This document shows positions 1-40,824 of a DNA stretch of 40,824 nt, in pieces (within the stretch, counting starts at the first letter, position 1; every line of letters begins with the position of its first letter). The notes under the pieces were generated by a model. The model did no database searches. It had not been told where the DNA came from and saw only the letters and a list, made by a program, of their open reading frames with translations. The translations under genes and the position numbers were made by a program. The stretch is from a virus. Its lineage: Duplodnaviria; Caudoviricetes. The stretch covers positions 1 through 40,824 of IMG/VR virus record IMGVR_UViG_3300046050_000043; one strand, written 5' to 3'.

Positions 1-75
1 AACAGATTGGCGACGTCCTTGAAACGCGGGCGTGGGTCGCCGCTGCCGGTGCAGCCGCTCGCCGGCTGATAACCA

Positions 76-805
76 CCGGCGTGTCACCACACGGTGGCAC
101 ACGCGCCGGGGCTGCAGGTGTGTGGCACGATGCACGAGTCATCCCCCAACCTGGTCACGGCCCGCGAGCGTCCCGAGCGAAGCCCTGTTCTCACGAACGC
201 AACCCTTCGACTCAGCCACACACCGCGCTCTGCGGGCATGACACCCCCGGCCGGACACCACCCGGGCCCTCGAACGGCTCGCGGGATGGGATGCCCCGGC
301 CGGGGCTCCCCCTCACCCTCACCGTCACCTGTTCGTGTTCCCGCGATCACTCCGCGGGACCCGCCCGCCGGCTTCCCTCCTCGTAGGTACCCACTGATCG
401 GAGAGTGCATCCCGCCGGCGGGCGGCCCCCCCGCCGCCAAGGCTGTCGGACCCCGCCTCGATGATCTGTGCCGCGGAGACGAGGCCGTAGAGGCGGCCGG
501 GTTCGAGTCCCGACGGCGGCACTCCCCCTCACGCAAGCGGGATCGCGCCGCCGTGCCCGCGGATGGAAAGATGCGGGACGCCACGCGCCACCGATCCCGC
601 ACGCCCGCCCAGCCCCACCGTGACCCTGATCCCGATCCTGGTCACCCAAGCCCCCACCCGGAGGCTTCCAGTCGTCATCCCAACCCGGCTGGGCGGCTCC
701 CCCTCCCCCCTTATCACGGGTCACGAGTCCGGGCCCAAGCACCCACGCCTTCCCGCCTCCACGATAGCCAATACACCCGGGTGCTTGGGCCCGACTCCCC
801 CACCA
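76..805 (+). ncRNA. Putative structured non-coding RNA region (series of stem-loops); strand assumed
   Basis: Inverted repeats 117-126/215-224, 245-254/296-305, 403-408/519-524, 453-459/490-496, 537-545/592-600, 730-744/779-793; ORFs here are Pro/Arg-rich and unlike the acidic proteome. Confidence 0.5.
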
Positions 806-818
806 GGAGGATGATCGC

Positions 819-1094
819 ATGACCCCGGACGAGACCCGGGACGGGGTTCCGGACCATGTCCCGGCCGAGCTCGCGGACACCGCGATCATCCCCTCCCACC
901 CCAACCCCGACAAGGACCGTGAGACCGCGAACCCCCCCAAGCCGCCGGTCACCACCCAGAACTTCCCCGCACGGTGCCCCGCGTGCGACAGCATCCATCT
1001 CGACATCCACTCCCCCGTGGCCCGCAGCGTCACGATCGCCGACTGCCAAGAGTGCTCGTGGGAGGACACCAAGCCGTGGGGGGACGCATCGTGA
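819..1094 (+). CDS. Small zinc-ribbon protein (CPAC...CQEC)
   Basis: GGAGG RBS upstream, two CxxC motifs, acidic. Confidence 0.75.
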   Translation: MTPDETRDGVPDHVPAELADTAIIPSHPNPDKDRETANPPKPPVTTQNFPARCPACDSIHLDIHSPVARSVTIADCQECSWEDTKPWGDAS

Positions 1095-1330
1095 CGGAGC
1101 CCGACACGGAGACGGGCCCGACGGCCGCGGCCCCGTGCGCGTTCTGCGATCAGCCACGGACCGAGGCCATCCACGGCGCCCCCCCGCAGATCAGGATCGA
1201 CGGCACCCTGCACCCCGCGTGCGTGGACTGCCGGCGCGGCTACAGCGCGAACGCCGCGCTGGGCCGGCAGGTGCTCCGCGCCCTCCTGCACGGGGACGAG
1301 GACGCGACCCTCACGGAGGACCTCTCGTGA
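1091..1330 (+). CDS. Small zinc-finger protein (CAFC...CVDC)
   Basis: GTGA overlap with previous stop; C-terminal part of ORF 974..1330. Confidence 0.7.
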   Translation: MTEPDTETGPTAAAPCAFCDQPRTEAIHGAPPQIRIDGTLHPACVDCRRGYSANAALGRQVLRALLHGDEDATLTEDLS

Positions 1331-1416
1331 CCACCCCCACTCTTCCCCTCACGCTCACGCTCAGGACCCCTCCTACGATTGTCCGGTCATCTTGCTTGGA
1401 GGTGGTTGCCGGGTAG

Positions 1417-1587
1417 TGTGACTGTCACATGACTGTGACACGCCGGCGAGAGCCGCCAACGCGCCCCAAAAAGAAGCAACCGAGCCACGGCTCTACTGAT
1501 TGGTTACTGATTTGAAAGGGGAGTCTGAGGGGAAAACTTTGCCGCTCACGCCTCGCGGCGCGTGTCACATGTCTGTGACATGTCACA
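1417..1587. promoter_or_regulatory. Two mutually inverted operator blocks built from TGTCACA/TGTGACA, flanking AT-richer promoter-like DNA
   Basis: TGTCACA-N4-TGTGACA at 1423-1440 and 1563-1580, each with a third half-site; AAAACTTT at about 1533-1540. Confidence 0.75.
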
Positions 1588-1607
1588 AAACCACGGGAAG
1601 GGTTACC

Positions 1608-2018
1608 ATGACCGGAGGAAGCCTCAACGCGACGGACGCGCGACCGCGAAGCGTCACGGACGAAACCCGCAGCGCGCGCGTCTACGAAGACAGCTACGCC
1701 ACGATCCAACGCCTCAAACAGCGCCACGGCCTCAACAGCTGGGGCGAAGCGCTCCGCCGCGCGCTCACGCTCGCCCAACGCACCACGCCCGGCGTCTTCG
1801 ACGCCTACCCCTACGCCACCCAGCTCACGCAACTCCAAGCCGAGATGAAAGGCGGCGGCCACGCAGACCACCGCGTGATCGACCGCCTGAACATTATCCT
1901 CATCAACGCGTGGAAAGACCAGGAAAACCGCGACCGGATTCTGCAAGCCGCGAGTGACGCGCTCGACGGCGTGATCCAGGACCTCGGCGACCTCGACCAA
2001 CCGGAGGACTCCCCATGA
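1608..2018 (+). CDS. Ribbon-helix-helix (CopG-like) transcription regulator
   Basis: TRSARVYEDSYATIQRLKQRHGLNSWGEALRRAL fits the RHH strand-helix-helix pattern; lies directly behind the palindromic operators; ATG at 1608. Confidence 0.6.
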   Translation: MTGGSLNATDARPRSVTDETRSARVYEDSYATIQRLKQRHGLNSWGEALRRALTLAQRTTPGVFDAYPYATQLTQLQAEMKGGGHADHRVIDRLNIILINAWKDQENRDRILQAASDALDGVIQDLGDLDQPEDSP

Positions 2019-2509
2019 CTCCGGACCCTCGAGCCCCCTTTGGCGGAGGGGAGAATGAGCACCGGCTCGCCTGTGACGCCGACACCGAGGCTGGGCTGGA
2101 CTGGGTGCCTGTCCGCACCGATCGCGTCGAGGAGATCGACAACAAGCCCGGATGTCTCAAGCCCGTGCTCGTCCCGAGCAACGCGCCGGCCGCGTACACG
2201 CTCAGTCTCGTGTACGAGGCGAAGAACGCGCTGGCGGCGCTGGGGCGCGCTGGCACGCGGATGCGGTACTGGGTGGTGGACGCGGACCTGGTGGCCCCGC
2301 TGTTGGTGACCCGCGGCCGGCCCAAGACACCGGGCACGGTGGCTCTCGTCGCCCCGCGCGAGGACTACCCGCCGGCCGGGACACGGGCTGCTTGCCGGGT
2401 CGGGTCGATGGCGGCCATCAGTCTCGACGCGAGCCACGTGATCGGGCTGGGTCAGTGGCCGGTCTGGTACCAAGAGCCGGAGGCCGACGACGAGGAGGGG
2501 TCCGCGTGA
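2015..2509 (+). CDS. Hypothetical protein
   Basis: ATGA overlap, GGAGG RBS. Confidence 0.65.
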   Translation: MTPDPRAPFGGGENEHRLACDADTEAGLDWVPVRTDRVEEIDNKPGCLKPVLVPSNAPAAYTLSLVYEAKNALAALGRAGTRMRYWVVDADLVAPLLVTRGRPKTPGTVALVAPREDYPPAGTRAACRVGSMAAISLDASHVIGLGQWPVWYQEPEADDEEGSA

Positions 2510-2712
2510 CGCTGAACGTGCTCGACCTGTTCAGCGCGGACGCGGCCACCTGCGACGCCGCCTTGTGCAGCCACCACGCGACCGTCGTCACGCCTGAAGG
2601 CCTCGCCTGCGACCCTTGCTGCCCGCCCGAGCACAAGCCCAGCCCGGGCCAGCGGAACGTGCTCGCACGCGTGGACGCAACACTCCAGGACGCGGGGGTG
2701 CCCATCGAATGA
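2506..2712 (+). CDS. Small Cys/His-rich protein with an N-terminal LNVLDLFS segment
   Basis: GTGA overlap, GAGGAGG RBS. Confidence 0.6.
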   Translation: MTLNVLDLFSADAATCDAALCSHHATVVTPEGLACDPCCPPEHKPSPGQRNVLARVDATLQDAGVPIE

Positions 2713-2954
2713 CCCGGCGTCTTGGGAAGCGCGACACCGCGCCGCCGCAACGCGGGCTGCACGTCGCCGGCACCGACGGCGAGTTCAGCCGACACGTCAC
2801 GTCCGACACGCCACGGTGCCCCGAATGCCAGGTCCTGTACGCGGACGAGGTGGACCGGGGCCTGTGCGACGCCTGCCAGGAGGCCTACCGAGACGCGGAG
2901 GACCAAAGCCGGCGATGGGCCGACCTGCACGACGACACGGGGGGAGACGCGTGA
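2709..2954 (+). CDS. Small zinc-finger protein (CPEC...CDAC)
   Basis: ATGA overlap; ends in GGDA. Confidence 0.65.
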   Translation: MTRRLGKRDTAPPQRGLHVAGTDGEFSRHVTSDTPRCPECQVLYADEVDRGLCDACQEAYRDAEDQSRRWADLHDDTGGDA

Positions 2955-3460
2955 CGGCGAGGGGGAGTTGGAAGCGCGTTGAGCGCCGGGTCGCCGAGCA
3001 GCTCGGCGGGGAACGCGTCCCGTTGAGCGGCGAGATGAGCAAGCACACGAGCGGGGACGTGATGCGCGTCCCGCGTTACGTGGAGGTGAAGATGCAGCCG
3101 GATCCGACCGCGCACACGCACCTCATGACGGTGCACGACAAGGCGCGGCGCTACGATCGGCGCCCGGTCGTGGTGTACGAGGCCGTCGACGGGCCCAGCT
3201 GGATCGCCACGTGGCTGGAACACTACGTGGAGGATCGGTGGCCGACCGGCGGCTACGATCTGCCGGACATCACGCTGCGCCGGCTCGAGGGCCGAGGCTT
3301 GGTTCGGCACCGGGTCGGGAAACGCCTGCCGCACCGGGCGCTTGTCGAGGACACGATCAAGGCCGCGGGCGAGGAGGACAAGCCCGCGTTGGTCGTGGTT
3401 CACAAGAAGGGCTCGCCGAAGCAGGTGGCCCTGGTTCCCTTCACGGAGGACGTCACGTGA
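2951..3460 (+). CDS. Hjc-like PD-(D/E)XK nuclease / Holliday junction resolvase
   Basis: WKRVERRVA...RVPLSG...GDV...YVEVK motif series; GTG start overlapping previous stop. Confidence 0.75.
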   Translation: MTARGSWKRVERRVAEQLGGERVPLSGEMSKHTSGDVMRVPRYVEVKMQPDPTAHTHLMTVHDKARRYDRRPVVVYEAVDGPSWIATWLEHYVEDRWPTGGYDLPDITLRRLEGRGLVRHRVGKRLPHRALVEDTIKAAGEEDKPALVVVHKKGSPKQVALVPFTEDVT

Positions 3461-3630
3461 GCATGATCAATCCCACCGACCCCGAGGAGGTTGAGGCTCT
3501 CCGCCATAATCTCAAGGTTTGCGCGTCCTTGGATGAGCGGCCGTCGGTCGCGGCGGCGGATCAGGCGGCAGACGTGCTGGAGGCGCACCTGGCCCGGCTC
3601 AGCGAGGACGAGACCGGGGGGGACGCCTGA
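3457..3630 (+). CDS. Hypothetical small protein
   Basis: GTGA overlap upstream and TGATG overlap downstream; acidic. Confidence 0.6.
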   Translation: MSMINPTDPEEVEALRHNLKVCASLDERPSVAAADQAADVLEAHLARLSEDETGGDA

Positions 3631-3821
3631 TGCCTCGCTGCCCCGAATGCGAGGCGGACGCCTACCAGGTCGACTGGAACTGGAACCGGAGGGACGGCTT
3701 CCCCGCTGACGTCGAAGAACTCCTCGTATGCGAGAACGAGCACCAGGTCGCCGTTACCTACCGCGCGGTCGAGAAGGAGACGTACAACCTCGACGAAGAC
3801 GAGCTGGGAGGGGACGCCTGA
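3630..3821 (+). CDS. Small zinc-ribbon protein (CPEC...CENEH)
   Basis: TGATG coupling on both sides. Confidence 0.7.
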   Translation: MPRCPECEADAYQVDWNWNRRDGFPADVEELLVCENEHQVAVTYRAVEKETYNLDEDELGGDA

Positions 3822-4021
3822 TGTGTAGGGTCCCGACCATCGACGACGCCACCGAGGACGACGGGGTGGGCGCCTGCAAAACCGAAGGCTGCACCCGCTC
3901 CGCAGACTTCCCGCGCTGTCGGCCCTGCCAGCGCGCCTGGAATGCCGGACACGACCACGCGCAGGACCGGGTCGAGAAGCGGCTGCAACGTCTGGTTCGG
4001 GGAGGCTACGATGCCGAGTGA
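3821..4021 (+). CDS. Small Cys-rich protein
   Basis: TGATG coupling; CKTEGC...CRPC. Confidence 0.6.
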   Translation: MCRVPTIDDATEDDGVGACKTEGCTRSADFPRCRPCQRAWNAGHDHAQDRVEKRLQRLVRGGYDAE

Positions 4022-4682
4022 CGTGACGGTGCCGGTGACGCACTGGCTGTGGCACAACGCTGAGGAACCCACGCACGACGACGTCACCAATCACGCCGCG
4101 ACGTGCGAGATGTGCGGCCGCCCCGACGAGGAGACCGCGAAGGCGTGGCACGTGCAAAGCAGCTGCTTCAGCGACCACGACCAAGCCACCGGCCCCCCGA
4201 CCGGGCGGATTTGCCGGGCCTGCACGCACGCGATGAAGACGGACGCCTACCGGCAACAGTGCTGGCTCGCCACCCCCACCCAAACCCGGTTCCTCGAAAC
4301 CGAAGGCCAGATGCAACGCGTCCGCGGCATCCTCGAGGACGTGCCCAGCGAGCCGTTCGCGTTCTTCGTCACGACGAACTTCGTCAAGCACGGCAGCTAC
4401 AAGATGGAGCCCAACCCGCCCAACCCCGACCCCATCCGCGTCTTCTACAACGCCACCCACCTCGAACTGCCCCGCACCGCCATCAACGAGCTCCTCCCGC
4501 GCCTCGACGCGGCCTACGAGCACTTTTCCAAGAAGGCGCTCCGCACGGGCGACTACCGCCCGAGCGCGATCCAAGACTACGGCCTGCGAGCCTGGAAACA
4601 GCTCGACCGCGAACTCGACGAGTATCGCGGGAGTGCCGCGTACGATTTCCTCGTCAAGCTCTGCCGAGACCAGGAGTCCTAA
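4011..4682 (+). CDS. csf1: Type IV CRISPR-Cas large subunit Csf1 (Cas8-like)
   Basis: CEMCG...FSDHD...ICRAC zinc motif and EPFAFFVTTNFVKH segment; first gene of the csf operon; GGAGG RBS before ATG 4011. Confidence 0.85.
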   Translation: MPSDVTVPVTHWLWHNAEEPTHDDVTNHAATCEMCGRPDEETAKAWHVQSSCFSDHDQATGPPTGRICRACTHAMKTDAYRQQCWLATPTQTRFLETEGQMQRVRGILEDVPSEPFAFFVTTNFVKHGSYKMEPNPPNPDPIRVFYNATHLELPRTAINELLPRLDAAYEHFSKKALRTGDYRPSAIQDYGLRAWKQLDRELDEYRGSAAYDFLVKLCRDQES

Positions 4683-4685
4683 CCC

Positions 4686-5030
4686 ATGCCTACCGACACG
4701 ATCGACGTCACCGACACCGAGCGAACCGCCGCCCGCTTGCTGCGCGCCGTCTGGAAACAAATTGACTTCGACCAAGTCGACACCGGCCGCGACATGACCA
4801 GCGAGTTCACCAGTCGTGCGCAAGCGGCCGCGAACGAACCCAACCTGAAACGCTTCCTGCAAACGCTCGCCCGCAAAATGGGCGTGCGCGGCCTCACCCA
4901 AGACCCCGACCTCTTGGAGGCGCTACAAACGGGCAACGAGGCTGAGGTGTTGGACAAGACCCGGAACGAGACCATGTTCCTGGTCTTGCTCATGCAGGAG
5001 GGCGGCGTCGACCAGGAGGTGCTCTATTAA
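4686..5030 (+). CDS. cas11: Type IV-B small subunit Cas11 (Csf4-like)
   Basis: 114 aa, predicted helical, located between csf1 and csf2 as in IV-B loci. Confidence 0.75.
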   Translation: MPTDTIDVTDTERTAARLLRAVWKQIDFDQVDTGRDMTSEFTSRAQAAANEPNLKRFLQTLARKMGVRGLTQDPDLLEALQTGNEAEVLDKTRNETMFLVLLMQEGGVDQEVLY

Positions 5031-5887
5031 TGCCACCCAGCCGCCAAGCCACCGTCCTCGAGGTCCAATCCCCCCTCCACCACGGGAGCGACGAGAACAC
5101 GGGGGTGGACAACACGTTCCGCCGCGCGAAACACGTCCACCCGGAGAAGGGCGCGATCGAGCTGCCGGTCGTGAGCGGGAACACGATTCGCCACACGTTG
5201 CGCGCCGCGCTCAGCACGCACCTGCTCCAAGCGGTGGGGCTGTACGAGGAGGACGAGGTCCCGTTGAACGTGTACTACGTGCTGTACAGCGGCGGCGCCC
5301 TGAAGAAGGGCGCGAGTACGCGGTTCGTGGAAATCGCGACCCGGCGCGATGTGCGCGACATGCTCCCCCACGTAAGCCTCCTCGGCACGGCCCTCAAGGG
5401 GGGCATGATGGAGGGCAAGCTGCAGATCGGGCACGCCGTCCCCTACACCGAACGCAGCCAACCCCTCCTCTACCCCAGCGTGGATCAGGAGCCGGGCCTG
5501 TCGACGCACCACGAAGCCCTGGACTGGTACTACCAGACGCGGAGCAAGGACGGGGAGAAGGAAGAGCAGGCTGAGCAGGTGGACGCGGATGGGGACCCGC
5601 ACCAGATGAAGTACCAGTACGAGGTGCTCGCCCCCGGCACGCCGCTGCACCACTGGACCGCGATCGACACCGACACGCAACGCGAGCACGACGCCTGGGC
5701 GAAAGCCCACCAACTCCTCCACGACAACGCCACCACGCTCGGCGGCAAGGAGGGCGTGGGGTTCGGCCAGGTCACCTGGCCCTACACGTACCCGGACGGT
5801 GACGCCAATCGGTACGAGGACTACGTCGAGGACAACGCGGAGGACATCCGCGCGTTCCTGTTGAACGAGTTGGCGGACCTCGCCTAA
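5030..5887 (+). CDS. csf2: Type IV Cas7-family RAMP backbone Csf2
   Basis: SPLHHG, LPVVSGNTIRHTLR, LYSGGAL, SLLG, GKLQIG, QMKYQYEVLAPGT and Gly-rich loop LGGKEGVGFG. Confidence 0.93.
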   Translation: MPPSRQATVLEVQSPLHHGSDENTGVDNTFRRAKHVHPEKGAIELPVVSGNTIRHTLRAALSTHLLQAVGLYEEDEVPLNVYYVLYSGGALKKGASTRFVEIATRRDVRDMLPHVSLLGTALKGGMMEGKLQIGHAVPYTERSQPLLYPSVDQEPGLSTHHEALDWYYQTRSKDGEKEEQAEQVDADGDPHQMKYQYEVLAPGTPLHHWTAIDTDTQREHDAWAKAHQLLHDNATTLGGKEGVGFGQVTWPYTYPDGDANRYEDYVEDNAEDIRAFLLNELADLA

Positions 5888-5890
5888 GCC

Positions 5891-6637
5891 ATGGACCGGG
5901 AACACGTCCAAGACCATCTCGACGCCTGGCGCGAAACCCACCATGACCCGGACCGGTTTGAGCCGGTGCGCGTCACGGCGGACCTGGCCGGCCCGGTCAG
6001 CCTCTCCAGCCCCGGCCTCCACCTGGACAGCTTGCTCGCCTACGGCGTGATGCGGACCGTGCTCGGCGACGATCTCCGCAACCTGCCCGACACCGTCACC
6101 CCCCCATTCCGTACCCCCATCCCCGTCCAGCGTGAACACATCGGGGATGCGTGGGTGTACGAGGCCACCGTGGCCACGCTGGAGGACCACGAGGGCACGA
6201 GCGTCGCGTACTGGCGCAAGCGCTACGACGAAACGCACCACCACGTGATCGAGGAGCGCAAGAACGTGGACACGGCCGGCGGGAAGTACAAGTCGTGGAA
6301 CCATCCGCTCAAGCTCGACCACGCTGACCAAGCCACGTGGCACGCTCGTGGTGACCCCGGCCTCATCCAACGCCTGCTGTCCCGCTGGGTGACGAGCATC
6401 GGGAAAAAACGCGCGCACGGCTGGGGCCAAGTCCGGGACTGGCGCCTCACCCGCGTCGACCAAGCCCCGATCGTGGACGACGAGGGCCGGGCTCGCCGGG
6501 TGCTGCCGCACGAACCCGGGCACCTCGAGCACGGGACCGGGGACGCGGTGAAGTTGGGGACTCGGCCGCCGTACTGGCACCACGAGCACCAACGCGCCGC
6601 GATCCCGCCCGGCGAACCCGTGAGTGTGATCGCGTGA
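5891..6637 (+). CDS. csf3: Type IV Cas5-family RAMP Csf3
   Basis: LHLDSLLA, WRKR, GKYK, WHARGD, Gly loop SIGKKRAHGWGQV and C-terminal RPPYW. Confidence 0.9.
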   Translation: MDREHVQDHLDAWRETHHDPDRFEPVRVTADLAGPVSLSSPGLHLDSLLAYGVMRTVLGDDLRNLPDTVTPPFRTPIPVQREHIGDAWVYEATVATLEDHEGTSVAYWRKRYDETHHHVIEERKNVDTAGGKYKSWNHPLKLDHADQATWHARGDPGLIQRLLSRWVTSIGKKRAHGWGQVRDWRLTRVDQAPIVDDEGRARRVLPHEPGHLEHGTGDAVKLGTRPPYWHHEHQRAAIPPGEPVSVIA

Positions 6638-6741
6638 GGTTCGACCGCCCCTACTGGGTCACCCCCCACCGGGTGGACCCGGACCCGCATGCCTACCACG
6701 GCATCCAGGAAACGCCCCCATCCAGCGAGGCCGACCCATGA
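6634..6741 (+). CDS. 35-aa micro-ORF between csf3 and cysH (MRFDRPYWVTPHRVDPDPHAYHGIQETPPSSEADP)
   Basis: Exactly fills the gap, with GTGA and ATGA 4-nt overlaps; GTGAT RBS-like motif upstream. Confidence 0.55.
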   Translation: MRFDRPYWVTPHRVDPDPHAYHGIQETPPSSEADP

Positions 6742-7484
6742 CGGAACCCATCTACCAACGCCGGGACCACCTCCTCGCCCAAACAAGCGAGCACCAAGAC
6801 AAGGTCAACCGCGCCAACGCACTCCTCCAAGACCACGTCCGCGACGCCGAGCAGGCCTACCTCGCCTGGAGCACCGGCAAAGACAGCACCGTGCTCCTCC
6901 ACCTCTGCCACCAGCTCGACCTCGACATCGAGGCGATCTACTATGACGCCGACGCCAAACTCCCCGGTACCACGGACTACATGGACCACGTCCGCGACGC
7001 CTACGACGTCCCCGTCCGTGTCGTGGAGACCGAGCCCATCATGGACGTGTATGAACGCGCCGGCGGCCCCCAAGCCGACGGCATCGAGCACGCAACCATG
7101 AGGGCCACCGTGTGGCGACCCGTGCGCCGCCTGGCCCGGGAGGGCTACGACCTCGGGATCGTGGGCTTGCGGGCCGAGGAGAGCAACCGTCGTGAGCAAC
7201 GGCTCAACGAGCACGGCCACGTGACCACGCACGTCGACGGCCAAACCACGCTCTACCCGCTCGCCGACTGGACGACCCAGGACGTGTGGGCCTACCATGC
7301 CCACCACCAGGTCCCCGTGCATCCCGCGTACGAGCACACCGCGTACCTCGACCGCGACGAGATCCGCACCAGCTACTGGTGCGGCGAAAGCGGCGTCCAG
7401 TACGGGCGCTGGTACTGGCTCAAACAGAACTACCCCCGCCTGTTCAACCGGTTCCGTGAGCGGTTCCCGGATGTGATCGCGTGA
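6738..7484 (+). CDS. cysH: Type IV-B-associated CysH-like (PAPS reductase family, PP-loop) protein
   Basis: WSTGKDSTVLLHL PP-loop, GLRAEESNRR, PLADWTTQDVWAY, PVHPAY; follows csf3. Confidence 0.9.
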   Translation: MTEPIYQRRDHLLAQTSEHQDKVNRANALLQDHVRDAEQAYLAWSTGKDSTVLLHLCHQLDLDIEAIYYDADAKLPGTTDYMDHVRDAYDVPVRVVETEPIMDVYERAGGPQADGIEHATMRATVWRPVRRLAREGYDLGIVGLRAEESNRREQRLNEHGHVTTHVDGQTTLYPLADWTTQDVWAYHAHHQVPVHPAYEHTAYLDRDEIRTSYWCGESGVQYGRWYWLKQNYPRLFNRFRERFPDVIA

Positions 7485-7825
7485 GTGACGACGCCAACCC
7501 GCGCGAGGCGATGCCCCGCCACCAACCCGCCCCCGACGAAAGCGACCACGAGACCGCCGGGGAGGACACGAGAACAAGGCACGTGTGCCCGTTCGACCCG
7601 CCCGACGACCGGTACAGCAGCTACGCGAAGGCGAAAGTCGTGCAGCACGCGACGACATGGTGCGAGCACGCACCCATCGAGGTGACGCGCGCCGACGTCG
7701 AGGCGATCCTCGACCCCGACGACGAGACCACGGCCGAGCAACTCCTCGCCGAGTACGACTCTAACCACGACTCCAAGCCCGAGCCGGAGCCCGTCGACGA
7801 GCAACTCCAGGAGGCAGAATCATGA
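7481..7825 (+). CDS. Hypothetical acidic protein
   Basis: GTGA overlap with the cysH stop. Confidence 0.65.
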   Translation: MSDDANPREAMPRHQPAPDESDHETAGEDTRTRHVCPFDPPDDRYSSYAKAKVVQHATTWCEHAPIEVTRADVEAILDPDDETTAEQLLAEYDSNHDSKPEPEPVDEQLQEAES

Positions 7826-8010
7826 CCGACGACACCTCTGCGCCCGGGATCGAGGGCTGCATCGAACACGCCAGCGTCCCGTCAAGCACCAGGATCGAGC
7901 TCGCGATTCAGGGCGGCCAGGACGACGACCTTGAGGACGTGCCCCAAGCCTGGGACGAACGCGCGTCCAAGCTGCTCGACGCCACGACGCAGGAGGACGA
8001 GGAGTCGTGA
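7822..8010 (+). CDS. Hypothetical acidic protein
   Basis: ATGA overlap, GGAGG RBS. Confidence 0.65.
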   Translation: MTDDTSAPGIEGCIEHASVPSSTRIELAIQGGQDDDLEDVPQAWDERASKLLDATTQEDEES

Positions 8011-8294
8011 CTCCGTCCCTACCCGGCGATGTCGAGGACGCGCTCGGCGAAAACCCCCCCACGAACGCCGACCTCGTCGACGAAGCCCGCAAGCGATTGA
8101 ACAGCCTGAAAATCGTCACGCAAACCACGAAGAAAACCCTCACCACGATCGCCCTGCTCCGGTTCCTCGGCCTCGACCCGCGCGACCACATCGACGAGGA
8201 CCTCCACCCCGACATCGAGCACCTGATCGACAACCCGCGCGCCATGCTCACCCCAGGCCAAGACGAGGACGGGGGCGGGGAGAGTGGTGCCTGA
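8007..8294 (+). CDS. Hypothetical protein
   Basis: GTGA overlap, acidic. Confidence 0.65.
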   Translation: MTPSLPGDVEDALGENPPTNADLVDEARKRLNSLKIVTQTTKKTLTTIALLRFLGLDPRDHIDEDLHPDIEHLIDNPRAMLTPGQDEDGGGESGA

Positions 8295-8509
8295 TGCCGC
8301 GCGCCGGCAACGTCATCCTCAACGAGCAACACACCATCCACCACGACGACCAACCCGACACGACCCAGCACATCCTCCTCCACACCCCCCACATCACGAT
8401 TCGACGCCAACGAGTCCACGGCCACCAACACACGCTGCACGCCCGCCTCACCGTCGGCCCCTTCACATTCACCCTCACCATGCACCACCGGACGCCCCCC
8501 CAGCGATGA
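8294..8509 (+). CDS. His-rich small protein
   Basis: TGATG coupling; 12 His in 71 aa. Confidence 0.5.
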   Translation: MPRAGNVILNEQHTIHHDDQPDTTQHILLHTPHITIRRQRVHGHQHTLHARLTVGPFTFTLTMHHRTPPQR

Positions 8510-8685
8510 GTAACACTTGCCCCGGGACCGCGCACTGCGACTGCGGCCGCATCTATCCCTGCCCCCTGCCCCAAGGCCACGACACCCAGCACCCCACCCG
8601 GCTCGACGAATGCCACCACTGCCGTCAGCACGCCGACCAGCGCGGCCCCGGCCGCCCCCCAACAGTCTCCACCGCCACCACGTGA
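8506..8685 (+). CDS. Small Cys/His-rich protein
   Basis: ATGA overlap; HCDCG...C...CHHC. Confidence 0.5.
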   Translation: MSNTCPGTAHCDCGRIYPCPLPQGHDTQHPTRLDECHHCRQHADQRGPGRPPTVSTATT

Positions 8686-8691
8686 CCCCTC

Positions 8692-8943
8692 ATGCCCCGC
8701 GACCCACCCACCCCGCTCGTTGTCCACACCGCGCACGCTTGCTGGGCGTTCCACCACATCCTCACCGCGCAACGCCACGCCGGCAGTCACCACAGCGGGC
8801 TCGCCGTCAACGCCGGCTACCTAGCCCCACCCATCCCCACCCCGACCGTCGACGAGGAGGACCCCGTCATCAAGCCAGGCAGCGGAACCATCGAGAAGAG
8901 CTACGATGAGCCTCGTGACGACGAGGAGCGCCGTCGACCATGA
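8692..8943 (+). CDS. Hypothetical protein
   Basis: Stop overlaps the next gene's ATG. Confidence 0.45.
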   Translation: MPRDPPTPLVVHTAHACWAFHHILTAQRHAGSHHSGLAVNAGYLAPPIPTPTVDEEDPVIKPGSGTIEKSYDEPRDDEERRRP

Positions 8944-9548
8944 CCACCGACTGGCCCCAGCTCCCCGACTCCCGCCCCGTCGCCTCGACCATGCACGGCG
9001 AGCCCTGCGGAACCTGCCTAGACCGTGGGGACTACTGTCACCACCACGGACCCGAGGACGCACCCGGGGACCAGTTTCGAGACGTTTCACAGGCCAGTGT
9101 CGGAAGCTACAAGACAATCCTCCCCGACGCGGACAAGCCCCTCGAGGCGTACACGGCCACCGAGCGACGGGCCTACCTCCTGGATCGCATCGTGGAGGCC
9201 GGACACCCGGACCTGGTGAGCCGGCAAGCGATGGGGGAACGGTTCGGCGTCTCCCCGCAGCAGGTCAGCAAGGATATTCGCAACCTGGCGCTGGATCTCC
9301 GGGACGGGGCGACCGAGGACTTCGAGCTGTTGTTCGAGACCGTGATCCGGAAGGGCGTCAAGGAGAAAATGCGGGACGGGGACTTGGAGGACGCGTTGAC
9401 GTTCTTGCGCGAATGGAAGTCTTGGCTGTTCCGGTCGGGACGGCGTGAGGAGGCCGCGGACAAGCACGAGCTCACCGACGGCGAGGGCGGTCCAGCGCTT
9501 ATGATGCTGGACCGCATCCGGGACATCGACGAGGACAACGATGGTTGA
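8940..9548 (+). CDS. terS: Probable terminase small subunit (Cys/His knuckle plus HTH)
   Basis: GEPC...CHHHG, HTH SRQAMGERFGVSPQQVSKDI, terS-like tail DKHELTDGEGGP; upstream of terL. Confidence 0.65.
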   Translation: MTTDWPQLPDSRPVASTMHGEPCGTCLDRGDYCHHHGPEDAPGDQFRDVSQASVGSYKTILPDADKPLEAYTATERRAYLLDRIVEAGHPDLVSRQAMGERFGVSPQQVSKDIRNLALDLRDGATEDFELLFETVIRKGVKEKMRDGDLEDALTFLREWKSWLFRSGRREEAADKHELTDGEGGPALMMLDRIRDIDEDNDG

Positions 9549-10038
9549 CCAGAGCGCCAGCAACGAAGCCCTGCACACCGCGATGACGGCCGCCGCCCTC
9601 ACCAACACCTTCACCCCCGCCACGGCGGTCGATCTCGCCGACCAAGTCCACCACGACTGCCCCTACCCCGAGCACACGCTCGAGGTCGCCCAACACACGA
9701 TCCGCATCCTGGACGCCTGGGCCGACGACGAAATCTGGGATGACGACGCGGAGGCCGAGACCGCGCTCCTCGGCGACGCACACCGCGAACTCAACACCGC
9801 GCACGAGGAGGGCGAGTTGGCGACGGTGGGCGATGTCGCCGACTGGCTGGGCTGGTGGGCCCGCGCCTACGAGGCCTACGTGGCCAGCGGGGGCGACCCA
9901 GCGGTGCATGACGCGATCCAGCTTGGCGAGCTCGAGGACGTGCAGGCCGCGGCCGGGCGGGCCCGGGCCGAGGAGAACGTGACCGACGACGTGGCGACGG
10001 ACGTGACCTGGCTCACCGACGACCTATCGGAGACCTAA
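9541..10038 (+). CDS. Hypothetical acidic protein
   Basis: Overlaps previous stop; acidic composition. Confidence 0.7.
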   Translation: MVDQSASNEALHTAMTAAALTNTFTPATAVDLADQVHHDCPYPEHTLEVAQHTIRILDAWADDEIWDDDAEAETALLGDAHRELNTAHEEGELATVGDVADWLGWWARAYEAYVASGGDPAVHDAIQLGELEDVQAAAGRARAEENVTDDVATDVTWLTDDLSET

Positions 10039-10040
10039 CG

Positions 10041-10274
10041 ATGCGAACACGACCACCAACCCCCGACCAGTCGATGACGCAAGCAAGACACATGGACGAG
10101 GTTGTGCGGGCCCTCCGCAGTATCGACCGTGCGAAGCGGGAGATGCGACGGACGACCCGTCGCTTCGCTGACCTCCGAGTGAGCATGCAGAAGGCGGGTC
10201 GGTCAATGCGCACGGCCTTCGCATCTTTCGAGCAGCTCGCCTTCGCTGACCTCGGTGGGGAGGGTGAGGCCTGA
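10041..10274 (+). CDS. Small basic helical protein
   Basis: Fills the gap; TGATG coupling downstream. Confidence 0.5.
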   Translation: MRTRPPTPDQSMTQARHMDEVVRALRSIDRAKREMRRTTRRFADLRVSMQKAGRSMRTAFASFEQLAFADLGGEGEA

Positions 10275-10459
10275 TGGCGCCGCTGTTCTTCTGGGTGGCC
10301 GCCAGCATCGGCCTGCTCGGCTTCCTCCTCCTCGCCGGGATCGCCCTGCTGGTCTGGGCGATCCCTGACGAGATGTTCCGCAGTGACGGCGCCGGCGTGA
10401 ACGACGAGCCGACCGGACCCAGGCCCGACCAAGCAGGACAACCGCAACGAGCGGACTGA
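10274..10459 (+). CDS. Small single-pass membrane protein
   Basis: Hydrophobic stretch LFFWVAASIGLLGFLLLAGIALLVWAI; GGTGA RBS. Confidence 0.65.
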   Translation: MAPLFFWVAASIGLLGFLLLAGIALLVWAIPDEMFRSDGAGVNDEPTGPRPDQAGQPQRAD

Positions 10460-10473
10460 GAGGACACCACGCG

Positions 10474-11964
10474 ATGCGTGCGGCCAAGGATGGGATGCAC
10501 GAACACGCCGACGCCTTCCCCCACCTCCACGCATCCCTCCCCAGCCAGCAACGCCGCGAACAACTCGCCCACGAGTTCCTCGCCGCCGCCGACAACCTCA
10601 AAACCTGGTACGACAACCACGAGACCCGGAAACTCTGCCAGGCGCTGTTCGACGAGACGCCCGCGCCCGGCCAGGTCGACATTATCGAGCCCATCGCGTA
10701 CGGCACGCACGACCGCGTCGCCATCAGCGCGATGACCCGCTACGGGAAAACCTGGAGCCTCGCGCTCGCGCTCGGGCTCCGCTTCATCTTCGACGCCAGC
10801 GACCTGCTGGTGCCGGTGGTCGCGGCCAAGCTCGGGCAGGCGAAAAAGATGCGTCGCTACTTCGCGGACATCGTCAACACCTGCCCCCTGCTGGCCGCGA
10901 ACCTCCTGATGAGTCCCAGCGGCGTCGAGCGCCTGAAAAAGGAGGTGTCGAAGAAGCGGCTCACGTTCCGCGACGGGAAGGAGTTGGTCGTGCACACCGC
11001 GCACGGGAAGGCGGCCGCCATCATGGGCGAGGGGGGCGACATCGTCGTGATCGACGAGTCGGCGCTCATCGACACCGAGACCTACCAGGACCGGGTGCGA
11101 CGCATGGCCGGCGACGATCCCGAGAACGCGCAAATCGTGGAACTGTCGAACCCGTGGAGCCGGCAGACCGAGTTCCACGACTCCTGGACGAGCCCCCGCT
11201 ACCACACGGTGCAGATCGGCTGGCAGCAAGCCCTCCAGGAGGGCCGCACGACGCGGGACTGGATCACCGAGCAGCGCGAACGCCTGGACCCGATCAGTTT
11301 CCAGGTCCAGTACGCCAGCGAGTTCCCGGACGACGTGGAGGACGCCTTGTACAAGTGGGCGTGGATCCAGCACGCGGTCCGGCGCACGACGCGGGACAAG
11401 AACCTCAGCGCGGCCACCCCGCAGTGGGGGCTGGACGTGGCCGAGGGCGGCGCCGACCTGAACGTGCTCACCCGGGCCACGCTTGGGCCCGGGTGGACGG
11501 TGATCCATGACCAGTGGAGCTGGAGCGAGGAAAACACCATGACCACCGTTCGCGAAACCGAGAACCACGTCCCCCGAGAGGACCCGATCGGAGTGGACGC
11601 GATCGGGATCGGGAAACCCGTCAGCGACCGCCTCGACGAGAAAGGCTACAACGTGCAACGCTTCAAAGCCTCCCGCTCAAAGAGCGTGGGGGACGGGTTC
11701 CAGAACCTGAAAGCCGAGGCGCACTGGCATGTGCGCGACCTGCTCGAGAAAGGCGCCACGACCGGGGAAGCCTGGATCAGCCTGCCCGAGAACAGTGACC
11801 TGCTCGGCAACCTGCAACGCGCCCGGTACGACGTTCGGAACGGGACGACGCGCGTCCACTACGAGAACGAGGACAACGACAGCCCCGACTACGCGGACAG
11901 CCTGGTGATTGCTGCCTGCCGCGACTATCACACGAGCACGGGCAGCGTGGGCGCCTATGTCTAA
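10474..11964 (+). CDS. terL: Terminase large subunit
   Basis: Walker A-like TRYGKT, Walker B IVVIDES, LSNP, nuclease motifs WGLDVAEGGAD, VDAIGIG and SPDYADS. Confidence 0.95.
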   Translation: MRAAKDGMHEHADAFPHLHASLPSQQRREQLAHEFLAAADNLKTWYDNHETRKLCQALFDETPAPGQVDIIEPIAYGTHDRVAISAMTRYGKTWSLALALGLRFIFDASDLLVPVVAAKLGQAKKMRRYFADIVNTCPLLAANLLMSPSGVERLKKEVSKKRLTFRDGKELVVHTAHGKAAAIMGEGGDIVVIDESALIDTETYQDRVRRMAGDDPENAQIVELSNPWSRQTEFHDSWTSPRYHTVQIGWQQALQEGRTTRDWITEQRERLDPISFQVQYASEFPDDVEDALYKWAWIQHAVRRTTRDKNLSAATPQWGLDVAEGGADLNVLTRATLGPGWTVIHDQWSWSEENTMTTVRETENHVPREDPIGVDAIGIGKPVSDRLDEKGYNVQRFKASRSKSVGDGFQNLKAEAHWHVRDLLEKGATTGEAWISLPENSDLLGNLQRARYDVRNGTTRVHYENEDNDSPDYADSLVIAACRDYHTSTGSVGAYV

Positions 11965-12673
11965 CCCGCCCGACGAGCCGGTTCGACCGGTGAAGCCGGT
12001 CGGGTGCCGGCGCAGCTGCACCAACTACGCGACGCGCACCCTGCTCGACAACTGGCCTCAGGCGATGGTGTGGGGTCGCGACGAGGGTCCCTACAAGCAC
12101 GCGGCCCCGCAACGCATCCCCGCCCGGTTCCTGGTGTGCGTGAAAAACCCGGCCAAGTGGTTGGTGAGTTACGCGGACTACGAGGCCCGGTTCCTCCAAA
12201 TGCCGAGTGACCAGGTGTTGTCCCAGTTGTACCACCGGGAGCGCGTCGAGACCCTGATCGAGGCCTATGTGACCAAGCACCACGCCTGGCTCCACGACGA
12301 CCTCGCCCCTCACACGGGCGCGGTCCTCCGCCACGAAGACGCCTGCCAACGCGAACACGAGGCTTGGCGGGACGTCGCGGATGCCCTCGACCTTGCGTGG
12401 CCGCCGCCCGCGCACGGCGCGTACCGCCCGGTGCGGGAACGCGTGGCGCCGTCGAACACGGGGCGCAAGCAACCGGTCGCCTACCAAGCTCCCGACTACG
12501 AGACCCACACCTACCTCGCCCGGTTGTCCAGCACGCAACGGGATGCGATCCTGGCCGCGTTGGAACGGGCTGGCGCGACGGGGCACGGCGGCGTGCTCGA
12601 CCAGTTAGGGTACCCGCCCCGCCTCGACGCCCTCCTCGACAAGGCCGTCGACGCGACTGGAGTAGGACCGTAA
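11957..12673 (+). CDS. PAPS-dependent sulfotransferase-family protein
   Basis: 5'-PSB-like GCRRSCTNY, KH, 3'-PB-like VCVKNPAKWLVS, LRHED (cf. RYED) and C-terminal LGY; ATG 11957 overlaps the terL end. Confidence 0.72.
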   Translation: MSNPPDEPVRPVKPVGCRRSCTNYATRTLLDNWPQAMVWGRDEGPYKHAAPQRIPARFLVCVKNPAKWLVSYADYEARFLQMPSDQVLSQLYHRERVETLIEAYVTKHHAWLHDDLAPHTGAVLRHEDACQREHEAWRDVADALDLAWPPPAHGAYRPVRERVAPSNTGRKQPVAYQAPDYETHTYLARLSSTQRDAILAALERAGATGHGGVLDQLGYPPRLDALLDKAVDATGVGP

Positions 12674-12707
12674 CGATTGTCATTATTCGCCGCCCAGCTC
12701 GGACTGC
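12674..12707 (+). promoter_or_regulatory. Putative archaeal promoter for a leaderless portal/head transcript
   Basis: AT-rich CATTATT at 12681-12687, about 24 nt before ATG 12708; no RBS. Confidence 0.45.
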
Positions 12708-14996
12708 ATGGGTTCCGAGCCTGAGGCTCCCCGCTCGCCGAACGGGCAGGCCCACGGCTCGGGTCCCGTCAAGCAGCGCACGTACAGCGCCGTGATTCGC
12801 GCCCAAGACACGGCCCAGTTCGCCCAAGCCCTCGCCACGGACGGCGCCCAAGCCGCCGTCGACCAGTTCAGCCACGACGCCCACCCCCAAGCGAAGCGGG
12901 GCGGGAACCTCAGCGACCACCCCGCCCGCGACCCACGACGCTTCGGGCGCAGCGGCGCCTACCCACGCAGCGGGGACGCCAGTGAGCCCCTCGTCGAGCG
13001 CCTGTACGACGAGGTGGGCGTGTACGGGGCCGTCGTCGACAGCTGGATCAACGATACCTGGGACGACGGGTGGACGCTCGACACCGACAACGACGCCTGG
13101 GTCGAGCAGGTGCGCGAGATCGAGGACCGGCACGGGTTCAAGCAACTCGTGCGGCGCGCCGACCGCCGCCAGTTCACCTACGAGGGCGGCTACAGCCTGT
13201 TGCACGCCCGACTCAAGGACGCGACCGGTGACGCCGCCCAACCCCCCACCGGGGACGTCGAGGTTCTGGAACTGCAGGTCATCAACGCGGCCATGGTCGA
13301 GGACTACCAGGTGGAGACCGAGGACACCGAAACCTTGGGCGACATCACGATGTGGGAGGTCGACTTCGGGCTCCCCGACCAGCCCGCGACCCGGGTCCAC
13401 CCGGACCGCGTGCTGCACTTGCGCCAGCAGCCCGATGACGACGACCCCGCGACCGGGACGCCGTGGGCCAAGCGCGTGATGGATGACACGCTCGGGTACG
13501 AGAACACGAAGTGGGCCGTGTTCGAGGCCTACTTCCAACGCGCCAGCCCGTTCCTCGTCGCCGAAGTCCACGAGGACCTCGACCTGGACGACGAGGACAT
13601 CGACAAGGACGAGGTGCTCGACGCCGTCGACGAGATCGCGAACGCGAACACGCAGCGCATCCTCGCCGAGGGCTTCAAGCTGAAACCGTTGAACCAGGCC
13701 AGCGAGCTGCCGGACGGGTCGATCCCGTTCGAGGTCGCCCAGCGCTCGATCAGCGTGTCGGCCCGCATCCCGATGCATGAACTGTTCGGGAGCGCGGCCG
13801 GCGAACTCGCCAGCGCACAAGAAGACACGAGTCGGTACCACAAGCGCGTCGGGAAGCGCCGGTCCGAGTACGCGGAGGCGATCCTCGAGGCGTGGTACGA
13901 GCGGTTGGCCGCGTGGGGCCTGACGCCGCCGGTCCCGGATGACTTGACGATCCGGTGGCCGAGCCTGGACGAGCCGGGCACGGAGGAGGTGTTCGCGGCG
14001 GAGAAGAAGCGCGCCGAGAGCCTGGCGCTGTGGCAGGAGAAGGTTGGCCAGGCCCCGCCTGCGCGACTCGTGGACTACGAGGCCGGCACCTACCCCTCAC
14101 CGGACGAGGAGTCGGCGGGGGAGGCCACCGACCACGCCCACGACGACGGGCACGGGCCGGCTGCGGGTCGAGCAGGGAGGTTGGGGGTGACGTTCGTGCC
14201 GGACCGGCACGACGTCCTGCACGCTCACCCCGTGTTCGACTACGACCAACCCCACTCCCACCGCGACGAGGATGGGGAGGACTTGATTCCGGCCCTGAAG
14301 CCGGTGAAGAACCGGTATCAGAACCGGGTCGAGGACGTGTTCCTCAACTGGCAGGACGAGGTCCTGCAGATGTTCCGCGAGCAGGGCGACCTCCCCCCAG
14401 CCCGGGCCGGTCAGGACGCGGCGAGTGCCGACGACGAGGCCGTGCAGGCCCTGCAGGCCTGGGAACCCGACACCAGCCGGCTTGGCGACCTGTTGTACAA
14501 CCTGTTGCAGGAAAGCGGCGAGACCGGCGGCCTGCAATCGTTCCAACAGCTTGGCCTCGAGGACACCTTCCAGTTCGTCGAAGGCAGCACCGAGCTGGAG
14601 GCGTTCGAGAGCATCGCGGACGCCACCGCCGACAGCCAGGCCGAACAGCTCACCACGCAGATCCGGCGCGAGGTCGCCGAGAGCCTCGCCGAAGAGGAGC
14701 AACTCAGCCAGACCCGGGACCGCGTGCTCGACGTGTTCGACACCAAGTTCAGCCAAGACAAGGCCGACCTCATCGCGCGCACCGAAAGCATGCGCGGGTA
14801 CAACATGGGCGCCAAGAACGCCCTGCGGCAAGCCGGCCAAGACCAGGCGCGGTTCAACGCGTTCAACGGCGCCTGCCCGATCTGCGGGCCCCTAGACGAG
14901 ACGACGGTGAAGCTGGGCGGCGACAACATTCCGCCGTTGCACCCCCGCTGCCGGTGCACGATCACGATCCTCACCGACGAGGTGACCCCGTCATGA
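12708..14996 (+). CDS. Portal protein fused to a C-terminal MuF (SPP1 gp7-like) domain
   Basis: Portal-like VHPDRVLH, ARIPMHELFG...GEL and IRWPSL; MuF motifs IARTE...N and CPIC...PPLHPRCRC. Confidence 0.88.
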   Translation: MGSEPEAPRSPNGQAHGSGPVKQRTYSAVIRAQDTAQFAQALATDGAQAAVDQFSHDAHPQAKRGGNLSDHPARDPRRFGRSGAYPRSGDASEPLVERLYDEVGVYGAVVDSWINDTWDDGWTLDTDNDAWVEQVREIEDRHGFKQLVRRADRRQFTYEGGYSLLHARLKDATGDAAQPPTGDVEVLELQVINAAMVEDYQVETEDTETLGDITMWEVDFGLPDQPATRVHPDRVLHLRQQPDDDDPATGTPWAKRVMDDTLGYENTKWAVFEAYFQRASPFLVAEVHEDLDLDDEDIDKDEVLDAVDEIANANTQRILAEGFKLKPLNQASELPDGSIPFEVAQRSISVSARIPMHELFGSAAGELASAQEDTSRYHKRVGKRRSEYAEAILEAWYERLAAWGLTPPVPDDLTIRWPSLDEPGTEEVFAAEKKRAESLALWQEKVGQAPPARLVDYEAGTYPSPDEESAGEATDHAHDDGHGPAAGRAGRLGVTFVPDRHDVLHAHPVFDYDQPHSHRDEDGEDLIPALKPVKNRYQNRVEDVFLNWQDEVLQMFREQGDLPPARAGQDAASADDEAVQALQAWEPDTSRLGDLLYNLLQESGETGGLQSFQQLGLEDTFQFVEGSTELEAFESIADATADSQAEQLTTQIRREVAESLAEEEQLSQTRDRVLDVFDTKFSQDKADLIARTESMRGYNMGAKNALRQAGQDQARFNAFNGACPICGPLDETTVKLGGDNIPPLHPRCRCTITILTDEVTPS

Positions 14997-16453
14997 CCCG
15001 CCACGACGAGTCCCTGCCGATCACCGAGCAGGAGAACCGGCTGGTCGTCACCCTCCTCACGAGTGACGAGCTCGACACGGTGGACGAGACGCTCGTCCCG
15101 ATCAGTGCCGAGAAGGGCATCCAGGCCCGCATGGGCACGGACCCGGACGGGACCAAGCGTCTGGCCGAGTTGCACTTCCTCACCGGGCAGGACTGGACGC
15201 GCGAGGCGGTCGCGTCCTTCCTCGCGGACAACGGCCTCGACGCAGCCACGCAGGACGCCGACCTGTGGTTTGAGCGCTCCAGCATCGACGCCGACGAGGC
15301 GCGGGTCGAGGAAACCGAGGACTGGTGGATCATCCGCGACAACGTCGTCACGCAAAACGGTGTCTACGACGGACTGCACCGGCCGCCCGACGTGATGGAG
15401 GACAACTGGCGCCTGTACGACGGGACGCCCGTCACGCACGGCCACCCCACCAGTATCGTGCAAAGCCTCGACGAGGTTGCCGGCAAGACCGTGAACACGC
15501 GCCTGGACCGCGTCACGGGCGACGACACGCACCCCTCGATCGTGGAGGTGCGCGTCATCGCGGACTACAAGCTCGCCAAGCACACCGACGTGGACGGGCT
15601 CCGCACGACCGACGCCTTGGTTGAGCAGAACCGCGACACCGTGCAACGCCTCCGCGACGGCGACGGCGTCGACAACAGTCAAGGCTACGTGTTGCAAGCC
15701 CGACGCGACGCGGGCAGCCTTGAGGGCGAGGCCTACGAGCAGGTGGCCGAGGAGTGGATCCCCAACCACATCGCCCTCCTGCTCGACCGGGAGGGCGCCT
15801 GCACGTGGGAGGACGGCTGCGGCGTCGCCCGCCTCGCGCTGGACTGCGCGCTCGGCACCCGATTCCAGGACGGCACCTGTTTCCCTTCACCCCCGGACCC
15901 GCCCACCGACGGCGGCGGGCCTGGACACCCCCGGTCAGCGACACCTACGACCCCAGGAGACCCCCTCATGAGTTGCGACGGAGACTGCGAGGCAGCCACG
16001 CGGCTCGACCACCTCGAGGATGAGGTGCAACGAGCCCGGGCTGCGCTCGATCGACAAGGTGAACGGTTGGACATCGAGCTCGACGCCGAGCTCGACTTGG
16101 GCGCGGCCGCGGACAAGGTGGCCACGCACACGGAACCCGCTCTCGACCGTCTCGCGGACTACCGCGAGGCCGAGCAGGAGCGCAAGGAAGAACTGGCGGA
16201 AGCGTGCGCGGACCACCGGCTCGAACTGGATGACGAGGCCGACAGGGACGAGCTTGTCACGTTCTACCTGGACAAGTTCGGCAGCGTGGACGCGCTCGAG
16301 GAGCATGCCAGCGCGATCGGCGCCCTCGCCACGCTTGACGAGGCGGACACGAGCGCGGATCCCAGCAGCCTCCGCGCCGCCAGCCAGCACGACCACGACG
16401 ACGAGGCGTCCTCGGGGCCGGGCGTGCCGGACAAGGCCATGTGGGAGGCCTAA
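14993..16453 (+). CDS. Prohead protease (DUF2213-like) with C-terminal scaffold-like region
   Basis: GVY, PVTHGHP, SQGY, PNHIALL...GAC...GCG; ATG 14993 overlaps the portal stop; acidic helical C-terminus. Confidence 0.8.
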   Translation: MTRHDESLPITEQENRLVVTLLTSDELDTVDETLVPISAEKGIQARMGTDPDGTKRLAELHFLTGQDWTREAVASFLADNGLDAATQDADLWFERSSIDADEARVEETEDWWIIRDNVVTQNGVYDGLHRPPDVMEDNWRLYDGTPVTHGHPTSIVQSLDEVAGKTVNTRLDRVTGDDTHPSIVEVRVIADYKLAKHTDVDGLRTTDALVEQNRDTVQRLRDGDGVDNSQGYVLQARRDAGSLEGEAYEQVAEEWIPNHIALLLDREGACTWEDGCGVARLALDCALGTRFQDGTCFPSPPDPPTDGGGPGHPRSATPTTPGDPLMSCDGDCEAATRLDHLEDEVQRARAALDRQGERLDIELDAELDLGAAADKVATHTEPALDRLADYREAEQERKEELAEACADHRLELDDEADRDELVTFYLDKFGSVDALEEHASAIGALATLDEADTSADPSSLRAASQHDHDDEASSGPGVPDKAMWEA

Positions 16454-16456
16454 CCC

Positions 16457-17140
16457 GTGTTCGGCGTCACGCTCACGCTTGCCCTCGTCGTCCTCGGCCT
16501 GTGCTTGGCTGCCCGACGCGGCCTGGCCCGCGTCTACGAGCGGCATCCGCTGGCCGCGTGCGTGCTCATGATGGCGGGAGCGCCCACGCGCGATGCGAGC
16601 CAGAACTTCCAGACGGCGAACGACGAGCACCGCGTCACGATGGGCACCTACCACGTCGGCCCCAACAACGCCAACGTTCGATCTCAGCGCTTCGTGAAGC
16701 GCGACGGGGACGACGGGAAGGTCACCGTGACCGCGGCCGGGGACCTCCCCATCGGCTACCTGACCCACGGCCAGGTCGACGACAGCACGCCGTCGACGTG
16801 GGGGCCGGGCGAGGTGAAGACCGGCGAGGACTTCGCCACGGACGACAAGGTGAAGGTCGAACGCGGGCAAGGCTGGATGGTGCCCGTCACGATCGAGGAC
16901 AGCACGGGCACGGTGAACGCCGGCGACGCGCTCACCACCGCTGCCAACGGGAAGGTGAAGGGCGCGGACGCGCTCAGCGTCGCCGTCCCGAACGGGACGA
17001 CGAACGTTCAGTCCACCAGCGCGCAACCCGACCTGACGGAAAGCGGCGGCCTCCCGCCGCAACCGATCGTCGCTTACGCCAACGAGACCGCTGACCCCGG
17101 AGGCGGCGATGTCGAGATCATGGCCGTGCTGGCGATCTAA
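16457..17140 (+). CDS. Head decoration/cement-like protein (alternative start 16568)
   Basis: Directly before the capsid gene; beta-rich, VNAGDALTTAANGKV, ends EIMAVLAI. Confidence 0.65.
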   Translation: MFGVTLTLALVVLGLCLAARRGLARVYERHPLAACVLMMAGAPTRDASQNFQTANDEHRVTMGTYHVGPNNANVRSQRFVKRDGDDGKVTVTAAGDLPIGYLTHGQVDDSTPSTWGPGEVKTGEDFATDDKVKVERGQGWMVPVTIEDSTGTVNAGDALTTAANGKVKGADALSVAVPNGTTNVQSTSAQPDLTESGGLPPQPIVAYANETADPGGGDVEIMAVLAI

Positions 17141-17154
17141 GAGGTGAGTCACGC

Positions 17155-18087
17155 ATGAAGACCTACCAACAACTTCTCCACGACCGCGAACAACGAGCCG
17201 GGCACGACGCCCAGGTCGGGCACGACGACGGACCGTTGCCCGAGGAGGCGTGGAAGGTCATTCTTCCCCAGCTCGAGCGGTCGTTCAACACGATCCGGAC
17301 CGCGCGCGCCGCCTTCCAGCCCATCATCAGCACCGAGATGTCGGGATTGGGCATCACGGAGATCAAGGAGTACGAGATGCAGGACCAGGCGGGCGCCGTC
17401 GCCACGTTCGACTTCGAGCCGCAAGTCAGCGACGCGCCCGACCTGTCCGACGGGATCGTGCGACGCATCGGTGTCCAGAAGGACACCAAGCTCCCGTTCC
17501 AGGTCAACGAGAGCCTGGACCAGACCGACTTGCTCGGCCTGCAGGACTTCGCGATGGAGAACGGCGAAGCCGTCGCCGTGCTCGAGGACAACATCGCCTA
17601 CACCGGGCACAGTGACTTCGACTTCGGCGGCTTCCTGAGCCCCTCCTCCGCGACAAGCAGCGTCGGGACCGAGTGGAGCGGCAACCCGACGAACGTGTAC
17701 GACGACGTGAAGGCGATGAAGCACGACCTGCGGGACCAAGAGATCCCGCCGGACAACGTGCAGAAAGTCCTGTTCGTCCACAGCACGGAAGCCGAGGAGG
17801 GCCTCGAGCAGCGGTGGAGCAGTGACAACGGGGAAACGCCGGCCGAGTCCCTCATCGACGCGGGCCACATCGACGGCTACGTCACCACGGACCGCCAGAC
17901 GACGGGCGAGGCGACGTTGATCCCGATGACGCCGCGCGTGCTGCGCTGGCACCTGCTCGTCGACCAGGACAGCGAGTCCTACGCGATGGGGCAAAGCCAG
18001 CGCTCCCCGATGGCGCTGGGGACGTGGAGCGCCAGCATCTACGACGTGAAAAAGCCCGCCGCGATCATCAAGAAGACGGGGCTGTGA
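17155..18087 (+). CDS. Major capsid protein (HK97 fold, encapsulin/linocin-like)
   Basis: Position and size (310 aa); AVAVLEDNIAYTG...GFL, W...NVYDDVKAM, terminal KPAAIIKKTGL; GAGGTGA RBS. Confidence 0.85.
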   Translation: MKTYQQLLHDREQRAGHDAQVGHDDGPLPEEAWKVILPQLERSFNTIRTARAAFQPIISTEMSGLGITEIKEYEMQDQAGAVATFDFEPQVSDAPDLSDGIVRRIGVQKDTKLPFQVNESLDQTDLLGLQDFAMENGEAVAVLEDNIAYTGHSDFDFGGFLSPSSATSSVGTEWSGNPTNVYDDVKAMKHDLRDQEIPPDNVQKVLFVHSTEAEEGLEQRWSSDNGETPAESLIDAGHIDGYVTTDRQTTGEATLIPMTPRVLRWHLLVDQDSESYAMGQSQRSPMALGTWSASIYDVKKPAAIIKKTGL

Positions 18088-18093
18088 TTCGTC

Positions 18094-18561
18094 GTGCCGG
18101 ACACGTATCGCGTCCAGGACGGCACGTTGAAGCTCGCGGACGGGTCCAAGCACCCACCCGGGAGCCTCCTCACCCGTGAGGAGTTGACCGACCGCGAGCT
18201 CGACGTGTTCCTTGACGGGGACTACCTGCGCCCCTACGATCCCAGCCAGGACGAGCAGGATCTCGAAACGCAGGCGCGCCAGGACGAGCGCGCCACGATC
18301 GCGGACCAGCTACGCGACACGGGCCTCGAGCAGGCCGCCATCGTCGTCGAGGAGGGCGAGGTGCCCGACGACGCGCAGGCGTCGGTCCAGCACGACATCC
18401 CCCCCAACGACGACGCGGACGAGGATGGGGAGGGGGCGGGTTGGCGCAGCGACTATCACGAGGCGCAGGCGAAGGCCAGCGAGCTCGGCGTCGACGCGCA
18501 GGGCACACACGAGGAACTCGTGCAGCGCATCGAGACCCAGCTCGAGGAGACCCCAGAATGA
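18094..18561 (+). CDS. Head-region protein with C-terminal HeH/SAP-like motif
   Basis: YHEAQAKASELGVDAQGTHEELVQRI; follows the capsid gene. Confidence 0.65.
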   Translation: MPDTYRVQDGTLKLADGSKHPPGSLLTREELTDRELDVFLDGDYLRPYDPSQDEQDLETQARQDERATIADQLRDTGLEQAAIVVEEGEVPDDAQASVQHDIPPNDDADEDGEGAGWRSDYHEAQAKASELGVDAQGTHEELVQRIETQLEETPE

Positions 18562-18749
18562 GCATCAAGGACACGGTCTTGCTGACGAAGCGGTACAAGA
18601 TCCTGCTGACGCTGATCGCGGTCTCGGTGTTGACCGTGGTCGCGATGGCGTTCGGGTTCAGCGAGATCGCCTACATGGCCACCGGCGGCCTCGTCGGCTA
18701 TCTCGGCAAGATGAACGGCCACACCGACCCCTCCCAGGACGGAGACTGA
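18558..18749 (+). CDS. Small membrane protein (holin-like candidate)
   Basis: ATGA overlap; two hydrophobic segments in 63 aa. Confidence 0.55.
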   Translation: MSIKDTVLLTKRYKILLTLIAVSVLTVVAMAFGFSEIAYMATGGLVGYLGKMNGHTDPSQDGD

Positions 18750-18754
18750 GACCC

Positions 18755-19120
18755 GTGCCGGAAGCCATCACGGCCCAGGACGTCCGCGACGCGATCGAGA
18801 CCGTGCCCAACATGAGTCTCCCCAGCGGCGTCACCGACGACCTGCTCAGGGACCAGATCCGGCGCAAGACCGGGCGCGTCCTCACCAAGATGGGCCGTGA
18901 TGGGGTGCCCACGAGCGAGCCCGCGCAGGGCGCGGTCGAGGACGCCGTCCTCCAGCTCGTGGTGAACCAGATCGTCAGCTGGACCGACCCCAGCGACGCC
19001 GACCTGCAAGAAGCCATCCAAACCGCCGACGAAACCGCCATCGGCCCAACCGATGCTGAGCAGGCCGCCGAAACGGAAGGCTCGGGGAACGCGGGCCTCC
19101 ACGTCACCGGAGGGACCTAA
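18755..19120 (+). CDS. Probable head-tail adaptor
   Basis: GTG 18755; ITAQDVRDAI start and helical pattern typical of gp6-like adaptors; position. Confidence 0.55.
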   Translation: MPEAITAQDVRDAIETVPNMSLPSGVTDDLLRDQIRRKTGRVLTKMGRDGVPTSEPAQGAVEDAVLQLVVNQIVSWTDPSDADLQEAIQTADETAIGPTDAEQAAETEGSGNAGLHVTGGT

Positions 19121-19122
19121 CC

Positions 19123-19593
19123 ATGCCACGCGACGGGATGGATGTCGACGTGGACGCCAGCGAGTTCCAATCGTTTGCTCGCCAGGCGCCGCGCGAGGCC
19201 GAAAAGGTCGCGGTCACGTACTACCGGAAGGGCAGCCAAGTCGTGCGCGACCTCCAGGTCAGTGAAGCCACGGATCGGTTCGGGGTCGAAACCGAGGAGT
19301 CCCGGATGCGAACCGTCGACCCCTCCCGCCCCACCGGCCGGTACGCGGCCAGCGTCCAGACCAGCATCGAGGAGGACCACGCCGACACCGGACCCCGCGT
19401 CCCCTACAAGCACTGGGTGGAGAAGGGCAGCCAGGCGCCGGCTGCCCGGATCCCGTCCACGCACGTCGATGCGGCGTTCATCGGGCACCGCCCCGTCACG
19501 CGCGCCACCCGCCAAGCTCGGGACCCGCTCGAACGCTTGCTCGCCAAGGAACTCGAGCAGGGCCTGCGCCGATCCACAGGAGGATTGGGCTGA
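19123..19593 (+). CDS. HK97 gp10-like neck/tail completion protein
   Basis: TGRYAASV...PYKHWVEKGS...GHRPV pattern; position. Confidence 0.65.
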   Translation: MPRDGMDVDVDASEFQSFARQAPREAEKVAVTYYRKGSQVVRDLQVSEATDRFGVETEESRMRTVDPSRPTGRYAASVQTSIEEDHADTGPRVPYKHWVEKGSQAPAARIPSTHVDAAFIGHRPVTRATRQARDPLERLLAKELEQGLRRSTGGLG

Positions 19594-19594
19594 C

Positions 19595-20041
19595 ATGGCG
19601 GCCAAACCCACGCTCGAAGGCCTGGTGAAGACCCAGCTCACCGCGACGCGGGACGAGGTTCACGCCAACCTGGATGCGCTGGGGTTGAACCACGTGGCTG
19701 TCGGGCGCGAGCAGGGCGACTGGACGCACCCAGCCAGTTTCGTGTACGCCGGTCCCGGCGACGCGCGCATCCTGGAGGAGCAGCGGGCGGGCGTGAGGAT
19801 CTGGCAGGTGCCCGTCGCGGTCACCGTCGCCGTGCTCGACCCGGAAGGCAGCGCCGACGACACGGCCGTCGGGAAAGCCGAGGCCGTCGCCGAGCACTTG
19901 GCCGGTCAGGGCCTCGGCGAGGCGCACAAGACCAAGCCCGTCGGGCTCAGCGTGGGCGGGGCCGGCCAGGAGAACCCCAGCGCCTGGGAGACGTTGGCTG
20001 CCTGCCACCTCCAGTACCAGGTCAAGGTCGCGAGGACGTGA
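19595..20041 (+). CDS. Probable tail terminator
   Basis: ATG 19595 with GGAGG RBS; size and position before the tail tube. Confidence 0.55.
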   Translation: MAAKPTLEGLVKTQLTATRDEVHANLDALGLNHVAVGREQGDWTHPASFVYAGPGDARILEEQRAGVRIWQVPVAVTVAVLDPEGSADDTAVGKAEAVAEHLAGQGLGEAHKTKPVGLSVGGAGQENPSAWETLAACHLQYQVKVART

Positions 20042-20045
20042 TGCA

Positions 20046-20357
20046 GTGACGAAGACACGCATCGAGAAAACACGCGGCGCCCCCGTGCTCGTGTACGAGG
20101 GCGAGCACTATCTGTTCAGCGAGGGCCGCATCACGAGTGACGAGGAGGCGACCCTCACGGTGGACCACGACACCGCGGTCAGGCTTGTCGAGGCGCACGG
20201 CGAGGTGCGCATCGACGAGGTGCACGTTGTGCCCACGCTCGAGGACGCCAGAGAGGACTATCACGCCGCGCAACAGCTCGCCCGGTACCATGACCTCTCC
20301 GCGCAGGGCACGCACGAGGAACTCCTCGAGCGCCTCACGAACGAGATGAGAGACTAG
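20046..20357 (+). CDS. Small protein with the same HeH/SAP-like C-terminal motif
   Basis: DYHAAQQLARYHDLSAQGTHEELLERL. Confidence 0.65.
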   Translation: MTKTRIEKTRGAPVLVYEGEHYLFSEGRITSDEEATLTVDHDTAVRLVEAHGEVRIDEVHVVPTLEDAREDYHAAQQLARYHDLSAQGTHEELLERLTNEMRD

Positions 20358-20370
20358 GAGTTGACAACCC

Positions 20371-20835
20371 ATGGTTACGCGACTCACCGGCGACTACATC
20401 GAGCTGCACAAGATCACGGACCTCGGCTCGACGAGCGAGAGCGAGACCAAGGTCGGCGAGACGAAGGGCGACGTCGTGCTCCCGACCGACGTCACCGAGG
20501 CCTCGGTGAACGAGCACAACAAGAAGCGCCCGAAGACCAAGCCGGTTCGCTTCGACGACGCGATCGAGTTCGAGGGCACCGTCACGAGCACGTTGCAAGC
20601 CCTCACCGATCTCGGCATCATCGACAGCAACAACGTCCTGCAAGGCTTCAACCCGACCGAGGTCGAGGCCCTCCGCTTGAAAGTGTTCGAGAACGAGGGC
20701 GACACGAGCAGCAGCCAGGAGTGGGACGTGGAGGAGGTCTACGTCAAGCGCGGCGACATCACGTTCCCCACCGAGGATTTCGCTGACTGGACGGCCGACG
20801 GCACCGTGAACGGCAAGATCAAGAAGGTCGCCTAA
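20371..20835 (+). CDS. Probable major tail tube protein
   Basis: Beta-rich, 154 aa, directly upstream of the chaperone and tape measure genes. Confidence 0.7.
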   Translation: MVTRLTGDYIELHKITDLGSTSESETKVGETKGDVVLPTDVTEASVNEHNKKRPKTKPVRFDDAIEFEGTVTSTLQALTDLGIIDSNNVLQGFNPTEVEALRLKVFENEGDTSSSQEWDVEEVYVKRGDITFPTEDFADWTADGTVNGKIKKVA

Positions 20836-20852
20836 CACCCGGGTCAGGCTCC

Positions 20853-21479
20853 ATGACTTCACCCAGGAACGCATCCGCCAACGAGGCCACCCCAGCCGAG
20901 GAACTCGACCCCGAAACCGCCGAACAGATCCAAGACAACCTGGAAGCGGGCGAGACGGAGGGCGACGTGTGGGATGACATTCACGAGCACCAGCAAGAGG
21001 TGCACGGCGAGGACAAGGCCGACCAGGTGTTCCGCGCCCTCCGCCAGGACACCACGCACATCCAGTTGGACGGAGCGATCGAGACCGAGCACGGCGTCCA
21101 GGAGATCAGTGTCGAGCTCGAGGTGTACCGTGTCCCGCTGCAGGGCTTGCTGGACTTCATGGGCGAGTGGCAGAAGCTGCAGGCCTTGGGCGATGTCGAG
21201 GCCATGGACGAGGACGAGCGGCAGCGGATCGAGATCGACGGGCAGAACCCGGAGGCGTTCGCCAGCCGTCTCGCGGAGGACGCCTTCCGGCACGTGGACG
21301 ACCTGCTGGTGAACCCCTACGAGTCCGGGCTCCACAGCCAGCGGTTGCGGCGTGAGGCCTACGGGCTCGAGGTGGCGGCCAACCTCATCATGACGGCGGC
21401 CGACGCGTTCGGCGCCGAGGTGGATGAGGCGGGAAATACGGAGCCTCCCGGGAAGGCCAGGGCCTCGCAGCGCTCTTGA
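20853..21479 (+). CDS. Tail assembly chaperone (G-like)
   Basis: Between tube and tape measure genes; slippery G-GGA-AAT near its end. Confidence 0.75.
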   Translation: MTSPRNASANEATPAEELDPETAEQIQDNLEAGETEGDVWDDIHEHQQEVHGEDKADQVFRALRQDTTHIQLDGAIETEHGVQEISVELEVYRVPLQGLLDFMGEWQKLQALGDVEAMDEDERQRIEIDGQNPEAFASRLAEDAFRHVDDLLVNPYESGLHSQRLRREAYGLEVAANLIMTAADAFGAEVDEAGNTEPPGKARASQRS

Positions 21480-21577
21480 TCGAGGCTGGGTGGACCCTGG
21501 AGGAGTGGATGCGTCGTGACACGCGCGAGCAAGCGTTCTTCGTCAACGCCTGGGCCGAACTGACCAGCGAGGACTAA
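21431..21577 (+). CDS. -1 frameshift extension of the chaperone (GT-like product 20853..21577)
   Basis: In-frame heptamer GGGAAAT at 21431-21437; -1 frame reads YGASREGQGLAALLIEAGWTLEEWMRRDTREQAFFVNAWAELTSED to TAA 21575-21577. Confidence 0.75.
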   Translation, partial: GKYGASREGQGLAALLIEAGWTLEEWMRRDTREQAFFVNAWAELTSED

Positions 21578-21592
21578 CCCGGAGGAACGCCT

Positions 21593-23914
21593 GTGGCGAG
21601 CGATCTCGAGGTCCTGACCCGGTTGACGCTGGATGCCTCCAGCTTCAAAAACGGTGTGAAGGGCGCTGAAAAGCGCTTGCAGGACACGGGGCGTCGGATG
21701 CAAAGCGCCGGGCGCAGCCTGACGATGGGCGTGACGGCGCCGCTGGCGGCCGCGGGGGGGGCGGCGGTGAAGACCGCGGCGGACTTCGAGTCGGGGATGA
21801 AGCGCGTGCAGGCCCTCAGCGGGGCCACGGGCGACGAGTTCGAGGCGATGCGGACCAAGGCCCAGGAGATCGGGCGCACGACCGCGTTCAGCGCCAAGGA
21901 AGCCGCCGGCGGGTTGGCGTTCCTGTCGAAGGCCGGGTTCGAGGCCCAGGAGAGCGTCAGCGCGCTGCAAGGCGTCACCGATCTCGCCGCCGCCGGCCAG
22001 ATGGATCTCGCGCGGGCGGGCGATGTCGCCTCGAACGTGTTGAAAGGCTACGGGATGCAGGCCGAGGACATCGGCCGCGTCAACGACGTGTTGGCCGAGA
22101 CAGCGACGAGCAGCAACAGCAGCATCGCCGGTCTCGGGCAGGCGTTCAGCATGGCGGGCAGCGTCGCGAACAGTGCCGGTCTCAAGTTCGAGGAAACCGC
22201 CGCCCTGCTCGGCCAGATGGGCGATGCAGGAATTCAAGCGGGGCGTGCGGGGCGCACGTTGCGGGCCGCAATCGGGCGCCTGCTCGACCCCTCCAAGGAA
22301 ACGCAAGAGACCCTTGCCCGGTTGGGGGTCTCAGCGACAGATAGCGAGGGCAACCTGCGCAGCATGACGAGCATCGTCGGCGACCTCGCCGAGGCCGGCG
22401 CCAGCACGGCGGACATCATGCAGATCTTCGGCAAACGCGCCGGGCCGGGGATGCAGGTCTTGTTGGACGAGGGCGTGGGCGGGTTGGAGGATTTCCAGTC
22501 CCAGCTGGAATCGAGCGCGGGGGCGGCGGGCGAGATGGCGGACAAACAGTTGGAAGGCCTCGAGGGCCGATTGAAGGTCTTGACGTCGTCGATGGAGGGG
22601 TTGGCGATCGCGATCGCGGACACGGGCCTGCTCGACATGGTGACGGGGCTCGTCGAGAAGGTGACGGGGTTCGTGAACCGGATCGCCAGCGCGAACCCTC
22701 GCCTGTTGAAGTGGGGCGTGATTGTGGCGGGGGCGGCGGCTGCGGCCGGTCCGTTGTTGATGATTCTCGGCGCGTTTTTGACCGTGCTTCCGCAAGTCGT
22801 CGGCACGTTCTCGGTGTTGGCGGGACCGCTGGGCATCGTGACGGGCCTGCTGGCGGCGGTGGGCGTGGCGGCGGTGAAGAACTTCGAGAAGTTCGAGGGC
22901 GTGCTCGATCCGGTGACGAAGGATGCCGACACGCTGGGCGGCATCCTGGCGGGACTCCCCGAGGTGTTGGCGAACCTCGTGAGCGCCGTCCCGTGGCAGC
23001 GGCTCGGGGAGCAGGCACTGCAACTGTTTGCGGGCACGACGCAGCGCCTCTTGGACGCGGTCGTGAACGTGCCCTGGCGGGAGCTGGGTGCGAAGGCCTC
23101 GGCCATGGTGCGGGTCGTGGTGAACGCGCTCGTGGGCTTCATCAAGAGCGTGGACTGGGCCCGGCTCGGGCGGAAGGCCCAAGCCATGGTGAGCACGCTC
23201 GTCGACAAGCTCGTCGCGTTCATCGAGGGCGTGGACTGGGTGGGCGTCGCGGAGCGCATCGCCGTATTCGTGGCGACGCTCGTCGACAAGCTCGTCGCGT
23301 TCATCAAGGCCGTCGACTGGGCCGCGGTCGCGGGCGACATCCTGGTGTTCGTGCAGACCTTGGTCGACAAGCTCGTCGCGTTCCTGAAAGACGTGGACTG
23401 GGTGAAGGTCGGGGAGACGATCGGGGAGAAGCTCACCTCGCTGGCGGCCGCGATCGTGGACGCGCTCACCGACATGCTGAACAACTTGACGATGGAAGAC
23501 GTCGCCGGCTGGGCGGAAACGCTGGCGAGCGCCGTCTGGCAGACCATGAAGGCCACGGCCGAGCTCGGCGCCGGGGTCGCCAAAGGCGCCATCCCGGGCC
23601 TCGCCGAGGGGGGCATCGTGCGGAGCCCGACCTTGTCCGTGATCGGGGAAGCCGGTCCGGAAGCGGTCGTGCCCCTGGACCGATACCGGGACCTGCAGCG
23701 CGCGGCCCGCAGCCCCGGCCCTCAGTCCCGTCCTTTGAGCAACGGCTCGTCGACGCCTCGCGACGACCGCGTGATTCAACTGCTCGAGGAACTACTGGAC
23801 GCGTTCGGGGGCGAGCTGGGCACCGTCGTCCTCGACGGGAAAGAACTGGGGCGGTTCGTGAGCGAGGAGCAGGCCCGCCGGAACCGACGCACGGGGGTGA
23901 GTCCTAGTGGCTGA
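21593..23914 (+). CDS. Tape measure protein (TP901-like core)
   Basis: MGVTAPL...AADFESGMKRVQALSGAT core, Ala/Gly-rich, Trp repeats, LAEGGIV...GEAGPEAVVPL. Confidence 0.95.
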   Translation: MASDLEVLTRLTLDASSFKNGVKGAEKRLQDTGRRMQSAGRSLTMGVTAPLAAAGGAAVKTAADFESGMKRVQALSGATGDEFEAMRTKAQEIGRTTAFSAKEAAGGLAFLSKAGFEAQESVSALQGVTDLAAAGQMDLARAGDVASNVLKGYGMQAEDIGRVNDVLAETATSSNSSIAGLGQAFSMAGSVANSAGLKFEETAALLGQMGDAGIQAGRAGRTLRAAIGRLLDPSKETQETLARLGVSATDSEGNLRSMTSIVGDLAEAGASTADIMQIFGKRAGPGMQVLLDEGVGGLEDFQSQLESSAGAAGEMADKQLEGLEGRLKVLTSSMEGLAIAIADTGLLDMVTGLVEKVTGFVNRIASANPRLLKWGVIVAGAAAAAGPLLMILGAFLTVLPQVVGTFSVLAGPLGIVTGLLAAVGVAAVKNFEKFEGVLDPVTKDADTLGGILAGLPEVLANLVSAVPWQRLGEQALQLFAGTTQRLLDAVVNVPWRELGAKASAMVRVVVNALVGFIKSVDWARLGRKAQAMVSTLVDKLVAFIEGVDWVGVAERIAVFVATLVDKLVAFIKAVDWAAVAGDILVFVQTLVDKLVAFLKDVDWVKVGETIGEKLTSLAAAIVDALTDMLNNLTMEDVAGWAETLASAVWQTMKATAELGAGVAKGAIPGLAEGGIVRSPTLSVIGEAGPEAVVPLDRYRDLQRAARSPGPQSRPLSNGSSTPRDDRVIQLLEELLDAFGGELGTVVLDGKELGRFVSEEQARRNRRTGVSPSG
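22988..23401 (+). repeat. 81-bp (27-aa) tandem repeats in the tape measure gene
   Basis: V(P/D)W at 22988, 23069, 23150, 23231, 23312, 23393; GTCGACAAGCTCGTCGCGTTC at 23201, 23282, 23363. Confidence 0.9.
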
Positions 23915-26900
23915 GTGGCGCGTCGAAACTGAGAACGGTGACGAGATCCCGGTCACCAGTGACAGCGTGAAGGCGGCGGGACCGGTCACGTTCGGGCTCG
24001 AGCCGAGCACCGCGGAGATCGCGGCGCCGAACCCGAACGGGCTCGTGTACAACCGGCACGGGACCGGGCTTGTGGAGCCGCGGACGCGCCTCAAGGTGTA
24101 TCGCGACGATGAACTGTTGCTCGTCGGGGACGTCATGGAGGCCCGGGACCGGTTCACGACGCACAACGGGCGCGAGACCGGGCGCCGGGCCGACTTGACG
24201 GTGGCCAGCCTTCCCTGGATCCTCACCAAGCGGTACACCGGCGAGGACCAGTTCCTCGGCGACAGCGATCAAGCGATCCTCAAACACCTCTTGCAGGAGA
24301 CGGTGCTGCAACGGGAACCGTTCGTCGATCAGCGCAACCTGGCCACGCTGAACAACGTCGAGCTCGTCGACGGGTCGCTGCGTCTCGAGCAGAACAACGA
24401 CGAAACGTACCCCAGTTCGGGGCGGGTGGAGAGCAACGCGCGCACCCTCAAAGGGCCGGGCAACAAGCCGACGAGCGTCACGCTGGACCTCGTGCGCAGC
24501 CTCGGCGGCGGCACCGAATTGATCCAAGACGACATCGAGGACGCCAGCCAGATCGACGAGGGGGCTAGCAGCGGTGACGCGACGGTTGAGGAGGGCATCG
24601 CGCACGCGCAGGACCGTACCGAGACCAAGACGGGCGACTTCTCGGACACGACGCAGGCCGCGCTCCTCGACGGTTGCACGATCGAGAACGGCGAGCTGCA
24701 GGCCGCCGACCAGCACCCGATCGACGACGACTTCGACGACGGCACGGTCCAGGGATGGAGCCACGATCACGTCTATAGCTCTATCCGGGGGGATGCGGAC
24801 GTCTCGATAGACAAAGTTGAGGACTCAGCGATGATGGCTGACGCCGAGCGTCTCCTCGTTGCAGGCTGGGATACCTATGACGACTACGAGGCAAAAGTCA
24901 GCGTGGTCGACGTAAGCGACCCCGGCAACCCGGTTGAGACCGAAACTGACGCCCTTGGGGACTGTGAGGACGACAGCGTCACGATTCAGGTTGACGAGTC
25001 AGTAAACCGAGCCTGGGTCGCCTACAAGAACTCGGACAGCAATCTCGAAGTCGCGTCTGTGAATGTGGCCGACCCGGATAGCCTGTACACCGCTGCCCTC
25101 AATACGATTGATGACTACAGTGACGAGGTGGGGAGTGAGTCAGCATACAGCGCCCAGCATGAGATCTTCGTTGTACGATACGGAGATTATACTGACAGGC
25201 TGGTTGGCATCGATGTGAGCAGCCGGGACGACCCATCGATCGCGTGGGAAGTCGACGAAAACCAAGTGATTCCGGACACGTTCAACGACGTTGAAGGGGA
25301 GGGAGACAACCTGTTCCTCATCGGGACTGACGGAGTCGTCAGTTTGGACTTCATCGATGGGTCGGAACGAGATTACCTCAGTGTAGGCCCCGGAACCGTG
25401 ACCGGGATCGACTACCACGCTGGGAACGAGGTCGTGTACGTCTCAGATGATGACGGGGAACTCGCCCTCGCGGATGTCAGTGACCCAGCCTCGATGGCAA
25501 ACCTCGACGAGTCCTACGGCAACAACTACTGCGCGAAAGTCCGGGCCACCCCCAAAGGGGACCAAGTCGTCACGTACGAGTCGGGCGGGGGCCACCACGT
25601 CTGGGATGTGAGCGACCCGAACAACATCGAGATCCTCGAGACCATGAATGTCGGTCGCTACGACGGGGGGAACGCCTCCGTTCTCGGGCGGGAACTGTGG
25701 ACGCCGAGGGCGCAAGGCCTCACGGTTGGCCAGGTCAAGAACGACGCGAACCGCATCCGCCTCAACACCGCCGAAGCAGCGAAATCGTTCTCACCGAACC
25801 TGCTGAGCGGCAGCCTGAGGGCGCAGGTCGATTCGCGGGGGACCGTCTTGTTGTCCGTGCGGAACGGGGACGACCAGCTCATCGCCGTGCTGGAGGTCGA
25901 GGACACAGGCGAGGTGTACCTCTGGGAACCCCCGACCCAGGGCAGCACGGAGGACCTCACCGACTGGGATCGTGAGTTCCAGGGCGGGCTCGGCGGCTCG
26001 ATGCCTCGTGTCGTGAAGCTGTACTGGGACCTGGAGGATGAGACGGACCCTGTCGTCGAGGCGTACGACGGCACGGACAAGCTCGGGGAGATCACCAGGA
26101 CCGGCCCGATCCGGAACGGGGCGGACCGGGCCTCGATCGGCGCGGTCCGCACCGCCTCGGACGACCGCCACGGCGACGTCGATGCGTACCTAGATAACGT
26201 CAAGGTGTTCGGATCTCGTGAAGAGCCCACGCTCGACACCGACTGGACGTTTGAGAGCACCGCGTTCGACACCGCCTACGAGGCTCGGAAGGCGGCGCTC
26301 GACGTGGCGCAGACGGTCCCCACCGGGACGGGGATCGTCTGGAAGATTAGCCTGGACGGCGGCGCGACGTTCCAGGAGGTTGAGCCGGACGCGGGCACGG
26401 ATGGCGAATACGGCCCCGAAACCTGGTACGAGGACATCCTCCGCGGGCAGGACATCGTCGTCCGGATCGAGGCCACCGGGGACGGCGGCTCGAACAGTCC
26501 CAGCGTCGACGAATACCATGCACGCATCGCGAACGGATGGGAGACCGGGAAAAGCGTCGTGCAAAGCAGCACGCGGAACCAGGAAACGTTCACGCCCCAA
26601 AGGGCCAATTGTAGCGCCGATCAGTCCGTCCCTAGCGGCGTGTCCACCACGTTCGAGGTCACGTTCGATGGCGGGGGCACGTGGTACGCGTTCGATCCCG
26701 CGGGGGACACGGTCGAACCCAGTGCCGGCGACGTGAGCGATCCTCCCGACGTTCGCTGGCGGGTCACGGGGGACAATCCGGGCGAGGACGGGACCTGGAC
26801 GGTCGACCGGTTCAAGATTGTGACGGAGGACCCGACCGGGAGCGGGAGCCTCACGCCCTACGTGTCGACGGATGGCGGGCAGACCTGGCACGAGGTCACG

Positions 26901-27305
26901 GCTGGGCAGGCCTACGATCTCACCCAGCACCCGGGCGAGGCCAAACGCGGGATGGCGTGGCGGCTCGACTTGGCCACAAGCGATTCGGGCGTGACGCCGC
27001 GGGTCGAGCAGGTGAAGGCCGACTGGGTGTGCGAGGGCTACGACGAGTTCGCGCTCGGCACCGTGAACGAGAACGTGGCGAGCCTCGACACGAGCTATCT
27101 TCACCAGCAAACGCTCAACGCCTTGAAGTCGCTGGTCGATCAGGCGCAGGTCGATGTGCGATGGCGGCTGGATCCGGCATCGGAGATGTACCTGATGGAC
27201 TGGGGCTACGAGAAGACCACGCACACGCTTCGGGATGACGTGCCGACGATCGTTGACGATCGCGCGACGGACACCAAGCGCGACCGGGTGAAGGTGGTTG
27301 GATGA
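23907..27305 (+). CDS. Large tail-tip protein with internal LVIVD-like beta-propeller repeats
   Basis: Follows the tape measure gene; repeats VVDVSDPGNP, VNVADPDS, ADVSDPAS, WDVSDPNN; several (S/T)xDGGxT(W/F) motifs. Confidence 0.8.
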   Translation: MAEWRVETENGDEIPVTSDSVKAAGPVTFGLEPSTAEIAAPNPNGLVYNRHGTGLVEPRTRLKVYRDDELLLVGDVMEARDRFTTHNGRETGRRADLTVASLPWILTKRYTGEDQFLGDSDQAILKHLLQETVLQREPFVDQRNLATLNNVELVDGSLRLEQNNDETYPSSGRVESNARTLKGPGNKPTSVTLDLVRSLGGGTELIQDDIEDASQIDEGASSGDATVEEGIAHAQDRTETKTGDFSDTTQAALLDGCTIENGELQAADQHPIDDDFDDGTVQGWSHDHVYSSIRGDADVSIDKVEDSAMMADAERLLVAGWDTYDDYEAKVSVVDVSDPGNPVETETDALGDCEDDSVTIQVDESVNRAWVAYKNSDSNLEVASVNVADPDSLYTAALNTIDDYSDEVGSESAYSAQHEIFVVRYGDYTDRLVGIDVSSRDDPSIAWEVDENQVIPDTFNDVEGEGDNLFLIGTDGVVSLDFIDGSERDYLSVGPGTVTGIDYHAGNEVVYVSDDDGELALADVSDPASMANLDESYGNNYCAKVRATPKGDQVVTYESGGGHHVWDVSDPNNIEILETMNVGRYDGGNASVLGRELWTPRAQGLTVGQVKNDANRIRLNTAEAAKSFSPNLLSGSLRAQVDSRGTVLLSVRNGDDQLIAVLEVEDTGEVYLWEPPTQGSTEDLTDWDREFQGGLGGSMPRVVKLYWDLEDETDPVVEAYDGTDKLGEITRTGPIRNGADRASIGAVRTASDDRHGDVDAYLDNVKVFGSREEPTLDTDWTFESTAFDTAYEARKAALDVAQTVPTGTGIVWKISLDGGATFQEVEPDAGTDGEYGPETWYEDILRGQDIVVRIEATGDGGSNSPSVDEYHARIANGWETGKSVVQSSTRNQETFTPQRANCSADQSVPSGVSTTFEVTFDGGGTWYAFDPAGDTVEPSAGDVSDPPDVRWRVTGDNPGEDGTWTVDRFKIVTEDPTGSGSLTPYVSTDGGQTWHEVTAGQAYDLTQHPGEAKRGMAWRLDLATSDSGVTPRVEQVKADWVCEGYDEFALGTVNENVASLDTSYLHQQTLNALKSLVDQAQVDVRWRLDPASEMYLMDWGYEKTTHTLRDDVPTIVDDRATDTKRDRVKVVG

Positions 27306-28780
27306 CGGGGCACGCGTGGGCGAACGGCGTCCGGGTCGACACGCTGAGCATTCCCGAGTCCCGATCGGGACGGTCCCGGTCCCGCACGGGGTACCGGGAG
27401 GGGTTGAGCGCGTTCGCGGACGCGGGCCAACCCAAGACCCGTAGCGTGCCGGTGGAGATGTGGTTCGAGCCGCCCGGCAAGGACCATCGGGCGCGCGCGG
27501 TGGACAACATGTTGACCTTGATGGAGCACGTTGTCCTTGAGGCCAGCGACGGCGACACGTGGGCCGGCGAACAAGGCCTGTTGTGCCAGCTGGGCGGGGA
27601 GACCCAGTTGGAGGTGACGGCCACGCTGAACACGTTGACCGCGCGCCTGACCGTGGTGACGAGCGCCGAGGACGCGTTCCTGCGCGGCGTCGTGAAAAGC
27701 GTGATCCAAGAGAACAGTCAGTCGCGAGCTGGCGTCACGCGCGTGCCGCACCCGGGCGAGGCCACCAAGATCGCGGGCGGCGGCGCCACGACGACGGACG
27801 GGCGCTGGACCGAGGACCCAGCCGGGTTCGCGGGCGAGGCGTACAGCGCGAACAAGACACTCGGCAATCACTCGGACCCGTTCCGCGTCGCGATGCAAAC
27901 CAGCGACTACCACCGCCTGGGGGCGTTCCTCGTGCCCGCCTCGCGCGTCGACGCGATCACCGCGGACGCGTCCGGGCAACCGGCATCCCTGGATCCGAAG
28001 CCCAAGTGGAGCCTCGTGCGGGTCACCTACGACTGGGACGGCAGCGACTACAACACGTCCCCGTTCCGCTCCCGGTTCGCCTGGAACGGCGAGACCCTAG
28101 CGACCGGCATCGTGCCGACACAGGACACCAGCGGCACGGAATCGTGGTTGGCGGCCGCGTGGACCGATCGCACGAGCGCGAGCACGGTGACCGCGACCGC
28201 GAAGGGCGCGGGCAACGCGAGCATGGTGAGTAGCGTGAGCGTGGACGCGTGGGATTTGTCGCGGGTGTGGGCGCTGGACGATGGGGAGCGCTACACGGAG
28301 TTCGTGGTCGGGCACGGGCTCGCGCAGGCCTACGTGGACGGGGCCTCGATCGTGCCCGTCAACCCGTTCATGGCGGGCAGCACGCGGACGGACAGTGGCG
28401 CGATCGTGACCGCGTCCCAGCCCTCGTACTGGCGGCTGACGCACGTGAGTGAGCACCGGGTCGAGCTGCGGGCGGACACGGATGACGTGTTGCGGTTGTG
28501 GCGCAACGGGCTCATCGAGCACGAGCCCCCCGGCACCACGTTCACCGTCCGGCCTGCCGATCAATCCCATGCCAGCGGCTCGTTGAACTGGCGCCCGCAC
28601 AGCGCGCGCGACCTCCGCGTCGGGGGCCTGCGAGACTACACGGCGTCCCTGAATGCGGATAGTAGTGCGACGGTGACCGGCAGCCAGCCCGGGCAACGGT
28701 ATGGCTACACGCTGGGTGGGAGCGACGTGCAGGATGTTTTGTATCGGCGGACGCGGACGACCTGGAGGTCCAACCTGTGA
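27302..28780 (+). CDS. Minor tail protein
   Basis: ATGA overlap; beta-rich; in the tail module. Confidence 0.7.
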   Translation: MTGHAWANGVRVDTLSIPESRSGRSRSRTGYREGLSAFADAGQPKTRSVPVEMWFEPPGKDHRARAVDNMLTLMEHVVLEASDGDTWAGEQGLLCQLGGETQLEVTATLNTLTARLTVVTSAEDAFLRGVVKSVIQENSQSRAGVTRVPHPGEATKIAGGGATTTDGRWTEDPAGFAGEAYSANKTLGNHSDPFRVAMQTSDYHRLGAFLVPASRVDAITADASGQPASLDPKPKWSLVRVTYDWDGSDYNTSPFRSRFAWNGETLATGIVPTQDTSGTESWLAAAWTDRTSASTVTATAKGAGNASMVSSVSVDAWDLSRVWALDDGERYTEFVVGHGLAQAYVDGASIVPVNPFMAGSTRTDSGAIVTASQPSYWRLTHVSEHRVELRADTDDVLRLWRNGLIEHEPPGTTFTVRPADQSHASGSLNWRPHSARDLRVGGLRDYTASLNADSSATVTGSQPGQRYGYTLGGSDVQDVLYRRTRTTWRSNL

Positions 28781-31700
28781 CGATCGCGACCACGATCGAC
28801 TACGGGCGCAGCCATCTCGACGTCGACCTGGACGGCGCCAGCGAACGGTTGGGAGTGATCCTGGACGCCAAGGACGGGAAAACGGGCGGTGACACGACGG
28901 ACGAGGGCAAGTACCCGGACTACGAGTACGACACCAGCCAGAAACCCACGCTCGAGGTGTACAGGCACCGCGACGGCGCCTCGTTGACGACCGTGTACGC
29001 GAAGGCGTTCATCGTGCGCGATGACACCGACACGGGCGGCGAGTACCACGACACGTCGACCGGGTCGAAGACGGCGGACGTCGTCGCGGAGGCCGACATC
29101 GGTCTGATGGCGAACGTGGGTCCCGGCGATCGCGTCCAGTTCGATCGCTTCATCGACGAGGGCGGCACCTACCGCCTGGTGGTCAGCTTCGGCGCGGGCA
29201 GCACGAGCCAGGAAGCCGAGGATAACGCGCGCGACATCGACAGTGTCGATACCGGGGCCACGTCGAACGAGTGGCACGCGGACAGCGACCGCAACGTCGC
29301 CAAAGGCGGCGACCAGAACGTCTCGGTGAACGACCACGCGGGGGGCGGGTTCCGCCGCACCGTGGTCGTGAACAGTATCGCGACCGACGTGCACGAGCAG
29401 GCCTACACGGACCAGCCGACCCTGTCCTGGAGCATCGACACCGCCAACGCGAAAGGCATCCACAGTCCGCGGTCGCTGGCCTACAGCCCGATCAACGAGG
29501 ACACGGGGACCGTGCACATCGACGCCTACGGCTCGACGGCCAGTGACGGGACCGGTAGCGGGGGGTACAACGTGGACACGCGGTTGCCCGTCGATCCGGC
29601 CCCGATGCGGGCCGCGGTGGGCGTCAACGGCGAGCTGCGCCCCGTCGGCAGTGCCGAGAAAAGCGGTCTCGCGGCGGTCGACACGTACAGCGACGCGGAT
29701 GCCTGGGTCACGTTCCAGGCGGACGGCCACGCCAGCGAGCTGGAGACCAGGTCCCGGTATGCGGGCTTCAACCGGGAGCCGCACGCCGGCAGCCCCGACT
29801 TGACGCTCCCGAGCGATTGGAGTCACGCGCCCGTCCGGGAAGAAAAGTGGGGGTCGGGGTTTGAGGCGCGCAATGATGGGGGATGGATGGAGGCGACGAC
29901 GCCCTCGCTCGTGCTGGACAGCGACGTCTGTCTGTTCATGGTGGTTCGCGTCGGGGACGCGGCGCCGGCCAGCGAGTGGCAGTTCCTCACCATTTCGGAC
30001 CCGGACAGCGGCAACTACGTTCGGCTAGCCCTGAACGCGAACGGCGAGATCCGGTACAACGACGACGGCGGGTCCGCCGTTACCAGCTCGGACAGCCTCG
30101 TGAACACGAGCACGAACATCGACCGGTTGGTGCCGGTGAGCCTCGAGCGGGTGGACAACGGGGACGGGACTGCCGACCTCACGGTGCGCGCCTACGACCC
30201 GGACGGCACGGTGAACGTCGAGATCACCGTGTCGAACCGTTCGCTGCCGGGCCAGAGCGGCAGCAGCGATCCCGAGCTCTACGTCGCCGCGGGCCCGAAC
30301 GGGCAGAACAACTGGGACCCGGACCACGCGTCGGACGTCGCGGGCGTGCACGAGCTCCGCATCTGGGGCGACCAGGACCCACAGCCGGGGCTCGCGACGC
30401 TGGACCAGATGGCCGACAAGACGGACACGACGCACGATCACGCGTTGGAGGGCAACGAGACGCTTGCGTACTTCTTGGACTTCGAGGTTGTGGAGCGCGT
30501 GTGGGAGCCGTCCACGGTGCCGGGCACGCAGCGGCGGGCCGGGCACCGGGTGGACGTGGACACGGTGACGCGCAACGCCAACGGCGAGGACGCCGCCGCC
30601 GGGACCACGCTGTACAACCGCTTGGAACCCGTCAACATCGACGTCTCGTTCTTGGATGCGTTTGGGAACACGGTCGCGCCGGACGGGACCCAGCTCGCCG
30701 TCGTGGACACCAACGGGAGCGCCGAACACACAACGAGCCCGCAAGACGCCGCTCCCTACAACATGGATCACCAGACGGGGAGCACGGACGAGGCGAGCTA
30801 CGACGAGACCGGGGTCGAGAAAGTGCTGCGCTTCGTGGGCGGGCACTATGGCACCCATGACCCCACGTTCACCTACGACGGAACCGACCAACCCCGGCAA
30901 CTGCTCTACCATTTGTCCCGCAAGTACCTGCTGGGTTCAACGGGGAACAGCCGCGATGTGAGCACGCCTCACGGTCTCTACAACCGGGACGAAACCGTGG
31001 ACTTCGGCACGGACGAGGCCTTGTTCTACGCTCGTGGGGACGCGCTTGAGACGGACAAGGCCAGCCTCCAGGTCGAGATCCACGACGGCCTCCCCACAAG
31101 TGCCGGCACCGACGGCAGCACCGACGCGGACACGGTGGAGCAAACCGTCAGCGCCGACACCGACGACTCGGGAAACCTGACCGCGGACGGCGGGGGCAAC
31201 CTGACCTTCACGATCGGGACCGACGCCAACGCTGTCAGCGACGTCCCGTTGGCGGATGAGAAGACGAGCGGGCAGCCCAAGCACGTGCGCGTCGTCGACG
31301 ACGGGAACGCAAGCGACGACAGCGATCACGAGTACAGCGTCAGCGACGCGCTCGGGCTGGGCAGCAGCAGCACCACGAACGACGCCGCGATGGCGACGGT
31401 CGAAACCGCCGGCGGGGATGCAGCGACGTTGTTCAACGTGGACGAAACGATCCAGTACGCCTACCATGTCTCGTACGCCCGCGGCACCGTGTACGACAAG
31501 GATGTGACGAGCACGGTCCAGGACATCGCGGAGGTCACCGAGGACACGCAAACCCTGACGCCCGACGCCAACGGCAAAGTGGCCGCGAGTTACACTGCCG
31601 AGAACCGGGACGCGCACACCAGCAGTCGGATCGGCGCCGACAAGCAAGTCAAGGTCTCGCAAGGAGGGAACACGCGGACCAGTACCAGTGGCGTGTGGAG

Positions 31701-33252
31701 CCTCACCGATCTTTTGGTGATCGGGACCACGCAGGGAAGCCCCAACGGGCAGGTCTTGGCTCAGGATCCCGACGGCGAGGACGAAACCGTGTTCAACCTC
31801 GGCGAGACGATCGACCTTGCGTACTGGGTGAGTTATGCCCGGGGGGACCCCTACGTGGATCCCAGCGACGGGTCCCCGAAAAGCCTCACGGCTCGCGTCG
31901 AGGATGATCAGAACGCGGCTGAGGACAGCCGCTCCCTCACGACCGAGGCCGACACGGGCAAGCTCGCCTACACCTACACCGTCGCGCAAGGCGACAAGGC
32001 CACCAGCGACGCGACCGGCAGCCCCAAACACGTGCACGTGACGGGCCCGAACGGGAACAACGAGACCGCCCGGCCCGGAGACCTCAGCGGGGCGGATGTG
32101 GTCGAGGACTGGGGCATCAGCGATCTGCTCACGATCGACACGGTGCACACGCAGCGCGGCACCTCCGAGACCACGGACAACAGCCCTGCCGGCGCGCTGC
32201 TGCGCGAGTTTGTGATCACCGGCGACCGGATGACGAGCAAGGCCTTGGTCCACAACGCCAGAGGCGAACCCCACGCGGGCGCCACGGTCACCCAAGAGCG
32301 CCTGAGTGATGACGGGAGCAGCGTCGTCGAAAGCCACAGTAGTCAGGACACGACGGGCACGGGGTGGCCGGACCAGTTCTACACCTGGAGCCACCCGGAG
32401 TACGAGGCGGACTACACGCTTCGGACCCGCGCCAGCGACGACGCCGGGAACGCGACGACGAGCGACACAAGTGTCACGATCACGTGGGTCGCCAGCCAGT
32501 CGGGGAACAAGTTCGCCTTGCTCTCCACGCAGTTGCTCGGCGACGCGGGCGACACGATGCGCGTGTGGTGCAGCTTCGGGCAGCTGAACGACGCGGGCGA
32601 CGCGATCGAGTGGGCCGATGGCCCCGGGTTGAGCGTGTCCACGAGTCCCGAGCCGCACATCGAGATTTACGAGTTCAGCGATACGGAGCCGCGGCAGGTG
32701 GTCGAGGCGGCGACCGCGATGACGCCGAAAAGCGGGCAACCCGCGGGTGGGGCGGACTGGTATTTCGACGTCACGCTGGGCGAGCGCCGCACGTACCAGA
32801 TCAACGTGTGGGGGCGGTTGGGGAACGTGCCGATCAACGGGCAGTTCCAGGTCAAGCGCGAGGGGGGCGAGGCCAGCGTCACGGACCTGGGCGCGACGCC
32901 GGCGGGGATCAATCACGTCGCGGAGGCGGGGCAGGCGGGCGGCGACGTCGACGAGGCAGTGGTGACGGACAAGAGCCTGGACAGTACCGCGTCGGCGAAG
33001 ACGACGGCGAACCAACAACTGGGCGGGGAGCGGGGCAGTGACAACGCGGAGACGAGCGTGACGCGCATCGGCGAGGACCCGGACAAGTACGCCGTCGGGG
33101 ACGAAGTCGCGTTGCCCGCGTTCGGGATCACGGGCACGATCCGGGAGGTACGACCCAAGGACGAGGGCGTGGAACTGGTCCTGGGGGATGTGTCGACGGC
33201 GCAGACGGCGCAGGCGGAGACGGTGCGGCGCGTGGAAAAAGCGGAGCGGTAA
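28777..33252 (+). CDS. Very large tail/adhesin protein (LamG-like domain, repeated beta-sandwich units, hub-like C-terminus)
   Basis: 1491 aa, Asp/Thr-rich; LFMVVRV...VHELRIWG LamG-like segment; (Y/F)NxxE(T/P) and YARG repeats. Confidence 0.8.
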   Translation: MTIATTIDYGRSHLDVDLDGASERLGVILDAKDGKTGGDTTDEGKYPDYEYDTSQKPTLEVYRHRDGASLTTVYAKAFIVRDDTDTGGEYHDTSTGSKTADVVAEADIGLMANVGPGDRVQFDRFIDEGGTYRLVVSFGAGSTSQEAEDNARDIDSVDTGATSNEWHADSDRNVAKGGDQNVSVNDHAGGGFRRTVVVNSIATDVHEQAYTDQPTLSWSIDTANAKGIHSPRSLAYSPINEDTGTVHIDAYGSTASDGTGSGGYNVDTRLPVDPAPMRAAVGVNGELRPVGSAEKSGLAAVDTYSDADAWVTFQADGHASELETRSRYAGFNREPHAGSPDLTLPSDWSHAPVREEKWGSGFEARNDGGWMEATTPSLVLDSDVCLFMVVRVGDAAPASEWQFLTISDPDSGNYVRLALNANGEIRYNDDGGSAVTSSDSLVNTSTNIDRLVPVSLERVDNGDGTADLTVRAYDPDGTVNVEITVSNRSLPGQSGSSDPELYVAAGPNGQNNWDPDHASDVAGVHELRIWGDQDPQPGLATLDQMADKTDTTHDHALEGNETLAYFLDFEVVERVWEPSTVPGTQRRAGHRVDVDTVTRNANGEDAAAGTTLYNRLEPVNIDVSFLDAFGNTVAPDGTQLAVVDTNGSAEHTTSPQDAAPYNMDHQTGSTDEASYDETGVEKVLRFVGGHYGTHDPTFTYDGTDQPRQLLYHLSRKYLLGSTGNSRDVSTPHGLYNRDETVDFGTDEALFYARGDALETDKASLQVEIHDGLPTSAGTDGSTDADTVEQTVSADTDDSGNLTADGGGNLTFTIGTDANAVSDVPLADEKTSGQPKHVRVVDDGNASDDSDHEYSVSDALGLGSSSTTNDAAMATVETAGGDAATLFNVDETIQYAYHVSYARGTVYDKDVTSTVQDIAEVTEDTQTLTPDANGKVAASYTAENRDAHTSSRIGADKQVKVSQGGNTRTSTSGVWSLTDLLVIGTTQGSPNGQVLAQDPDGEDETVFNLGETIDLAYWVSYARGDPYVDPSDGSPKSLTARVEDDQNAAEDSRSLTTEADTGKLAYTYTVAQGDKATSDATGSPKHVHVTGPNGNNETARPGDLSGADVVEDWGISDLLTIDTVHTQRGTSETTDNSPAGALLREFVITGDRMTSKALVHNARGEPHAGATVTQERLSDDGSSVVESHSSQDTTGTGWPDQFYTWSHPEYEADYTLRTRASDDAGNATTSDTSVTITWVASQSGNKFALLSTQLLGDAGDTMRVWCSFGQLNDAGDAIEWADGPGLSVSTSPEPHIEIYEFSDTEPRQVVEAATAMTPKSGQPAGGADWYFDVTLGERRTYQINVWGRLGNVPINGQFQVKREGGEASVTDLGATPAGINHVAEAGQAGGDVDEAVVTDKSLDSTASAKTTANQQLGGERGSDNAETSVTRIGEDPDKYAVGDEVALPAFGITGTIREVRPKDEGVELVLGDVSTAQTAQAETVRRVEKAER

Positions 33253-33270
33253 CCTTACCGGCGGGCCGGG

Positions 33271-34086
33271 TCACGACCGACGAAGCCCCGGGGCGGCGAG
33301 GAGGCTTGAGACGATGATGGTCACGAGCGCGCTGGGGGCGGGAATCGTGCTCGTGTCCCGGTCGGGATTGGTCGTTCCTTCCGTGCCGGCATCCTGCCGC
33401 GTCGTGGTGTCCCCGGCCTGTTCGCCACTGTCGTCTGCGTCCGACGAGGAGCGGGTGTTCTGGGAGGCCTCCTCGTCGTCTTGGGTGGGGGTGAAGGTGA
33501 TGCCGACGTTCTCGGTCTCCGTCATCGTGCCGGTGAGCCACGATCCGTCCTGCGTGGCGTTGTGGAGGCCGCGGTGGTTGGTGATCTCGTAGCCGGGCGG
33601 CGGGGACACCGTGAGCTGGGTTCCGTCGTCGTCGGTGTCGGTCATCCGGCGGAACTCGTGGGTGTCGTCGTTGGACGTGCTGGGGTAGGCGGCTTTCGCG
33701 GTCGAGTGGTAGTGCAGTTGTTTGTCGGGGGTGATGGGGCCTTGGGCGTTGGTGACGTTGAGGGTGAGCAGGCTGTAGCTGGAGGCTTGCTCGCCGTCCC
33801 AGGTGGTGGTCCCGGAGTCGTCGTTGGCTCGGGCTAGGTGGTCCTCGAGGTCGTGGGCTTCGGTGGCGTTGAGGTGGTCGTTGCTGTCGTCGTCGTGGTA
33901 GGTGAGGAGGTCTTGGCTTTGGTTTTGGCTGAGGGTTCCGTTGCTGCCGCCGGTGACTTCGCCGGGGTGGGTGAAGTCGTAGCGAAGCTCGGGGTCATGG
34001 GCGCTGGCGGTGGGCTGGATCGGGAGGGCGAGGAGGGTGGCGGCCAGGATCAGCACCGCCGTCGTCGTCGTGGTGGTGGTTGTCAT
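33271..34086 (-). CDS. Secreted, C-terminally anchored cell-surface (glyco)protein
   Basis: Signal peptide ending ASA-H, N-x-S/T sequons, acidic Thr/Asp linker, tail IPAPSALVTIIVSSLLAAPGLRRS; ATG 34086 with AGGTG RBS. Confidence 0.8.
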   Translation of the reverse strand: MTTTTTTTTAVLILAATLLALPIQPTASAHDPELRYDFTHPGEVTGGSNGTLSQNQSQDLLTYHDDDSNDHLNATEAHDLEDHLARANDDSGTTTWDGEQASSYSLLTLNVTNAQGPITPDKQLHYHSTAKAAYPSTSNDDTHEFRRMTDTDDDGTQLTVSPPPGYEITNHRGLHNATQDGSWLTGTMTETENVGITFTPTQDDEEASQNTRSSSDADDSGEQAGDTTTRQDAGTEGTTNPDRDTSTIPAPSALVTIIVSSLLAAPGLRRS

Positions 34087-34214
34087 CGTGGGGACACCTG
34101 GGCGAAAGTACGGGCCCGCTTCGGTGTAAAGCGTTGGGTCGCCACGCGGTGGTTTCTTACCTCTGGTCGGCGTAGCGTGGGGTGCGGGGCGGGCACGGGT
34201 AGGCGTTGTGTCAT
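34083..34214 (-). CDS. 43-aa basic micro-ORF (MTQRLPVPAPHPTLRRPEVRNHRVATQRFTPKRARTFAQVSPR)
   Basis: GGTGAACACGATG RBS/start; its stop overlaps the surface-protein ATG. Confidence 0.4.
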   Translation of the reverse strand: MTQRLPVPAPHPTLRRPEVRNHRVATQRFTPKRARTFAQVSPR

Positions 34215-34278
34215 CGTGTTCACCGCTTGGCCCGCCCCGCTCACCTCCCTGCTTGAGACGGGAGACCCCCACCGACCG

Positions 34279-34349
34279 AAGCATTAATACTGCGTGGGCG
34301 CATTAGTTATGCTGCGCCGTGGGTGACCGCGGCGCAGGTGAACACGATG
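34279..34349. promoter_or_regulatory. Divergent promoter region with TATA-like ATTAAT, 5' hairpin and RBS
   Basis: ATTAATA 34283-34289; hairpin 34312-34337; GCAGGTGAACACGATG; lies between divergent genes. Confidence 0.7.
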
Positions 34350-34586
34350 ACCACGGACGCGAACCTACGACGAGCCGAACGACGCCGCCTCGAGCCGCCC
34401 GAGCCGACCACGTGCCGGCACGAGTCCTGCCGCGTGATCGACCGCGAACAGCTCGAGCCCGACGTCATCTCCGTCCACGCCGCATGCGACGACTGCCCCG
34501 CCATCCTCGCCTGGGACCAGACACCCGGGCGCGGCGACGAGCGCCTGAACCTCGAGGTCATCGACTACCAGCAGGGGGCCGCCTGA
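34347..34586 (+). CDS. Small zinc-binding protein (CRH...CDDC)
   Basis: GGTGA RBS; TGATG coupling downstream. Confidence 0.7.
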   Translation: MTTDANLRRAERRRLEPPEPTTCRHESCRVIDREQLEPDVISVHAACDDCPAILAWDQTPGRGDERLNLEVIDYQQGAA

Positions 34587-34795
34587 TGCCCAGCATCGGC
34601 TGCGGCCTCGCCCCGAGCCCCTACCAGGGCGAGGACGAGCTCGTCGTCGATCTCCAGGTGGCCCGCGGCGAGCACGAGAGCGTTCTCGCCGTGCTCGGCG
34701 AGACGGGCACCCTGCGCGACGAGGAGGGGGTTGACCTGGCGTTCTGGGACGACCTGGTCCACGTCCTCATCCCCATCGAGGAGGAGGGAGCCTGA
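34586..34795 (+). CDS. Hypothetical small protein
   Basis: TGATG coupling on both sides; acidic. Confidence 0.65.
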   Translation: MPSIGCGLAPSPYQGEDELVVDLQVARGEHESVLAVLGETGTLRDEEGVDLAFWDDLVHVLIPIEEEGA

Positions 34796-34914
34796 TGGCC
34801 CGCCAGCACGCGATCGGCGAGCTCGAGGAGGACACGCCGACCACGCTCCAGGTCGAGACCGTGTGGCTGTTCGACCGCAGCGACCCTCGCTGGCGCCAGG
34901 GGGTGGACCCGTGA
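34795..34914 (+). CDS. 39-aa micro-protein
   Basis: TGATG and GTGA overlaps; MARQHAIGELEEDTPTTLQVETVWLFDRSDPRWRQGVDP. Confidence 0.55.
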   Translation: MARQHAIGELEEDTPTTLQVETVWLFDRSDPRWRQGVDP

Positions 34915-35243
34915 CGGACACCGACGACGTCGACGAGAACCTGGCCGAGCTCGTGGGCAGTGGGCCCAGGGGCCCCGTCATCTCCGAGAAACCTGAGGCC
35001 CGTCGACGGGCCCGTCGACGAGACCTCGACTGGGACGAATCCAGCCTCCGCGGCTTCCGCGCCCAGCTCCAGCAGCTCGTCGACGACGCGCCGCACCATG
35101 CGGCCGACCTGCGCACGGTGGACCGCGAGGACGAGCTCGCGCAGCGCCTCATCCAGCTCGACCGAGCCGGCCGCGACCTCCTCGAGACGATCGACGCGAA
35201 GCTCGAGGACCTCCACCAAGCCCGCCAAGAGGTGCCTGCCTGA
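34911..35243 (+). CDS. Hypothetical coiled-coil protein
   Basis: GTGA overlap; acidic. Confidence 0.65.
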   Translation: MTDTDDVDENLAELVGSGPRGPVISEKPEARRRARRRDLDWDESSLRGFRAQLQQLVDDAPHHAADLRTVDREDELAQRLIQLDRAGRDLLETIDAKLEDLHQARQEVPA

Positions 35244-35413
35244 TGCCTGGATCGGAGCACCGGATGGAGGTCTTCGAGACCCGCCTGGAGGAGGCGAAGG
35301 CGCTCGCGAAGGAGGTCCTCCTGCGCGACTACCCCACGCCCGCGCACAAGCAGCTCGCTCGCGGGAAGCTGCGCGAGGCGCGAGACCTGCTCGACGACGG
35401 AGGGGACGCCTGA
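35243..35413 (+). CDS. 56-aa helical micro-protein
   Basis: TGATG coupling on both sides; ends in GGDA. Confidence 0.6.
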   Translation: MPGSEHRMEVFETRLEEAKALAKEVLLRDYPTPAHKQLARGKLREARDLLDDGGDA

Positions 35414-36162
35414 TGGCGACCGACGCCGACGACGCGGCCGGCGCGCTCGAGGCGCGCATCGTGAGCCTCGTCGAGGACACCTCGCCCGACCAGACGGTGT
35501 TCCTCATCGACGACTTCCCCGACGAGGAGCTCCAGGAGCTCAAGCACTGGGACAAGGAGGCCGAGACGTACCGGTACAGCTACCATCCCTTCTACGGTGC
35601 CCGGCTCCGCGTCCTCCGTCAGAACTGGCCGCACGCCCAGATCGAGAGCGAGAAGGTCGACATCCAGGTCCACCCGGACGGCGACTACGTCCGCGCCCAC
35701 TACCGAGCCACCGTCCGCGACCCCCGAACGGGACGGAGCGGCGACGGGGACGGCGTCGCCGACACCCGCTTCGGCGACGGGAAGATGAGGAACAGCATCC
35801 CCGAGCTCGCGCAGACCCGCGCGAAGGCCCGGGCCCTGCGCGACTTCGGGATCGGGGTCGACGCGTGCAGCATCGAGGAGATGACCCGCGTCGGCGAAGG
35901 TCCCGAGGCCGAGGCCGACTCCGACGGCGTCGACGTCCAGCCGCGCGAGACCGGTCGCGAGAGCGAGGGGCCGATCAAGCAGACCGCCCGCTTCCAGCCG
36001 AGCGTCGGGCTCAGCGAGGGCCAGGAGCGCCGCCTCGACCGCGGCCCCTGGAAGAAGCGCAACGGCGCTTGGGAGGCCACGCTCAACCCCGTGCAGGTCA
36101 ACGAGTGGCACAGCATCCTTCAGGAGCTCGGCGAGGTCACCTTCGGGGGTGAGGAGCTGTGA
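35413..36162 (+). CDS. Rad52/Sak-like single-strand annealing protein
   Basis: ARLRVLRQNWPHAQIES...YRATV...GDG...ELAQTRAKARALRDFGIG; adjacent to an exonuclease gene. Confidence 0.7.
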   Translation: MATDADDAAGALEARIVSLVEDTSPDQTVFLIDDFPDEELQELKHWDKEAETYRYSYHPFYGARLRVLRQNWPHAQIESEKVDIQVHPDGDYVRAHYRATVRDPRTGRSGDGDGVADTRFGDGKMRNSIPELAQTRAKARALRDFGIGVDACSIEEMTRVGEGPEAEADSDGVDVQPRETGRESEGPIKQTARFQPSVGLSEGQERRLDRGPWKKRNGAWEATLNPVQVNEWHSILQELGEVTFGGEEL

Positions 36163-37382
36163 CGAGCCTCGCCCAGCCGCGCCTGAAGCTGATGGGCGCG
36201 CCCCGCGAGGTGAAGCCCGGCGTCTACCACGTCACCGACCTCCTCCGACGCCCGGCGCGCACGATCGCCGCCTGGCACCTCGGCGAGGAGGCCCCCAGCG
36301 GCATCGACGGCTGGCTGGCCGCGCGCGGCAGCGGCCTCGAGGATCCCGCCCTCGACGTCATGGGGATCCCCGACGGATGCCGCCAGCCCGAGATCTATCT
36401 CGACCTCGAGGACGGTGCCGCCGTCACCGGCCACCCCGACTACGTGTGCGGCCTCGTCGAGGACGAGCCCCCGCAGGCGATTCATCCTCTCCACGAGGAC
36501 GACTACGATCTCCTCGAAATGGGGGAGGCGAAGAGCCAGCTCGGCACCGACGACCCCGCCCGCCGCGACCTGGCCGTCGAGCAGGCGCTCACGTACATCG
36601 GCCTTCTCGCGATGGGGGCCGACCTCTACCTCGACGGCGTCCCGATGGGCGGACCGGTCTCGATCGGGCAGGTGCGCCCCGTCATGGCGGGCCTGTATGA
36701 TTTGGACGACAGCGAGCCCGAGCCGGTGAACGCGGACGCCGCTCGCAGCCTCGCGGAGTACATCGCCGAGAAGGCGCGCGTCGTCCACGAGGCCGTCCAG
36801 GAGCAGGATCTCAGCATCTCGGAGGCCTTCGACGCTGAGAGGCCGCCGCGGATCGAGGACACCCAAGGCCCCCCGCCCGTCGCCGAGGGCGAGGAGGCCG
36901 AGATCGCCGACGAGACGATCCTCGCGAAGGTCGCGATGGACCACCTCGAGGACACCTACGACGGCGGCCGGGAGCGCTTCGAGGAGACCTGGCGCGAGGC
37001 GTGGCGGGACGCGGGCGAGCCCTGCCTCTCTGAGGCCGATCTCGAGACGCGCTTGGCTGCCCCCTGCGGTGCCCGCCTCCAGCTGTGGACACAGACCGAG
37101 ACCGTGGTGCACGAGAGCTCGACGCTCGAGCAGCTCGAGGACAAGCGAGACGAGCTCGAGCACAAGCTCGAGCAGGTCAAGCAGCAAGCGATTGAGGAGG
37201 TCCTCGAGGAGAACAGCGAGCTCGTCGCCGAGCTCGACCAGGTCGAGAACGAGCTCGCGGAGGAGCGCGAGGCCTGCACCGAGACCCGCAAGGTGCCCCA
37301 CTACGTGCGCTGCGTGGGCCACGGCGACCTGGATCCACGTGACGCGCTCAAGCAGCTCGTCGACGGGGACGGTGGTGCGTGA
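36159..37382 (+). CDS. RecB/Cas4-like PD-(D/E)XK exonuclease with C-terminal coiled coil
   Basis: YHVTDL, RG, E...VTGHPD...EAKS...EQALTY. Confidence 0.75.
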   Translation: MTSLAQPRLKLMGAPREVKPGVYHVTDLLRRPARTIAAWHLGEEAPSGIDGWLAARGSGLEDPALDVMGIPDGCRQPEIYLDLEDGAAVTGHPDYVCGLVEDEPPQAIHPLHEDDYDLLEMGEAKSQLGTDDPARRDLAVEQALTYIGLLAMGADLYLDGVPMGGPVSIGQVRPVMAGLYDLDDSEPEPVNADAARSLAEYIAEKARVVHEAVQEQDLSISEAFDAERPPRIEDTQGPPPVAEGEEAEIADETILAKVAMDHLEDTYDGGRERFEETWREAWRDAGEPCLSEADLETRLAAPCGARLQLWTQTETVVHESSTLEQLEDKRDELEHKLEQVKQQAIEEVLEENSELVAELDQVENELAEEREACTETRKVPHYVRCVGHGDLDPRDALKQLVDGDGGA

Positions 37383-37576
37383 TGGGGTCCCAGCTCGGCT
37401 ACGACCTCACGGATCCCGAGCGTGCCGTCGCTGCCCTCACGCACGTGCGCTCCGCTCTCGACTTGATCGCCACGATCGACAGCGCGAGCGTGGGGCCGCC
37501 GGCGGGTCGCCTGCAGCGCGTAGAGACCAAGCTCGAGCAGATGACGGGGGACCTGCTGCACGGAGGTGACGCCTGA
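37382..37576 (+). CDS. Hypothetical small protein
   Basis: TGATG coupling; ends in GGDA. Confidence 0.6.
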   Translation: MGSQLGYDLTDPERAVAALTHVRSALDLIATIDSASVGPPAGRLQRVETKLEQMTGDLLHGGDA

Positions 37577-38001
37577 TGGCGGATGCGGAGGCTGCCCGTC
37601 AGCGGCATATAGACCAGATCACGGATGCCTACGCGTTCGACACGCCCGATCGAGAGGGGATGTGCGAGGTGTGCGGGGAGGATTTCGAGTTCCGCTGGTG
37701 CGACTGTCACGGCATCGCGGCCTGTCTGACATGCGGCGCCCCGTACCGGCTCCTCCACTACGACGGGGACGAGCGCGTGGAGAAGCCGCCCGAGCTCCTG
37801 CTGAAGGACGGGTGGCTGGAACCGATGCAGCAGTACTGGGAGGATGCGGGTCGCAACATCGCGCCTGGCGCCTTCATGATGGGGCGCTCGGCCTACGACC
37901 CGGCCACGGAGGAAGACTACCGGGCTTTCGATGCGTGGTGCGAGGAGAACCAGGACCTGCTTCCAGACGGCCCCGATGTGGAGGCTCCCGAGGATGGCTG
38001 A
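37576..38001 (+). CDS. Zinc-finger protein (CEVC...CLTC)
   Basis: GGAGGTGA RBS; TGATG coupling. Confidence 0.75.
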   Translation: MADAEAARQRHIDQITDAYAFDTPDREGMCEVCGEDFEFRWCDCHGIAACLTCGAPYRLLHYDGDERVEKPPELLLKDGWLEPMQQYWEDAGRNIAPGAFMMGRSAYDPATEEDYRAFDAWCEENQDLLPDGPDVEAPEDG

Positions 38002-38146
38002 GCAGGAGAAGCTCGTGTGCGAAGCCTGCGGCGACACGCCCACGGTCTCGATCACGATCGGGCAGCGAGAGCGGGCGATCTGCCGCGCGTGCCGCGAGCA
38101 GCACCTGGACAGCCTCCTCGCGGGGGGCGGGGACGATGCCGGGTAG
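37994..38146 (+). CDS. Small zinc-finger protein (CEAC...CRAC)
   Basis: MAEQEKLVCEACG start overlapping the previous gene. Confidence 0.65.
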   Translation: MAEQEKLVCEACGDTPTVSITIGQRERAICRACREQHLDSLLAGGGDDAG

Positions 38147-38405
38147 CAGCGGGCGCCCGCGGAAGCCGTGCGATCGCTGCGGCGCGTGCCGCGAGTGCGA
38201 TACCCCGCCCGAACAGTTGGGCATGCAGGTGCAGGGCACCATGGTCCTTGCGTGCCCGGACTGCATCCAGGCCCGCGACGAGCACCGGATCCCGATCGCG
38301 CACAACCAGCCCACGTTCCGCGTCGAGCCGGACAGCGAGCTCGCCGAAGCGTTCCGCGAGATCGACGACGAACTCGAGGACGGGGAGGGGTCCCCATGGA
38401 GGTGA
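38136..38405 (+). CDS. Small multi-CxxC protein
   Basis: CDRCGACREC...CPDC with acidic tail. Confidence 0.6.
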   Translation: MPGSSGRPRKPCDRCGACRECDTPPEQLGMQVQGTMVLACPDCIQARDEHRIPIAHNQPTFRVEPDSELAEAFREIDDELEDGEGSPWR

Positions 38406-38677
38406 CGGGGACCGCGTTCGAGCGCCGGGTCGTGCCGGCTTCGGGTCGCGTGTACGCGCCCCGCGACTGGCGGGGGCACGATGTCGCGATCATCGTATCG
38501 CCCGAGGGCTTCACCGCCGACGTCGGCCCCGACGGCCTTGAGCGCATCAGCTTCCCGTCGATCGACAAGAAGCGCGTCGCCGCCCTCCCCGGCAACGGCG
38601 ACGGCAACCCCCAGCTCTACATCGGTGGGTCCTACGAGGGCGAGCAGGTCCTCCTCGTTCGTGACCCGATAGGCTAA
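38396..38677 (+). CDS. Tandem DUF2080/AbrB-like domain protein, paralog 1
   Basis: FERRVVPASGRVYAPRDWRGHDVAIIV and DKKRVAALPGNGDGNPQLYIGGSYEGEQVLLV. Confidence 0.6.
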   Translation: MEVTGTAFERRVVPASGRVYAPRDWRGHDVAIIVSPEGFTADVGPDGLERISFPSIDKKRVAALPGNGDGNPQLYIGGSYEGEQVLLVRDPIG

Positions 38678-38703
38678 GAAGGGGCAGCCCGTGGCGGCGC
38701 TCC

Positions 38704-39012
38704 GTGCCGTCACGGGACGCCTTCCAGCCAGCCGGCACCGACACCATCCCTGTCCAGGGCGTCAAGGTCACGGAGCCCAGCTCGAGCGGCGCCTGCTACG
38801 CTCCGCGCGAGTGGGCTGGCGCCACCGTCCTCGTCGTCGCGGCGCCTGACTGGTGGGAGGTCCGCGAGAACCCCAAGGGGGTTGAGATCCATTGGGAGGG
38901 CGGAGAGAAGGCGATCGAGGAGATTGGCGGCAACGTCGACGGCCAGCCTCAGGTCTACGTCGGTCGCGGCTACGAGGGTCGGACCGTCCTGCTCGCCCGC
39001 CTCCCCCCGTGA
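38704..39012 (+). CDS. Tandem DUF2080/AbrB-like domain protein, paralog 2
   Basis: CYAPREWAGATVLVV and GNVDGQPQVYVGRGYEGRTVLL; clearly similar to the upstream gene. Confidence 0.6.
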   Translation: MPSRDAFQPAGTDTIPVQGVKVTEPSSSGACYAPREWAGATVLVVAAPDWWEVRENPKGVEIHWEGGEKAIEEIGGNVDGQPQVYVGRGYEGRTVLLARLPP

Positions 39013-39015
39013 CCT

Positions 39016-39099
39016 GGGTACGCTTGTACCCCAACCTTTATGGTGCTTGGGTACATTCGTACCCTTGCAGGGGGCGCACCCCTGCAGGTGACCACGATG
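39016..39099 (+). promoter_or_regulatory. Promoter flanked by two GGGTAC-N4-GTACCC operators, then 5' hairpin and RBS
   Basis: Palindromes 39016-39031 and 39049-39064; CTTTAT 39036-39041; hairpin 39066-39086; GCAGGTGACCACGATG. Confidence 0.8.
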
Positions 39100-39432
39100 A
39101 CAACGAACACGAACCCGGACGACACGGTCCCCGCGAGCGAGGCCGCCTGGAGAACCGCCGAACACATCGCCACACAGCGAACCAACCACGGCGTCGAGCA
39201 AAACCCCACCTGGACCCCCGCCGACGGCTGCGACGGCTACTGCTTCCGCATGACCCACCCCGACCACGGCGACCGATTCGTCGAGGTCGTCCTCGCGGGC
39301 GCCCCCTCCGCCGACGACGAGGTCCCGGTCAGCGACGAGGACCACGTCGAGCGCGTCGGGATCTGGGAGGGCGACGTCGACGACCCCGACCTCATCGCGA
39401 CCCCCATCCGTGGGTCGGTCGACCCGGTGTAG
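39097..39432 (+). CDS. Hypothetical acidic protein
   Basis: GGTGA RBS, ATG 39097. Confidence 0.7.
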   Translation: MTTNTNPDDTVPASEAAWRTAEHIATQRTNHGVEQNPTWTPADGCDGYCFRMTHPDHGDRFVEVVLAGAPSADDEVPVSDEDHVERVGIWEGDVDDPDLIATPIRGSVDPV

Positions 39433-39457
39433 AGAGGCGGGTCTGGAGTTCACGACG

Positions 39458-39988
39458 ATGGAGATCCACGACCTCAAAGACGACCTGGGCATCCCCCTCG
39501 GCGATCCCCCCAGGCGATCCCGATCACCCGCCGTCGCCGCTGGGATGCACCGCCTCACCGTCGAGGCCACCGGCGACAGGTACCGCGCGCGCCTCGTCAG
39601 CGAGAACGGCCACGAGGCCACGTATGACGGCCTGCGCGGCGTCGTGGCCTGGGACGGCGACGACTGGACCCCCATCCAGCCCGAGACCGACACCCTCGTC
39701 TGCCACGAACGCGATCAGGGCGACCTGCACGCCCAGCTCACCACCGACGGCGTGCTGCGAACCTGGGAACGTCACGAACGGCCGGACCCGACCGTCGCCA
39801 TCCCCAGCCACATCCTGCGAGAACGGGGCACCCTCAGCGCCATGGAGGCCACCGTCCACTACCTGTGCGATGCGCCCGACGGCCCCGAGCTCCCCCAGCA
39901 CGAGGCGGCGGACGCGGTCGGCACCACCCGCGACCAGCTGTGGAAGCAGCTGCGACGTGCTCGCACCAAGATCGAGGACGAGGCGTAG
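39458..39988 (+). CDS. Protein with C-terminal HTH (sigma70 region 4/LuxR-like)
   Basis: LSAMEATV...PQHEAADAVGTTRDQLWKQLRRARTKI. Confidence 0.72.
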   Translation: MEIHDLKDDLGIPLGDPPRRSRSPAVAAGMHRLTVEATGDRYRARLVSENGHEATYDGLRGVVAWDGDDWTPIQPETDTLVCHERDQGDLHAQLTTDGVLRTWERHERPDPTVAIPSHILRERGTLSAMEATVHYLCDAPDGPELPQHEAADAVGTTRDQLWKQLRRARTKIEDEA

Positions 39989-40005
39989 CCCCACCCAACA
40001 CCCCC

Positions 40006-40072
40006 AAACTACTTACGTCCAGGACTAATTATTAGATATGCGGGCGGGGGGCGCCCGCAGGTGACCACGATG
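40006..40072 (+). promoter_or_regulatory. Promoter with CTAAT-T-ATTAG palindrome, 5' hairpin and RBS
   Basis: AAACTACTTAC 40006-40016; palindrome 40025-40035; hairpin 40039-40059; GCAGGTGACCACGATG. Confidence 0.7.
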
Positions 40073-40669
40073 ACCACGACGCAACACGCCGACCACGACA
40101 CGAGCGACGGGCCGCGCCGAGTCCAGGTGACTGCCAGCGACCTCGCTGCCCTCCTCACAGACGCCGTCGGCCGACCAGGCCGCGAGAGACGCACGATCCT
40201 CCGCGTCTGGGACGAGGTGGCCGAGCAGGGCACCAGCGTCCAAGGCCGGACCCTCTGGTGGGACGGCGAGCGCGATGCGCCCGACGGCCAGATCCGAGCG
40301 GTCGAGGACTGGCTCGATGCGGCCCAGACATATGTCGGCGGTCGCATCGAGTCCGTGGCCGATCTGGGCCGCGCCGTGCTCGCATGGTGGGACCGGAGCT
40401 CGGGGCTGCGCGAGGAGATCGACACCGAGGAGGACCTCCAAGAGGAGGCCCGCGACAGCGCCGACGTCTGGGTCGACCACCAGGACATCCTGCACGATGA
40501 GGAGGGCATCCCCGCCACCCTCCACCTCCACGACGAGCACGGCACAGAGCAGATCCGCCTGGTCACGGACCTCGACGAGCTGCGCGAGGTCCTCCGCGAG
40601 TGGGCCACCACCGCAGCCGAGACCCAACTCCGCCAAGCCCTCGACATGCCCGACGGGGAGGACCGCTGA
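40070..40669 (+). CDS. Hypothetical acidic protein
   Basis: GGTGA RBS, ATG 40070. Confidence 0.72.
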   Translation: MTTTQHADHDTSDGPRRVQVTASDLAALLTDAVGRPGRERRTILRVWDEVAEQGTSVQGRTLWWDGERDAPDGQIRAVEDWLDAAQTYVGGRIESVADLGRAVLAWWDRSSGLREEIDTEEDLQEEARDSADVWVDHQDILHDEEGIPATLHLHDEHGTEQIRLVTDLDELREVLREWATTAAETQLRQALDMPDGEDR

Positions 40670-40824
40670 TGCCCGCCTACTGGTTTGAGACCCAGCAGGC
40701 CGCCTGCCGGAACGACCAACACGGCAGCCGGGCCATGCGCGACGCCGAGATCACGACGCAGATGGGGAAATACAAGCGTCGGGTCCTCGTCTGCGACGCG
40801 TGCGGCGACCCCATCCACTACGAT
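40669..40824 (+). CDS. Partial small zinc-binding protein (runs off the window)
   Basis: TGATG coupling; MPAYWFETQQAACRND...CDACGDPIHYD, open at the end. Confidence 0.6.
   Translation, partial: MPAYWFETQQAACRNDQHGSRAMRDAEITTQMGKYKRRVLVCDACGDPIHYD

Follow-up and report, generated by a model that had tools for sequence, protein, structure and literature searches.

Why would a tailed virus carry the genes of a CRISPR-derived effector complex with no guide array in view? We examined a 40,824-nt stretch of viral DNA (hereafter the window; IMG/VR record IMGVR_UViG_3300046050_000043) that a preliminary description, made from the sequence alone, had read as encoding an array-less type IV-B Cas operon. 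Type IV-B systems were still functionally unexplained according to a 2026 paper (PMC13676074). We asked whether the operon is what it appeared to be, which virus and host it belongs to, and what its gene content suggests about function.

A type IV-B operon with a CysH-like gene

ORF analysis places csf1, cas11, csf2, csf3, a 35-codon ORF and a cysH-like gene on the plus strand between 4011 and 7484, all intact and closely packed (Table 1). From csf1 through the gene that follows cysH, successive junctions measure +3, -1, +3, -4, -4 and -4 nt. All four Cas proteins match type IV profiles from PADLOC, and all but Cas11 also match TIGR Csf profiles, so the intact, tightly coupled gene order first described is borne out by ORFs, profiles and junctions alike. 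The TIGR matches (TIGR03114, TIGR03115 and TIGR03116) fall under their curated cut-offs, which by sequence marks these proteins as divergent members of the Csf families.

Table 1. Features of the operon and of its viral context, in window coordinates.
Feature	Position	Strand	Length	Evidence and remarks
csf1 (Cas8-like large subunit)	4011..4682	+	223 aa	PADLOC typeIV_Cas8/Csf1 PDLC01721 E 2.9e-21; TIGR03114 E 2.9e-4; two CxxC pairs
cas11 (small subunit)	4686..5030	+	114 aa	PADLOC typeIV_Cas11 PDLC01694 E 2.1e-14
csf2 (Cas7 backbone)	5030..5887	+	285 aa	PADLOC typeIV_Cas7 E 6e-53; TIGR03115 E 8.5e-11
csf3 (Cas5)	5891..6637	+	248 aa	PADLOC typeIV_Cas5 E 2.1e-40; TIGR03116 E 4.2e-26; G-rich loop and invariant PYW tail in alignment
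micro ORF bridging csf3 and cysH	6634..6741	+	35 codons	4-nt overlap at each end; GC3 0.86
cysH-like PP-loop enzyme (CasCysH type)	6738..7484	+	248 aa	PF01507 E 8.6e-22, over Pfam cut-off
probable terminase small subunit (host marker)	8940..9548	+		phrog_15023; label inferred from position ahead of large subunit
head-tail virion module	10474..33252	+		PHROGs, Pfam

The locus is almost certainly a type IV-B CRISPR-derived effector operon with a CysH-like gene, carried by a tailed virus. It combines csf2, csf3, a small Csf1, a separate cas11 and a PP-motif cysH-like gene without the catalytic cysteine, and dinG and adaptation genes are absent within the window. Type IV-A was rejected, as the window has no Helicase_C_2 (DinG) match and Cas11 is present. 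So was type IV-C: the large subunit is only 223 aa long and matches Csf1 models alone, with no Cas10-like HD nuclease subunit.

Structure-based comparisons agree with this assignment. A profile of 13 Csf1 relatives matches IV-A Csf1 structures (8rc3_G, E 4e-5), and the Csf3 profile matches Csf3 structures (E 3e-21). The AF2 model of Csf2 (pLDDT 92) has a type IV Cas7-like fold: IV-A Csf2 is the top Foldseek match, and the IV-B structure 7jhy is matched at 21% identity (TMt 0.70). Profile scores favour IV-B and IV-C over IV-A, with 7jhy the best PDB match (E 1.5e-46) and the IV-C Cas7 11fs at E 3.4e-44. The closest Csf2 relative is 37% identical, and the window protein sits on a long branch that quick trees, built without IV-A or IV-C references, did not place. 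A conserved Cas7 RNase was considered but not supported: Asp27 aligns with Asp42 of 7JHY (numbering assumed from 1), yet of 19 rows counted by eye just 10 have an acidic D or E in that column.

The operon was said to share the acidic composition of the surrounding viral genes, and in part it does. Aspartate plus glutamate amount to 15.3% in the module, near the 16.1% of structural genes but slightly below the 21.4% of accessory genes. Lysine (3.1% vs 2.8%) and GC3 (0.89 in both) are likewise close between module and structural genes, and their codon usage correlates at r = 0.95. Histidine makes up 5.4% of the module and 2.0% of accessory genes.

The micro ORF is likely a translational relay or a small peptide. 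It found no family in profile searches, no Atlas match and no homolog among the related loci retrieved. Two other ideas failed: that it duplicates the Csf3 tail, with which it has PYW in common (562 of 1000 shuffles reached an equal score), and that its interval encodes a guide RNA with stable structure (z -0.96 and -0.88).

The virus and its probable host

Downstream of the operon lies a virion module with a terminase large subunit, a portal-head morphogenesis fusion, a scaffold, an HK97-fold capsid, neck genes and a tape measure. All 13 phage records matched by the probable terminase small subunit are haloarchaeal tailed viruses, and the top Atlas cluster of the capsid is 88% Archaea. The terminase large subunit and portal find their best matches in bacterial phages, at 22-29%. 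The proposal of an archaeal tailed virus is well supported, by inference from the terminase-small and capsid matches; on this indirect evidence the host is probably haloarchaeal, and a host from another halophilic archaeal lineage is possible. No relatives emerged when viral contigs were searched with one pattern each for Csf2, capsid and the haloarchaeal clade, when genome contigs were searched with the haloarchaeal pattern, or when the capsid was searched in phage records and folds in BFVD.

No array or adaptation genes in the window

We detected no CRISPR-like repeat family in the window. Nor was there a two-repeat mini-array, the sole matches being 81-nt-period repeats within the tape-measure gene, and Rfam gave 0 matches at E<=1. 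Six-frame searches of the window found no Cas1, Cas2, Cas4 or DinG Helicase_C_2, with models that were detected in 6-10 of 14 control genomes. The earlier statement that array, cas1, cas2 and dinG are missing from the window therefore stands. For cas6 the window also gave no match, but this test is weak because the PF10040 model was positive in just 2 of 14 controls and missed Haloferax volcanii. A Cas4 suspected by eye at 36159-37382 has no PF01930, Pfam or phage match, and the stretch near 490-520 that resembles a tRNA proved not to be one. The non-coding stretches upstream did not score as structured RNA (z -1.01 and -0.56), and no conserved non-coding match links the window to three haloarchaeal replicons that bear the module; the top blastn match lies within cysH.

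The term 'array-less' holds for the window only, because the record is incomplete (linear, 60% by CheckV) and reaches at least 1.9 kb further: a 2,364-nt contig overlaps 40366-40824 and adds 1,905 bases past the window. The virus might then have a mini-array or guide gene of its own in the unseen part of its genome, for which Fuxivirus offers a precedent (PMC10848311). We find this quite improbable. The Fuxivirus array lies within its locus, whereas here arrays are absent from 4 kb of upstream and 33 kb of downstream sequence; the three haloarchaeal replicons, complete and circular, hold no credible array; and 97.8% of IV-B operons were reported to lack one (PMC7937560).

A PP-loop enzyme without the reductase cysteine motif

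The AF2 model of the CysH-like protein (pLDDT 94) has a PAPS/APS-reductase fold. The catalytic cysteine motif of PAPS/APS reductases is ECG-L/I-H. Across 36 aligned CysH-like rows the motifs SxGKDS and GxRxxE are invariant (S45, G47, K48, D49, S50, G143, R145, E148 and R152), the reductase tail motif ECG/A-L/I-H occurs in none, and each of the two cysteine columns of the window protein holds Cys in 2 rows. The protein matched 18 NCBIfam models, in each case under the cut-off. The protein was accordingly rejected as CysH proper, as it lacks the C-terminal cysteine motif and scores under curated cut-offs. A phosphorothioation enzyme of the DndC/SspD/BrxP kind, a group with conserved cysteines for Fe-S and sulfur transfer, was also rejected, given partial matches only and no conserved Cys at the window positions; a scan of 15 further window ORFs gave no dnd, ssp or brx partner gene.

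The gene could instead be an auxiliary metabolic PAPS reductase unconnected with the Cas genes, as its fold and its PF01507 and PHROG 'PAPS reductase' matches would allow. We regard this as scarcely credible, given the missing motif and the sub-cut-off NCBIfam scores. The best plasmid matches of the protein, moreover, lie in IV-B-bearing actinobacterial plasmids, the same Rhodococcus and Mycobacterium records that Csf2 matches.

Most related loci sampled have an enzyme beside the Cas core

A PP-loop or radical-SAM enzyme stands beside the Cas core in 15 of 16 distinct related loci in which the operon is visible, a raw count uncorrected for the background rate of modification genes in viral genomes. 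Sampling of these loci was biased: they come from one motif pattern, from 4 plasmid records chosen out of 66 as archaeal, and from 1 phage record. Seven loci have a CysH-like gene alone (L004, L006, L007, L010, L011, L012 and L019). In three it is joined, within 5 kb, by genes for ParB-domain and IbrA-like DUF3440/PAPS-reductase proteins (L002, L003 and L005), and in one IbrA-like and ParB genes replace it (L009). Radical SAM takes its place in four (L008, L013, L021 and L026), and no enzyme was found in the last (L024). The three kinds of enzyme interchange within a single clade of Csf2 (10 rows, SH-like support 99).

IbrA/ParB may modify DNA. Further DNA-modifying genes also occur near the module: N6/N4 methyltransferases in L005, L008 and L009, and a TET-associated glycosyltransferase in L010. 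The window has no further recognisable modification gene beside its module, a point against delivery of a modifying enzyme. We rejected IbrA/IbrB as makers of 6-NcmdA, which PMC13219725 assigns to Mom.

Comparison with known systems

The rarity that the preliminary description implied does not hold, as the literature already has an array-less IV-B system in a virus of Methanoperedens (bioRxiv 10.1101/2023.08.02.551345) and one with a mini-array in Fuxivirus (PMC10848311). The former, Mp_virus_41kb_42_49_complete, is described as an archaeal virus with csf1, cas11, csf2, csf3, a non-canonical cysH and no array nearby; no micro ORF is mentioned beside these genes, and unlike the window it has a methanotroph rather than a probable halophile host and a complete genome. 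The likeness is in gene content as described. Fuxivirus, of Bathyarchaeia, is reported with the same five genes and without an adaptation module, but has a two-repeat mini-array and Cas4, neither detected in the window (PMC10848311).

The Csf complex of Mycobacterium sp. JS623 (PDB 7JHY; PMC7937560) comes from the same gene set, with Csf2 about 27-30% identical by tblastn, although that system is plasmid-borne, bacterial and non-halophilic. Type IV-C systems of T. onnurineus and P. abyssi have a Cas7, Cas5 and Cas11 core, a similar Cas7 and usually no array; they are described as chromosomal, with a Cas10-like HD nuclease as large subunit (PMC13676074). In the window the large subunit is a Csf1 of 223 aa, and there is a CysH-like gene.

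Within Halobacteria, plasmid unnamed2 of Actinarchaeum halophilum YIM 93972 (NZ_CP071309.1) carries csf1-cas11-csf2-csf3-cysH without an array, together with tailed-virus genes homologous to those of the window (tape measure 35%, terminase-small-like 36%). Unlike the window, it is myovirus-like with baseplate J and circular at 84.9 kb, and methyltransferase-like, ParB and IbrA-like genes follow its module. Plasmid and window Csf2 do not cluster together in a FastTree tree.

What the complex may do

Given that an enzyme accompanies the Cas core in nearly every related locus sampled, our best reading, at a probability of roughly 0.4, is that an RNA-bound Csf scaffold brings the CysH-like modifying enzyme to nucleic acid for viral counter-defence. 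Csf2, Cas11, Csf3 and Csf1 would form a complex that likely binds small RNA, most plausibly host-made crRNA, and that likely positions the PP-loop enzyme, the two presumably acting jointly. Its predicted reaction is an ATP-dependent adenylylation or chemical modification of the bound nucleic acid, which would be viral DNA or RNA, marked rather than cut, and the virus may thereby evade host defence. Profiles and folds, the retained PP-loop and the absent cysteine motif speak for this reading, as do the DNA-modifying genes near some related loci and the three complete replicons without a credible array; the window itself showed neither array nor helicase nor nuclease. Parts of the picture have precedents: the IV-B Csf2-Cas11 filament is reported to form on about 55-60-nt RNA (PMC7937560), and array-less IV-C complexes, which are reported to bind dsDNA, acquire their crRNA in trans from the host (PMC13676074). 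Two published observations count against a crRNA guide. Co-expressed I-E crRNA was not enriched in the JS623 complex, at about 0.12% of its reads (PMC7937560), and where IV-B occurs other CRISPR systems are mostly absent, according to PMC8175902, which cites Pinilla-Redondo. We hold it improbable that IV-B is a programmable nucleic-acid modifier with a swappable enzyme head, in which host crRNAs here direct CasCysH to mask the viral sites that Cascade would attack.

Sponging of crRNA, repression and guiding of the PP-loop enzyme are all hypotheses already published (PMC8175902, PMC7937560, PMC7038947). As a sponge, the filament would absorb host crRNAs or other small RNAs and disable host class 1 CRISPR immunity, with CysH ancillary. 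The viral location, the array-free window, the non-specific assembly of the JS623 complex on RNA (PMC7937560) and the same suggestion for the Methanoperedens virus (bioRxiv 10.1101/2023.08.02.551345) speak for this, but we think it unlikely. It leaves the recurrent enzyme and the intact Csf1 and Csf3 unexplained, three enzyme types swapping in one Csf2 clade would be superfluous for a pure RNA sponge, the lack of crRNA enrichment counts against it too, and PMC7038947 judged it unlikely given the system's complexity. We rank next, and also doubt, that the complex loads host crRNA and binds matching DNA of a competing virus or plasmid, blocking transcription or triggering CysH, whose product would be a nucleotide signal or a toxic compound, so that superinfection is excluded. 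In its favour, IV-C complexes take crRNA in trans and tie an enzyme to the binding of a target (PMC13676074). The profile of Csf2 gives IV-C Cas7 nearly the score of IV-B, and Csf1 and Csf3 match subunits of DNA-binding IV-A. Yet no helicase, nuclease or CARF-type receiver was found in the window, the one weak Csx1 match (E 6.5e-4) being on a coiled-coil stretch of another gene, and the radical-SAM and IbrA/ParB substitutes suit modification better than signalling. That the operon is decaying or neutral cargo, as its lack of close relatives and divergent Csf2 might suggest, is highly improbable for genes that are all intact, coupled and codon-adapted with conserved motifs retained.

Significance

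Array-less IV-B in archaeal viruses was already known, and this locus adds a probable halophile-virus case with a divergent Csf2. Alone it leaves the function of IV-B unanswered; its value is practical, being small and self-contained. Haloarchaea offer available genetics and well-studied type I-B systems. With the module on three complete replicons of cultured Halobacteria, one of them a tailed phage-plasmid, guide RNA and modification could be read natively, and the cultured A. halophilum YIM 93972, with its complete myovirus-like plasmid and array-less module, is a ready test system. Should enzyme delivery prove true, nature would have in IV-B an RNA-guided system for writing chemical marks; should stolen host guides shield the viral genome, host immune memory would become viral protection.

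Identity and composition of the Cas module

Six ORFs joined by 3-nt gaps or overlaps make up the csf1-cas11-csf2-csf3-micro ORF-cysH operon, bearing out the preliminary description of it as intact and tightly coupled. The HMM search proposed there matched all four Cas genes to type IV profiles in PADLOC: Cas8/Csf1 (E 2.9e-21), Cas11 (E 2.1e-14), Cas7/Csf2 (E 6e-53) and Cas5/Csf3 (E 2.1e-40). NCBIfam made the same calls for Csf1, Csf2 and Csf3, with scores under the curated cut-offs, and the sixth, cysH-like ORF matched PF01507 (E 8.6e-22). Csf2 was also modelled with AlphaFold2 from a 77-row alignment (pLDDT 92). In a Foldseek comparison of the model with known structures, type IV-A Csf2 was best by E-value, and the IV-B chain 7jhy aligned at 21% identity (TMt 0.70), above the IV-A identities. 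Sequence profiles ranked IV-B 7jhy first (1.5e-46), then IV-C Cas7 11fs (3.4e-44) and IV-A (1.9e-15 or weaker). The module sits within a longer co-oriented run of small genes, at least 2951 to 8294. In GC3 (0.89) and codon usage (r 0.95) it matches the structural genes, which marks it as long resident in the virus.

The micro ORF has a GTG start codon that overlaps the csf3 stop, and its end, ATGA, overlaps the cysH start; the TGTGATCGCGTG junction at the micro ORF/cysH boundary is repeated just after cysH. The same frame was open in 63% of shuffled versions of the interval, so an open frame is by itself little proof for the micro ORF. We found no homolog of it and no unusual RNA fold in the interval, and its similarity to Csf3 was not significant (562 of 1000 shuffles equal or better). 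The most fitting reading is a coupling relay or private peptide, rather than a conserved part.

Features of the window, and of related loci and records where named
Feature	Position	Strand	Remark
Cas module, six ORFs	4011-7484	+	interval filled by ORFs
RusA-like/Holliday junction resolvase gene	2951-3460		in the gene run of the module, three ORFs before csf1; PHROG E 1.3e-5
Largest stretch without convincing gene	1-820		no tRNA, Rfam or repeat match
Non-coding, repeated palindromic TGTCACA/TGTGACA units	1395-1590		candidate operator sites; units at about 1420-1440 and 1562-1585, ahead of a ribbon-helix-helix-like gene
Two adjacent genes	35413-37382		by eye, single-strand annealing protein and PD-(D/E)xK exonuclease with coiled-coil tail; neither profiles nor phage records matched
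Paralogous small proteins, AbrB-type regulator-like by eye	38399-38677, 38704-39012		strain variants in sequencing run X1
NZ_CP071309.1 IV-B	69669-73201		"Plasmid unnamed2", Actinarchaeum halophilum YIM 93972 (L005, L043, L044)
Halomontanus plasmid locus	L002:4794-12039		IV-B, 2-3 variable genes, then IbrA-like, ParB, CysH-like; extra GNAT acetyltransferase between ParB and CysH
Natrinema plasmid locus	L003:4788-11506		IV-B, 2-3 variable genes, then IbrA-like, ParB, CysH-like
IV-B-like operon without CysH	L024:2050-7651		divergent 591-aa ORF upstream, superfamily 2 helicase-like by eye
Annotated Cas6, Thermococcus nautili plasmid NZ_OX281346.1	L004:6869-7612		matches window Csf3, E 1e-19
Cas11-Cas7 fusion clade	L008, L009, L010, L011, L013, L019, L021, L022, L026		enzyme CysH-like, radical SAM or IbrA+ParB

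Relatives and the enzyme slot

Of 1.84 billion cluster representatives, 847 matched Csf2 at E<=0.001, and the closest of them shares 37% identity with it. Matches occurred in 66 of 72,556 plasmid records and in a single isolated phage, Skermania phage SPI1 (1/50,697 records). In the Csf2 tree the window row forms a long, unresolved branch outside the Natrinema/Halomontanus clade, a placement that hints at separate acquisitions of IV-B by halophile elements. The Halomontanus and Natrinema plasmids share IV-B and the IbrA-like, ParB and CysH-like genes after it (75-81% nucleotide identity), and AbrB-like genes flank IV-B in both and in NZ_CP071309.1.

We examined 26 related loci (L002-L027) and kept 16 for an enzyme count, dropping four duplicates (L015, L023, L025, L027; L025 was checked, the others judged by equal match data) and six that were too short (L014, L016, L017, L018, L020, L022). 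In this biased sample, which has no background control, the enzyme slot held a CysH-like gene alone in seven loci, CysH-like with IbrA-like and ParB-domain genes in three, a radical SAM gene replacing CysH-like in four, IbrA-like and ParB replacing it within the operon in one, and no enzyme in one. Three enzyme kinds alternate within one supported Csf2 clade with Cas11-Cas7 fusions. The annotated Cas6 of the Thermococcus plasmid is by similarity Csf3/Cas5, with no PF10040 match.

Searches for an array and adaptation genes

In the window we found no CRISPR-like repeat family, no tRNA, no Rfam match at E<=1 and no two-repeat mini-array, the sole candidates being 81-nt-period repeats inside the tape-measure gene. 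Six-frame searches of the window returned no match for Cas1, Cas2, Cas4 or the DinG C-terminal domain, with controls positive in 7, 6, 8 and 10 of 14 genomes, respectively. The reported absence of array, cas1, cas2 and dinG stands within the window, while that of cas6 rests on ORF scans covering part of the ORF x library combinations and on a model that found nothing in the window but is a weak test, being positive in only 2/14 controls and missing Haloferax volcanii.

The window is a single IMG/VR record of 40,824 nt, classed as linear and 60% complete. One contig from X1, a run whose contigs overlap the window, spans 40366-40824 and then 1,905 further bases, and another begins exactly at position 1; these contigs are non-independent, as X1 may be the source of the window DNA. 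The genome continues past the window end, and a CRISPR array may lie beyond it. Because a contig begins exactly there, the gene-poor first stretch may mark either an end of the genome or a break in the assembly.

Three complete circular Halobacteria replicons bear the module: NZ_CP135527.1, CP031299.1 and NZ_CP071309.1. The first two gave no mini-array candidate and the third gave one, an imperfect 22-nt pair unlike a CRISPR unit; a scan of 141 kb gave no Rfam match, and six-frame searches found no Cas1, Cas2, Cas4 or DinG. On NZ_CP071309.1 lie genes for tape measure, baseplate J and virion morphogenesis proteins, as well as homologs of two genes of the window, which make it a tailed, myovirus-like phage-plasmid that carries IV-B within a cultured haloarchaeon. 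Its IV-B row includes CysH-like, methyltransferase-like, ParB and IbrA-like genes and a 90-nt csf2-csf3 gap with a 26-codon ORF by eye; the replicon also bears Orc1/Cdc6, MCM and three annotated DNA methyltransferases.

Virus and host

Among the virus genes we recognised a terminase large subunit, a portal joined with a head-morphogenesis domain, and scaffold, neck and tape-measure genes. The capsid protein adopts an HK97/encapsulin-type fold, and its top Atlas cluster is 88% archaeal. Every one of the 13 phage records matched by the gene at 8940-9548 is a haloarchaeal tailed virus. Composition is acidic (D+E 17%, K 2.7% over 23 ORFs, one read in the wrong frame), and the most depleted 4-mer palindrome is CTAG (0.48 of expectation), which haloarchaea avoid. 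The window DNA is present in a halite metagenome run. Against an archaeal host, the terminase large subunit and portal matched bacterial phages only (22-29%). The host is likely a halophilic archaeon, with Halobacteria our best guess at class.

Candidate functions

The Cascade-like gene set is intact, without a cutting enzyme and with an obligate-looking group-transfer enzyme; decay of the module is very improbable. The 36 aligned CysH-like relatives all keep the PP-loop S-x-G-K-D-S, the G-x-R-x-x-E and several arginines without change. The model (pLDDT 94) matches the folds of PAPS/APS reductases and CysD, then TtuA, FAD synthase and TilS. That the gene serves sulfur metabolism is scarcely credible: the reductase tail motif occurs in none of the 36 rows. 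The Cys57 and Cys215 columns (window numbering) hold Cys in two rows each. In two other columns a subgroup has Cys (24 and 21 rows), which the window enzyme lacks. The enzyme's best plasmid matches are to Rhodococcus and Mycobacterium plasmids, largely from the same genera, and in several cases from the same records, as the Csf2 matches. The enzyme is the CasCysH of PMC8175902, for which that paper predicts ATP alpha-hydrolysis and AMP transfer, not sulfate reduction or phosphorothioation.

We favor, at a probability of about 0.4, a complex that would hold a small RNA, engage nucleic acid and bring CasCysH to adenylylate or otherwise modify that nucleic acid, in the service of counter-defence. 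The IV-B backbone binds heterogeneous RNA of ~55-60 nt, and co-expressed crRNA was not enriched in the complex (PMC7937560); a sponge for crRNA is an unlikely reading. In array-less IV-C, host crRNA is loaded, PAM-flanked dsDNA is bound and the enzyme is allosterically activated (PMC13676074). For the window module, interference against competitors with borrowed guides is rather improbable. Use of an array of the virus's own, unseen in the window, we consider distinctly improbable.

The gene arrangement is canonical for IV-B (PMC7038947; PMC12669027), and IV-B in archaeal viruses has already been published (bioRxiv 10.1101/2023.08.02.551345; PMC10848311). For haloarchaeal viruses our literature searches turned up no paper on IV-B, though such cases may be among the entries in the PMC7038947 locus tables. 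The module is real and ordinary for its kind, and its value lies mainly in the test systems to which it points.
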